The notes beneath the pieces are model-generated. The model worked only from the letters and a program-made list of their open reading frames with translations, ran no database searches and was not told where the DNA came from. DNA of 64,000 nucleotides from Squalus acanthias (Eukaryota), in the NCBI GenBank assembly GCA_030390025.1, contig CM059432.1, positions 63,490,001 to 63,554,000 of the forward strand. The letters are read 5' to 3'. The position numbers and the translations under genes are program-made. Shown here piece after piece: positions 1-64,000 of this stretch. Positions within the stretch are counted from its first letter, which is position 1. The number at the start of each line of letters is the position of its first letter.

Positions 1-1175
1 CCAGAGGAGAAGTGAGAGTGACTGTCCTTGACATCAAGGCAGCTTTTGACCGAGTGTGGCACGAAGGAGCCCTAGTAAAATGGGAATTGGGGGGAAAACT
101 CTCCAGTGGCTGGAGTCATACCTATCACAAAGGAAGATGGTTGTGGTGATTGAAGGTCAATCATCACAGCCCCAGGGCATTGCTGCAGGATTTCCTCAGG
201 GCAGTGTCCTAGGCCCAACCATCTTCAGCTGCTTCATCAATGACCTTCCCTCAAACACAAGGCCAGAAATGGGGATGTTCGCTGATGACTACACAGTGTT
301 CAGTGCCATTCACAACTCCTCAGATAATGAAGCAGTCCATGCCCGCATGCAACAAGACCTGGACGACATTCAGGTTTGGGCTCATAAGTGGCAGGTAACA
401 TTCGCGCCACATAAGTGCCAGTCAATGACTATCTCCAACAAGCGAGGATCTAACCACCACCCCTTGACATTCAATGGCATTACCATCACTGAATCCCCCA
501 CCATCAACATCCTGGGGGTCACCATTGACCAGAAACTTAACTGGACTAGCCACATAAATACTGTGGCAACAAGAGCAGGTCAGAGGCTAGGTATTCTGTG
601 GCGAGTGTCTCACCTCTTGACTCCCCAAAGCCTTTCTACCATGTACAAGGCACAAGTAAGGAGTGTGATTGAATACTCTCCACTTGCCTGGATGAGTGCA
701 GCTCCAACAACACTCAAGAAGCTCGACACCATCCAGGACAAAGCAGCCCACTTGATTGGCATCCCATCTACCACCTTAAATATTCACTCCCTCCACCACC
801 GGCATACCGTGGCTGCAGTGTGTACTATCTACAAGATGTAGTGCAGCAACTCACCAAGTCTTCTTCTGCAGAACCTCCAAAACCCACGACCTCTACCACC
901 TAGAAATTTAAGTACAGCAGACGCTTGGGAACACCACCACCTCCAACTTTCCCTCCAAGTCATACACCATCCTGACTTGGAAGTATATCGCCGTTCCTTC
1001 ATCATCACTGGGTCAAAATCCTGGAACTCCCTAACTAACAGTACTGTGGACGTACCTTCACCACACAGACTGCGGCGGTTCAAGAAGGCGGCTCACCAGC
1101 ACCTTCTCAAGGACAATTAGGGATGGGCAATAAATGCTGGCTTTGCCAGCGACGCCCACATCCCATGAATTAATT
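1..1175 (+). mobile_element. 3' part of a non-LTR retrotransposon (RT domain plus 3' tail); same family as the tRNA-headed LINE at 17091-20497; runs off the window start
   Basis: ORF 56..841 carries RT motifs PQGSVLGP and FADD and is colinear with 19420-20497. It ends in the tail ...ttagggatgggcaataaatgctggctttgccagcgacgcccacatcccatgaa. Confidence 0.9.
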
Positions 1176-1914
1176 TATAAAAGAAACTGTCTTTACCATC
1201 TCAAGGGGGTACAGTAGTCCTATGACTGTTAGTAACATGATACTTCTGTTCTTCCACAATTCTCCACAATCCTGGGCTATTGGTCAACTGTGGTGTCTTA
1301 GTACAGCAATACTACAATATGTGTACCTGCTAAATCTATCTTCCACTCCTATATTCTGGAAACAGAGCAGCTCTGAAAAAATAAATGAAAGGAAATTGCA
1401 AGATGATTATTTTTATTATAAAGCGCTTCTTATGTCTAATTACTGTGACCAATTCATTAAAAGAATACCTTCTGGGAAACATTTTGTATTTTCACTGTTC
1501 AATGACCCAGCATCATTGGTCTGCCTTCTCAGTAGAGAGTCGGTCAGCTGGTGTTACTTTTGGCTGTGTCTTCATGGGCAATTTAATACCAGTTGGGCCA
1601 TATGCCAATTTGTGGGATTTCAGTAGAACCACTCAGTGCCAGTTGAGGCGCTCCGAGCAAGATGGGAAACCTGTTACAAGAAGTTTCTATGTGGGGAACG
1701 GGAACAATGAAAATGTGAAGAGCTCATGTAAGTTAGGAGGTTTTAAAATGATCTTCAACATTACTTATGCGTGGGGAGTACTTTAGAATGAAAATACTCG
1801 CCTACTTATTCTTTTTCTTTCAATGTTTCCAGCCTATGACCTGAACTCTTTGGCCCACAGCTTGTAAAGATGATCAAGAAATGACTGATGTGATTGCATA
1901 TTTAGTCACAACAA

Positions 1915-3443
1915 TTCTCGGGAATTGGGGGAGGAGATAGCGGAAGGGCTTGCCACAATTTTCCAATCTTCCCTAGATGCAGGGGATGTGCCTGAGGATT
2001 GGAAAGTGGCAAATGTGACACCATTGTTCAAGAAAGGGTGTAAGGACAATCCCAGTAACTACAGGCTGGTTAGTTTAACATCAGTGGTGGGTAAAGTTGT
2101 AGAAACAATAATCAAGGAAAAAAATTAATGGGCACTTGGAGAGGTTTAAGCTAATTAAGGAGAGCCAACATGGATTTATAAAAGGCAGATCATGTTTGAC
2201 TAATCTAATTGAATTTTTTGATGAAGTAACAGGGAGGATTGATGAAGGGGATGTAATGGATGTTGTCTGCATGGATTTTAGGAAGGCGTTTGACAAAGTA
2301 CCACATAGAAGGCTGGTTAACAAAATTGAGGCCCATGGAATAGGTGGGTCAGTGGCAGCTTGGATAAGGAATTGGCTTAAGGACAGAAAACAGCGAGTTG
2401 TGGTAAATGGCTGTTTTTTCAGACTGGAGGATGGTAGACAGTGGTGTTCCCCAAGGGTCAGTGCTGGGGCCACTGCTTTTTTTGATATATATAAATGACC
2501 TGGATATTAGAATACGAAGTAGAATTTCTAAAATTGTCGATGATACCAAACCTGGGGGTGTGGCAAACAGTAATGATGATACCAATTGGCTGCAACAGGA
2601 CATAGAAAGGCTAGCAGAATGGGCAGACAAGTGGCAGATGGAATTTAATACAGAGAAGTGTGAGGTGATCCATTTTGTCAGAAGGATCAGGGAGAGGCAA
2701 CATACACTTAATGGCACAGTTTTAAAGAGTGTGTGGGGAGAGGGACCTGGGAGTTAATTTGCATAGGTCCCTGAAGGTGGCAGGATATATTGAAAGAGTG
2801 ATTAACAAAGCATATGGGATCTTGGGCTTCATAAATAGAGGTATTGAGTACAAAAGTAGAGAAGTTATGCTGAACCTTTATAAAGCGCTGGTTAGGTCAC
2901 AACTGGAGTATTGCGTCCAGTTCTGGAAACCACACTTTAGGAAGGATGTGAAGGCCCTTGAGAGGGTGCAGAGGAGATTTACCAGAATGGTTCCGGGGAT
3001 GGGGGATCTTAGCTACAAGGACAGGTTGGAGAAGCTGGATTTGTTTTCATTAGAGCAAAGGAGGTTGAGGGGTGATTTGATAGCGGTGTACAAGATTATG
3101 ACGGGTTTGGATAGGCTAGACGGGGAAAGGCTGTTCCCACTAGTTGATGGTACAAGGACTAGGGGACACAGATTTAAGGTTTTGGGCAAGAGATACAAGG
3201 GGGATGTGAGGAAAATCTTTTTTATGCAGCGAGTGGTGAGGACCTGGAACTCGCTGCCGACAGAAGTGGTGGATGCGGAGACACTCAATGTTTTCAAGGG
3301 GAGACTGGATAGGCACTTGAGGGAAATAAACTTGCAGGGCTACGGGGATAGAGCGGGGTAATGAGACTGACTGGATTGCTCTACAGAGAGCCGGCACGGA
3401 CTCAATGAGCAGAATTACCTCCTTCTGTGCCATTATGACTCTA
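1915..3443 (+). mobile_element. 5'-truncated, frameshifted CR1-clade LINE (RT and C-terminal region, 3' UTR)
   Basis: Consecutive ORFs give [57 protein letters not shown] and RRLRGDLI. Confidence 0.92.
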
Positions 3444-3988
3444 CTCCAGGATTGCTGATTTCAGTCAGTTTTACCAAAATGGAAACCAATGATGTCATTA
3501 GAAACTGTTGAGTCAGACTTTAATTGTAGTCAGAACCAACAAAAGAAGGTTCCTGCCAACATTGCTAGAGCCAGTGCAAGTAATGGCACAGCCAACTGTA
3601 AACTCAGAATACAAAAGAATAAATAAAAGCTATAAATGTTGGAAATCTGAAATAAAAATTGAAACTGCTGGAAACCCTAGGGCAGAACACAACAGATAGG
3701 TGGATGAGTCTTTCTTCTGCATATTTGTTCCTTGGCATCACTTCCTGTTTTAGTTAACCACAATGTTTAAAATTAGTTTTCTTTTCATATTGCTTTTCTT
3801 CAATTGGCCCAGCTGCTTCCTCCTGCAACCTTCTGTTAGGAAAAAATGAGAAGTCGCACAACACCAGGTTAGGAAGGTAAGGGATCTGGGCCAAGGACTT
3901 CCCCAAAGCTGCTGCCATCCCATTCTATTATCATCAGCTTTGGGGAAGTTACTGTATCTGTTCCTGCATCATATGAGTGTTCCTACTA

Positions 3989-4906
3989 CAGTAAACTCTC
4001 GGTTAAACGGCACCTAATTATCCGGAATTCTCTAATAACTGGCAAAATTCAGGAGTAGGTTCAGGAACCCAAAGGTAAGTTTTACTGTATATTTGTGGCT
4101 GTGTAACCAGGGTTCTCGTGCCTTTTGCCGTGTAACCATGGCTCCTGCATCTCTGGTTGTGTAACCGGGTCCCCTGTACCTGTGGCCGTGTAACCGGGTC
4201 CCCTGTACCTGTGGCCGTGTAACCGGGTCCCCTGTACCTGTGGCGGTGTAACCGGGTCCCCTGTACCTGTGGCGGTGTAACCGGGTCCCCTGTACCTGTG
4301 GCCGTGTAACCGGTGCTCCAGCACTTGTGGCCGTGTAACCGGGACTCCTGTACCTGTGGCTGTGTAACCGGGGCTCCTGTACCTGTGGCTGTGTAACCGG
4401 GGCTCCTGTACCTCTGGCCATGTAACCGGGGCTCCTGTACCTGTGGCTGTGTAACCGGGGCTCCAGTACCTCTGGCCATGTAACCGGGGCTCCTGTACCT
4501 GTGGCTGTGTAACCGGGGCTCCTGTACCTGTGGCTGTGTAACCGGGACTCCTGTACCTGTGGCTGTGTAACCGGGGCTCCTGTACCTGTGGCGGTGTAAC
4601 CGGGTCCCCTGTACCTGTGGCCGTGTAACCGGGGCTCCAGTACCTGTGGCTGTGTAACCGGGACTCCTGTACCTGTGGCTGTGTAACCGGGGCTCCTGTA
4701 CCTGTGGCGGTGTAACCGGGTCCCCTGTACCTGTGGCCGTGTAACCGGGGCTCCAGTACCTGTGGCTGTGTAACCGGGACTCCTGGATCTGTGGCCGTGT
4801 AACAGGGCTCTCGTACCTTGGTAGGTATACCTCTCCGTTATCCGGAATTTTTAATCAACTGGCACCATCCCGGTCCCGTAGGTGCCGGATACGAAAGAGT
4901 TTACTG
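3989..4906. mobile_element. Non-autonomous Tc1/mariner (pogo/Tigger-like) MITE
   Basis: Imperfect 28-bp TIRs (CAGTAAACTCT...CGGCACCTA / TAGGTGCCG...AGAGTTTACTG) flanked by TA on both sides (3987-3988, 4907-4908). Confidence 0.8.
4095..4815. repeat. 29-bp minisatellite (~25 copies; consensus GTGTAACCGGGGCTCCTGTACCTGTGGCT) inside the MITE
   Basis: Tandem units are directly visible and explain the repetitive ORFs at 4018..4479 and neighbours. Confidence 0.95.
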
Positions 4907-5267
4907 TAATTGTTCCTTCTGGGATAGCTCAATTCCTATCCAGAACTTGTCTTGACCATGAATTGGCAAAATTTGCCAGGTGAAATCAAATACACCTAAT
5001 TGACGGTTAAGGCTGGAATCAGAGCTATTGGGTCTTTGTGATTTCAAATGCTCTGACAGAGGTGCTACCATACTGCAAATTCATCTTTTAGAAGCTGTTA
5101 AATTTTGTTCATGTAGAATTATACGAAACAGCAAGCTGAATTTCACATTTCCCCACATTATCCTCCATCTACCACCTTCTTGCCCACTCACTTAACCTGT
5201 CTATATCACTTTGCAGCCTCTTTGCGCCCTCCTCACAGCTTACTTTCCTAGCTAGCTGAAAAAATAA

Positions 5268-6060
5268 GTGTTGGATTTTACTGCTTGACTTCGGGGTGGC
5301 TGGGGTTGGATAAAGGGGTGGAGGTGTGGAAAACAATGGAGCGTAAAATTGGGCGGGGTGTTAATCAGGCACCTGACCCGAACCCGCCCTGTTCTCACCA
5401 GGCACGCTAGCTTAAAGCACGGCTAATATCTTTGCTCCAAGAACACCTACAACAATTTTCTGCCAGAGGTGATGGTGTCTGGCTAAATACTGGTGCCCAT
5501 TTATAAATAAAATTTAAATGCTGTCCTCACATCAAGGGCTAGATTTCCTTCTCACTTGCAGTTTAGTGGTGGGCCAGGATTTTGCCTGTCCACCTGATAC
5601 CACTGGGAATCCACAGCATTTTTCTGGAGGGGGCCTCATTCGATGCGCAGGGCTGGATTCCAGCTCCCGACATCTTCTTCATCACTGGGACGTGGAGAAG
5701 TGCAATTTAGCTGCAGCATTTAAGTGGTTGTAGCTAATTAAAAAGCCAGAAGCACTTGAATTGGATGAAGAGAGAGAACAGAAATAGGCTTACAGTGGCA
5801 GAAGGAATAGCAGCATCAGGGGTCTCTGCAGTGGTAAGATCCCCAGATTTTCAGACGAATCTCTAGAGGTGTAATTGGCAGAGAAAAGGGCAAGGAGGGA
5901 TCAGCTCTGTGGCACTCCTGTTTGGAAGGCTCATAACTGGGTGGTAAGGCAATATGGGAGGAGGTAGTGCAGTCAATCAGTGCTACCTCATCCACCCTAT
6001 AAATGGCAACACAGTCCTAGAAACTGATTAAGAACCTCATAAGGTTGGCCAAAGTATGTC
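5268..6060 (+). mobile_element. Highly decayed Harbinger remnant (left end plus Myb/SANT exon 1)
   Basis: About 5840-5910 reads PRFSDESLEV*LAE..RRDQL, similar to the PRFHDVALQALVD of the intact element. It ends in GCCAAA|GTATGT, matching the exon-1 donor position. Confidence 0.5.
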
Positions 6061-6877
6061 AAAAACCCATCAATGTCATAAAGGTTGATTAAAAAATCCA
6101 ACAGTAGTGTCACAGACTGTACTGTAAAACCCAACAGCAGAGTGGACTCTAATACCCAAGTAAGTACATGCCAATCATCAACATTTCATGCTGACAGGCA
6201 GCATTTCTGTATTATTTCTGAAAAAAATCTTTCTTTTCTTTCTAATATTTCTGAGTGTGCGCATTTGCTGATGAAAATCCATGTTCTTACTGCCTCCAGC
6301 ACTTGGAGCTGAGTATCCCCAGAATGCTCTGAATGTTATTTTGAGCGCGTGCACAGAGTTTCACAGGCATGAAGTTCCAAGCACTGGTGCGTGAAGGCTA
6401 TATGCTTTGTACGCATGTTAAGAGGGCCAAGCACTTTTGCACAATGGATGTGGGTCCCACACTGGCTTCGTCCTGCATTTGACATTAGGTAGGATGTAGC
6501 TTCTGTGTTGAAATTGTGCTTTGATGGACCAAGGGAAATGGAAAAAAGTAAAGTAATCAGCCGCAATCTAAGCAAAAAAAAAAAAACCCAAGTCAGGGTT
6601 TCCTCCAGGTTCTGCCTTTTATTTATTTTAATTTTTATTCTTTTAAAGAATCAGACGCACTCTTGGTCTCCATGCACACTGACAGTAGCAGGAATTCAGT
6701 TTAGTTCAGAACTCTGACACAATTCTGCTTTTCTTATCTGTTGTATGATGAAAATCTATCAGATTTTCCCCCCTTGCATCCTTAAGCTACTATGACCCCT
6801 GGCAGTGGAGAACAATAGGTTTTGCTTGCTGATTTTCTTTGTTTTCTAATAATGCTGAGTCCTTGGCTCTATCCTAT

Positions 6878-7285
6878 TTTCAGAAGGCATTCGATAAGGT
6901 GCCACACAAGAGGTTGTTACACAAGATTATGGGCTCATGGGATTGGGGGTAATGTATTCGGTTGGATTGAGGATTGGTTAATGGACAGAAAACAGAGAGT
7001 CGGAATAAACAGGTTATTTTCAGGTTGACAGGTTGTAACTCGTGGGGTGCCGCAAGGATCAGTGCTGGGGCCTCAGCTATTTACAATCGATATTAATGAC
7101 TTAGATGAGGGGACCGGATGTAATGTATCCAAGTTTGCTGATGCTTATGAGGAGAGATTGAGTAGAATGGGCCTATGTTCTCTGGAGTTTAGAAGAGTGA
7201 GCGGTGATGTCATTGAAACGTATAAAATTCTTAGATGGCTTGACAGGGTAGATGCTGAGAGGTTGTTTCCCCTGGCTGGAGAGTT
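6878..7285 (+). mobile_element. Internally deleted CR1 RT fragments
   Basis: [21 protein letters not shown] and KFAD join directly to [10 protein letters not shown]. Confidence 0.8.
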
Positions 7286-10200
7286 TAAAAGCAGCGAGAG
7301 AAATGTCAAGGCTCTAGAGCAGAGTGGAGTTTTGGGTAAAAATAGGCAGAGTGTGTCAGGAAAGGACAGACAGAGCAACAAAGGTAATAAGGCATCAGTG
7401 ACTAAGGTGACATCAGGGAAAAATAGAAATTAGTCTTAGCTAAAGGCACTATATCTGAATGCGCAAAGCATTCGCAACAAAATAGATGAATTAATAGCAC
7501 AAATAGAAATTAACAGGTTTGATCTAATAGCCATAACGGAGACATGGTTGCAAAGTGGCCAAGTTGGGAACTAAATATTCCAGGATACTTTACTTTTAGA
7601 AGAGAGAGGCAAAATGGAAAAGGAGGAGGGGTAGCCCTGATAATAAAGGATGGGATAAAGAAAGTAGGAGAAAGGATCTTAGCTCCGAAAATCAAGAAGT
7701 AGAATCAGTTTGGGTGGAGCTAAGAAATAGCAAGGGGCAGAAAACATTGGTGGGAGTTGTTTATAGGCCCCCAAACAATAGTTGTAATGTAGGGCAGAGT
7801 ATAAATCAGGAAATTAGAGGTGCATGTAAAAAGGGTAATACAGTAATCATGGGGGACTTTAATCTACATATAGACTGGGTAAACCAAATTTGCAGTAACA
7901 GTGTGGCAGGACGAATTCGTGGAATGTATGCAAGATAGTTTTCTAGATCAGAATGTTGAGGAAACAACTAGGGAACAGGCTATTTTAGATCTAGTATTGT
8001 GCAATGAGAAAGGGTTAATTAATAACCTTGTAGTAAAGGGGCCTTTAGGGAAGAGTGACCATAATATGATAGAATTTTATATTGGGCCAAAAATTCGGCC
8101 CTTCCCGGGTGAGTACACAGTCTGTACTCACCCGTAATGCGTCCTGAAGTGCCGGTTTCCTGCATGCACTGCGCATGCGCGGGAAACCGGAACTTCCGGT
8201 ATGGTGAAGGGGGCGGTTCCTAGGTGAACCGCGTGCGCGGTAGAGGCTGCGCGCACGCAGCAAACTTAGATTTTTTTTCAGGTTTCTACGCGAGGGTAAG
8301 TAGTGAAGAAACTACGCTATTAAAAAGGAGGCGCAGGACCCGTTTTCAACAAGGTAAGTGGTTAATTAAGTATAATTAAAAAAAATTTTCAACAGGTTTA
8401 TCTTTTTTGGATACTTTAAAGAAAGGTAAGTTTATTTTTATCACTTTTAAAAAGTATTTTAATTTTTTCAAAAATTTAAATTTTTGTTTAAAGTGGTTAA
8501 TTTATTTAACTATAGTTATTTTATAAATGTGATGGTTTTTAAAAAAAAATTATTTTAAGTTTAGCTGTTCTTTTGGGGCCGATTTCAATTCACAGATTTG
8601 ACAGGTCTCCTGTCAAATCTATGAATGAAAGATGGTCTGCTGCCATTGGCTCTCCATGGCCCACGTGATCCCAGGGGACGCATCGCACTAACTACGCCCC
8701 TGGGACACGCAAGCACTGCGCGCCGGCTCTTGGAGCAGGACCAGGAGTTGAAGTTCCCGTGGGCCCAAAACACAACGGCAGGCGTGGTAGGCAAGTGTGC
8801 GCGCGATCCTTACCCCCGCGGCAAGCCGGAGAGGCGAATTTCTGGGCCATAGAGTTTGAAAGTGATTTAGTTAAATCCGAAACTAGGGTCTTACATCTAA
8901 ACAAAGCAAACTACGTAGGTATGAGGGACGAGTTGGCTAAGGTAGATTGGGAAACTACATTAAAAGGTATGATGATAGACAAGCAATGGCTAGCATTTAA
9001 AGAATTAATACATAATTTACAACAAATATACATTCCTTTAAGGCACAAAAACCCCACAGGAAAAGTGGTCCAACCGTGGCTAACAAGAGAAGTTAAAGAT
9101 AGTATTAGATCAAATGAAGAGGCTTATAATGTTGCCAAAAAGAGTAGTAAGCCTGAGGATTGGGAGCATTTTAGAATTCAGCAAAGGAGGACCAAGAAAT
9201 TGATAAAGAAAGGGAAAATAGAATATGAGAGTAAACTAGCAAGAGACATAAAAACAGACTGTAAAAGCTTCTATAGGTATGTAAAAAGGAAAAGATTAAC
9301 AAAAGTAAATGTGGGTCCCTTACAGGCTGAGACAGGAGAAATTATAATGGGTAATAAGGAAATGGCAGAGAAATTAAACAAATACTTTGTGTCTGTCTTC
9401 ACGGAAGAAGACGCAAAAAACTTCCCGGAAATAGTGGACAACCAAGGGTCTAGCGAGAATGAGGAACTGAAAGATATTAGTATTAGTAAAAAAGTAGTAC
9501 TGGAGAAATTAATGACATCAGTAGTAGGGAAAATGCTAGAATCTATTATTAAGGACGTGGTAACAGGGCACTTAGAAAATAATAATAGGATTGGGCAGAG
9601 TCAACACGGATTTATGAAAGGGAAATTGTGTTTGACAAATCTGTTAGGGTTTTTTGAGGTTGTAACCAGCAGAATAGATAAGGGGGAACCAGTGGATGTG
9701 GTGCATATGGATTTTCAGAAGGCATTCGATAAGGTGCCACACAAGAGGTTATTAAACAAAATTAGGGCTCATGGGATTGGGGGTAATATACCAGCATGGA
9801 TTGAGGATTGGTTAACGGACAGAAAACAGAGAGTAGGAATAAACGGGTCATTTTTGGGTTGGGACTAGTGGGGTACCGCAAAGATCAGTGCTTGGGCCTC
9901 AGCTATTCACAATCTACATCAATGATTTGGATGGGGGGACCAAATGTAATATATCCAACTTTGCTGATGCTACAAAGCTGGGTGGGAATGTAAGTTGTGA
10001 GGAGGATGCAAAAAGGCTTCAAGGGGATATAGACAGGCTAAGTGAGTGGGCAAGAACATGGCAAATGGGAAATAATGGGGAGAAATGTGAAGTTATCCAC
10101 TTTGGTTGGAAAAATAAAAAAGCAGAGTATTTTTTAAATGGTGAGAGATTTGGAAATGTTGGTGTTCAGAGGGACCTGGGTGTCCTTGTACACGAATCAC

Positions 10201-10883
10201 TGAAAGTTAACATGCAGGTACAGCAAATGATACGTCGGTCTTTATTATAAGAGGATTTGAGTATAAGAGTAAAGACGTCTTACTGCAATTATATAGGGCC
10301 CTGGTGAGACCACACCTGGAGTATTGTGTACAGTTTTGGTCTCCTTACCTAAGGAAGGATATACTTGCCATAGAGGGAGTGCAACGAAGGTTCACCAGAC
10401 TGGTTCCTGGGATGGGGGGTTTGTCCTATGAGGAGCAATTGAGTAGACAAGGCCTATATTCTCTGGTGTTTAGAAGAATGAGAGGTGATCTCATTGAAAC
10501 ATACAAAATTCTTACAGGGCTTGACAGGGTAGATGCAGGGAGGATGTTTCCCTTGGCTGGGGAGTCTAGAACCAGGGGAGGGGCAGTCACAGTCTCAGAA
10601 TAAGGGGTCGGCCATTTAGGACTGAGATGAGGAGAAATTTCTTCACTCAGAGGGTGGTGAATCTTTGGAATTCTCGACCCAGAGTGCTGTGGAGGCTCAT
10701 TCATTGAGTGTATTCAAGACTGAGATTGATAGATTTTTGGACTCCAAAGGAATCTCAAGGGATATGGGGATAGTGCAGGAAAGTTGAGTTGATTTAGAAG
10801 ATCAGCTATGATCTTATTGAATAGCAGAGCAGGCTCGAAGGGCCTGATGGCCTACTCCTGCTCCTATTTCTTATGTTCTTATG
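7286..10883 (+). mobile_element. CR1 LINE ORF2 (APE endonuclease plus RT) pseudogene with 3' tail; interrupted by a MITE and internally deleted near 9512
   Basis: Contains LNAQSIRNK, VYRPPN, GDFN, SDHN, QHGF, DFQKAFDKVPH and FADATK; tail TTCTTATGTTCTTATG at about 10868-10883. Confidence 0.92.
8084..8848. mobile_element. Harbinger-type MITE with AT-rich core, inserted in CR1 ORF2
   Basis: TIRs GGGCCAAAAATTCG / CGAATTTCTGGGCC; 3-bp flanks ATT/ATA. Removing it restores the CR1 reading IEFYI-EFESD. The core is shared with 38007-38763 and 63501-64000. Confidence 0.82.
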
Positions 10884-11283
10884 CTGTTATCCATATGAAA
10901 ATCTGTGCATTTATTGCCTCTGGCATTTCTTGCTGAAACATAATAAAATGCCCTGAAATTTGCTTGTGTGTAGTATGTGGAGTTTCATTGATATCAGTGA
11001 CTCTTAGGGCTGGATTTTGTCTTGGGGTCGGGTTGGGGTCGTGTTACCCACATTTCGTGTTGCCCCCCCGACTCCAGGTTAATGTGGATGAATGATGCGA
11101 TTTTAACTTAATTGGCCAATTGAGTTCCAACATGTGGGAACCCATGGCCAATGAGTTATTCCAGTCTGAAAGTCGCCTCCGATGACGTCATCATTGCTGC
11201 TGCATTTAAGGTCTGCAACAAGCCTTGCTTCTTCTGTAGGCTGCCAAGCTTTTGGACCTCTAATCTAAAAACCTGCAGCAGGA

Positions 11284-13207
11284 ATGGCCAGCCAACGTCC
11301 CAGGGCTGCTCCCAGGTTCCATGACGTTGCCCTTCAGGCTTTGGTGGATGGAGCAAGAGCCAACAGGGAGGTGCTCTTTCCCTCCTCAGGGAGGAAGAAG
11401 CCTCCCCAGCAGACAAAGGCTGTGTGGGTCCAGATCGCCCAGGAGGTCACCTCTTTATCATTCACATGCAGAACCTGGATCCAGTGCAGGAAGAGGTTTC
11501 ATGACCTTCTACGTACTGCGAAAGTGAGTATGACTTTCCCTTCATCCTCAATCTGATCCCCATTGCCTCTCCTCACAAGCACTCAGCTTTAGCAACCTCT
11601 TCCTCCATATCCCACTTGACACTGACATCCATGCACCCTTACCCATTCCCTCTCCCTCTATGGTCACATTCACCTTACTATTCGACTATGCAGCCCTCAC
11701 ACTCCCTATCACTGTCATGCTATGAAAACAACTTACAACACACAGGGAGGGCCCTCAGTCTTGCCAGCTCAATCCAACTTTGTCTCCTTCTAAGCATCTA
11801 TGCTATGGATTCTCTACACTCACTCCTTCAATCTCACTCAAACTCCACTTGTCTCCCTCATTGCAGGAAAAGAGAGCTCACAATAAAGGGGAAAGAGCCA
11901 GGACAGGAGGAGGGCCACCCTCATTAGCCCAGCTCACCCCCTGGGAGGATGCGGTCCTGGAGATCGTGGGCGAAGAGGAGGAAACGCAAGTGGGGGACGG
12001 ACAGATGGGTGCATCAGAGCAAGCTGGTGACTGAATAGTGTTCCATCTCTCTCATTGACATTGCATGAGTCGCTGATAATGAATCTGAAGCTCTAACAGA
12101 TGGATTTATGATCATCTGCAATATGCAATGTGCATGTAACCTTGGCATCACATCTCTGACTCTTTCCTTTACTCCCCCACAGGACCATTGCAAGCACCCG
12201 TCCCCACTAGCCAGGAGGAACAGCCTGAGCAGACAAACTCCTCAGAGGAAGCTGTAACCTCTGAGGGCGCAGCGTCAGCAGAACTCAGCGCACCCAGTAA
12301 CAGCGCAGGCACTCACACCTCGGTGGGACCCTCGGGACATGGAGTAGTGTTGTCACCTGGTGTATCACAGCTCACAAGTGAGCATCAGCAGATGGTGGAG
12401 ACAGGGACAGCAGTGGAAAGTCCTAGTCGGAGGGCGCAGGACTCTCCTAGCTCGGCTCAGCTGCATGTCGACCCTCTGCCTCTGGGTCCATCCATAAGAT
12501 CAGCGGTGCTGGGACTCCAGGAACAGATGCAGGAGTCTCTGACAGGTTTTATCTCCAGGGTCGCTGCGAGTGTGGAGCGAATGGAGGAGTCCATAGCGAA
12601 CATGAGCAGAGCCTTTGTGGAGTCATTGGCGCATGAACGCATCACCATGGAAAGGATGGCAACCTCCATGGAGGTGATAAGTCGCCAGAGTGCAGAAAAC
12701 ATGGTGAGTGTTCTGAATAGAATGACATCTCTGGAGGAGCAATGGTCATCTGTTGAACAGAGAAACCAGACCTTCATGGAAGTCCTTCTGAGTAGGACTT
12801 CCAGTACAGATACGGATCCCCATGGCCCCCCTGATGTGCAGCAAGGTGCTCTCAAGCCACTTGCAAGCGCTGAGGTGGACCTGACCCATGAGAGGGATGT
12901 TGGTGGCACACAACAAGGAGGTGGGGGCTCCTCTCCAAGCGCTCACACTTCCATGCCACTGACAGGTCCTCGCTCAGAGCCCCACCAGAGTCCGCACCCA
13001 AGTGAGATCGGCGTCTCAACCCCTGCCCAGCCGCAGGAGCAGCAGACTGTTGCCGAGCCCTCTCAGGTTCGCAACCCCAGAGGACGCCCGCCAAAGGAGT
13101 CGAGACAGGAGCAGCAACAAAGTGAGCAGGGGGCCTCCACTTCTGCTGAAGCCACAGGGGAAGTACCACGTAGGAGCACGTGTAAGAGAAAGAAACTGCA
13201 CAAATAG
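11284..13207 (+). CDS. Harbinger Myb/SANT-like (trihelix) DNA-binding protein; predicted join(11284..11523,11867..12026,12183..13207), 474 aa
   Basis: Exon 1 reads RAAPRFHDVALQALV..W..IA..RTWIQCRKRFHDL. Splice sites are AAA|GTGAGT with TTGCAG|GAA (phase 0) and G|GTGACT with CCACAG|GA (phase 1). Exon 2 contains ERARTGGGPP, the C-terminus is basic (KRKKLHK), and AATAAA lies at 13275-13280. Confidence 0.85.
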
Positions 13208-13464
13208 TCACAAGGGTAGTCACTTGGGTGAATTTTGATGTGTATTGTGAAAAAGCCATCAGGTTTAAAGTTTAAATAAAAACTCTGATGGCTACAGCTG
13301 CAGTTGTGGCGTCTGTCATTTCGCTAATGGGACTTCCACAATGAGGCCTTAGGATAACATGCAATTGTCAGTATGGTGGTCACATTGTTAGGGATCCGCT
13401 GGGTCTGGGCCATTGTCGTAGCTCTGGTAAGAAGCTGCGAGGCAAAAGTGCTTTCTTGTCTAGG

Positions 13465-14718
13465 CTAAGCAAATCTGGCCAAGGTGAGTGCGTTCCTTGC
13501 ATTCCGGGCAGCTATGGTCTCGCGTAATGCTGCCGCTGGTTGAGGGGCCTCTGCAAGTTGTTCATTCTCTCTCTCCTCCTCCTCCTCCTCCTCCTCCTCC
13601 TCATCTGAGGAGGCTATGTGAGGAGCCACTTGGTCCTCCGGCATCTGTAAGCCACGATGCTGTGCCATGTTGTGAAGTGCACAGCAAACCACGACGATTC
13701 TGGAGACCCTGGCTGCTGAGTATTGCAGGGCTCCACCTGATCTATCCAGGCATCTGAAGCGCATCTTCAGCATACCGATGGTTTGCTCGATTATGGCTCT
13801 GGTGGAAATGTGGCTGGAGTTGTAGCTCTCCTCAGCTGCGTATGATGGGCTCCTCAACGGCGTCATTAGCCACGTCTTCAGGGGATAGCTCTTGTCTCCA
13901 AGTAGCCATCCGTGAAGTTGGTCTGGCGGACTGAATAGCGGAGGCACACTAGACTGGTGCAGTATGAAGGAGTCATGGCAACTGCCAGGGTACTTGGCAC
14001 AAACCTGCAGAACTTCCTTGTTGTGGTCACACACTAGCTGAACGTTGAGGGAGTGGAAGCCCTTGCGGTTGACAAAAATACCTGGATTGCGATGGGGTGC
14101 CTTAAGGGCCACATGTGTGCAGTCAACGACGCCCTGCAGCCTTGGAAAGCCTGCCAGATTAGCTAATCCAACCGCACGCGCCGTGACACTTGCTCGATCC
14201 TTGGTGAAATGGATGTGATTGTGCGCGATGGCAAAGAGGGCATCGGTTACCTGTGTGATGCAGGTGTGTGCGGCCGCCTGGGAGATGCCGCAGATGTCTG
14301 CTGCTGATCCCTGGAATGAGCCTGAGGCAAAAAAGTTGAGTGCGGTGGTGACTTTGACGGCCACTGGTAAGGGGCGTCCACCTGGTCCTCTGGGCTCCAG
14401 GTCTTGTTGCAGCATTGCACAGATGTCACCCACTACCTCTCGCGAAAGTCGGAGCCGCCTTTGGCACTGCTGCTCAGACATGTTGAGGTAGCTGACCCTC
14501 TGTCTGTAGACCGTGTTTGGGGGGTATCTCCTGCGCCGATGGCCTTCCATGCGCTGGCCCCTTCTGTCCTGTGCAGCTTCAGGTGGGTGAGCAGCAGCTT
14601 GGCGCTGCTGCTGTTGGTGGTGCTGTTGGTGCTGCTGTTGTTCATGGTTCTGCTGGTGTCGCGGCTGTTGTTCATCCTCATCGGATACCCAGGAGGGAAG
14701 GAAATAAATGGCTCCCAT
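13465..14718 (-). CDS. Harbinger (HARBI1/IS5-like, DDE_Tnp_4) transposase, 417 aa from the first ATG (open frame extends to 14754)
   Basis: Uninterrupted ORF with an HTH-like region ([10 protein letters not shown]) and catalytic motifs [38 protein letters not shown] and [15 protein letters not shown]. Confidence 0.93.
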
Positions 14719-15254
14719 GCCTCTGGTATATGTCTCAGTTGAGGAAGCCCTCAATGAGGGTGGTGAGAGGGGGTTCCCAGGAGGTCACACTGCAGATGGG
14801 TGTGAGGCTCCAAACTTCCAGAGCTGTGGTTATGCCTTCTAAAAGTTCCCCCAGACCTGTTACAACAAAGTCCTGCCACCTGCAATTGATGGCTGATCAA
14901 ATCTCCTATTTAAAGGTTGAGCTGCAGCTGATAGTCAGCAATCCACTTGTGCCCCCGCCAGGTTTCACTGGAGTGTTTCACATCAGGCGTGCTTCACGTG
15001 GGAAAAGGGTTAAACTACCTAAAATGCTTCAAAATGGCATTACTGAGCCACTTTAGGGATTGTTAAGGGCTTTAATGGCCTCACGCGCCTCTTGGAGGTG
15101 GGACGGAGTCGGGAACCCCGCGACCGATTTTGTCAAAATTGCGAGGAGGCGGGTTGGAGTCGGGATGTGATCGGGACCCCCGAATATGCTACTTTAACCC
15201 CCCACACGCCTCCAAACCCGACTCCATGGGTCATTCAAAATCCAGCCCTTAGGA

Positions 15255-16050
15255 TAACTCTCCAGGTTGTCTTGGCAGACGCGTCAGATGCTTTGGAGAG
15301 CCATCGAAGCAATCAGAAAGAAATAGGCAATATTTTGCTCTTGTGAGAAATATGTCGAGCTTACTACAAGATCACAGAATGTTGTGAGGGCCACACAGTT
15401 ATTGTTGATTTTTGTAAGGTATTTAACGGTGCCTCGTTGTCCTTGTGGAAGCTATTGGAGTATAAGACCAATATTTGGATTTTGTCCGGAATGTGGACGC
15501 CAGCCTCCAAACCCTATGTAAGGAGACTGCCTGAACCTATGGGGAAACTTTTCGTCTCCATTGCATTGGAACAGATTGCCTGAATGTTGTAGAGCCCATC
15601 TGATTTTTGTTCCATGGTGGGTTCTGCAACAAATTGGAGATCTGCCCCACCAGATTACTGCCCAGGTGGTGAAGATGAAAATGCACCTCAATATCTCGCA
15701 AAGGAAGAGTGAGACAAAGTTCTCCACTGTCATCAATATTATTCGATGTCTTCATCAACAGTGTGTTGGACAACTTCATAAAGGATGGCCTTAGTGTGTC
15801 TGTTCTGGGCATTTCTGAAATGTGCTCCTTTTCACGGTGATATTTTGTTGTTGTCGGATCACCTGGGGATCGACTACCATTTTTGGCTTTACAAAATTAA
15901 AGTAATCTGCAAAATGCTGCAAAGTGTACCAAACAAGAGGCATAAATCAATTTTTTGGGTGGCATGCCTTCAGAACCCTCTAGGAAATGTGTTTTACACC
16001 ATTACTGCTCACTCTACAATTCAAAACTTTCTAAATCTCCCACTGTAAAG
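15255..16050 (+). pseudogene. Very old, degraded non-LTR RT remnant (family unresolved)
   Basis: Manual translation gives VDFCKVFN near 15403 (cf. VDFxKAFD) and GRVRQSSPLSSILFDVFINSVLD at about 15703-15772 (cf. GVRQGxPLSPxLFxxFIN). Confidence 0.55.
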
Positions 16051-17090
16051 CTGCACTATGGTGTATTTTACTTATTCCCTATAAACAACTGATTGAATAT
16101 TAGGTATAGCTGCAGCTTAAATCATGACGTTGATTGAATATTAGGTATAGTTCAGCATAAATCATGACAAGTTAATGTCCCACCGCACTCCCATTGTATC
16201 TACGTCTTTCCATATGTCATACGTGAAGTCATTGGGTTTCAGTTTTTGCAAAAAGACAACTTGGATTGCAGAATTAATAATAAAATCCTGAAATCCAATG
16301 TATTAAAAAGGAATTTATTTTTTCAGTACCTTTTATTAATGCTATTTTGGAGTTGTACATTGCTTTCGGTACAATTCTTTGAAGATTTGTCAACTTTTTC
16401 GAGTTTTGCGGGTTGCCATGTATGGTTTCCACACCCTGAACCTGGATAACAATGAGTGGCTCATCAGCTTCCACCTTATGCTCCTCCTGGCCACTTGTCC
16501 TCTATGGATCACCTTATACAATCCCCTAAGGCTCACTAACTACGTGTTCCCAGGTGGGTGTCTCAAGGCTGGTGCTTGTGGGGGGGGGAGACAGTGAATT
16601 GTGATATATATGGAGAAGGGCTGTGAGTGCACAAAACAAGAGGGATATACATGGGTAGATGAGCACCACAGTGAACAATAACACTACCCGACTAACCACA
16701 GGTTTGAATAAGGCATCTCCAAATTTTAGTTTAATTGTACACAAACAACATTTAATCCAAACCAAGCTAAATTCTAAGTGAAATGTTATCTATATTTTTC
16801 AGTAAGGTTCTGTGATCCTCTAAAAGTAATTTGCATGATTATTTAACAATAAACATGCTAAAATGGTACAAAACAAAGCTCATTATTACAGACTCAAAGG
16901 TCTCAATGAAATGATTATTTTCATATTTCTATTGAAGTTGGGACTCCTCCGCACACTGCACTGCATGGCTGGGGGAAGGATTTGCCATGATACTGAGAGA
17001 TTTGTAATAACACATGGTAGTACTGCAATAAAATTAGGGTTTTTATTACCTTTAAATAACAAATATTCCATTTGCTGTATTCCATTTAAC

Positions 17091-17415
17091 GGGAACGGTA
17101 GCATACTGGTTGTGTTACTGGACTAGTAATCCAGAGGCCTAGACTAATGATCCAGAGACGTGAGTTCAAATCCCACCCCGGCAGCTGGGGAATTTAAATT
17201 CAGTTAATTAAATAAATCTGGAATAAAAAGCTAGTATCAGTAATGGTGACCATGAAACTATCGGATTGTCGTAAAAACCCATCTGGTTCACTAATGCCCT
17301 TTAGAGAAGGAAATCTGCCGTCCTTACCTGGTCTGGCCTATATGTGACTCCAGACCCACAGCAATGCGGTTGACTCTTCACTGCCCTCTGAAACGGCCTA
17401 GCAAGCCATTCAGTT
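17091..17415 (+). promoter_or_regulatory. tRNA-derived Pol III internal promoter and SINE-like body at the 5' end of the LINE
   Basis: A-box-like TAGCATACTGG at 17099-17109 and B-box GTTCAAATCC at 17164-17173. Confidence 0.7.
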
Positions 17416-17980
17416 GTAACAAACTGCTACGAAAACCAATAATAAGAATAAAACCGGACGGACCACTTGGCATCAACCTCGGCATCAGCTACAGACACGA
17501 CAAAGGCACATCCAGCCCAGTCGACCCTGCAAAAACCTCCTTGCTAACATCTGGGGACTTGTGCCAAAATTGGGAGAGCTAGTCAAGCAACAGCCTGACA
17601 TAGTCATACTCACAGAATCATACCTTTCAGCCAATGTCCCAGACTCCTCCATCACCATCCCTGGGTATGTCCTGTCCCACCGGCAGGACAAACCCACCAG
17701 GGGTGGTGTCACAGTGGTATACAGTTGGGAAGGACATTGACTCTGGACCCCATGAAGTCTCATGGCTTCAGGTCAAGCATGGGCAAGGAAACCTCCTGCT
17801 GATTAGTACCTACCGCCTGCCCTCAGCTGATGAATCAGTACTCCACCATGTTGAACACAACTTGGAAGAAGCACTGAGATAGCAAGGGCACAGAATGTAC
17901 TCTGGGTGGGGGACATCAATGTCCATCGCCAAGAGTGGCTCGGTAGCACCACTACTGACCGAGCTGGCCAAGTCCTGAAG

Positions 17981-18183
17981 TTGAGAGGTCGCACAACACC
18001 AGGTTATAGTCCAACAGTTTTATTTGAAATCACAAGCTTTCGGAACTATCGCTCCTTCCTCACCTGAGGAAGGAGCGATAGTTCCGAAAGCTTGTGATTT
18101 CAAATAAAACTGTTGGACTATAACCTGGTGTTGTGCGACCTCTCAATTTTGTCCACCCCAGTCCAACACCGGCATCTCCGCAT
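17981..18183. mobile_element. Penelope-like terminal fragment: perfect palindrome with a minimal hammerhead-like motif
   Basis: Arms 17981-18062 and 18065-18146 are exact reverse complements. TSD CAAGTCCTGAAG at 17969-17980 and 18184-18195. Core CTGAGGA..GGAGC-gata-GTTCC-GAAA. Confidence 0.8.
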
Positions 18184-20497
18184 CAAGTCCTGAAGGACAT
18201 AGCTGCCAGGCTGGGCCTGCGACAGGTGGTGAGAGAACCAACACAAGGGAAAAACCTACTTAACCTCACCAATCTACCTGTCGCAGATGCATCTGTCAAT
18301 GACAGCATTGGTAGTAGTGACCACCGCACAGACATTGTGGAGACGAGGTCCCGTCTTCACACTGAGGACACCCTCCATTGTGCTGTGTGGCAATACCACC
18401 GTGCTAAATGGGATAGATTCAGAACAGATCTAGAAGCTCAAAACAGGACATCGATGAGGGCCATCAGCAGCAGCAGAATTGTATTCCACCACAATCTGTA
18501 ACCTCATGGCCCGGCATATCTCTCGCTCTACCATTACCATCAAGCCAGGGCACCAACCCTGGTTCAATAAGGAGTGTAGAAGAGCATGCAAGGAGCAGCA
18601 CCAGGTGTACCTAAAAATATGGTGCCAACCTGGGGAAGCTGCAACACATGCTAAAAAGCAGAAGCAGCATGCTATAGACAGGGCTAAGCAATCCCACAAT
18701 CAACGGATCAGATCAAAGCTCTGCAGTCCTGCCACATCCAGTCGTGAATGGTGGTGGACCATTAAACAACTAATGGGAGGAGAGGCTCCATGAATATCCC
18801 CATCCTCAATGATAGTGGAGCCCAGCACGTGAGTGCAAAAGACAAGGCTGAAGCGTTTGCAACCATCTTCAGCCAGAAGTGCCGAGTGGATGATCCATAT
18901 CGGCCTCCTTCTGAGGATCCCACCATCAGAGAAGCCAGCCTTCAGCCAATTCGATTCACTCCACGTGATATCAAGAAATGGCTGAGCGCACTGGATACAA
19001 GAAAGGCTTTGGGCCCCAACAACCTCCCGGCTGTCGCGCTGAAGACTTGTGCTCCAGAACTAGCCGCGCCTCTAGCCAAGCTGTTCCAGTACAGCTACAA
19101 CACTGGCATCTATCCGACAATGTGGAAAACTGCCCAGGTATGTCCTGTTCACAAAAAGCAGGACAAATCCAGTCCGGCCAATTACCACCCCATCAACCTA
19201 CTCTCAATAATCAACAAAGTGATGGAAGGTGTCGGCGACAGTGCTATCAAGCGGCACTTACTCACCAATAACCTGATCACTGATGCCCAGTTTGGGTTCC
19301 GCCAGGACCACTCGGCTCCCGACCTCATTACAGCCTTGGGCCAAACATGGACAAAGGAGCTGAATTCCAGATGTGAGGTGAGAGTGACTGCCCTTGACAT
19401 CAAGGCAGCATTTGACTGAGTGTGGCATGAAGGAGCCCTAGTAAAACTGAAGTCAATGGGAATCGGGGGGAAAACTCTCCACTGGCTGGAGTCATACCTC
19501 ACAGAAAGGAAGATGCTTGTGGTGTTTGGAGGTCAATCATCACAGCCCCAGGACATTGCTGCAGGAGTTCCTCAGGGCAGTGTCCTCGGCCCAACCACCT
19601 TCAACTGCTTCATCAATGACCTTCCCTCCAACATAAGGTCAGAAATGGAGATGTTCGTTGATGACTGCACAGTGTTCAGTGCCATTCGCAACTCCTCAGA
19701 TAATGAAGCAGTCCATGCCCGCATGCAACAAGACCTGGAGGACATTCAGGCTTGGGCTGATAAATGGCAGGTACCATTCGCACTACACAAGTGCCAGGCA
19801 ATGACTATCTCCAACAAGCGAGAGTCTAACCACCTCCCTTTGACATTCAACGGTATTACCATCGCCGAATCCCCCACTATCAACATCCTGGGGGGTCAGC
19901 ATTGACCAGAAACTTAACTGGACCAGCCACATAAATACTATAGCAACAAGAGCAGGTCAGAGGCTAGGTATTCTGTTGTGAGTGTCTCACCTCCTGACTC
20001 CCCAAAGCCTTTCCACCATCTACAAGACACAAATAAGGAGTGTGATGGAATACTCTCCACTTGCCTGGATGAGTGCAGCTCCAACAACACTCAAGAAGCT
20101 CGACACCATCCAGGACAAAGCAGCCCGCTTGATTGGCACCTCATCCACCACCTTAAACATACACTCCCTCCACCACCGGCGCACCGTGGCTACAGTGTGT
20201 ACCATCTACAAGAGGCACTGCAGCAACTCACCAAGGCTTCTTCGGCAGCACCTCCCAAACCCGTGACCTCTAGCACCGAGAAGGACAAGGGCAGCAGGTG
20301 CATGGGAACACCACCACCTCCAAGTTCCCCTCCAAGTCACACACCATCCTGACTTGGAAGTATATTGCCGTTCCTTCATCGTCGCTGGGTCAAAATCCTG
20401 GAACTCCCTACCTAACAGCACTGTGGGAGTACCTTCACCACACGGACTGCAGCGGTTCAAGAAGGCGGTTCACCACCACTTTCTCAAGGGCAATTAG

Positions 20498-22041
20498 GCC
20501 GGCATGTGGAGAGGGTTCTCGGCGGCTCATCACTTTTTCAACTATTTCCTAGTCTACTTTCTTCTTCTGCATAACTCTATTAGGGGACAATAGCTTGCTT
20601 TGTATTTTTTTTTAACCAATCAGACCGTGATCAGCATTATTATCAATAAAACTCCTGGGGGGAGAAATTCAGTATCGCCCCATTTGGGGCGCAATTATCA
20701 GCCGGGCGCAAAGATTAGCGCCTGGTGCTAATTATCGCCACCGACTGCAAACTTGACTTCTATCGCCCCTGGAGGTGATTGCAGCGCTAAATCAGGCGCT
20801 TCACACCTGTCTTAAGACGCAAAGGCCGAGGAGCGAGGCGCTACCTCAGAGCGCTGGCGAAGCTCATGTAATGTCAGTCAGCAATGGAACACACACACAA
20901 TGGCACAGGCCAGTTCTTAAAGGGGATGGTTAATCTTGCTTTCCATCCACATCCTGCTCATTGCAGCCTTGAATCTCGGCCTGGAGAGACCTTCACATCA
21001 AATGTGCTGGAAAGAACAATGGAGAGTACCAGGCAAAGAGCTCAGAGTGCAGCCCCCACAATCTCTGCTAAATCGATACAAGGAATGGCAAATCAAAATG
21101 AACCTGCAAAGTGCTGCTCAGTACCCAAAACTCCTTCACACAACGTTGAATCTCTCCAGAAGTCTCTCCCTCTCTCTCTCAGAATGCGTAATTCAAAAAT
21201 GGCACCAACAATAAAAGGCAGGAAGTGGTCACCTTTAAATAGCGCTCCCCCTTTCCCTTCATGACTGCAGAACGCTCCCCTCAACCTGTCGTTGCTAGCG
21301 TCAGGCGGTAAGGCAGGGGGCGCCACTCAATATCCGCTCCGGGGCGATACCGGGGCGTTGCGCACTCGAGTGACGTCATGATCTGCCGGCGCAGAAGATT
21401 GTGGCGGTAGTGTTTAGCGCCGCCGTAAAATGTCTAGTTAATTTCGTGAGCGGCGCAAACTTCGCCGCACCTGGGCGCCAGATGCTTTGCGCCCCATTAG
21501 CGCCCTCTTAAGGCGCTAATGGGAGGCGCAACCAACTGAATTTTTCCCCCCTGGAATCCCATGTGATTAAAACTAATTTTGAGATTTTCTGTTGTCATAA
21601 ACCATTGGTCCTTTCCATTTGTTATTGAAGTAATGCTGGTAATATTATCATAATATAACTGATAATAAAGCTGATCCTAGCCCAGTATTCACATATGTGC
21701 ATTTCTAGGAAGTGTCAGTGGATAGCAATCAGGAGCAATAACCCTGCACGATTTTCCTCTTTCCTCACTAACACAGTGGCACTTAAGGCCAATTGTTGCT
21801 CTTTATCACCTGACTGAGATTAACAAATTCAGTACAGATCAGGGATTGGAATGTTCACGGCCTGTATGGCTCAGTGGGGAGCTCCAAATGTATGATGATT
21901 GGCTGCATTTTGTTAATTATTGGTTAAAAAAAAATACAAAGTAAGTTATTGTCCCCTAATAGAGTTATGCAGAAGAAGAAAGTAGACTAGGAAATAATTG
22001 AAAAAGTGATGACCCGCCGAGAACCCTCTCCACATGCCGGC
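20498..22041. repeat. Pair of ~123-bp inverted repeats (20498-20620 and 21919-22041)
   Basis: GCCGGCATGTGGAGAGGGTTCTCGGCGG...TTAACCAAT matches the reverse complement of ATTGGTTAA...GAACCCTCTCCACATGCCGGC, with a few mismatches. Confidence 0.9.
20658..21550. mobile_element. Harbinger-type non-autonomous element (CpG-rich, GGCGC/GCGCC-rich subtermini)
   Basis: TIRs GGGGGAGAAATTCAGT / ACTGAATTTTTCCCCC; CTG TSD at 20655-20657 and 21551-21553. Confidence 0.85.
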
Positions 22042-22509
22042 AAAGGCCATCGGGAGACTGAATGTAGCTATGAGATGTGTATGTAGCTTTTATTTGAAAC
22101 CTAATTCTAAAACACTATGCCCACAACTCTAAACTCCATAGTGGTGATGAATTTATAAAACTAGAGAAATAAATATTTGTTATTTGAGTGTTCAGAAGTG
22201 AATTTATCAAATATCACCAGAAAGATTGAGAGGTTCATATAAGTGCTTTAGAGCCCCTGGGACAACTCATACTTTCAGGAATCCAAGGAAACCATTATGT
22301 GCAATCATGGTCTACTGTGAAATATTCCCAGCTGCCTCTCAAAGTTAGTATCCCCTGAGGTCACATTATTTAAAATAATTAAAATGTTAATTAACTTGCA
22401 CATCTTGTTTGGCTAGGGTTTTTCCTGCGGTATTAAATTCCTTTGACAGTTTTTGTATTTCAGGCTAAGGAAACATTGTTATCCGAGAGCTCCTAATGGA
22501 ATTTACATT

Positions 22510-23332
22510 TTGTATTTAATCATTCTTCGGAATCTGGGTGTCACTGCCAAGGCTGGCAGTTATTTCCCATCCTTATTTGCCCTTGAGAAGGTGGTGATCG
22601 GCCTTCTTCTTGAACCGCTGCAGTCCATGTAGTGTTGGTAATCCCACAATGCTGATAGGTAGGGAGTTACAGGATTTTGACCCAGTGACAATGAAGGAAC
22701 AGCGATATATTTTCAAGTCAAGATGTTGTGTAACTAGGAAGGGAACTTGGAGGTGATGGTGCTCCCATGCACCTACTGGCCTTGTCCTTCTGAATGGTGG
22801 AGGTTGTAGGTTTTGGAGGTGCTGCCGAAGAAGCTTTGGTGAATTGCTTCTGTGCATCCCGTAGATAGTACGCACTGTGGACATGGTATGCCGGTTGTGC
22901 AGGGGGTGGATGTTTAAGTTTGTGGTTGTTTAAGTTTCTGGATGGGATGCTGATCAAATGGACTGCTTTGTCCTGGATGGTATCGAGCTTCTAGAGTGTT
23001 GTGGCAGCTGAACCCATCCAGGCAAGTGGAGAGTATTCCATCATACACCTACTTGTAGCTGGTGGTGAGGTTTTGGGGAGTCAGGAGGTGAGCCACTTGC
23101 TGCAGAATATGCAGCCTCTGACCTGCTCTAGTAGCCAAGGCATTTATGTGGCTATTCCAGTTGAGTTTCTGGTCAATGGTGACCCCCCCCAGGATGTTGA
23201 TGGTGGGTGATTCGGCGATAGTAATGCCATTGAATGTCAAGGGGAGGTGATTAAGCTCTCTCTTGTTGGAGATGGAACTTGTGTGGCACGAATTTTACTT
23301 GCCACATATCAGCTCAAGCCTGAATGTTGTCT
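22510..23332 (-). mobile_element. Degraded 3' fragment of the same LINE family as 17091-20497
   Basis: ORF 23049..23240 reads TFNGITIAESPTINILG..TIDQKLNW; the reverse-complement tail lies near 22520-22590. Confidence 0.85.
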
Positions 23333-23334
23333 AT

Positions 23335-24909
23335 CCCAGGTGAGAGGCTCATGCTGTCCTTTCTCAGGATGACCACATGCCTGTTCTCCTGTCACCTCTG
23401 ATCCAGTGTCTTTATTAGTCCCACACACCCAGCTGGCCCAGACTGCCTCGGTCTATGCCGAGATGCTGCAGTCTGCAGTCGGACTCTAATGGCCCAGAGC
23501 TGCTCAAGTTCGCCTGCCATGGCCATAAAATGCCTTCAGTGGATGATCAGCAACTCCCCACCTCTCAGGCTCCTGTGATAGGAGAAATACTTCGTAGGAG
23601 CACTATAATAGGTCAATGACCACAGAGGCCAGGCAAAAAGGGATTGCACTAGGGTGATTTAATTTCAAAATGAAGAGGAGGGAAAAGTTGTAAAATAAAC
23701 AATGTGCATTGATGTGAAGTAGACAGTTTTTATTTGCTTTGCTTTGTTGTTGGTCTTAATATTCATAGTTATGTAGGAGGAACACCAATGAGGTAGGAGT
23801 GTTAGAGGGCATTCAGAAAGTTGGTGAAAGGAGTGGATCAAATGGTGGGACTGTTGGTGGGTTGGGGGAGGGTTTGCTTAGGAGAATCTCTCCTCAATAA
23901 TATGCTGCCTTACAATTCTGGCAGCTGGTTGTACTGCTCTGCCTGCTCTTCCTCAGCATCTTCTTCTTCCTCATCCCCTTCTTCATCTTGCTCCTACACT
24001 TCTTCCTCCTGTGGCAGCTGCAAGGCTTGGTCCCTCTGAATGGCATAGTTGCATGGCATGCAGAAAACCACTACAATGAGAGCTCTGGTTTGTGTGTGGC
24101 TCTCATAGCATTGACTGATTGATGTTGCTGATGTCACCTGTTGCAGCCTTGAATAATCCTGTAGTATAGAAGATGAGAGCCACCGAAACCTTCATAGCAA
24201 CAGGTTTGTGGTCCAGTGTTTGTGGTCCAGTGTTTGGTGCAATTCCTGCTGCAACAGGTGACATAGGTCACAGGTGATGCGCAGCCTCCTCACATACTGC
24301 TCCTCTGGCGTGTTGAGGTACGACATCTTGTTCTGGAAGACCTGCACTCTGTAATTCCTCCTTTGCCATCTCTTCTTTGACCATGCACAGGTCTGTGCTG
24401 CTGTGCCTGCTGACTCAATGGTAATCCCAGCAACATTCCCATCTTTTCTGGGCCTCCTGCTGCCAATGGAGTCAAACAGTGCAGCTGCAGCCAAAAGTCA
24501 GAAGTCCAACTTCTCTGTAATCTGAGCTACATGCCTTTAAAAATCACCAGTAGCCAAAAACAACTTTTTAGGTACTTACCTTAATGATGGTGGGGACTCC
24601 TTTTTAATGGCACTGCTTCAGTCAGCTTCCTGAATACTGGTGCAATGTTTTTCTGGGTGCATATAAGAAAATGTGAATGAAAGGCTCCCAGGCACCAATT
24701 TAATAAAGAGATCCTAATTCAAGCACGGGACCGCTATTAACATACTTTAATGAGGCCAGCGTGGCAGACGCCTAATATCTGGCTTTACCAATATGGCGGT
24801 GGCTACCTTTTGTGTGCACTTTCAGCATGACGTCTGACTATGAAATTTGTAAATCCAAAGGTGAATTCATGCTCTAAATGTCAGCAGGTCTGAAAGGAAT
24901 TTCTACCCC
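23335..24909. mobile_element. Decayed, internally deleted Harbinger (Myb-gene 3' end on +, transposase remnants on -)
   Basis: The minus strand gives RVQVFQNKMSYLNTPEEQYVRRLR (cf. [21 protein letters not shown]) plus an acidic tail; TIR-like end GAATTTCTACCCC. Confidence 0.65.
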
Positions 24910-25997
24910 AATGTCTGTCAGCAGATTTTGGAAATTCATTGCAGATCACATGAAAAGATGGGATGCAGGGGGATTCTGGGTAAGGGCAGGTTGTCTGTCT
25001 TGCAGTTCCTGAAATTGCCTATACACCAATGTAGTTTGGAATGTTGGGGAGTGTGGTGGCATGATTGGCTACATATGTTGCTGGTCACAGTAATATTTTA
25101 TGTTCAGCTTCTGCACCCTACATGCTTTAATATCCAGGTTCACCCTTATGGCCGCTGACTGGATTCAATGACCAAGGTGTAGAGTAAGAAAGAAGAGTAG
25201 GAGGTAACCCTGTCTGGTGTGAGGCTAATATAGGAATAGGGGATTAGAATCCATCTCCTGAACATAGCCTCAAAGGCCATTCACTTCAACTAGGAGAGTA
25301 TGGAGTTCCACTCTACCCAGTTCATTCCTTTTAAATGTTTACTTATGAAAAGACCAACTGCAGAACACACAAAAAAAGTGTTTTAATTATAAAAGTGACG
25401 TGTCAGTAAAAATCTAACGTCTATGGTTTCCTTACATCGCTATTTCAAAATGAGATTGCATTTAGAAGCCTTTAGCAATTTAAGGCAGCATGAATCACTT
25501 CAGCACTGACGACTTTTCTTTTCACACGTCATTTATGACCAAGAGGGAGTAACAGTTCTGCATTTGCCAGTTTTAAAAGGTTGCCAGAGTTGAGGAAATA
25601 TTGTACTGGTGCCATCACTGATTAGTTTGGTGGTCAGGATCCTGCAGCTGATAGTGATTCAGCAGATGACGAAACTTCTTCCGTGACATTACTTGACTCG
25701 AGCCTGAGCTGATGGTTTCCTGTACGTAAAATTACACATTCTGCTTAAAGCTGTGGCTGCTGGCACCACTTGAATGGGACATTGGTTCCTGAATATTCGT
25801 TACTGGAAATGTGTTAAACATTTCTTTCTTGGTGAATTTTGTGCTCATCAAACTAAACATTTCTGGTTGAATTGTGATACCAATACATTATTCCCTGGAC
25901 TCTGGCCAATCTTTTAAAACTGGTGAATGCAGAAAAGTTTGAATTTATTCATAATAAAATAAGCAAAGACCTGTAGCAAAATTAAAGGTAAAAAGGA

Positions 25998-27528
25998 TCT
26001 ATCCTTGGCCCCCTCCTATTTCTCATCTACATGCTACCCCTCGGCGACATTATCTGAAAACACAATGTCAGGTTCCAGGTGTATGTTGACGACATCCAAA
26101 TCTCTGATTTGTCACGCTGCTTGTCGGACATCCAGTCCTGGATGAGCAGAAATGTCCTTCAACTAAATATTGGGAAGACCAAAGCTGTTGTCTTCAATCC
26201 ACGCCACAAACTCCGTTCCCTAGCCATCGTCTCCATCCCTCTCCCTGGTCACTGTCTGAGGCTGAACCAGATTGTTCGTAATCTTGGTGTCCTATTTGCA
26301 TAGAAACATAGAAACATAGAAAAATAGGAGCAGGAGTAGGCCATTCAGCCCTTCGAGCCTGCTCCGCCATTCAATATGATCATGGCTGATCCTCTATCAA
26401 TACCATATTCCCGCTCTCTCCCCATACCCCTTGATGCCTTTTGTGTCTAGAAATCTATCTATCTCCTTCTTAAATAGATTCAGTAACTTGGCCTTCACAG
26501 TCTTCTGTGGTAGAGAATGCCACAGGTTCACCACCCTCTAAGTGAAGAAATTTCTCCTCCTCTCAGTCCTAAATGTCCTACCCCGTATCCTGAGACTGTG
26601 ATCCCTCGTTCTAGACCCCCCAGCCAGGGAAAACATCCTCCCTGCATCCAGTCTGTCTAGCCCTGTTCAATGAGATCCCCTCTCATTCTTCTAAACTCTA
26701 GTGAATACAGGCCTAGTCAACCCAATCTCTCCTCATACGACAGTCCTGCCATCCCAGGAATCAGTCTGGTGAACCTTCGCTGCACTCCCTCTATGGCAAG
26801 TATATCCTTTCTTAGGTAAGGAGACCAAAACTGCACACAGTACTCCAGGTGTGCGGAATTGAGCTGAACTAACGACCCTATATCTGGTTCATCACCAAGA
26901 CCACCTACTTCTATCTCCATAACATCGCCTGTCTCTGCCCCTGCCTCAGCCCATCTGCTACTGAAACCCTCATCAGTGCCTTTGATACCTCTAGACTTCA
27001 CTATTCTAATGCTCTCCTGCCTGGCCTCCTATCTTTCACCCTCCATAAATTTGAACTCATCCAAAACTCGGCTGCCCATGTCCTAACTTGCACCAAGGCC
27101 CGTTCACCCATCACCCTGTGCTCGCTGACCTACAGTGGCTCCCAGTCGAGCAATGCCTCAATTTAAAAATGATCACCCTTCTTTTCAAATCCCGCCAGGG
27201 CCTCGCCCCTCCCTATCTCTGTGATCTCCTCCAACCCTCCGAGATATCTGCGCTTCTCCAATTCTGGCCTCCTGCGCACCCCTGATTTTAATCGCTCCAC
27301 CATTGCCGGCTGTGGCTTCAGTTGCCTGAGCCCTAAGCTCTAGAATTTCCTCCCAAAGCCTCTCCTGCTTTAAGGCACTCCTTAAAACCTACCTCTTTGA
27401 CCAAGTTTTTGGTCACCTGCCCTAATATCTCCTTATGTGCTCTGTGTCAAATTTTGTTTGATAATGCTCCTGTGAAGCGCCTTGGGACATTTTACTCCGT
27501 TAAAATGCAAGTTGTTGTTGTTGTTGTT
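25998..27528 (+). mobile_element. L2-clade LINE 3' part, interrupted by a CR1 fragment
   Basis: Reads GPLLFLIYMLPLG, YVDDIQ, LQLNIGKT and LADLQWLPV; tail ...GCGCCTTGGGACATTT...(GTT)n. Confidence 0.85.
26299..26853 (-). mobile_element. CR1 3' fragment inserted in L2
   Basis: (CATAGAAA)n tail; [16 protein letters not shown] on the minus strand. Confidence 0.9.
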
Positions 27529-28591
27529 AATGTTTGGGAAATGGAACACTTTCCAGGTGTCAGCATCAGGCATTAGTGCAAAACATTCCCAGCCAGCTAT
27601 AACAGATTTAGAACAAAGTAAAGCTGCCTCTAATGTGCCTCAACAAAGTGCCTCAGCCCTACTTGAATCAGTATGCCATTTCTGTTCTACAATCCAGCCA
27701 TTTCCGAATGTAATTCTCAGGCCAGTGCCACTAGGAACTAGATTGAGACTGTCCAAACTAATTTTACATAGGACTCTTTCAGCAGCAGATAGAAGAAAGT
27801 TTCACTCATTGATTAGGCTGAATTATGATCCTGTGATGTAAGTTAAATCCTATTGAGATAACTTTATAAAATCGCAATCTCGACACAGAGTCTCACCCAA
27901 TGGGAATGCATATGGGGAATCGGGCAAGTGCTCCCCATGATTTTCCAACCATAATGGATGGAAAGTTGTGGGGCGTGCACACTCAAATTCCCAATATGCG
28001 AGGTGAGGTTCTTTTCTGAAGGCATGATTTCATTAAAGTGCCTTAAATATTATTTAGTGCCATACAGTTCACTTGTGGGTTCTTTTTCAGCATGCTGCTG
28101 TGCTTTCTCAGTCAAATAGCTCTATCCAGAATTGATATTTTTCAGCGTGATTCCTGTTTCTCTCTTTTCTCCCAAGGGTGTTGAGCCATGCTGTGTTATG
28201 GATCCACAAGTGCTGACAGCCCTCCGTTACCTCACTCGTGTAGCCATTTTTCATGGTGAGGCTCGACACTGAAGGGTTCAGTTTCTGAGTGCGTGATGAT
28301 ATAAAAGCGAGCCCTGGGAGCAGGTAGGTTTACCAATCTCAGAGCGGGAGACAGAAGTAAAAAGTAATCGAAGTGTGATGTCACCAGAAAGCAGGTAAGT
28401 GATTGGTTGGTGAGTATTTCTCACTTTCTCCTTTTTTCCATACTTAAATTCTGTGGTTTATAGTTTCTAGAGTCTCTGTGGTGTAGCGGGGACTGCTGTT
28501 AAACAAGGGCCCTTGAGTATATCATTTAATTGAAGTGAAATTGGTGGGATCCATTTAATTTAATTTTAATTAATTAACTAAAGGGTAAGTC

Positions 28592-29542
28592 ATGGCAGGA
28601 GAGCTCCGCTCCGTGATATGCTCCTCCTGCTATATGTGGGAAATCAGGGTCGCTTCCTGTGTCCCTGACGACCATGTGTGTGGGAAGTGTATCCAGCTGC
28701 AGCTACTGATAGACCGCATTGCGGCGCTGGAGCTGCGGATGGATGCATATTGGAGCATTCGCGACGCTGAGAACGTCGTGGATAGCATGTTTAGCGAGTT
28801 GGTCACACCGCAGGTAAAGGGTGTACAGGCAGGAAGTGAATGGGTGACCACCACGCAGAGTAAGAGGTGCAGGCAGGTAGTGCAGGGGTCCCCTGTGGCC
28901 ATCCCCCTCTCAAACAGATATACCACTTTGGATACTGTTGGGGGGGATGACTTATCAGGGGAAGGCAGCAGCAGCCAACTTCCTGGCACCATGGGTGGCT
29001 CTGCTGCACAGGCTGGGAGGAAAAAGTGTGGAAGAGCTATAGTGATAGGGGACTCAATTGTAAGGGGAATAGATAGGCATTTCTGCGGCCGCAAACGAGA
29101 CTCCAGGATGGTGTGTTGCCTCCCTGGTGCAAGGGTCAAGGACGTCTCGGAGCGGCTACAGAACATTTTGGAGGGTGAGGGCGAACAGCCAGTTGTCGTG
29201 GTGCACATTGGCATCAACGATATAGGTAAAAAATGGGATGAGGTCCTAAAAGCTGAATATAGGAAGTTAGGAGGTAAATTAAAAAATAGGACCTCGAAGG
29301 TAGTAATCTCAGGATTGCTACCCATGCCACGTGCTAGTCAGAGTAGAAATAGGAGGATATTTCAAATGAATACGTGGCTAGAGGAATGGTGCAAGGGGGA
29401 GGGATTCAAATTCCTGGGACATTGGAACCGGTTCTAGGGGAGGTGGGACCAGTACAAACGGGACGGTCTGCACCTGGGCAGGGCCGGGACCGATGTCCTA
29501 GGGGGAGTGTTTGCTAGTGCTGTTGGGGAGGGTTTAAACTAA
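28592..29542 (+). pseudogene. CR1 ORF1: N-terminal Cys zinc finger/coiled coil plus SGNH/GDSL esterase; premature TAG at 29435-29437
   Basis: CSSC..CGKC, IGDSIVRG, HIGIND and DGLH. The second copy has W at the stop position. Confidence 0.88.
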
Positions 29543-29543
29543 A

Positions 29544-32522
29544 GTGGCAGGAGGTTGGGAACCTGAGCAGGGAGACAGAGGAAAGGGAAACAAGGATAAA
29601 AGAAAAAGACAGGAGAAAAACAAAAATAGAAGGCAAAGAACTCAACGGTTTAAATCAAACATGGTCACAGTAAATAATAATTCATATAGGTCTGAGAGCG
29701 TTAAAAAAAAAAGCCTGAAGGCTTTGTGTCTTAATGCAAGGAGCATTCGGAACAAGGTGGATGAATTAGCTGCACAAATAGAGGTAAATGAATACGATTT
29801 GATTGGGATTACAGAAACATGGCTCCAGGGTGGCCAAGGCTGGGAACTCAACATCCAGGGTTATTCAATATTCAGGAAAGATAGGCAAAAAAGAAAGGGA
29901 GGTGGGGTAGCATTGCTGGTTAAAGAGGGGATTAGCACAATTGAAAGGAAGGATATTAGCTCTGATGATGTAGAATCTGTATGGGTAGAACTGAAAAATA
30001 ACAAGGGGCAGAAAACGTTAGTGGGAGTGGTATACAGACCTCCAAACAGTAATACGGAGGTTGGGGATGGCATTAAAAGGGAAATTAGAGAAGCATGCAG
30101 TAAGGGCACAGCAGTCATCATGGGTGACTTTAATTTACATATAGATTGGGCTAACTAAATTAGTAAAAATACTGTGGAGGAGGAATTCCTAGAATGTCTA
30201 CGGGATGGTTTTCTGGAACAATATGTCGAGGAACCAACCAGAGATCAGGCCATCTTAGACTGGGTATTATGTAAGGAGAAAGGATTAATTAGCAATCTTG
30301 TTGTATGAGGCCCCTTGGGTCAGAGTGATCATAATATGATAGAATTCTTCATTAGGATGGAGAGTGAAGTAATTGAATCAGAGACTAAGGTCCTGAATTT
30401 AAATAAAGGAAACTACGATGGTATGAGGCACAAATTGGGTAGGATTGATTGGGGAATGCCACTCAAAGGGTTGACGGTGGATAGGCAATGGGAAACATTC
30501 AAAGACTGCATGGATGAACTACAGAATTTGTTCATCCCAGTGTGGCATAAGAATAAAACAAAAAGGGTGACTCAACCGTGGCTAACAAGGGAAATTAGGG
30601 ATAGCATAAGATCCAAGGAGAGGGCATATAAATTGGCCAGAAAAAGCGGTAACCCTGAGGATTGGGAGCAGTTTAGGATTCAACAAAGGAGGACAAAGGG
30701 ATTAATTAAGAAGGGGAAAATAGAATATGAAAGTAAGCTTTCAGGGAACATAAAAACTGACTGTAATCGCTTTTATAGATATGTGAAGAGAAAAAGAGTA
30801 GTGAAATCAAGTGTAGGTCCCTTGCAGTCAGAAGCGGGGCAAGTTATAATGGGGAACAAAGAAATGGCAGACCAATTAAATGCATACTTTGGTTTTGTCT
30901 TCACAAAGGAGGACACAAATAACCTCCCAGAGATGTTGGAGAACATAGGGTCTGATGAAAGGGAGGAACTGAAAGAAATCAGTATTTTCAGGGAAATGGT
31001 GTTAGGGAAATTGACGGGATTGAAGGCCGATAAATCCCCAGGGCCTGATAATCTACATGCTAGGGTACTTAAGGAAGTGGCCCTAGAAATAGTAGATGCA
31101 TGGCTGATCATCTTCCAACATTCGATGGAATCTGGAACAGTACCCATGGATTGGTGGGTAGCTAATGTTACCCCACTATTCAAAAAGGGTGGGAGAGAGA
31201 AAGCGGGGAATTACAGACTGGTAAGACTGACATCGATAGTGGGGAAAATGCTAAAGTCCATTATAAAGGATGTAATAGCTGAGCACTTGAAAAACAGTGA
31301 CAGGATCGGACAAAGTCAACATGGATTTACAAAAGGTAAATCATGCTTGACTAATCTACTGAAATTTTTTGAGGATGTAACTGGGAAAATAGATAAGGGA
31401 GAACCAGTAGATGTGGTGTATTTGGACTTTCAAAAGGCTTTCGATAAGGTCTCGCATAAGAGATTAGCGTGTAAAGTTAAGGCACATGGGATTGGGGGCA
31501 AGGTATTGACTTGGATAGAGAACTGGTTGGTGGACAGAAAGCAGAGAGTAGGAATTAATGGATCTTTTTCCGAGTGGCAGGCAGTGACTAATGGGGTACC
31601 GCAGGGATCGGTCCTTGGACCCCAGCTATTCACAATATACATTAATGATCTCGATAAGGGAACTAAATGTAATATCTCCAAGTTTGCAGATGACACAAAG
31701 CTGGGTGGGCGTGTGTGCTGCGAGGAGGATACTGAGAAACTCCAGGATGATTTGGACAGGTTGGGTGAGTGGGCAGAAGCGTGGCAGATGCAATATAACG
31801 TGGATAAATGCGAGGTTATCCACTTTGGTGTCAAAAACAGAAAGGCAGACTATTATCTGAATGGCAATAGATTGGGAGAAGGGGAAGTGCAACGAGACCT
31901 GGGTGTCCTTGTGCACCAGTCACTGAAGGTAAGCATGCAGGTGCAGCAGGCGGTGAAGAAGGCAAATGGTATGTTGGCCTTCATAGCGAAAGGGTTTGAG
32001 TGTAGGAACAGGGATGTCCTGCTGCACTTGTACAGGCCCTTGGTGAGACCACACCTTGAGTACTGTGTGCAGTTTTGGTCGCCTTATCTGAGGAAGGATG
32101 TTCTTGCCATGGAAGGAGTTCAGCGAAGATTCACAAGGCTGATACCTGGGATGGCAGGAATGACATATGAGGAGAGATTGGGCCGATTGGGCTTATACTC
32201 GCTGGAGTATAGAAGAATGAGAGGGGATCTCATCGAAACATATAAAATTCTGACAGGTCTGGACAAACTAGATGCAGGAAGAATGTTCCTGATGGTCGGA
32301 GAGTCCAGAACCAGGGGTCATAATCTAAGGATAAGGAGTAAGCCATTTAGGACAGAAATGAGGAAGAATTTCTTCACCCAGAGAGTGGTGAACCTGTGGA
32401 ATTCTCTACCACAGAAGGTAGTTGAGGCCAAGTCATTAAATATATTCAAGAATGAGTTAGATATATTTCTTAAATCTAAAGGTATCAAGGGATATGGGGA
32501 GAAGGCAGGTACAGGGTACTGA
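29544..32522 (+). pseudogene. CR1 ORF2 (APE plus RT): single frame with two nonsense codons (30156-30158, 30306-30308)
   Basis: ORFs 29544..30158 and 30315..32522 are in the same frame; motifs LNARS, ITETW, GDFN, SDHN, QHGF and FADD. Confidence 0.92.
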
Positions 32523-34036
32523 GTTTGGATGATCAGCCATGATCTCATCGAATGGCGGAGCAGGCTCGAGGGGCTGAATGGCCTACTCCTGCTCCTATCT
32601 TCTATGTTTCTATGTTTCTATGATGGTTGGAAATTTTGCCTACCACCAGCGCATATCAGAAAACCGTGGCAACGTGCTCACGATTTAAATATGATGTACA
32701 GTGCTTACTGACAAAGTTCCTTACCGATGGCGCATACTCAGAAGACCCCCCTTGAGTGTCAGTAGGCTATCTGGTCATGGTGGACATCACAGCCAAGCCC
32801 AGTTTTCTTCTTAGTCAATGTCTATGCACATAGTCATATCAGCAGGTCAGATTTTTCTCCTCCTTAGCCTAGGATGATAAGGCCAATTTTAGTAACTCCA
32901 TCACCAGGCCATTGACTAATAAACCACAGGCCAGGGCTCAAACCTGGATCTTTCTGGTCTGTATGGTTCAGCACCACATCACATGGTCAAACTAGTCAAT
33001 GAGTCATCAGAGGAGCTCCTGGGGGTTGATTTTGAATCAGCACCAGCTTTGTCATTCCTACAATATTGCCGGGAAGGGGATGACAGAGATCTGATTGGCT
33101 ATTTATGCTAATACAAGGAATGTCAACCAGTTCATTTCAAATCGGTCACCAATGTGATCTAATTCACAAACAACAGCATTGCTATATTTGTGAAGGATGG
33201 AAAATTAACCCTAAATGAATAATCCAAAGATCCTCTGCTGCATCTAATTCTCACTTGTTAACTGCTTCCCAACAACCCCCACTGCTGTCCATGGATAATT
33301 TACAATTGTGTGTGCTTTTCATTGACAGGGAAAGTCGACTTTAGTGTTATCACACAACAGCTTTGCGAGTATAATGTTAGCTATATGTTTTTTTCTAAAA
33401 TGTGTCAGTATTTTCAGAATGGTAAATGCTACCACTTCCAATGATTCTCTGGAACTAGACAATGTAAGGCGCATTTACACTGGTATAAATACTAATCTCA
33501 CATGACTTTGATTTCTGCTGTTTTAAAAGCTGTGTAATGCAGCATAAACTGTTAAGGGACTCAGTGTTGGCAGAAACCCCCTACACAGCCTTTGTCTTCA
33601 GGTTTCGTTGAAACAAACAGATGATAGTGGGAAATGAAGCATTACCCACAGCACAAATGTCATGATAACGCTACAAGAAAATCTTATGTAAGCAAGTGAT
33701 GTAAGTATGAATTAAATCTTAGGGAATTCTACAATTTTTAAAACGTCTGAGTCTGATCCTCTCATCACCAACGTGTATATTTTCCTTTGTTGGCTAGTGA
33801 GAAAAAAAAATGTGTGTGTGTAGAAAACATGTTTTCCTTCTTCATACTTGCACTGACTTGTACCCACATATGTCCACGTGCAAACATATTCCAGCAGAGG
33901 GCACTGGTTGGAGATCAGGAACAGGAACCACAGCCATTTTTCCCTTTCGTAACCCAGGGGTGCTGATCCCCTTACTGTAGCTCCCCTGTTACCACCTTAG
34001 ACAGGCAAGTTAACTCAGAAAAGTACACTGATTGAA

Positions 34037-34310
34037 TCATAGAATGAGACAGCACAGAAGGAGGCTATTTGACCCATCGTGCCTGTGCCAGCTCTTTGAA
34101 AGAGCGATCCAATTTGTCCCACTCCTCTGCTCTTTCCCATAGCACTGCAAATTTTCCCCCTTAAAGTATTTATCCAATTCTTTTTTGAAAGTTATTATTG
34201 AATCTGTCTCCATCACCCTTTCAGGCAGTACATAACAACTCGCTGTGTACATTTTTTTTTTCCTCATGTCGCCTCTGGTTCTTTTGCCAGTTACTTTAAA
34301 TCTGCGTTAC
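34037..34310 (-). mobile_element. CR1 3' UTR fragment
   Basis: The minus strand reads LPERVMETDSIITFKKELDKY; CATAGAAT-type tail. Confidence 0.7.
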
Positions 34311-35808
34311 CAACCCTTCTGGGACCTGGGACTTTCCTGGAGTGTCTGGTGCAATTATACATTGGGGAGAGAATTTACCACGTTTATGACTTTAAAGGCA
34401 CAAACTTAAAAAAGGCCACTTGCTATTCAAAAAACGTATCCACCCATAACATCTCAACACATCAGGATAAATTTAACCGATGGGAAATCATGGACAGTGG
34501 CTCTATGATTTCTCGATATGTGCTCCTGATGGGCGAGGCTCCAATCCCAGGATCATGCACTTTTAAAGTTTACCCTATATAGGCCTGGATTTTCCAGCGT
34601 ATTTGCACCCAGATTCATCGGAATGCAAGAAAATACGTTGCCGAAAAGATCACGTAATATTGGGCGTAAGCATGTTACGTGCATAAGCCCCTCACATATA
34701 AACGTTTTATTTATACCACTTGCCTGGAGGCGTAGGCTGTTAGATAATTAATTTTGTAACAAAACAGTTTCTGATTTACATCATTTATTCAAGTCAATGA
34801 ACATTACTCAACCTCCAAAATAACCCAGCTAATGCACTAAAAATAACTTGATTTCATCATTTATCTCAGTGTTAATCCAAATTGCCATCATTGTGACTTA
34901 TTAGGCATCGTAAATTGGCACTTTGGGAAGAAATTGGATGGGTGAGTTGTTCATCTCTGCATACTTGTCGGATCAATAGCATACTGTTTGTCTGTAAATC
35001 GTGTTTGCTCCTTGTCTAATGCCACAGTGTAGGGGTGGAGAAAGAAATGCTGAATTTGGCCTGTAACAGACTATCTTCCAGCAAACGAGTCTCATCAATG
35101 AGGTGGTGGGAGGATGGTTGTTTATTAGAGTTTGTCTGCTTTGTTCAAACATGATGTGAAAGTGATTTGCAATATAATTAAAAGGCTATTCTGCACCTTA
35201 CTGCTGTAGTTTTACACATCCTAATATCCCAATAAATAACATTCCAAGTATTCTGCACATAGGAATCTTATAAAAAAACAACTGGATCTTGAAATAGGGG
35301 GAACTCCAGGATCTCTCGAGCTGGATGAATCAAGTAATTGCCTTGTGATCTTATTGATGTCAAGTTACTCCAAATGCATTAGGATGTGAAGTAGGATACT
35401 TTTGAAATGATCTAAATAATGATGGCCTGGAATTTCTTGAAAACTTGCACCATAGTACTGTTAAAAAAATTAAACAAACACTCCTTTTGTTGGGGGATGT
35501 GGGTGCCGCTGAAGGATCCTGAGTGGGGCAGGCCCGATGCTTGCCCCGTTCATTGATAGCTAACTTTGTAAAGGGGTCCTTCAGCATGTGTTAGACCTAT
35601 CATTAACATATTAAAGGGGCCTAATGCCTGTTTTAAATGGGCTCCACAAACTTCACAGTGGGACCAAGTCCTGTGCAGATTGGACACAGGCCATCTCACT
35701 GCAAAATTGGTTTGCTTTGTGCCTGCTTTATGCCAGAACATGGGCACAATGCAGACCAATTTCTGCCCCTATTAATAATTGGTGACATATCCACCTTGAA
35801 TGTTCAAA

Positions 35809-37285
35809 GGGCTAAAAATTCGTGGGCTTTAGGCCATCCGTTACCATCAAAAAATGGCAAAAGAGGGCAGCCGCCGCTCTTTCGCCAGCTGGTGGCGGGT
35901 CCCGCGGCGTTCTCCATTTTCCCAGGCCCGGCAGCACTGCCGGGAAGATCCATTGCCCTGCAAAGTAAAATGAGGGAGTGGTGACGTCAGTCAGTGGGCA
36001 ACGCCAACTTAACGTCACCACGGCGAACTTGGACCTTTGCGCTGAGTTCAGTGCTGGGTCGTAAGCACGCCAGGTAAACCCAGTATTCAATCAGACTGAC
36101 TGAGACGTTGTCAGCACCTCTTAAAGGGACACACACATCTTTCAGGTAAGTTTGCATTTAAGCTTTTGGACTGGGTTTTTTGATTTTACTGAAGAAATGG
36201 CTTGCTGCAATCGATATTAAAAAATTTAAGTGTGTAAGGAGTGCTGCTGGACATGGATGGTAAAGGAAGGCCTCTGAGAAGACAGAAAATGCTGCAAATA
36301 TTCAGCAGGTCAGGCAACATCCATGGAGAGAGAAACAGAGTTCACTTCTCAGGTCAAGATGCTGCCTGACCTGCTGAGTATTTCCAGCATTTTATGTTGT
36401 CATTTCAGACTTACAGCATCCGCTCACAGAGGGAAGAGGAAGATGCAGAAGAGGAAGGTGCAGAAGAGGAAGGTGCAGAAGAGGAGGAAGCTGAAGGAAC
36501 GATGCAACCCAGACAGCCCCTTTCTGGCTGGTGTGGCAGGGGTAGTCATGCATTGAGCAGTGTGTGAGGCTAGTGGTGCAGTTGGTAGGAGACGGCTTTT
36601 GAAGGTGCATTCACTGACCTTGACCAGTGGTCTGAGGTCATGAAATTCTTTGGGCACTGGAGCCAGGTGGTGGGGGCAACACTGCTGGCAGTAACAGCCT
36701 CGGTGATGTGGTCCCACAACGTTCTTTCTGGAGGGCCTTCTGGCCCCTGTGGGTAGAGGACCTCTCTTGCAGTGTTGAGCTGGAGTTCTGCATGCGAGAC
36801 CCTAGGTGCCCCTTCCCTGGCTTGCTGAGCCATTTGTGTTAGTGCTGAAATACATTTCCCATTTTTTGAGGTTCGAAAGAGAATTCAGCTTTAAGTGCTG
36901 AGACTCCCATTTGGGACTTCTTTTTAATGTTAATATTTTTTAAAAGGCTGTAAGGGCTGAAAACTGCATTTTTTCACTTTATTTTATTTTTTTATTAGTT
37001 CTGAAGGCATTTCCCTTTTAATTACCCACAATTCTTGCGAACTCCATAGCCTCGCTCCCAGAGGCTGTTAGAAGCTGCAACACTGCTCCAGGACAGGAAC
37101 TTCGACTTCCATGCCTGCACTAATGCTGCCAGGAGAGTGTTACACAGTAAGTTAGCGCTGGACTAAAAATCTTTAGCCCCCAGTGTGAATTTTTCTCTGG
37201 TAGCGCTATGTCCATTTTCAGCGACCGTTAACTGGAGTTGCCGGTGACACTGGCAACTCTCGTGGCGGCCACGAATTTTTCCCCC
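35809..37285. mobile_element. Internally deleted Harbinger derivative, related to 41168-44658
   Basis: TIRs GGGCTAAAAATTCGTGG / CCACGAATTTTTCCCCC. The Myb exon-1 remnant on minus reads MAQQAREGAPRVS..LWDHITEAVT..TWLQCPKNF. It shares CTTAAA.GGACACACACA..GGTAAGTTT with 41459-41490. Confidence 0.75.
36281..36422. repeat. Short imperfect palindromic repeat (probably a Penelope-type terminal fragment) nested in the Harbinger derivative
   Basis: AAAATGCTGCAAATATTCAGCAGGTCAGGCAACATC pairs with GATGCTGCCTGACCTGCTGAGTATTTCCAGCATTTT. Confidence 0.55.
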
Positions 37286-38006
37286 TTTGTGTCTACGCAC
37301 TTCCAAGATTGAATATATCTATGGCCACAACTTTAACTCTCGCCACCTGGCGTAAACCAGGCCTGGGGTGGGGGCGGGTGGGTGAGGGGTGGGGGGGCAG
37401 TGGTGCGGGGGGGGGGTGGGTGGTGGGGGTGGCAGTTAAAATGCAGCGGGGGGACTTACTCAATCTTTTCCTGCCCTGATCTGATAGACTGTAATTTTAA
37501 ATTGTAGGCAGCAAGGACACCCGGCCCAAGCCGGCAGAGTCCTCTTTAAATATTCAGGGGCAGATGATGTCATCTGGCCCCGATATGCGTTTTTTAACCT
37601 GAGGCCTGAGCGGGGGAGCAGCGGGGGCAGGTAAATAGATGCGCAAAGTCCCTACTGGACTTTAAACTGCTGGTCGCCCATTACACAGGCGAGAAACTGG
37701 CAGCGAACAGTTGAAAACCTCCCCCATCGACTTTGGCTCCAACACAGAATGAGGCAGTTCAATACAACAGAATCATCATCCACATTAATGAACCCAGTCA
37801 GCTTTCTGCTGCTGGAAGTCCAAAGAAATGCAACGAGTCTGATGCTTTAAAACATGTTACTTGCAGGCAGCCAAAGAACAGGCACAGCTGTCTCTGTTCT
37901 GACAGTTACATCAGCCTCTATACACAGGCCTTTCGATCAGCAATTTTTAAGCAAAATACAATATTAAAGGCCAATTGTGACCCACTGATTAGTGTACAGA
38001 CATCTC

Positions 38007-38763
38007 GGTGCAAAAATTCCGATCCCTACTGGTGTGTACGCACTGTGTACTCACCCGTAGGGACATCAGAAATGCTGGCTTTAGGCATGCACTGCGCATG
38101 CGCTGGAAACCGGCATTTCAGATCGGTCAAGAAAGCTCTTGACCGATCCTCCGGCTGCGCTGGAGCAGGGCCTCTGCGGGCGGAGAGTTCCGTTTTTGGG
38201 AGACCCTCTGCCCGCAGAAAACATTTACAATTCTTGCGCCTGGTAAAAGCAGGCCTGCTTTAACCAGGATAAGAGTTGAAAAAAAGTAAAAAAAAAAAAC
38301 ATTTCCACTGATTTATATTTATCATTTAAAAATACTTTAAAGAAAGGTAAGTTTATTTTTAGCCCCGTTAAAAACTTTAATTATTTTTTCAAAAAATAAA
38401 ATTTTTGTTTAAAGTACTTAATTTATTGTAATTTAAAGTCATTTTAAAAATGTGATTTAAAAAATAAATTATTTAAAGTTTTACTATGTTTTGGGGGTGA
38501 TCTCTATTCATATATTTGACAGGTCATCCTGTCAAATGTATGAAGGGAGATTCCCTTCTCTAATAGGCTCCCATGGCCCACGTGATCCCAGGGACGCTGC
38601 GAACCGCCTGCGCCTCTGGGATACATGGGCCCTGCGCACCCGCAGTTTGGAGAGGCCCAGCAACGGAACTCTGCACCTCCCGGGAGCCCTCAGGTCCAGG
38701 CGCAGATTTTTCCAGATCGCAGCCCTCCGCCCACAGGAGGCCTGCGATCGGAATATCTGGGCC
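38007..38763. mobile_element. Harbinger-type MITE (AT-rich-core family)
   Basis: TIRs GGTGCAAAAATTCCGATC / GATCGGAATATCTGGGCC; CTC TSD at 38004-38006 and 38764-38766; highly similar to 63501-64000. Confidence 0.85.
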
Positions 38764-39382
38764 CTCATATCTACATTAGGATTATGTCACAGTTCAGTAG
38801 AGAACACTGCTTTTGCTTAAATGTATGCTGCTGCATTTAGATTAAAGCCATTAAAATGACTAGAATATCATTACTAATAAAATCTGATCTGAAACAGCGT
38901 AGGCTGTAAGTGCGTTAGTGTTCTATTGGAACGTTTAGCATTGAGCCTCAATAAATTTATATAAATCTCCCCAATTCCGTTAAATTACAAATCCTGAATC
39001 CTTTATCTTCTCTCACCTGTTCTTTCTTTTACCTACTATCATTTCATTTTATTTCACGCTCTATTTCTTGCACCTTTTTACTGGATTGTAGCAGCTGCTG
39101 TGGTTAGGTCTCTGTGGAGAGCTAAAGCCCTCTGTCTATGATTAGGTCCTCTGGACCCATTAACTCTCAATATACAACTGAAGCCTGTCAGAAGTTACTG
39201 TGATGGCAACAGTGCGGAACAATATTGCAGTGTTATCCCCAGAAGGGCACAATGTAGACAATAGTTGCTGGGTAGCAGCAATTACAAGAAAATAATGTCG
39301 ATCTCAAACAGTTTGTTGCCATGTGAATCTTGAGATGAGATTACTTTCATTGCAATGAATCCTATCAAGCCACAGAACCCTG

Positions 39383-39488
39383 AGCCCCAATTATAACCTA
39401 ACCCACGTGTCGAGAACAAGGTGTAAATTGGGGGTCCGTCATGAATTCGCCCCTTTCTTGCTGGGAGGGTTAGGTTAAAATCGGGGCT
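39383..39488. mobile_element. ~106-bp miniature inverted-repeat element
   Basis: 22-bp IR AGCCCCAATTATAACCTAACCC / GGGTTAGGTTAAAATCGGGGCT with 2 mismatches; no clear TSD. Confidence 0.55.
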
Positions 39489-39768
39489 TTAGAAAGTTAC
39501 GGCTCTTTGCTAGAACCATCCAAAACTAACCCTGCTCTCCACCCATAAGTCTGTATCTTCTTTTGCTTCAAATGTTTATCCACCTTTGCCTTAGAAAAGG
39601 CAATTTGTACACATTTGTATATGTGTGATCTGTGACATTTAGAAATAGATGTTATATATATGGACTTCAAAGCCATTTGATAAAGTACCACATAACAAAC
39701 TTATTCGGAAAATAGAAGCACACGGTATTAAAGGGACGGTGGTAACTTGGGTGCGTAATTGGCTAAAA

Positions 39769-40145
39769 CAGGGGTTCTCAACAATTTTGCTTCTGAGGCC
39801 CCCCTCCCGTCTTATAAAAATTCCACGGCCCCCCTATAACAGACATTGGTCGTGATCAGCAACATTCCCTCTAAGCCAGCCGCACAGCTCTCTGTCGGTC
39901 CCGGACCAGCTTTTCCAATGTTAAGTTTTGCACATGCATGAGACTGTGAATAGGCCGCGCAGCTCCTTAAAGGGGCCAGCCACCCAAAAAAAAAATCAGG
40001 GGGAACATTGGCGATCAGTCTCGCTCTTTTTTTTTGACCCTGCTCGCAGAATGGGATTTTGAAAAATTTTTATTCTTGAAAGATGCTGATTTGGCGGAGC
40101 CCTTTGAAACCTTCGGGGCTGCTGATCCCTGATTGAGAATCCCTG
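39769..40145. mobile_element. hAT-type MITE inserted in CR1
   Basis: TIRs CAGGGGTTCTCAA / TTGAGAATCCCTG; degenerate 8-bp flanks GGCTAAAA / GGCTGGGG; the CR1 sequence resumes afterwards. Confidence 0.75.
39860..40010. mobile_element. Second hAT-type MITE nested in the first
   Basis: TIRs CAACATTCCCTCT / AGGGGGAACATTG; 8-bp TSD GTGATCAG / GCGATCAG. Confidence 0.78.
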
Positions 40146-41167
40146 GGCTGGGGGATAGGAGGCAGAGAGTAGTGGTAAACGGATGTTTTTCTGACTGGAG
40201 AGGGGTATGCAGTGGGGTCCCCCAGGGGTTGGTATTAGGACCATTGCTTATCTTGTTATGTATAAATGATCTGGACTTGGGTACAGGGAGTACAATTTCA
40301 AAGTTTGCAGATTATACAAAACTTGGCAATGTAGTAAATAGTGAGCACATTATTAACAGACTTCAGGAGGACATGGACAGACTGGTGAAATGGGCAGACA
40401 CATGACAAATGCAATTTAATGTGGATAAGTGTGAACTGTTGCAATCTGGGAGAAACAACATGGAGAGGCAGTATAATCGAAATGGTCCTATTTTGAGGAG
40501 GGTGCAAGAGCAAAGTGACCTGGGGTATGTATTCACAAATCCTTGAAGGTGGCAGGGCAAGTTGATAAGGTAGTTAAGAAAGCATGTGGGATATTTGGCT
40601 TTGTAAATAGGGGCATTGAATACAAAAATAAGGAAGTCATGCTAAACCTTTACAAATCACTGGTTAGGCCTCAGCTGGAGTATTGTGTATAATTCTGGGC
40701 ACCACACTTTAGAAAGGATGGCAAGGCCTTGGAGAAGGTACAGAGGAGGCTTACTAGGATGATACCAGGGATGAAGGATTTCAGTTATATGGAGAGATTG
40801 CAGAAGCTAGGATTGTTCTCCTTGGAGCAGAGAAGGTTAAGGGGAGACCTCATAGAGGCATTCAAAATGATCTGGGGTTTTGATAGAGCAGGTAAGGAGA
40901 AACTGCTTCCACTGGCAAGAGGGTCAGTAACCAGAGGTCACAGATTTAAAATAATTGGCAAATGAACGAGAGGGGAAATGAGGAGAAATTATTTCATACA
41001 GATTCATACAGATTCTATAGGAACTTTCAAAAGGCAATTGGACGTGTATTTGAAGAGAACTAATTTGCAGGGTTATGGGGAGAAAGCTGGGATGTGGGAC
41101 TAAATTGGACAGCTCTTTCAAAGGCACAATGGGCCGAATAGCCCCCTTCTGTGCTGTAAGATTCTAT

Positions 41168-44100
41168 GGCCGTGAAATTAGGACCTTTAGCGCCAGCCGT
41201 TAAGGCCGGTTTTGTAGAAAAAATGGCGGCCGCCTCGATTCTGCCCGCTTCCGGCCGCCATTTTGGACCGGTCCACAGCGCTGCCATTGCCTGCGCTCGT
41301 CGCACATATTTAAATAATGCAAATCGTGACATCAATTGGCATGCAACGCCTGAATTGATGCACGATCTGTGATTTTTGACGTCTTAATATCGCTCTCTCC
41401 AAACCACGCACGGAAGACCGTGTGTGCAGCAGTACAACAAAGACGCTGCCAGCGCTTCTTAAAAGGACACACACAATTTTGAGGTAAGTTTAGATTTTTG
41501 CTTTTGGACTGTTATTTTTTACATTTTATAGAAGTAGTGGCTTGGTGCAATACATGTTAAAGGTTTTTTAGGTGTGCAGGGCGTGCTGCTGGACATTTGT
41601 AAGGTTTTGACTATTAAAGGAAAGCCTCTGAGAAGATCACTTGCTCCCAGTGCTGGGGGCTCTAGTTGCAGTCCCCCTTGGGCTGCAGCATGACATGAAG
41701 TTGCAGCAGACGCAGCAAAGGCGACAAGCTTCTCACAGAGGGAGGAGGAGGAAGCAGAAGAGGAGGAAGCAGAAGAGGAGAAGCAGAAGAAGAAAAAGCA
41801 GAAGGAAGGAGGTAACCAAGACAGCCCCTTTCTGGCCAGGATAGCTGTGATCGCAGCATCAGTCTGTTCGCTGTGCACACGGCAGTCCGGCAGGTCACTG
41901 ATGCACGGTTTGCGAGACTTCAACAGTTCATTACCTTCCCCATGGAGGCTGACAAGGAGGAAGAAAGAGCACTGGGATATGCCCACATTGCTGGATTCCC
42001 ACAGGTGCGGGACTCCACAGACTGCATGCAAATAGGCCTGCGTGCTCCCCGTCATAAACCAGCACTGTTTCTCAACATGAAGGGCTTCCATTAGCTCAAT
42101 GTTCAACTTGTCATGCAGGTCTGTGCCTAGTTTCCTGGCAGTAGTCAAAACGCTTTCATACTGCACCAGTCCTCAATACCCAAACCATTGGGTGACAGAC
42201 TCACTGCTGAGGGACAAGAGCTATCCCCTCACCGACTGGCTCATGACTCTTGTCAGGAACGCGGGCACAGATGCAGAGCACTGATATAATGAGAGCCATG
42301 CAGCAACAAGGGTTCTTGTTGAGCAGACCATTGGCATCCTGAAACAAACCATCCCCTGCCCAGAGCACCAACATTCCCTCCTTCTGATTGACCCAGTCCC
42401 GGACACCCACCATATCAATGACCTCAAACAGTACAACTTCATGGGTGTTCCTGTTACATAACTAAGATTATGAAGACCAACAGCTATACCAAAACAAAAC
42501 ATTTTTACTTCCAACAGACCCCATTCCTGATTTCACAAATGGTTACATGACTGCTACATATCTATACATCACCCTTGTGCAAAACCGTAGTGCCTGTTTT
42601 GCATGCTTTTTTACCTATTCTAATACTCCTACGAGGTGGTTTACTAGGTGGCTACAGCTTGGGAGGTGGGAAGCTTGCGCTGAGGGCACTTGAGATTTCC
42701 ATGGTGGGCGGCCTCGAGGCGCTCTGGCTGTTGGCGACCTGGCTGCAGACTTCTGGGACTCGGCTTCGGCCAGGGCAGTTTGGCCCAACTGCCTGTCTGG
42801 CACCAACAAGGGCACTGGTTGAGAAGCTGGCGGGTGAGCAGGCGTGCTGTCATCCTGAGAGAGGACAGCAGGTGCCTCTCCCATGGAGCCATTGCCACTC
42901 TCAGTGTGCTGAGCCTTAGTACTCCCACTGCTCTGTGCAAGAACTTTGAAGGTGTGCTGGGAGGCTCTCAAAACCCCTAACTAGGCTCTCCTCCAGGCTT
43001 TGTAAACCAGAGGAGATGCTGGGCCCCAGAGCCAAGATGTCAGCAGTCTGAGCTCCTATCAAAGCTGTCAGAGCTGTTATCAGAGGTTCCATCACTGTGG
43101 GTCCCCCTGCAGTGTTCATAGAGCTGACCACTCACTCCATGGTTGACTGCATGGTCTCGATCCCGTGTGTGAAGACATCACACAAGTTGGAGCTGGACTC
43201 CTCCATGCTCTCTGACATTGTGCATAAACTCGCAGGCAGACATCCCAGTGCACTTATAAAGTCTCTGTGGATTGCCATCAGTCTTCTTATGTATGATGGG
43301 GCCTCAATGTTTTCATCTGTACTCTGTGCAGCAGAGCTAGGTGGCGAGCTCTCCCTCTGGTGAGCTGTTTCCTGGCCCATGCTATCACACTGCCCTTGCT
43401 CCTGCGCCCTAGTGCTGGGTGCTTCTCAACTGCAGCCTACCCTCTGAACTACACATTGTGCCAGTCTCTGAGCTGATGCAACTGTAGGTCAAATGACAGC
43501 TCCTGTTGTGCAATTCTGTTTTCTTCTTCTTCTGCTTCCTGAGGGCTAATTGGAGCTTCTGGGGCTGAAATGGAAAACAGGACAAGCGTTAGCATTTAGT
43601 GCCATGGGTACGCAGAGACAGATAGCTGGCATCTGAAAGCAGCAATAATTTGTCGTGAATCATGTGTAAGAATGCCCTTTAAGTGAGAAAGGAAGGAAGG
43701 AAAGATGGTTTAATACCCTGCAGTACTGCTCCTGCAACCTCACCAGACACCACACTCCTGACACGCCCCCTGCCCACTTTCAAGTGCACGGATGAATCGT
43801 GGCCCTCCTCCTGTGGCTGCCTGCTCCCAGTTATTGTGTGTGAGCTTGGACTGCGAGAAGGAAGTGTGTCAGTGTTAGAGTAGCGAGAAGTTTTGAGGAC
43901 GAGCTTATCAGAGTAGAGTAGTGTTGTTGTGTGAAATATAGCAGAGGTGTGAGGAGGTGAAGGAAGTAATGGTGAAGTGAGTAGCAGGTGCAGAGTGCTG
44001 CAGTGGGAGCAGAAGGAGGTGGAGTGAAGTGTGCTACATTGATGGCAGGAGAGTGCTGGTAATCGGAGGAGGGAAGGGTTGTGAGTGCTGGGGCAACAGA

Positions 44101-44658
44101 TAGTGCAAGGCTAAGCAGAGAATAATGAGAGATATGAGTTAGGAGGCTTAGCTTAGCTATCCTCGTGAGGTCATTAAACATTTTTTGGCATTGCAGCCGT
44201 GTCCTGTAGACAATGCTTCTGGCACTCACGCGCTCTGCGACCTCTGCCCACTTGTGCCGGGCTGTATGACTGGATATCTTCCTACTGCCTGGTGGATAAA
44301 ACATTTTCCATCCTCCTGCCAACCTCCTGCAGCAAAACCTGCAACAAAGCATCCAAAAACCTTGCAGCTTCTGCTGTGCCTGCTATTGTCCACAATCTTC
44401 CCTGACAGTTGCTGCAGCCAAAAGCACCTCCCCTTTAAGAGGTGCAGGCTGCCTTTAACTGGCATCAGTAACATGGGAAACTGAAGCCCTCGATTCGGCG
44501 AGCTGCCAATAAAAAGTGAGTAGCACTGGCAGCCCGCCCATTTATATAAATTAATGAGGGGCACAATTTTGGGGCTTTCTTTGCGGCTACGTGATCGGGT
44601 GCAAGCTCTGAGCGTGGCACTCATTCTGCGTATGAAAACTTACAGCAATTTCTACACC
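41168..44658. mobile_element. Decayed near full-length Harbinger (transposase pseudogene on +, Myb-gene pseudogene on -)
   Basis: Plus strand: GFPQVRDSTDCMQIGLRAP..NMKGFH*LNVQL, LRDKSYPL..LMT and EQTIGILK. Minus strand: WAEVAERVS..RTRLQCQKMFNDLTRIAK. Worn TIRs GGCCGTGAAATT / AATTTCTACACC with flanks TAT/TGT. Confidence 0.82.
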
Positions 44659-45643
44659 TGTATGTTACATTATGCAATATTATGCTTACTTGCCTTTTCT
44701 TGTAAAATGTCCATTAAAAAGCTGTGGGTAGGTACAATTCCAACAGCTGTATATTTTAATACCTTGTCAAGGAATTAAGTTAAAATTTCTATCTGTGGCT
44801 TTTTGTGATTGAGTATTACAAAAGTATGAATACACTTTATCAGTGCCAGCAGGCAGCCCTTGGACTACACACTGGTAATAAGCACAGATCTGCATTGCAG
44901 ATATTTCCTGAAGTGAAGGTTTGAAAATATGTATGTCTACAGCGTCACAATTCTAACTAGCCCCACTGCACATTACTCAAGCATACTCTTTTTGGGGCAA
45001 CAACAACTTGCATTTATATAGCACATTTAACGTAGTAAAACATCCCAGGGCACTTCACATGAGCATTATCAAACAAAATTTGACAGCGAGCCACATAAGG
45101 AGATAGTAGGACAGAAAGAGGTAGGTTTTAAGGAGCGTCTTAAAGGAGGAAGGAGAGGTAGAGAGGCGGAGAGGTTTCAGAGCTTAGGGCCTCGGCTGCT
45201 GAAGGCACGGCCGACAATTGTGGAGCGATTAAAATCGGGGATGCACAAGTTGGCAAATTTATGGAGGGTGGAAGATGGGAAGCCAGCCAGGAGAGCTTTG
45301 GAATAGTCAAGTCTAGTGGTAATATGGATGAGTGTTTCAGCAGCAGATGAGCTGAGGCAGGGGCGGAGTCGGGCAATGTTACAGAGGTGGAAGTAGGTAG
45401 TCTTGGTGACTGAGTGGATATGTGGTCGGAAGCTCATCTGGGGGCAAATAGGACACCAAGGTTGCGAATGGCCTAGTTCAGCCTCAGACAGTTGCCAGGG
45501 AGAGGGATGGAGTCGGTGGCTAGGGAATGGAGTTTGTGGAAAATATTTAGTTGGAAGAAATTTCTGCTCATCCAGTGCTAGCTGTTGGACCATCAGTGTG
45601 ACAAATTAGAAACAGTGGAGGGGTTGAGAGAAGTGGTGGTGAG

Positions 45644-45830
45644 CAATGCTCCCTCTAAATATTACTGTGGGTGCGCGGCCTGTTTATTTAAAAGTGCTGT
45701 ACCTTTAAATTTGCAGCGCGGCTGCACACGCACGCGCAGTATCTTCAGCGGAACAGCTTGTGAGCGCCTGTGCGGTACCTTCACAGATTGCTGTGTGGCC
45801 GTGCACCCGCGCAGCCTACATGGAAAATTG
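45644..45830. mobile_element. hAT-type MITE (same TIR type as 39860-40010) in L2
   Basis: Starts CAATGCTCCCTCTAA and ends GGAAAATTG; flanks GTGGTGAG / GTG-TGAG. Confidence 0.6.
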
Positions 45831-46750
45831 GTGTGAGGTAGAGCTGGGTGTGTCAGCGTACATGTGGAACCTGACATTGTGTTTTCGGATGATGTTGTTA
45901 AGGGGCAGCATGTAGATAAGAATTATGAGGGGGCCAATGATAGATCCTTGGGGGACTCCAGAGGTAATGGTGAGGGCGTGGGAAGGGAAGCCATTGCAGG
46001 TGATTTTCTGCCTATGACTGGATAGATAAGAATGGAATCAGGCGAGTGCAGTCCCATCCAGCTGGACGATGGAGAAGAGGCGTTGGAGGAGGATGGTGTG
46101 GTCAACTGTGTCAAAGGCTGCAGACAGGTCGAGAAGGACGCGGAAGGATGAGGAGACATAGTTTATCATAGTCACAGTCACATAGGATGTCATTGTGACT
46201 TTGATAAGGGCCGTTTCAGTACCATGGCAGGGGCGGAAACCTGATTGGAGGGATTGAAACGTGAAAATCCAGGAAAGATGGACAGGGATTTCAGAGGCGA
46301 CAGCACATTCAACAACTTTGGAGAGGAAAGGGAGGTTGGAGATGGGGCAATAGTGTGAAAGGACAGAGGGTCAAGAGTGTTTTTTTTAGGAGTGGGGTGA
46401 TGACGGCAGATTTGAAAGGGAGGGGACAGTACCTGAGGAGATGGAACCATTAACAATATTAGCTAACATGGGGGCCAGGAAAGGAAGTTGGGTGGTCAGC
46501 AGTTTGCTGGGAATAGGGTCGAGGGAGCAGGAGGTGGGTCTCATGGACAAGGTGAGCTTGGAGAGGTCAAGAGGGCAAATAGGATAGAAACTAGAGAAAG
46601 AGGCGAGTTCAGGACTCGGGTGGGGGAGGGGGGAATCTTAGGGTAAGTTTGGCCCGATGGGCTAGGGAAAGGGAGGGAAGTGGCAGAGGCAGATGAATGG
46701 ATGGTTTCAATCTTAGTGACAAAGAAGTCCATGAGCTCCTCACACTTGTT

Positions 46751-47215
46751 AAAGAAAGAAAGAAACACTTGCATTTATATAGCGCCTTTCATGACCACCA
46801 GAAGTTCCAAAGCGCTTTACAGCCAATTAAGTACTTTTTGAAGTGTAGTCACTGTTGTAATGTAGGAAAAGCGGCAGCCAATTTGCGCACAGCAAGCTCC
46901 CACAAGTAGCAACATGGTAATGACCAGATAAACTGTTTGAGTGATGTTGAGGGATAAATATTGGCCAGGACACCGGGGATAACTCCCGCTCTTCTTCGAA
47001 ATTGTGCCATAGGATCTTTTACATCCACCTGAGAGAGCAGACGGGGCTTTGGTTTAATGTCTCATCTGAAAGACGGCACCTCTGACAGTGCAGCACTCCC
47101 TCAGCACTGCACTGGAGTGTCAGCCTAGATTTTTGTGCTCAAGTCTCTGGAGTGGGATTTGAACCCACAGCCTTCTGACTCAGAGGTGAGGGCACTACCA
47201 ACTGAGCCACGGCTG
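46751..47215 (-). mobile_element. Full-length tRNA-derived SINE (Deu-domain/SacSINE1-like) with L2-type tail
   Basis: Minus-strand head has TGGCTCAGTTGG (A box) and GGTTCAAATCC (B box). The tail resembles the L2 tail and ends in (TTTC)n. TSD TTGTT at 46746-46750 and 47216-47220. The family name comes from recognition, not a search. Confidence 0.8.
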
Positions 47216-47504
47216 TTGTTGGAGGTGAGGGTGGAGGAGGCAGGAGAGAGAGGTTTAAGAAGATGGTTTGTAGTGGAAAAGAGAAGCCAGGGGTTATATT
47301 TGCAATTTGGAATCATCCTGGAATAGTGAGCAGTTTTGGCAGAGGAGAGCAGGACCCCATAGTGCTTTCTGTGGTCCAGCCAAATCTGACGATGGATGAG
47401 AAAACCAATTGTCCGCCATAAACATTTAAGCCTGCATCCCTTTTTTTTCATCTTTTTCCCGGGTTTGCAGAAACACATACATTCAGTGCTGGAATTGTGA
47501 AAAT

Positions 47505-47830
47505 AACAACAATTTGCATTTATTGAGAGCCTTTAACGCTGAAAAATAACCCAAGGTGCTTCATAGAAGCACAATGAAAGAAAAATGGTCGCTGACCCAA
47601 AGAAGAAGATATTAGGAGAGATGGCCAAAAGCTTTTTGTCAACGAAGGGGGTTTGAAGGAGGGTCTTAAAGGAGGCGAGGGAGGTGGCGAGGCGGAAGGT
47701 TTAGGGAGGGACCTAGGCAGCTGAAGGCACGGACGGCTGCCAGTTGTGAAGTAAATGGAGAGTGGATGCACAAGAGGTTGGAATCAGATGAAATGAGATT
47801 TCAGGTGGGGTTGCAGTGCTGGAGGAGGAC
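47505..47830 (-). mobile_element. L2 3' tail fragment
   Basis: AACAACAATTTGCATTTA... is similar to 44997-45250. Confidence 0.65.
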
Positions 47831-48392
47831 TATTTTTTAAGTCTTAAAACAATCAATGCACCATGTGTAGTTGTGATTTTAACATTTTTGCAAGGGGAAA
47901 AGGGAGGCTTCAAATTCATAAAAAAGTCACCTCAGTTTGATTTAATCTAAACTCAGCAGTTGAACTGAGCTGAATACCCCCTTATTCCCTATACTCACTG
48001 GGAACTATTTTCAAGTTACTTCCTGGGAAGCTTTGAAGAATATTATGTGATTAGCATTTTAAATTTGTCCTATTGAAAATAGAGTCTGTTACAGTATTGT
48101 AAAATAATACCACTTAGTCAAATGTGCAAATATTAGTTTAAGGACTTTTCAATAGGGGCTTTCTTGTGTTTAATCTCACAGTCTGAAAGTCCTTCATTGA
48201 TTACCTAAGTTATCAGAATTCATCACAGTAATAAACTGGAAAAATTTATAACCAGAAGAAATAACTGTTGCTGTTTACCCAAACTATTATTAATATTTCC
48301 AACCACTACAGTATAAACTACTGAATAATACATACTATGCAATAGATATGTCAATTGTTGATATGATCTTTTTTCCCTTTAGGATACTGGAA

Positions 48393-48607
48393 GAACACAA
48401 GAAATAGGAGCAGGAGTCGTCCTTACGGCCCCTCGAGCCTGCTCCGCCATTCAATAAGATCATGGCTGATTGTCTACCTCATCCCCACTTTCCCGCCCAA
48501 TTCCTATATTCCTTGATTCCCTTAGTGTCTAAAAATCTATTGCTCTCAGCCTTGAATATACTCAATGATTGAGCATCCACAGCCCTCTGGGATAGAGAAT
48601 TCCAAAG
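48393..48607 (-). mobile_element. CR1 3' UTR fragment
   Basis: AAATAGGAGCAGGAGT..CCCTCGAGCCTGCTCCGCCATTCAAT matches the CR1 tails at 26320 and 59930. Confidence 0.8.
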
Positions 48608-49113
48608 GAGCACTCGGGTTTCTCTCTCATCTCCTGTTAGTGAGGCTTTGAGACTTTCTGTAGTGATAACTTACATTGATCTTTGGGTCTGGGGTCAGAG
48701 TTAGAGATAGAAGAAGGCAGAGGGGGTGACTGACGAAGTGAGGCCTGTGGAGATAGATTTTATCATAGATTGGTACTGCCCTCCAATTTCTTGGCTGTTT
48801 TTTCAATTCTATGCAATGCTTTCTCCCAAGAGGTTGGGCAGATGACCTAATTTCAGGTCTCTGTCAAGTGCCAATACCACTTTCCAGCCAATCGCTTATA
48901 TTCATGTTGAAATTATTTTCTCTGTGTTTTTTCTAACAGCCACATGGTGGCGATCTTTCAACACAAACGCATCTTACTTGCAGTGATGTTTCTGATCTGA
49001 TTTTTTTTGCATTCCTACAGTTGGTCTCCCATGGCATTGCACATGCGGAGTTAAGATCAAGTGCAGTATGTAGGTCCAGTGGGGTTAGAGAATAGAGGGT
49101 TAACTGTACCAAG

Positions 49114-49290
49114 GCAACCTTGGCTCAGTGGTAGTACTCTGACCTCTGAGTCAGAAGGTCATGGGTTCAAGCCCCACTCCCCAGACTTGAGCACATAATC
49201 TAGGTTGACATTCCAGTGCAGTACTGAGGGAGTGCTGCACTGTCAGAGGTGCCGTCTTTCAGATGAGATGTTAAACCTCTCAGATGGGCA
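49114..49290 (+). mobile_element. 5' part of a tRNA-derived SINE (same family as 46751-47215)
   Basis: TGGCTCAGTGG and GGTTCAAGCCC boxes; shares GTGCTGCACTGTCAGAGGTGCCGTCTTTCAGATGAGA. Confidence 0.8.
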
Positions 49291-49304
49291 TAAAATATAC
49301 TTTC

Positions 49305-52110
49305 TTTCTGTGAAGGTTAACCAGTGCTGTAGGGAGGGTTTAGATTAATTCGCCAGGGGGTTGGGCACCAAGATGTAGTATTAAAAAGTAGAAACAAGGT
49401 GCACAGAGGACTAGGAGAAACAGTTAGAGTTAGAAATAATACAGAATTAGGTGGGATTGTAGAAAATACATAGGCCTAAGTTAGATTTGGAGTGCACATG
49501 TGTAAATACCCGAGTGTGGTTAATAAGGTTGGTGATCTGCAGGCACAAATAGACAAGTGGGAATATGATTTAGTGGTGATAAGGAGACCTGGCTCAAAAA
49601 AGGGGAGGATTAGATGCTTAATATTCCTGGGTACAAGGTATTTAGGAAAGATAGGGAAGGAAAAAAAGGATATGGGGTAGCTGTTTTGATTAAGGAAAAT
49701 ATTACAGTGATAGAGAGAATGTCCTTGAGGGGTCAAAGGCAGAATCTATTTGGTTGGAGTTAAGAAAAAGAGGATCTATTAGCTACATGGTGTATTTTAT
49801 AGGACACCAAATAGTGCGAAGGAGACGGAGGAGCAGATATGCAGGGAAATGACTAAGAGGTGCATGAACTATAGAGTAGTGATAAAGGGAGACTTTAACT
49901 ACCCCATTATTGAATGGGGTAGTGATTGTGTTAAGGGCAGAGAGGGGGAGGAATTTCTGAAGTGTGTTCAGTAGAACTTTCTTTATCAGTATGTTTCCTG
50001 CCCAACGAGGAAGGAGGCATTGCTGGAACTAGTCCTGGGGAATGAAGCAGGCCAAGTGGAGAATGTCACAATTGGGGAGCATCTTGGGAATAGTGATCAT
50101 AGTATCGTAAGGTTTAGATTAGTTACGGAGAAGGACAAGCAGCAATCTAGAATAAAAATACTTAACTGGAGGAGGGCTAATTTCAGCGAATTAAGGAGGG
50201 ATCTGGCCCGGGTAAATTGGAGTTAAAGACTGGCAGGCAGAAACATAATGGAGCAATGGGCTGTCTTTTAAGAGGAGATGGTTCGGGTACAGTCTAGGTA
50301 CATTCCCACAGCGGGGAAAGGGAGGGCAACCAAAGCCAGAGCTCCCTGGATGATGAAAGAGTTAGAGAGTAAAATGAAGCAGAAAAAGGGGGAGCATGAC
50401 AGATGCCAGCTTGATAATTTGACACGTTGGACCCCCTGGGACACATCTCATTGTCTTGGCTGTGCTCTTAGTGTGTCTTTGATGTAGGGAAAGATTTGAA
50501 TAGATTTTGTCTGTGTTTAAATTGTGAATTCTGGGAGATTCTCTCACTGCTAACTTACCTGAGGAAGGAGCGAACAGCTCCGAAAGCTTGTAAAATTAAA
50601 TAAATCTGTTGGACTATAACCTGGTGTTGTGCGACTTCTCAGCTTGATAATTGACAAGGGAGAATCAGACTGAATATTAAAAGTACAGAGGAGAAGTGAA
50701 AAAGGAAATAAGAGGGGCAAAGAGACAGTATGGGAATAGATTGGTGGCTAACATAAAAGGGAATACAAAGGTCTTCTATAGGCATATTAACAATAAAAGG
50801 GTTGTCAGAGGAGCGGTGAGGCCGATTAGGGACCAAAATGGAGAACTATTGGTGGAGACAGAATTCATGGCTGAGGTATTAAATGAGTACTTTGCATCAG
50901 TGTTTACCAAGGAAGAGGACTTTGCCAAAGCCACAGTAAGCAAGGAGGTTGTTGGGATACTGGATGAGATAAAAATAGATAAAGAGCAAGTACTCAAAAG
51001 GCTGGCAGTACTTAAAGTGGATAAGTCACCCGGTCCGAATGGGATGGATCCTAGGTTGCTGAGGGAAGTAAAGCTAGAAATTGAGGAGGTGCTGACCACA
51101 ATCTTCCACTCCTCCTTAGATACAGGGATGATGCCACCGGACTGGAAATGTTACACCTTTGTTCAATAAAGGGGAGAAGGATAAGCCTGGTAATTACAGG
51201 CCAGACATTTTAACATCAGTGGTGGGGAAGCTTTTAGAAACAATAATCTGGGAGAAAATTAAAAGTCACTTGGACAAGCATGGACTAATAAAGGAGAGCC
51301 AGCACGGATTTGTTATGGGCAAATTGTGTTTGGCTAACTTGATTAAGGTTTTGATGAGGTAACAGAGAGGGTGGATGAGGGCAGTGCAGTTGATGTTGCG
51401 TATATGGACTTTCAAAAAGAGTTTTATAAAGTACCACATAATAGGCTTGATAGCAAAATTGAAGCCCATGGGATAAACGGGGCAGTAGCAGCATGAATAC
51501 AAAATCGGTTAAGGGATAGGAAACAGAGAGTGTGGTGAATAGCTGTTTTCGGACTGCAGGGAGGTATACAGTGGAGTTTCCCAAGGTTCAGTACTAGGAC
51601 CACAGCTGTTTTTGATATACATTAAAGACTGGACTTGGGGGGTACAGCGCACAAATTTCAAAATTTGCAGATGACACAAAACTCGGAAGTGTAGTAAACA
51701 GTGAGGAAGATAGTAATAGATTTCAAGAAGAGATAGCCAGATTGGTGGAATGGGCAGACACATGGCAGATGAAACTCAACGCAGAGAAGTGTGAGGTGAT
51801 ACATTTTGGTAGGAAGAATGAGGCGAGGCAATACAAGCTAAATGGCACAATTTTAAAGGGGTGCAATAAGAGAGAGATCTGGGGGTGCTTGTGCGCAAAT
51901 CTTTGAAGGTGGCAGGACAGGTTAACAAAGCATATGGGATCCTGGGCTTTATAAATAGAGCCATAGAGCACAAAAGCCAGGAAGTTATGCTAAGACTGTA
52001 TAAAACATTAGTTCAGCCCCTAGCTGGAGTATTGTGTCCAATTCTGGGCACCGCACTTTAGGAAGGACTTCAAGGCTTTGGAGAGAGTACAGAAGAGATT
52101 TACTAGAATG
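49305..52110 (+). mobile_element. Old, degraded CR1 ORF2 (APE plus RT), 3'-truncated
   Basis: GNSDH, VLNEYFASVFT, KSPGP, SQHGF and LEYCVQF across several frames. Confidence 0.88.
50420..50639 (+). mobile_element. Penelope-like terminal fragment with hammerhead-like motif, inserted in CR1
   Basis: TSD CAGCTTGATAATT at 50407-50419 and 50640-50652; 50557-50639 is similar to 18063-18145. Confidence 0.78.
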
Positions 52111-52116
52111 GATAGT

Positions 52117-52680
52117 CGGGAGGGGGAGAGGAGAGGGAAAAGGGAAGGAGAGCAGAAGGAGGAAGAGGGAGAGAAGGAGGCAGATGGGAAACGCAAGAGG
52201 AGGAGGGGTGGGAGAGATAGGGGAGAGAGATGACAGAGAGGGAAATGAGGGATGGGAAGAAGAGAGGGAAGGGGTGAGGGGGAGAGAAGACAGTGGGAGA
52301 AATGGGAAGGATGGAAGGATGAAAGGGGAGGAGGCAGGAGTGAGAGGGAAAGGAGGGGAGGGAGGAGGAGAAGGTACAGAGGTTATGGGAAGAGAGGAAG
52401 AAGAGGGTTAGAGGTGGGAGAGGGGAGGAAGGGGGAAACCAGATGGGGGAGGGAGAAGGGTAATGGGAGGGAGAATGTAGGGTGGGGAGGAGGAAGGGAA
52501 AGAGGGAGAGGGAGAGTGAGGACTGCAGGGAGAGGAAAGGAGAGAGGGGAGAAGACGGAGTGAAGAGGAGTGGGAGGGCAAAGGAGGAAGGTTAAGATGG
52601 AAAAGGAGAGAAATGGGAAACGAGGATAAAAGGATGGAAGAAGTGAGCAGGCAGACGAGGGGGGGAATGATGGGGGAGCA
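52117..52680. repeat. Purine-rich (G/A) low-complexity tract
   Basis: Almost entirely G/A on the + strand for about 560 bp. Confidence 0.9.
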
Positions 52681-53129
52681 ATTGCAACAACATGACCTCA
52701 GTATTGAGGAGCAGCCAGGGGAGGGCAGTGAACTGTGCTTTCCTCCAGCCAGTGAGGAGTGAGCTAAACCCATCCTCTGCCATCTATATCTTGCCTCTCA
52801 CCCAGGACACCAAATTCCTCAAAAAAGTGAAATTTAGATTGACTAATTTAATTTCCATTTTATTTAGCTTCTGTGTTCAATCATATTTAACATGCACAAT
52901 TTATTACCCAACCAACCCTCTGAGCAGACATCTGGTTAGTCATAAGAGGTAATACCCAGAGGATCAGGGGAAAACATATGCATATTATAAGATCGTCACA
53001 AATAAATATAAGCCAGATTCCTATTTTGTTATCACTAATTGTGGAAGTTTTGATAAGTATAGATGGAGCTAAATAAGCTTAGCATTTTTCCTGTGCTACA
53101 GATCTGAATGCACTTAAAGATTTTGAACA

Positions 53130-53708
53130 TCTGCTGCTCAAACCCTCATCCTTGCCTTTGTTACCTCTAGACTTGACTATTCCAACGCATTCCTGGCTGG
53201 CATAAACTTGAGGTCATTCAAAACTTGGCTGCCCGTGTCCTAACTTGCACCAAGCCCCATTCACCCATCACCCCTGTACTCGCTGACCTACATTGGTTCC
53301 CGGTTAAGCAATGCTTCGATTTTAAAATTCTCATCCTTGTTTTCAAATCCCCTCATGGCCTCACCCCTCCCTATCCCTGTAATCTCCTCAGCCCCACAAC
53401 CCCCTGAGATATCTGCGCTCCTCTAATTCTGCCCTCTTGAGCATCCCTGATTTTAATCGCTCAACCATTGATCATCGTGCCTTCAGTTGCCTCGGCCCTA
53501 AGCTCTGGAATTCCATCCCTAAACCTCTCCGTTTCTTTACCTCTCTTTTCCTTCTATAAGACGTTCCTTAAAACCTACCTCTTTGACCAAGACTGCCCTA
53601 ATTTCTCCTTATGTAGCTCGGTGTCAAATTTTGCTTTATAACACTCCTGTGAAGCGCCTTGGGATGTTTTAATACGTTAAAGGCGCTATATAAATATAAG
53701 TTGTTGGT
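53130..53708 (+). mobile_element. L2 LINE 3' fragment
   Basis: ITPVLADLHWFPV; colinear with 26950-27528; GTTGTT tail. Confidence 0.85.
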
Positions 53709-53839
53709 TAATTTGCTTGAATAAGGAGCAAAGAACAATTGAGTGTGAAGTTGCTTCGATTATGTGCTATGCATATGTTGTCTTAACGGACACATGTTAC
53801 AAATATCATATTCACATTGAATATGTTAGTCTGATTTCT

Positions 53840-54900
53840 GGGGGTTATTTTAGCCTAAGGGTGAAAACAGGCATTAAATGAGTGAAGTGCTAATAAGATA
53901 TGCCTGTTTCAAAGTCTGGATTTAGCACATAATGTTAGGTCCTATTTGTTGATGACCATAATTTGAACGTGCCTGGAGATGCTAAACAGACACCTGCAGG
54001 TTTAGCACTCAAGCGCTGATTAAACACAATTTTCATGGAGCAGTGTATGTGGGCTTCTTGCACCCACTTCCATTGAAGGTGTGGAGTGCTCTGGCTAACT
54101 CACAGCGGCACGTTGTAGGATGGCTCAGGGACTGAGTGAGAGGGTGCACAGGTTCTCTGATGCGACACTGGAGGTCCTGGTGGAGGAGGTCCAGAGGAGG
54201 GGGGATGTCCTGTATCTGCAGGGGGAGAAGGACGCCACCTCGCCCTCCTGTCCCTCTCTCCTGCAGCAGCTGGTGCTGCTCTGTCTGGCCTCATGTCCTC
54301 CTCCCATTCCTGGTCCAGACCAGGGGAGACCCCTAGCAAGATGCCCATGATCAAGCATTACTTTTCTACTGGTCACTCCTATAATGTGTCCAACAAGGTG
54401 GAGTCGCACAGCACTTATTCTTTTTAGGTGAAATCCTCAGAGAATTTGCGGATTAAATGTTGCTCGAGTGTTGGTGAAGTCTTGACAAAGTGCTCCAGAA
54501 AGTCTCCCAATGTATTTCAGAGGTCCTCTTCACAGCTCCAGCAGCAATGACCATGAAGTGGCAAGTAACCCTTTAAGTCGCACTTGAAATCCACATCAAC
54601 GCTGTGTTTACTCCCAAAGAGCTGGTCGCTGTTAGGAGAGGGCGTTAGTTGAAGTGCTAGCCACAAAAATACCGTGCAGCCTTGTTAATGAGCACTAGCA
54701 GGCATTTTAGGTGGCATTTTAAGTAGCAATCAGCTGTTTAACAAGCCTCTGGGCGGCTGTTCCTAGCGCTGGCTTCAACTCACTTACCAAGATGGCGTCT
54801 TGCACTAAACGTGGGCTAAACCGGTGTTTCAGCTTAAGACCCCATCTTGGCCACCTCTTTACCTCTTTAGCATCTAAAGTATTTGGCGAAAATTGTCCCC
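53840..54900. mobile_element. Internally deleted Harbinger derivative with Myb exon-1 remnant
   Basis: MAQGLSERVHRFSDATLEVLVEEVQRRGDVLY from 54120; worn TIRs GGGGGTTATTTT / AAAATTGTCCCC. Confidence 0.62.
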
Positions 54901-57900
54901 TCGATCTTTTATTTAGTTTTAACTGTACATTTTGTGCTCTGACTCCTCTGACCACACTCCCCTAAACAGAAAATGAAGGTAAATCTCATGGCACAACACT
55001 GTCTCCATGGAGATGATGTAAAAATATTGAAATCAGATGGCAATTCCAAAAAAACAACAGTGAGAGAATTGGAACTCATCTTCAGTCATGCATCGAAACA
55101 GTTTGCATTTAAAATAAATGTTTACCATGTCATTTTAGTTATGTACCTGGTATGTAGTACAATCAGAATACATGATGAGGAGCCACAGGGTATGATTTAT
55201 GTGCTGCTCATGATACCAACTACAATTCACTCTTGACTTCATTGCTCATGAGTTATCCTGTCAGCCTCCTGATCGGATACAATTCAATTCTCGTGGCTCC
55301 CAATGTGGATCTTCTTTTGAAAACCTTTCTACATACAATAGAACACACTGAGCTTGTCATTACTACTATACAGGTTTATTCTTGATGTCAGCTTTAGACC
55401 TAGCAGTCCTCACAGCTCAAACAAAAAGATTAACAGCGCTAGATGACTCATGTGAACCTTTGTTCATCATGAATACATATTACCCATTGCGATTAAAAAG
55501 GAAGTCAGCCAATTTAACATTAATTTTGTTCTCCCACTTATGCAATTCTGCTAATAATGAACATTCATGTAGAAAAGCTTAGTCGTTTGAAGATTAAAAC
55601 ACAATCATATTAGCATTTGTTTTGCTCTGATGATCTTATGAAAATGCTATACTGTACTACTGTGACAGTGCATGCATTGTTAATGCAGACCATCCGTTGC
55701 TTTATTTTTGGCTCACTTTTGACTAATTCCTGTTTAACTGAATTATGCTAATTTTGATGTTATTCCATTTGTAATTTAAGGCTATTGTGTTATTTGTGTG
55801 GACCACACAGAGCTGCAACACTTGGGCATGTTGGTACTTAGCGGCAAAAATTGCTTTAATAAACACATACATCTGATTTGACAGGCTCTGTTTCCAATTA
55901 GTGGATGTCAGTTCCACGTGCGTGCAATGAAGTCAATGTGATGGTTTGAAACTTCCATTACTCATGCTGCGGTGTCTCTCACATTATAAGGAAATAGCAG
56001 CAGAATCTACTATCTTGTTCCTATCTTAAATGAACATATCTGTTGAACGTATTGACCTTGAATTTTTAACAAAATGCAACTTTAATGGTGTATTTTTTGA
56101 AATGAATTGATGTAACAATGTGAGGGAATTAAAATGATGAACTACAAAACTCGATGCAGTAAAAAGCAAATGTAAAGTTTCTTCATTTAATTGCAGAAAT
56201 AATTTTAAAGGTTAAAATCAATAGAATGTTGATATTAAGGATAAAGGTAGATTATAACGGTTGATGTGTTAAAAAAGGAACAGCCTTAATAATTCAATAT
56301 AATAGCCTTAATATAATAATTCAAACTGTTGTCACTTTAACAAGATGGCAAGGATTTGATCAAGTGTTTCACAAAATAAACATTATAAATTTTACACAAC
56401 TGCTACTTATGTATTCTATTTCAGTACCAACATTACTCTTACTTGTTACTGTTCTGTGCCGCTTGCTTTCCTTTGGGACATGCACTAGTGAGATTCAAGA
56501 TAAATCTCACTTTCAGTAAAAATGAAAATACCTTCTCACTAAAAGCATGTTCTCTTTAAAAACAGAAACACTGCAGACATGTAATAGCACTAACAAAATG
56601 AGCCGTTGACAGTAACCAATAACTGACAAAAATACCATTTGACATTATGACCTTGGCCTAAAATAGCAAATTGTGTCAGACATTTTGGTCTGGATTCTTC
56701 TCTTTGTAGCCGTGCTCCAGTCTGGCTGCACACCACCTGCGCCTTTGACACCAAAACAGCCGCAAGCCAGTTTCCTGGGTCAGGGGTCATTTCACATGCA
56801 CAGGGGGCCCACCAGTGCTGCAGAGGAAAATCCTGACGTTGCTGCAGTGGGAATGTCAATACAAAGAAACGTTGAGGAACCCCAAGTGCCCCACTACCCC
56901 GGCCTACTCACACCTTTCACCAGGTGGTCCTGGGAAGCAGCAGGAACTGGGGCAGATGGGTGGAGAATGGGCTGGGAGGCCAAGTCCTATCCCTTACTGG
57001 CATTTACATGTGGCGAGTGGGAAAGAGGCAGCCAACAGTGTTTCCACCAGGGACAGGGGAGGGGACATCAAGCTCAGGGCAGTGAGGCAGCGGCAGCCCT
57101 CTTTGCACCACTCCCTGTCATTTGCACTGCACTGTGGGATTGTGGATGAAAATCCAGCTCTTGACCGCAATGTGGCTTCACTTTAACATAGATTAAAAAT
57201 GGACAGTGTTTTTGTAAAAAAAAAGGAATGAAACTCTAAGTACAGTTAAATCTAAATATGCACAGTTCTCTACTCAATCATAACAGCTCATCAGTATGCA
57301 TATGCATAAATATATTTTTTTAAATGTATACATATACCTTGAAATTAGGCTGTATCAAATTATTGCTTAATTAGTTTACTTGATATTTTTCCTCTGTTAT
57401 TTTAGGGGACACATTAAGCCATTTATTTTAAATAAGTTAACACCTCCACTAAGTGAGTAATAGCAGTTATGGTAAAAGCTGACTACTCATAGATATTTTC
57501 TTCATTTACATACAAATTAGTCATAGACTAATCTCTGTTACTCCAGCGAAATAATTAAGGGTTTCCTGAATCTTTAATTGTTAGTGATGGAGTGCACTTA
57601 AGCAAATACTGTCATTGTATAATTATTCATATACACTCAGAATGCCTGGGCTTGTGAATGAATGGTGGAAGTTCCATCCCCGACATTGTATAAAGCCCAG
57701 TATATTTAGTAAATATGCATGTTAGCTCGGTCACATCAGAAAGCACCATACTGCATTTTGTTGTGCCCACTACCTCAGCTAGAGCAGTCAATGAACCAGT
57801 CAAAAGTCAACCAACCACCTGCTATGAATGTTACATTAGAGCATTTCTGCTGTTCTCTATTCATAGAAAAACTGCATAAGCGATACATAATCTCTATTCA

Positions 57901-58379
57901 TCAGATGCCAGGAAAAGTTTGCACTCTGCAACTGCACAATACATTGATGAAGTTCTGAGCTTTATCTGTTTTTCTCTCCATTTGCTTAATGTTTGCTTAT
58001 GATTTCACTATAAAAAGCTAACAGTGAAAATTTCCCTCCATAACAGCTAATTTGAAGTAGTCATAGCTCCAGAAAGTACAACTGGTGAGAAAGATTATCT
58101 GACGAACAGTGCAGCTCTCGCCAAAAGGGATTGCCTTTTTACACCTCGATCCTAATAGTCTACAGTCTTATTGAATATTTGTCATTGCCCTTTAGAAAGC
58201 TATCACATCCCAATTCCAAGGTCTCATGGTAAGGAGTTGTGTACATACTTGCTTGGAATTGACTAATTTAACTGGAGCACATTGCCTACCTTAAAACACG
58301 ATTCGCTAATAAGAGATGGGCTAAGACCATTTTCTCAATACCCTACCTAATACTAAGTGCTTTCCTCTCTAAGATACTG

Positions 58380-58758
58380 AAATGTGTCTTTACCACCTTT
58401 TCAAAAATTCCCTGTTCAAATCCCTCCAGGCTGGTTACTGCCTCTCTCACAGCACCAAAATGGCCGTAGGCAAAGTCAGAAATGCTATCTTCTTTGATTT
58501 TGACCATGATGCTGTGTTTAATACAGCCATCTTCCACCAATACCTTCAACTGGACAGCCCGTACATGTTTCTATTCCTTCCTATCTGAATACAGCTGCTG
58601 CATCTCCAGCAATGGCTTCTCCTTCATCCCCTGCACTGTCACCTCCAGGGTCCCTAAGATTTATCTTCAGCCCCATTCTCTTCCTTATCTACATGCTGCC
58701 CCTCAGTGGCATTATCCACAGAGACAAGGTCAGCTTTTACATTTACACTGATGATACC
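58380..58758 (+). mobile_element. Degraded L2 RT fragment
   Basis: PILFLIYMLPLSGII..YIYTDDT. Confidence 0.65.
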
Positions 58759-59907
58759 GTTACATGGAGTTACATCGAATGTACAGCACAGAAACAGATC
58801 ATTCGGCCCAACTGGTCTGTGCTGGTGTTTATGCTCCACAAGTGCCTCCTCCCACCCTACTTCATCTAATCCTATCAGCATATCCTTCTATTTCTTTTTT
58901 CCTCATGTGCTTATGTAGTTTCCCTTTAAATGCACCTATGCTGTTTGCCTCAACTACTCCTTGTGATAGCGCGTTCCACATTCTCACCACTCTTTGGGTA
59001 AAGAGGTTTCTCGTGAATTCCCTATTGGATTTATTAGTGACTATCATATATTTATGATCTCTAGTTTTGGACTCCCCCACAAGTGGAAACATTCGTCTAC
59101 CCTATCAAAGCCTTTCATTATCTTAAAGACTTCTATCAGGTCACCCCTCAGCCTCCTCTTTTCTAGAGAAAAGATCCCCAGCCTGTTCAGCTTTTCCTGA
59201 TAAGTATATCCTTTCAGTTCTGGTACCATCCTTGTGAATATTTTTTGCACCTTCTCCAGTGCCTCTATATCCTGTCTTTATAACATGGAGACCAGAACTG
59301 TGCACAATACTCCAAGTCTAACCAAAATTCGATACAAGTTCAGCATAACTTCTTTGCTTTTCAATTCTATCCCTCTTGAAATGAACCCCAGTGCTTTTTT
59401 ATGGCCTTATTAACCTGCGTCACTACTTTTAGTGGTTTGTGTATCTGTACCCTTAGATCCCTTTGCTCCTTTACCCCATTCAGACTTTTATTATCCAAGC
59501 AGTTTGTGGCCTCCTTATTTTTCCTACCAAAATGCACCACCTCACTTATCTATATTGAAATTCATTTGCCAATTACAGTACATGCTCATTCTGCAAGTTT
59601 TTTAATGTCTTCCTGTGTTTTGTCACATTCTTCCTTTGTATTAACTACACTTCCCAATTTGGTGTCATCTGCAAATTTTGAAAATTGAACTGATTCCTCA
59701 GTCCAAATCATTAATGTAAATTATGAATAACAGTAATCCCAGCACCGATCACTGTGGAACACCACTTCCCACCTTTTGCCAGTTTGAGTAGCTACCTTTA
59801 ACTCCTACTCTTTGTTTTCTGTTTTGTAGCCAGCTTGGTATCCATTCTGCTACCTGTTCCCTGACTCCACATACTCTGACCTTAGTCATGAGTCTGCTGT
59901 GTGGTAC
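58759..59907 (-). mobile_element. Older CR1 3' fragment
   Basis: FSLEKRRLRGDLIE, FTQRVVRMWNAL and KFADDTK on the minus strand. Confidence 0.85.
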
Positions 59908-62900
59908 CATAGAATCATAGAATCATAGAAGATAGGAGCAGGAGTAGGCCATTCGGCCCCTCTAGCCTGCTCCGCCATTCAATGCGATCATGGCTGATCA
60001 TCCAAATTCAGTACCCTGTCCCTGCTTTCTCCCCATATCCCTTGATCCCTTTAGCCTTAAGAAATATATCCAACTCCTTCTTGAATCTATTTAATGATTT
60101 GGCCTCTACTGCCTTCTGTGGCAGAGAATTCCACAGGTTCACCACTCTCTGGGTGAAGAAATTCCTCCTCATTTCTGTCCTAAATGGCTTACCCCTTATC
60201 CTTAGACTGTGACCCCTGGTTCTGGACTCCCCGACCATCGGGAACATCCTTCCTGCATCTAGTTTGTCCTGTCCTGTCAGAATTTTATAAGTTTCAATGA
60301 GATCCCCTCTCATTCTTCTAAACTCCAGCGAGTATAAGCCCAATCGATCCAATCTCTCTTCATATGTCATTCCTGCCATCCCAGGTATCAGCCTTGTGAA
60401 TCTTCGCTGAACTCCTTCCATGGCAAGAACATCCTTCCTCAGATAAGGTGACCAAAACTGCACACAGTACTCAAGGTGTGGTCTCACCAAGGCCCTGTAC
60501 AACTGCAGCAAGACATCCTTGTTCCTGTACTCAAACCCTCTCGCTATGAAAGCCAACATACCATTTGCCTTCTTAACCGCCTGCTGCACCTGCATGCTTA
60601 CCTTCAGCGACTGGTGCACAAGGACACCCAGGTCTCGTTGCACTTCCTCTTCTCCCAATCTATTGCCATTCAGATAATAATCTGCCTTTCTGTTTTTGAC
60701 ACCAAAGTGGATAACCTCGCATTTATCCACGTTATATTGCATCTGCCACGCTTCTGCCCAATCACCCAACCTGTCCAAATCATCCTGGAGTTTCTCGGTA
60801 TCCTCCTCGTAGCACACACGCCCACCCAGTTTTGTGTCGTCTGCATACTTGAAGATATTACATCTAGTTCCCTTGTCTAGATCATTAATATATATTGTGA
60901 ATAGCTGGGGTCCAAGGACCGATCCCTGCGGTACCCCACTAGTCACTGCCTGCCACTCGGAAAAAGACCCATTTATTCCAACTCTTTGCTTTCTGTCTGC
61001 CAACCAGTTCTCTATCCAAGTCAATACCTTGCCCCCAATCCCATGTGCCTTAACTTTACACGCTAATCTCTTATGCGGGACCTTATCGAAAGCCTTTTGG
61101 AAGTCCAAATACACCACATCCACTGGTTCTCCCTTATCTATTTTCCCAGTTACATCCTCAAAAGATTCCAGTAGATTAGTCAAGCATGATTTACCTTTTG
61201 TAAATCAATGTTGACTTTGTCCGATCCTGTCACTGTTTTCCAAGTGCTCAGCTATTACATCTTTTATAATGGACTCTAGCATTTTCCTCACTACCGATGT
61301 CAGGCTTACATTCCCTGTTTTCTCTCTACCACCCTTTTTGAATAGTGGGGTAACATTAGCTACCCTCCAATCCATGGGTACTGTTCCAGATTCCATCGAA
61401 TGTTGGAAGATGATCAGCAATGCATCTACTATTTCTAGGGCCACTTCCTTAAGTATCCTAGGATGTAGATTATCAGGCCCTGGGGATTTATCGGCCTTCA
61501 ATCCCGTCAATTTCCCTAACACCATTTCCCTGCAAATACTGATTTCTTTCAGTTCCTCCCTTTCATCAGACCCCATGTTCTCCAACATCTCTGGCAGGTT
61601 ATTTGTGTTCTCCTTTGTGAAGACAGAACCAAAATATGCATTTAATTGGTCTGCCATTTCTTTGTTCCCCATTATAACTTCCCCCGCTTCTGACTGCAAG
61701 GGACCTACACTTGATTTCACTAATCTTTTTCTCTTCACATATCTATAAAAGCTTTTACAGTCAGTTTTTATGTTCCCTGAAAGCTTACTTTCATATTCTA
61801 TTTTCCCCTTCTTAATTAATCCCTTTGTCTTCCTTTGTTGAATCCTAAACTGCTCCCAATCCTCAGGGTTACCGCTTTTTCTGGCCAATTTATATGCCCT
61901 CTCCTTGGATCTTATGCTATCCCTAATTTCCCTTGTTAGCCACGGTTGAGTCACCCTTTTTGTTTTATTCTTATGCCACACTGGGATGAACAAATTCTGT
62001 AGTTCATCCATGCAGTCTTTGAATGTTTGCCATTGCCTATCCACCGTCAACCCTTTGAGTGACATTCCCCAATCAATCCTACCCAATCGCGCCTCATACC
62101 ATCGTAGTTTCCTTTATTTAAATTCAGGACCCTAGTCTCTGATTCAACTACTTCACTCTCCATCTTAATGAAGAATTCTATCATATTATGATCACTCTGA
62201 CCCAAGGGGCCTCGTACAACAAGATTGCTAATTAATCCTTTCTCGTTACATAATACCCAGTCTAAGATGACTTGATCTCTGGTTGGTTCCTCGACATATT
62301 GTTCCAGAAAACCATCCCATAAACATTCTAGGAATTCCTCCTCCACAGTATTTTTACTAATTTGGTTAGCCCAATCTATATGTAAATTAAAGTCACCCAT
62401 GATGACTGCTGTGCCCTTACTGCATGCTTCTCTAATTTCCCTTTTAATGCCATCCCCAACCTCCGTATTACTGTTTGGAGCTCTATATACCACTCCCACT
62501 AACGTTTTCTGCCCCTTGTTATTTCTCAGTTCTACCCATACAGATTCCGCATCATCAGAGCTAATATCCTTCCTTTCAATTGTGTTAATCCCCTCTTTAA
62601 CCAGCAATGCTACCCCACCTCCCTTCTTTTTTGCCTATCTTTCCTAAATGTTGAATACCCCTGGATGTTGAGTTCCCAGCCTTGGCCACCCTGGAGCCAT
62701 GTTTCTGTAATCCCAATCAAATCGTATTCATTTACCTCTATTTGCGCAGCTAATTCATCCACCTTGTTCCGAATGCTCCTTGCATTAAGCCACAAAGCCT
62801 TCAGGCTTGTTTTTTTAACGCTCTCAGACCTATATGAATTATTATTTACTGTGACCATGTTTGATTTAAACCGTTGAGTTCTTTGCCTTCTACTTTTGTT

Positions 62901-63500
62901 TTTCTCCTTCCTGTCTTTTGCTTTTATCCTTGTTTCCCTTTCCTCTGTCTCCCTGCTCAGGTTCCCAACCCCCTGCCACTTTAGTTGAAATTCTCCCCAA
63001 CAGCACTAGCAAACACTCCCCCTAGGACATCGATCCTGGCCCTGCCCAGGTGTAGACCGTCCGGTTTGTACTGGTCCCACCTCCCCCAGAACCGGTTCCA
63101 ATGCCCCAGGAATTTGAATCCCTCCCCCTTGCACCATTCCTCTAGCCACATATTCATTTGAAATATCCTTCTATTTCTACTCTGACTAGCACGTGGCACT
63201 GGTAGCAATCCTGAGATTGCTACCTTTGAGGTCCTATTTTTTAATTTACCTCCTAACTCCCTATATTCTGCTTTTAGGACCTCATCCCATTTTTTACCTA
63301 TATCTTTGGTACCTATATGCACCACGACAACTGGCTGTTCACCCTCCCCTTCCAAAATGCACTGTAGCCGCTCTGAGACATCCTTGACCCTTGCACCAGG
63401 GAGGAAACATACCATCCTGGAGTCTCGTTTGCGGCCGCAGAAACTCCTATCTATTCCCCTTACAATAGAATCCCCTATCACTATAGCTCTCCCACTCTTC
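59908..63500 (-). mobile_element. Young CR1 LINE (3' half of ORF1, frameshifted ORF2, (ATTCTATG)n tail); same subfamily as 28258-32622
   Basis: ORFs 62981..63601, 62610..62858, 62047..62607, 61205..62086 and 60008..61183 are nearly identical in protein sequence to the + copy. Confidence 0.93.
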
Positions 63501-64000
63501 AAAGTAAATCCAAACATATTCCGATCCCTACAGGTGGGTATGCGCTGTGTACTCACCCGTAGGGACATCGGAAATGCTGGTTTCAGGCATGCACTGCACA
63601 TGTGCTGGAAACCGGCATTTCCGATCTGTCAAGCAAGCTCTTGACAGATCCTCCGGCTGCCCGGGAGAAGGGCCTCTGCAGGTGGATAGTTCTGCTTTTT
63701 GGAGACCCTCCGCCCGCAGAAAACCCTTACAATTCTTGCGCCTGGTAAAAGCAGGCATTAGGCCTGCTTTTACCAGGATAAGAGTTGAAAAAAGTAAAAA
63801 AAAACATTTTTTTTCACTGATTTATCATTTAAAAATACTTTAAAAAAGGTAAGTTAATTTTTAGCCCTGTAAAAAACTTTAATTATTTTTTTCAAAAATT
63901 TAAATTTTTGTTTAAAATAGTTAATTTATTGTAATTTCAAGTCATTTTAAAAATGTGATTTAAAAAAAAATTTATTTAAAGTTTTACTATGTTTTGGGGG
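63501..64000. mobile_element. Harbinger-type MITE (AT-rich-core family) interrupting CR1 ORF1; runs off the window end
   Basis: Highly similar to 38015-38498. Confidence 0.85.

Follow-up and report, generated by a model that had tools for sequence, protein, structure and literature searches.

Does a structurally complete two-gene Harbinger transposon in a shark genome mark a young and possibly still mobile element, as a first-pass annotation had proposed, or an older copy with its reading frames still open? Harbinger elements pair a transposase with a second protein that is Myb-like, and the element analysed here (11007..15248; 4,242 bp) carries both in two convergent genes. It lies in a 64-kb stretch of DNA, referred to as the window.

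Architecture and classification of the element

The features of the element and its insertion site are as follows.

11004..11006, no strand: left target-site duplication (TSD), TTA, with C before it (sequence inspection)
11007..11019, plus strand: left terminal inverted repeat (TIR), 13 bp, starting GGG (sequence inspection)
11024..11075, no strand: two subterminal copies of a 9-bp motif (CCCGACTCC or a near variant), at 11024 and 11067, in opposite orientations (motif scan)
11284..11523, plus strand: Myb/SANT exon 1, 80 codons, trihelix domain (sequence, profile, homologues)
11524..11866, plus strand: predicted intron 1, GT-AG, 343 bp, phase 0 (sequence; gap-free in 24 of the 39 homologues spanning it)
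11867..12026, plus strand: Myb exon 2 (sequence, homologues)
12027..12182, plus strand: predicted intron 2, GT-AG, 156 bp, phase 1 (sequence, homologues)
12183..13207, plus strand: Myb exon 3 through the stop codon, low-complexity, with a putatively helical middle (sequence, homologues)
13208..13464, no strand: spacer of 257 bp between the convergent genes, with AATAAA at 13275 on the plus strand (sequence inspection)
13465..14718, minus strand (14718->13465): intronless DDE transposase, 417 aa without a stop, triad D199/D275/E311, copy-specific T69 and Y293 (ORF, profile, alignment, model)
15105..15225, no strand: three subterminal copies of the 9-bp motif, at 15105, 15156 and 15217 (motif scan)
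15236..15248, minus strand: right TIR, 13 bp (sequence inspection)
15249..15251, no strand: right TSD, TTA, with G after it (sequence; junction also in run X1)

The perfect TIRs and TTA duplication reported in the first-pass annotation were borne out: the two ends form an exact 13-bp inverted pair (11007-11019 / 15236-15248, GGGCTGGATTTTG) whose match stops at base 14, with TTA at both 11004-11006 and 15249-15251. No other perfect 13-bp inverted pair at 1-10 kb spacing in the 64-kb window is flanked by a TTA/TAA duplication, and within the window the exact TIR sequence occurs at the element's two ends only. Five of the six window matches to the 9-bp motif sit within 150 bp of these ends, and we regard the subterminal repeats as candidate binding sites for the Myb protein. 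The X1 contig at the right junction extends 22 letters inside the element, against a bar of 31 letters for bridging. The joint 10867->15653 in run X16 was considered as an empty site and rejected; an empty site would read 11006->15252, and this joint links two repeats with 21 letters on its short side. No empty-site joint was present among the joints listed, an absence that proves nothing either way. The remaining long coding elements of the window are broken, as had been noted earlier: a LINE frame of 737 aa is the longest and its neighbours are split, and the other Harbinger relics are fragmentary. The relic transposase at 41.8-42.4 kb of the window carries stops.

Short TIRs, a 3-bp TSD, a DDE_Tnp_4 transposase, a Myb/SANT gene and a multi-copy family identify the element as a PIF/Harbinger (PHIS) two-gene transposon. 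Its target reads C-TTA-G and its TIR begins GGG, which is the NuwaII signature, read here from one site with a chance of about 1 in 16 for the C and G. The target and TIR start thus suggest a NuwaII-type target within PHIS. TTA is also compatible with the TWA of narrow-sense PIF/Harbinger. The NuwaII entries of Han et al. 2015 (PMC4482050), among them Harbinger-2_CPB to -5D_CPB of painted turtle and Harbinger-2_BF of amphioxus, likewise have C-TNA-G targets, TIRs of 13-46 bp starting GG, lengths of about 4-5 kb and a DDE_Tnp_4 transposase of about 410-430 aa with a Myb/SANT protein. However, the Myb protein has 474 aa here versus 307-394 in those NuwaII rows, and the 12 species listed there for NuwaII include no cartilaginous fish.

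Other described systems share parts of this design. Harbinger3_DR of zebrafish, as presented in PMC2836001, PMC3016246 and PMC9392472, has the two-protein design and an extended palindromic target preference, but its target core is CWG whereas that of the shark element is TTA; according to the same articles it was mobilised in cells from a rebuilt consensus (Sinzelle et al. 2008). Harbinger-Snek of sea kraits is described in PMC8437027 as similarly high-copy; intact copies with both genes occur (269 in L. colubrina and 1 in L. laticaudata), as do deletion derivatives. In that account it also has RNA support and a clear signal of horizontal transfer (elements of sea urchin are about 90% identical), neither of which was seen in the shark element. 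By its description in PMC3787270, LatiHarb1 of coelacanth is likewise an abundant family of Harbinger elements, in a fish that evolves slowly and belongs to another lineage. Literature searches turned up no curated family of shark Harbingers, and this one may be catalogued in Repbase or Dfam.

The transposase and the Myb/SANT gene

The transposase frame is open over 417 aa with its catalytic residues in place, as first read. The protein matches PF13359 (DDE_Tnp_4; E=1.1e-35, 123 bits, cut-off 24.8), and D199, D275 and E311 are conserved in the homologue alignment; in the predicted structure (mean pLDDT 86.8) D199 lies on a strand and E311 on a helix. Among 77 conserved columns the protein deviates at 5, which is also the median for the 51 homologues with full coverage. 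GDKSY had been put forward as a possible inactivating lesion, but S occupies that position in 10 of 120 homologues and in an old relic of the same window. L185, L194 and V198 were likewise considered as copy-specific lesions, and at most one of them can be, since a multi-copy X16 contig spanning all three differs from the window copy at 1 of 205 bases; A335 may be a further one. A PDB sequence search returned nothing meaningful, and nothing in Foldseek reached E<=0.001, where the rows were weak DDE transposase and integrase matches only.

The three-exon Myb/SANT gene also held up as a prediction. Exons 11284-11523, 11867-12026 and 12183-13207 join in phase at GT-AG sites to give a putative product of 474 aa, which aligns over its full length with shark proteins. 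Exon 1 matches PF13873 (E=8.6e-10, 38.9 bits, cut-off 21.7), and a HMMER library search with it yielded 45 homologues; word-indexed searches with exons 1 and 3 gave no match.

Copy number, holders and divergence of the family

In run X1 the median of the summed contig depth is 3.7e5 across the element versus 13-37 on the unique flank. Depth and numbers of public contigs, taken over four runs, show a high-copy, interspersed family of roughly hundreds to thousands of copies, and it numbers about 300-900 even after a 31-fold overlap correction, an estimate built on contig depth, which is itself no copy number. The family was found in eight coded organisms, seven of them with word shares of at least 0.37 (roughly 97% identity); organism H, at 0.13, was used for the organism count only. 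In small runs the word share is 0.38-0.41 for organisms B, C, D and F versus 0.29-0.34 for organism A, the one with a deep run that matches the element's unique flank. Organism E is a relative, because it covers this flank at >=86% in every bin. Runs X16 and X18 were rejected as RNA: their contigs enter or cross intron 2, X16 covers the unique flank, and the longest records reach 15-16 kb, all pointing to shallow DNA. No splice joint was seen among the 15 of 275 joints listed for these two runs.

The window copy differs from its family by about 0.4-2%; this divergence is low, but near-identity to family copies was not observed. We worked from the best 40 of 441 variant rows, picked for support across runs, 39 of which fall within the element. 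At 21 of these 39 sites at least 95% of the family depth in X1, the best-matching run, has another letter (at least 99% at 17 sites), and the majority letter at copy-specific sites is mostly identical in all four runs. Contigs lose rare variants and only about 55% of X1 was analysed, so "copy-specific" may include a few-copy sub-lineage. Assembly error does not account for these letters because over about 1,980 bp of unique flank just 4 differences from X1 were seen. The copy-specific coding changes comprise 12 missense and 3 silent, where neutrality predicts 76% missense; this ratio looks neutral in a sample biased by selection for cross-run support, which favours conserved (missense) sites. 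At T69 the family letter encodes R, the residue in 65 of 76 homologues, and at Y293 it encodes N, with Y in 1 of 119 homologues; Y293 directly precedes the predicted helix 294-320 that bears E311. CpG losses make up 5 of the 39 listed differences from the family. The earlier statement that CpGs are retained was too strong, given a CpG obs/exp of 0.41 in the element versus 0.36 in the window outside it and a range of 0.20 to 0.72 among 2-kb bins of the 64-kb window.

Age, mobility and significance

Whale shark and zebra shark differ by a dS of 0.06-0.11 across about 50 My (PMC13100897). On this clock, whose rate is taken from other sharks, 0.5% divergence equals 4.5-8 My and 1.6% equals 14-26 My, and the 0.4-2% of the window copy would mean millions of years. 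In a model that assumes neutrality and indels at one tenth of substitutions, the probability that neither the two frames nor the splice sites are lost comes to 0.23, 0.05 and 0.009 for divergences of 0.5%, 1% and 1.6%, respectively. Given these low values, intactness points to the low end of the divergence range or to a recently active sub-lineage.

We think it likely that this full-length autonomous-type PIF/Harbinger (PHIS) element with a NuwaII-type target is an ageing copy of a high-copy family, most probably immobile or weakened and not a current source. The proposal of a young, possibly still mobile element sits poorly with the copy's own substitutions, which look neutral in their ratio and include two at constrained positions of the transposase, with the similar word shares in other organisms and with the slow evolution of sharks. 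The window copy would have inserted while the high-copy family was expanding, a process that probably started earlier than the separation of several related species, and since its insertion it may have accumulated about 0.4-2% neutral substitutions. That its frames are still open would be due in large part to the slow mutation of sharks and to the escape of a few among very many copies from stops. By analogy, the spliced Myb/SANT protein would bind the element's ends, with the 9-bp subterminal repeats as candidate sites, and would also bind the transposase and escort it to the nucleus; this DDE enzyme would then excise the element and place it at a weakly palindromic TNA target, with 3 bp duplicated.

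Rather than ageing, the window copy could come from a small sub-lineage whose activity is recent or continuing; the copy's departures from the majority would then be tolerated, and it could move itself or the numerous non-autonomous derivatives. The catalytic triad, frames, splice dinucleotides, TIRs and TSD are all intact, which is improbable beyond 1% neutral decay, the multi-copy X16 contig is only one base off, and non-majority letters at eight X1 sites leave 141-1,147 depth units that could be a few sister copies. Against this, leftover X1 depth at five sites is 0-37, the single-copy level or below; the window letters at 14513, 14005, 12752 and 11756, among others, occur on no contig of the entire X16 run; CpG losses are seen; and every one of the four transposase changes that clear the 95% bar is missense (P=0.02-0.06 under dN/dS 0.2-0.3, in the same biased sample). 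We regard such a sub-lineage as unlikely, and the wider proposal of a long-lived shark Harbinger/NuwaII family that is still transposing, with the window copy in a live sub-lineage driving species-specific deletion derivatives, as slightly more doubtful.

Horizontal transfer, into the lineage or between shark lineages, would explain the low divergence across the organisms that hold the family, seven of the eight at the high word shares given above, and it has Harbinger precedents in salmonid/carp (PMC9179366) and, as described in PMC8437027, in sea kraits. Yet the best of 351 protein matches to the transposase are all predicted cartilaginous-fish proteins at 53-64% identity with none near-identical, a quick tree of 60 of the 120 listed matches (picked for species spread and length) nests it among chondrichthyan proteins (SH-aLRT 98), viral contigs held no relative, metagenomes gave a single 43% match (L001), and organism E, which shares the unique flank, is a relative. 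The nearest sequences are chondrichthyan proteins annotated as "putative nuclease HARBI1" or as Myb-like (Pristiophorus P0004; Heptranchias P0126 and P0125), with identities of at most 64% to the transposase and of 37% and 32% to the element's Myb product over full length; these are separate families annotated as genes rather than elements. The suggestion of horizontal acquisition thus found little favour, and we judge it highly improbable. A domesticated gene pair held open by host selection would fit the two open frames and the apparent conservation of Harbinger-transposase genes in sharks and rays, where 90%-identity clusters span both, but the intact TIRs and TSD, a family of at least hundreds of copies, the neutral look of the changes and the absence from annotated sharks of any orthologue above 64% identity make domestication barely credible.

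Taken as it is, the element offers a reference copy of one shark Harbinger family. No Harbinger was found in elephant shark, and a check of other cartilaginous fishes was called for (PMC9179366), a question that the shark element answers in passing; for whale shark and grey reef shark the Harbinger superfamily is already listed in genome papers. If the live sub-lineage were real, the import would be greater, as the sole vertebrate Harbinger reported in the articles cited above as mobilised in cells is a reconstruction: the element would be a naturally active two-component vertebrate Harbinger and a possible natural vector with a defined target motif. For sharks more generally, the element counsels caution, in that open frames and 1-2% divergence do not amount to recent activity.

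Structure and gene content

The element at 11007-15248 has 13-bp terminal inverted repeats (TIRs) without mismatch, flanked at both ends by TTA, as the first-pass annotation had described, and theirs is the sole TIR pair of such kind within the 64-kb window. Its two-gene content was confirmed as a transposase frame and a predicted Myb/SANT product.

Features of the element
11007-15248, Harbinger element, 4,242 bp
14718-13465, minus strand, transposase, intronless frame of 417 aa (Pfam DDE_Tnp_4, E = 1.1e-35)
plus strand, Myb/SANT exon (PF13873, E = 8.6e-10), predicted to yield 474 aa by GT-AG splicing via two further exons

The target is C|TTA|G, with symmetric flanking bases at 5 of 9 positions. 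Target, TIRs and gene pair fit the definition of NuwaII, a group within PIF/Harbinger, in the available text of Han et al. 2015 (PMC4482050), which asks for a C|TNA|G target, TIRs that begin with GG and span 13-46 bp, and both a DDE and a Myb gene. A 9-bp motif has five copies no more than 150 bp from the element's two ends and one copy elsewhere in the window; these subterminal motifs are candidate sites for Myb protein binding, by analogy with the subterminal binding of Harbinger3_DR. The suggestion that CpGs are retained proved weak, as CpG observed/expected is 0.41 in the element versus 0.36 elsewhere and ranges from 0.20 to 0.72 over 2-kb bins. The spacer between the genes (13208-13464) has AATAAA for the Myb gene and no canonical signal on the transposase strand; a variant AATACA is readable on the minus strand at 13241-13246.

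The transposase retains its catalytic triad, deviates in 5 of 77 conserved columns, just as many as the median homologue, and its structure model folds well (mean pLDDT 86.8). Exon 1 of the Myb gene as a HMMER query found 45 proteins, the predicted spliced product can be aligned over its full length to two proteins of Heptranchias (37% and 32% identity), and the first junction is crossed gap-free in 24 of 39 spanning homologues, so that it is homology that supports the predicted exon structure. X16 and X18, two shallow runs guessed to be RNA, act like shallow DNA, with splice junctions at none of the 15 joints listed of 275.

The window's remaining long coding elements are broken, as first annotated. 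A second, heavily decayed two-gene Harbinger (41822-44310) shares the convergent layout of the element in opposite orientation.

Harbinger-related remnants elsewhere in the window
41822-42416, plus strand, decayed Harbinger transposase with stops and a DKSYP motif
44310-42660, minus strand, decayed Harbinger Myb gene
24021-24401, minus strand, Harbinger transposase N-terminal relic
36642-36833, minus strand, Myb exon relic
54141-54230, plus strand, weak Myb match

CR1-like LINEs are represented by two copies of nearly full length whose frames closely resemble each other (28589-32522 and 60008-63628), both split by stops or frameshifts. A LINE-like stretch holds a 172-bp near-perfect palindrome (17978-18149, 97.7% to its own reverse complement), with relatives near 50541-50645. 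A tandem repeat at 4018-4854, open in all three minus-strand frames (~250-280 codons each), is probably a minisatellite.

Relatives and spread of the family

Our transposase search, run on the 8,000 candidates that shared most words with it, gave 351 matches, of which the best were all from sharks and rays at 53-64% identity, with none closer; the exact protein was absent from the protein collection searched. A quick tree was built from 60 of the 120 listed matches; in it, the transposase fell inside a 33-row group (SH-aLRT 98) of 30 cartilaginous-fish rows, the element's own and two unlabelled rows, both tied to sharks and rays by cluster look-up, with a Pristiophorus protein as its sister. 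Viral contigs held no relatives and metagenomes one match, at 43%. Because best matches and tree neighbours are chondrichthyan, there is no sign, within the protein collection searched, of transfer from outside cartilaginous fishes, and the proposed horizontal acquisition was not borne out. Strong conservation between distant sharks and rays marks several Harbinger-transposase proteins (P0039/P0032, P0001/P0002, P0012/P0016, P0019/P0021), and one 90% cluster of such proteins takes in skates, rays, whale shark, white shark and sawshark; these are candidate elasmobranch-specific domesticated genes.

The stretch was found in 20 sequencing runs, which come from nine studies and represent eight coded organisms (A-H), with a highest word share of 0.63. 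In X1, a run of organism A, four contigs over the right flank show 4 differences in ~1,980 bp, which makes organism A the species of the window or a very near relative; one of these contigs enters the element by 22 letters without a difference. Summed depth in X1 has a median of 3.7e5 over the element versus 13-37 on the flank, equivalent to ~300-900 copies with the largest overlap correction and >10,000 without, although contig depth is no true copy number. Across the family pieces listed, difference from the window ranges from 0.5% to ~14%, so there are several subfamilies. In X16 and X18, depth at the element ends is several times that of the interior, which points to non-autonomous derivatives. 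Family depth falls ~tenfold in X1 at 11218-11426, the Myb 5' region, where X16 and X18 too have some of their lowest bins and small indels lie near 11263-11272; this region may be absent or altered in many copies.

Word share in the small runs is 0.38-0.41 for organisms B, C, D and F and 0.29-0.34 for organism A. The simplest reading is that the family expanded before these species split and was inherited vertically; movement among sharks by transfer is a less likely alternative. In organism E (X9), the interior and left end are deep, depth falls ~30-fold at the right subterminal region (14980-15188), deep internal deletions join ~12536 to 14582 and 11798 to 12399, and unique flank is covered too; over 11793-14584 and 14980-15248, organism E appears to carry a sister or mosaic family that has non-autonomous derivatives of its own.

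State and age of this copy

The variant display, which favours conserved sites, covers 40 of 441 rows, 39 of them used after one flank row was dropped. At 21 of these 39 sites a different letter makes up at least 95% of X1 depth (at least 99% at 17), and the alternative is usually identical across all four runs. The 15 coding cases comprise 12 missense and 3 silent changes, in line with the 76% missense expected without selection; because of the display's bias, this ratio is soft evidence. Two constrained transposase positions are changed: residue 69 is T in this copy, against R in the family and 65 of 76 homologues, and residue 293, directly before the predicted helix carrying E311 in the structure model, is Y in this copy, against N in the family and T/N/S in 104 of 119 homologues. 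The retained triad, the ordinary number of deviating columns and the well-folded model weigh the other way; this copy is probably now immobile or weakened. GDKSY, earlier raised as a possible lesion, is not unique to this copy: 10 of 120 homologues have it, as does a relic in the window.

The 17 sites put divergence at no less than 0.4%; it is ~1.2% (6 of 487 bases) against the two nearest multi-copy contigs and 1.6-1.9% when estimated from word share. Whale and zebra sharks, in the available part of PMC13100897, differ by a dS of 0.06-0.11 after ~50 My, a clock on which 0.5% corresponds to 4.5-8 My and 1.6% to 14-26 My; the epaulette shark mutation rate is given as 7e-10 per base per generation in an excerpt of PMC10587355. 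Under an assumed indel rate, both frames would survive with a chance of 0.23 at 0.5%, 0.05 at 1% and 0.009 at 1.6%, and therefore the low end of the divergence range or a small younger sub-lineage is favoured. Even so, some open-frame survivors are expected among hundreds to thousands of copies. The first-pass interpretation is supported for a complete two-gene Harbinger and not for a young or horizontally acquired one; 0.4-1.9% means millions of years on the shark clock, and a still-active shark Harbinger lineage is unlikely.

Harbinger biology in sharks

Vertebrate intact two-gene Harbingers are already known, and this copy is a new member of that kind, from a shark. The portions available of the sources report 269 intact two-gene copies in one sea krait species (PMC8437027), 22 NuwaII families across eukaryotes in which two frames are intact (PMC4482050), abundant Harbingers in coelacanth (PMC3787270), the superfamily in whale shark and, as one of the most frequent types of DNA transposon, in grey reef shark, and, within the part seen of PMC9179366, no Harbinger in elephant shark. 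Our search of the published literature found no description of this shark family. Naturally active DNA transposons, several from fish, serve as tools (PMC11304231, in excerpt).

Harbinger transposition needs both proteins, the Myb protein binding the ends and the transposase and enabling nuclear import, and Harbinger targets are extended and palindromic (available passages of PMC2836001, PMC9392472 and PMC3016246). The analysis shows directly which parts the element has, how these relate to known proteins, that the family is multi-copy and that this copy carries changes of its own. We infer that the family would have worked by the same two-protein route and would have mobilised its own deletion derivatives in trans.

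Follow-up and report, generated by a model that had tools for sequence, protein, structure and literature searches.

LINEs are usually regarded as Pol II transcripts and SINEs as Pol III transcripts, and Pol III is thought to be too unprocessive to make a coding retrotransposon. The tRNA-derived SINEs (SINE2; in sharks SacSINE1, HE1 and the MetaSINEs) begin at the 5′ edge with a tRNA head that contains A and B boxes, followed by a conserved body and a LINE-type tail, SacSINE1 having a Deu domain and an L2 tail. Known Pol III retroelements are short, at 100–1,263 nt, which has been ascribed to low processivity (PMC10886601). The lepidopteran Zenon and its deletion derivative Persaeus are, like the element studied here, ORF1-less and of the CR1 group, with poly-A and with short copies that retain the 5′ and 3′ ends, but neither tRNA homology nor a Pol III promoter is present in Persaeus (PMC6740152). 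RTE-1_DAn and related elements are described, in one sentence of a single report, as LINEs containing a tRNA-like sequence, although they belong to the RTE clade, unlike Zenon (PMC5786205); our literature search found no further naming of RTE-1_DAn beyond that report. R2 and L1Tc, LINEs with a single ORF, make uncapped RNA that is believed to be translated via a structured 5′ UTR; they serve here as a precedent for IRES-like translation of such RNA and as a model of how the element might work. Unlike Zenon, they have no tRNA promoter; they are co-transcribed, and an HDV-like ribozyme releases them (PMC6765202). An IGR IRES of the dicistrovirus type has also been raised as a possibility for non-LTR elements (PMC3894237). 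Elasmobranch Zenon itself was catalogued in 2026 (SquAca_Zenon-1/2/3 and Zenon-1 of CarCar, ScyCan, RhiTyp and HypSab; PMC13343379). The main text of that work is silent on tRNA, Pol III, promoters and start codons, so that neither the head nor the missing AUG discussed below is described there.

We analysed a 64,000-nt stretch of the Squalus acanthias genome (the window), whose relevant features are collected in Table 1. Judged by its sequence, 17091–20498 is a decayed, dead copy of an elasmobranch Zenon LINE, a CR1-group element without ORF1. The preliminary description had supposed that the family might already be catalogued, and the published elasmobranch consensuses do match: they have the same 5′ 400 nt, a length of ~3.3 kb, no ORF1 and a single APE-RT frame, with no difference in kind. 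The first 400 nt of the window copy, which were compared by eye and by exact motif search, are near-identical to SquAca_Zenon-1. In a quick tree of 77 rows that contained no named Zenon, the window's P0001 grouped with P0002–P0004 and P0006 (support 86), apart from the window's CR1. Protein searches returned shark and ray fragments at 55–81% identity and unnamed proteins at no more than 44%; a named sister clade was not among the matches. The ~3.3-kb unit has a fixed layout of head, leader, single APE-RT frame and short stem-loop tail. The start of APE motif I (NIWG), at 17546, lies 455 nt inside the 5′ edge, and no tail or poly-A intervenes between it and the head, in keeping with the earlier observations that the APE domain begins only ~450 nt from the start and leaves no room for ORF1. 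The broken APE pieces of the window copy escaped Pfam, and APE was assigned from BLASTP to P0002 (E 7e-11) and from how Pfam labels homologs; the protein alignment gave no match in viral contigs. New here are the endonuclease-RT frame without an in-frame AUG and the conserved leader ending in a hairpin with an anticodon-shaped loop.

Table 1. Positions of the parts of the element and of related copies in the window.
Feature	Position	Strand	Basis or remark
tRNA-derived head	17091..17190	+	Rfam tRNA match; first letters as in SquAca_Zenon-1 (by eye); contig loose ends
A-box TAGCATACTGG	17099-17109	+	one mismatch against the family form; sequence and consensuses
Anticodon-like arm in head	17118-17134	+	loop centre AGU
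Extra hairpin in head	17139-17155	+	
B-box AGTTCAAATCC	17163-17173	+	sequence
Leader (SINE-like body)	17191..17425	+	consensuses by eye; AUG list; folding
Candidate start-setting element	17388..17428	+	minimum-energy fold, codon list, consensuses by eye; putative role
Hairpin, 7-nt loop CUAGCAA (17398-17404)	17388-17413	+	minimum-energy fold
Single APE-RT reading frame	17420..20497	+	broken by stops, frameshifts and small deletions
Palindromic insertion, 215 nt, later	17980..18194	.	10-nt duplication 17970-17979 / 18185-18194
RT region	~19153-19860	+	
Stop TAG	20495-20497	+	
Point where the copy is cut	20498..20620	.	one arm of an inverted repeat (123 bp) whose other arm is 21919-22041
Sister copy	1..1175	+	89.9% identical; 3′ tail with AATAAA, stem-loop (z -3.2) and A-rich end
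Third copy, older, 5′-truncated	22510..23332	-	80% identical

The head almost certainly belongs to the element. Its A and B boxes are present much as first reported, the A-box having been compared with the general consensus for that box, and the junction of head and LINE, which the preliminary description had proposed to compare among copies, is the same in all seven published shark and ray Zenon consensuses, at whose start the head stands; these cover five orders, making the junction a family trait rather than a chance adjacency. The three hagfish and coelacanth Zenons have no such head. When six B-box words were searched in the first 400 nt of 1,003 tabulated CR1-group consensuses, six matches resulted, all in elasmobranch Zenon families. 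The B-box reads GTTCGAATCC or GTTCAAATCC in six of the seven elasmobranch consensuses and is damaged in HypSab. Other origins that could be entertained are adjacency by chance, a chimera from a single template switch and the insertion of a LINE at a fixed site within a SINE, on the grounds that SINE and LINE fragments are dense in the window and that no target-site duplication is demonstrable at the cut copy. These origins are nevertheless largely refuted and deserve hardly any weight, given the identical junction across the orders, a coding frame that continues from the leader, and two 3′ ends in the window that adjoin different flanks rather than the remainder of a SINE.

The position of the 5′ edge is that of a SINE. 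In 535 contigs of the public run X6, unrelated loose ends join at 17091 (agreement 0.33), 8 nt before the A-box, and all seven consensuses start ~7–11 nt upstream of theirs, where a SINE starts. As in a type 2 Pol III unit, the A and B boxes are internal and the start falls just before the A-box, within a few nucleotides in every consensus. The tRNA-derived head with both boxes is also that of SINE2 elements, which are short (100–700 nt) and non-coding; here the middle is a full APE-RT frame in a unit of 3.3 kb, and the element was therefore not filed as a SINE. The Rfam tRNA match (17097–17178; 22.7 bits, E 0.031) is below the gathering score of 29 and spans only model positions 6–65, so that the acceptor stem is absent, and ARAGORN called no tRNA across the window, its own head included. 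The acceptor stem bears on a reading of the head as a processing signal, through which RNase P would excise the element from a host transcript, much as the HDV-like ribozymes act in R2 and L1Tc. The hairpins of the head are indeed kept, one of them with two paired changes between dogfish and catshark (by eye), but RNase P requires an acceptor stem, and in the consensuses no pairing is seen by eye between the 5′ bases and those that follow the T arm. We regard this reading as very unlikely, even though other LINEs are known to release themselves from co-transcripts (PMC6765202). No ribozyme was matched by Rfam in the element. Contig depth was higher over the head and leader than over the APE part in four runs, most in X17, a run guessed to be RNA, although contig depth cannot rank the parts.

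The leader begins with an A-rich variable stretch, followed from ~17270 by a core that is nearly identical across the five orders (by eye). It contains five or more upstream AUGs, each stopped or out of frame, and in this decayed copy it folds no better than shuffled sequences (z -0.4 to -1.15). In-frame stops at 17399 and 17417 are followed by a variable linker and an in-frame GCU at 17426–17428. From the stop at 17417 to motif I the frame contains no AUG, nor does that of the HypSab consensus up to motif I (by eye); among related frames, 36 of 38 have a Met at or before motif I, and the nearest proteins have their AUG 16–31 residues before it. The preliminary description had asked how an uncapped transcript would be translated, and the missing in-frame AUG gives that question a concrete lead. 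We lean, by a small measure, toward a non-AUG start in the APE frame. The reading frame is kept after GCU, the next fixed codons following at 18, 18, 15 and 18 nt in four species and at 18 nt here, and is not kept between species before it (both by eye); SquAca_Zenon-1 is one base out of frame after GCU, and SquAca-2 and -3 have deletions there.

An alternative start is offered by an AUG in the +1 frame ~33 codons before motif I, from which a −1 frameshift would lead into the APE frame, on RNA made by either Pol III or Pol II. This AUG is found in six of the seven consensuses (by eye), at the distance where relatives start. However, no X_XXY_YYZ slippery site lies between it and motif I in the window or in HypSab (by eye), and the APE frame is uninterrupted upstream of it, with a basic character that resembles the N-terminus of P0002 (9 Arg+Lys in 30). 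Among non-CpG changes between species, slightly more are silent in the APE frame than in the +1 frame (3 versus 2; by eye, a weak indication), and we consider the frameshift improbable.

The loop of the leader hairpin is anticodon-shaped and complementary to the in-frame GCU, forming three pairs on the codon and one 3′ of it, a match expected by chance at ~0.09–0.21 and accompanied by no covariation. The PKI domain of the dicistrovirus IGR IRES resembles this arrangement in its non-AUG start, its hairpin with an anticodon-like loop, its variable linker and its complementary in-frame triplet, but the IGR IRES of IAPV requires a minimum of four pairs that stop at the codon boundary (PMC4132737), and here the fourth lies beyond the codon. 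The element shares with an IGR IRES a frame that lacks an AUG start, but its pairing is not that of a PKI, in which four to five pairs reach exactly to the codon boundary. Rfam matched no IRES in the leader up to E 10, and no PKII/PKIII ribosome-binding domain was found with folding tools that give no pseudoknots. That the hairpin may act as a codon-anticodon mimic, loosely like a dicistrovirus IRES, is by analogy a doubtful suggestion. Two other models were rejected. In a second pseudoknot, GGUUG would pair with the five bases before GCU, but in the consensuses its GG is part of a 5-bp hairpin whose loop is GCAA. Stop-codon read-through from AUG-GCC-UAG is contradicted by another in-frame stop downstream of it here and by a different frame in RhiTyp. 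The leader motif had no match in viral or metagenome contigs and was not found in the supplements of two SINE papers, which may not carry sequences as text. A blastn search of 152 related loci returned nothing credible for the leader and tail (best E 0.047). The 60 of these loci examined with ARAGORN yielded no tRNA, which shows little, since the program misses the window's own head and many loci lack a 5′ end.

Our preferred reading, to which we assign a probability of roughly 0.6, is that elasmobranch Zenon is an autonomous LINE that would be transcribed by Pol III and translated cap-independently from a non-AUG start. Because a tRNA-type promoter stands at the start and a normal start codon is missing, Pol III probably makes the RNA of the element and an unusual mode of translation would be needed. 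Of the original proposal, an autonomous LINE with a captured tRNA or SINE promoter, the family-wide head and the lack of ORF1 hold, whereas Pol III transcription is something that we only infer. Of the three outcomes that the preliminary description had named as refuting, two did not come about, and on the third, T4 depletion after codon shuffling, the result was borderline.

The scarcity of potential Pol III terminators had been read as a further sign of such transcription, and the underlying counts were accurate. T4+ runs in 17091–20497 occur only at 18018 and 18147, both inside the 215-nt insertion, whereas A4+ runs number 17. The sister copy at 1–1175 has one TTTT where the main copy reads ATTT, the copy at 22510–23332 has none, and the nearby CR1 is full of them, with 43 T4 in 11,818 nt of six CR1 pieces versus 1 in 5,190 nt of three Zenon copies. 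In the overlap of copies 1 and 2 there are one TTTT and one TGTTT, each private to one copy. The first 400 nt of all seven elasmobranch consensuses are likewise free of T4, with A runs of up to 10 (by eye). The comparison with codon-shuffled controls, however, left the absence in place and made the depletion borderline: 0 T4 stand against 2.1–2.6 expected (P 0.081 and 0.050), and P varies with the null model, from 0.007 at the base level to 0.11 with dinucleotides, 0.36 with trinucleotides and 0.05–0.08 at the codon level. For T4 and TNTTT words together P was 0.035, but the CR1 control was also depleted (8 versus 15.6 expected, P 0.0005). The 948 codons here contain 0 T4, whereas every one of 87 related long frames has at least one (median, scaled to 948 codons, 19.6), and the observed/expected ratio of T4 and TNTTT is 0.23 versus a minimum of 0.58 among them; most of these relatives are far richer in T (median 0.30 versus 0.20). 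With the codon control borderline and the CR1 control low, the absence of T4 is no proof of Pol III. One relative, L081, has a T content of 0.20, an AUG start and 1 T4 in 953 codons. It was considered as a second Pol III-type element for its low T and rejected, as it has an AUG and T5/T7 runs in the 3′ UTR (33 nt of its 5′ side were examined); low T combined with an AUG start and these runs makes it count against T4 as a marker.

Such figures give room to a reading in which the 5′ part of a SINE was captured once and kept terminally while the RNA is made by Pol II, with the head or leader as promoter or by host read-through. The low T would then be a by-product of composition, and the capped RNA would reinitiate at a non-AUG codon after a short upstream frame such as AUG-GCC-UAG, nine codons before GCU in the consensuses. 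Besides the borderline T4 statistics, the depleted CR1 control and the near absence of T4 from L081 despite its AUG, this reading can draw on the AATAAA and poly-A tail common to other Zenons, on the general view of LINEs as Pol II transcripts and on L1 ORF2, where reinitiation is AUG-independent. It does not readily account for the persistence, through five orders and despite a variable stretch between the two boxes, of a perfect B-box and of a start fixed 8 nt upstream of the A-box, and a Pol II start or read-through would not alone place the 5′ edge at the start site of a SINE. The upstream AUGs would hinder scanning, and AUG-GCC-UAG is out of frame in RhiTyp. We hold transcription by Pol II to be possible but not probable.

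Under the Pol III reading, an ancestral elasmobranch Zenon would have exchanged its own 5′ end for a SINE-type head. Pol III would initiate at 17091, meet no terminator for 3.3 kb and terminate in the flank, and the uncapped RNA would be translated cap-independently from the GCU at 17426 or just after it. The protein would reverse-transcribe its own RNA, starting at the tail, by target-primed reverse transcription, which is established for LINEs. Internal deletions that retain head, leader and tail would yield SINE-like partners, and two joints in contigs give a faint hint that a partner SINE may arise in this way. If the Pol III reading is correct, a LINE family with an intact Pol III promoter and no AUG, numbering hundreds to thousands of long copies in each genome across five shark and ray orders, would break the division between LINEs with Pol II and SINEs with Pol III. 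Elasmobranch Zenon would then be a direct test of whether cells make and translate a multi-kilobase Pol III mRNA, its leader would be a candidate short cap-independent leader of vertebrate-genome origin, and SINEs could be obtained by plain deletion rather than by fusion of head and tail. Even under Pol II transcription, the conserved head and the missing start codon would be unexplained features of a catalogued family.

At its 3′ end the window copy is without the last ~60 nt, the family tail being missing at 20498. The sister copies end in short A-rich stretches. The AATAAA and poly-A end of the tail are compatible with Pol II as well. In runs X6, X9 and X17, the loose ends behind 20498 are family tail sequence, and contig joints that skip the 215-nt insertion were found in all four runs.

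The tRNA head of the LINE that starts at 17091 belongs to the element itself. Over the first 400 nt of each of the 1,003 rows of the CR1-group consensus table (PMC13343379), the head and the leader behind it (17191–17425) open all seven elasmobranch Zenon rows, which are 2,886–3,314 nt long and come from white shark, stingray, whale shark, catshark, and, with three rows, dogfish (five orders). The B-box is damaged in the stingray row, and the first letters of SquAca_Zenon-1 are those at 17091. Six B-box words gave six matches in the consensus file, all inside elasmobranch Zenon families; the hagfish and coelacanth Zenon rows (3/3) show no tRNA head in their first 400 nt, where each carries a run of at least four T (T4+). 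Long copies number 59 to 2,313 per family in the consensus table, one cell of which is unreadable. At least half of the words of 17091–17980 occur in 14 of the 24 listed sequencing runs, from five coded organisms. In one of them, X6, the loose ends that 535 contigs show upstream of 17091 have an agreement of 0.33, indicating that the flanks there are unrelated. The junction of head and LINE proposed in the preliminary description is thus common to copies of the family, being present in 7/7 elasmobranch consensuses with unrelated flanks ending at 17091, and chance or targeted insertion is an extremely improbable origin for it. In a quick tree of 77 rows built without named Zenon sequences, the RT groups with four related proteins (P0002–P0004 and P0006, support 86), apart from the CR1 of the window. 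The element is a member of elasmobranch Zenon and not a SINE.

The A-box (17099–17109) and the B-box (17163–17173), recognizable from their consensus forms, are present where they had been reported. ARAGORN called no tRNA in the window, and the Rfam match to the head does not include an acceptor stem. Since RNase P requires that stem, a role of the head as an RNase P release signal is very unlikely. An extra head hairpin (17139–17155) resembles a tandem duplicate, in this lineage, of the anticodon arm at 17118–17134; two paired changes were seen in it by eye between dogfish and catshark, for which re-duplication of the arm could be another source. An inverted-repeat element truncates the Zenon copy at 20498, and the family tail continues from that point in three runs.

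Features of the Zenon copy (window positions)
Feature	Position	Detail
tRNA match	17097–17178	Rfam, 22.7 bits, E 0.031, below gathering score; loop centre AGU
Last leader hairpin	17388–17413	7-nt loop CUAGCAA
APE motif NIWG (motif I)	start 17546	BLASTP to APE-RT protein P0002, E 7e-11
Insertion	17980–18194	215 nt, with 10-nt duplication; skipped by contigs from all four runs
RT	~19153–19860	Pfam RVT_1 match
Frame end	20495–20497	TAG

The 215-nt insertion, labelled Penelope in the preliminary description, is a short palindromic insertion that recurs at about 50541–50645, again with a 10-nt duplication. Its depth is very high in runs X1 and X17 and nearly nil in X6 and X9, a hint that this repeat is younger and restricted by lineage. 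The element that severs the Zenon tail with its first arm consists of 123-bp inverted repeats (20498–20620 and 21919–22041, 96.7% identical) around 1.5 kb that includes a GC-rich palindromic segment at ~20660–21550; no target-site duplication was seen for it (20498–22041).

The preliminary description had found T4+ only inside the insertion, and the two runs from 17091 to 20497 do lie there, at 18018 and 18147. In 3,192 nt, zero T4 were observed against 4.57 expected under a Markov model of order 0 (P 0.007), 2.25 under order 1 (P 0.11), and 0.99 under order 2 (P 0.36), the two higher orders absorbing part of any genuine avoidance because T3 is also low. Relative to codon-level controls the depletion is borderline: in 2,844 coding nt, zero T4 compare with 2.13 expected from permutation of the copy's own codons (P 0.081) and 2.63 from a third-position model (P 0.050); for T3+ runs, of which there are 9, the same two models predict 14.4 (P 0.023) and 19.5 (P 0.001). 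The CR1 control has 6 T4 (8.6 and 9.6 expected) and 27 T3+ (31.6 and 35.6). The TTC bias among Phe codons is no stronger than in other two-fold boxes (P 0.46). When the minimal terminators TVTTT, named in the available text of PMC8466645, are included, Zenon has 1 against 4.27 expected (P 0.035) and the CR1 control 8 against 15.6 (P 0.0005). That CR1 copy (29024–32622), likewise low in T4 plus TNTTT (8 vs 15.6), has a 95% identical, oppositely oriented 3.6-kb partner at 59908–63499. Among the 87 of 152 related loci with a frame of at least 600 codons, none is free of T4 (median 19.6 per 948 codons; median T share 0.30), and the lowest observed/expected ratio for T4 plus TNTTT is 0.58 versus 0.23 in the Zenon copy; one related LINE, L081, with a T share of 0.20 and an AUG, has 1 T4 in 953 codons. 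Of the 40 listed among 399 majority differences, 13 read T and none makes a T4. The absence of T4 is real and fits Pol III transcription; one decayed copy is too little to carry the claim.

On its 5' side, stops lie in the APE frame at 17399 (TAG) and 17417 (TAA), and from there to motif I it contains no ATG; the leader has four AUGs in frame 0, each of which runs into a stop upstream. Among related frames that are bounded by a stop and in which motif I was detected (the pattern is loose, and the remaining 49/87 lack the motif or the stop), 36/38 place a Met at the motif or upstream of it, and the nearest proteins begin 16–31 residues before it, mostly at gene-caller starts (that of L081 was read from DNA). 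By eye, the stingray row has no in-frame AUG as far as motif I, nor do the white shark, whale shark, and catshark rows in their first 400 nt, ~15 codons short of it. These four species share an in-frame GCU codon (17426), and the next fixed codons follow after 18, 18, 15, and 18 nt. Directly 5' of GCU, one base is missing in whale shark and a stop interrupts the dogfish rows; 3' of it, a base is missing from SquAca_Zenon-1, and there are deletions in the remaining two dogfish rows (all by eye). No indel at the site reaches 25% in the four runs (counts incomplete for three), and no near-cognate codon is common to the rows. With the frame kept after GCU in the four species and not before it, translation likely starts at or just past it. 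AUG-independent reinitiation is a feature of L1 ORF2. Initiation at a +1 AUG followed by a –1 frameshift, for which slippery sites follow X_XXY_YYZ, would be compatible with either polymerase and seems improbable.

The leader core is near-invariant over five orders (~95%), and one of its hairpins shows A-U replaced by G-C in whale shark and by G-U in stingray (both by eye). The loop of the last hairpin is kept in 6/7 consensus rows, and the AGC at its centre could pair with the in-frame GCU, which is kept as GCUA in 7/7. A loop that resembles an anticodon and is complementary to an in-frame triplet is reminiscent of the PKI domain in dicistrovirus IRESs as presented in the available text of PMC4132737, and that of PMC3894237 raises a dicistrovirus-type IRES for non-LTR elements in one sentence. 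The hairpin fails a strict PKI test, having three pairs on the codon and a fourth 3' of it. Loop and GCU show no covariation, their match is expected by chance at 0.09 to 0.21, Rfam gives no IRES match in the leader, and the leader of the decayed copy folds at z –0.4 to –1.15 against shuffles (the stem-loop of the 3' tail, at z –3.2, is significant). A codon–anticodon mimic is a lead, not a finding.

We favor, with a probability of about 0.6, a Pol III-transcribed LINE with cap-independent, non-AUG translation, a plausible and testable mechanism that is unproven. Pol III would start at the head, traverse 3.3 kb without a terminator, and end in the flank; the leader would mediate translation of the uncapped RNA from a non-AUG codon, and the protein would copy the RNA starting at the tail. 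Counting against Pol III are the AATAAA in the tail and the 100–1,263 nt of Pol III retroelements in the available text of PMC10886601; transcription by Pol II or by read-through, with a captured head, is possible and clearly less probable. The preliminary description also had a partner SINE arising by internal deletion, for which two contig joints, one from 17432 to 20434 in two contigs of X1 (21 letters on its short side) and the other from 17423 to 20445 in X17 (18 letters between), give weak support. Both keep the head, the whole leader, and the tail; joints nearer the cut end are not detectable.

As far as the available parts of these sources go, R2 and L1Tc are possibly alike at the translation step (PMC6765202), butterfly Zenon derivatives are without a tRNA head (PMC6740152), SacSINE1 (PMC5499810) and CmiSINE (PMC5804259) of sharks differ from the Zenon element, bivalve SINEs use Zenon tails (PMC11481361, PMC10294476), and MetaSINE heads resemble tRNA-Thr (PMC4824008), with no leader match in the searched supplement files (all but one). 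The main text of PMC13343379 mentions no tRNA, Pol III, promoter, or start codon, and a search listing gives no tRNA hit for its preprint or for a whale shark preprint. We found neither this tRNA head nor the lack of an AUG described in the literature; a description may exist in Repbase, Dfam, subscription journals, bioRxiv supplements, or consensuses beyond 400 nt. The head is a real, family-wide, and ancient feature of a catalogued LINE, apparently undescribed.

Five shark gene models (P0075, P0076, P0079, P0132, P0139), with a FERM domain, anoctamin, sushi/vWA, MyoD inhibitor, and aldo-keto reductase among their domains or annotations, contain Zenon protein pieces at 66–79% identity, as either annotation artefacts or exonised copies. 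A contig in a Clostridia bin carries an intact LINE frame (L081:34–3033) together with an AUG, poly-A, and a (GA)n run, and many Thiodiazotropha and Sedimenticola bins (L082–L152) also contain such LINEs, which are likely host animal DNA. A tandem array with a period of ~58 bp occupies 4093–4818 of the window.
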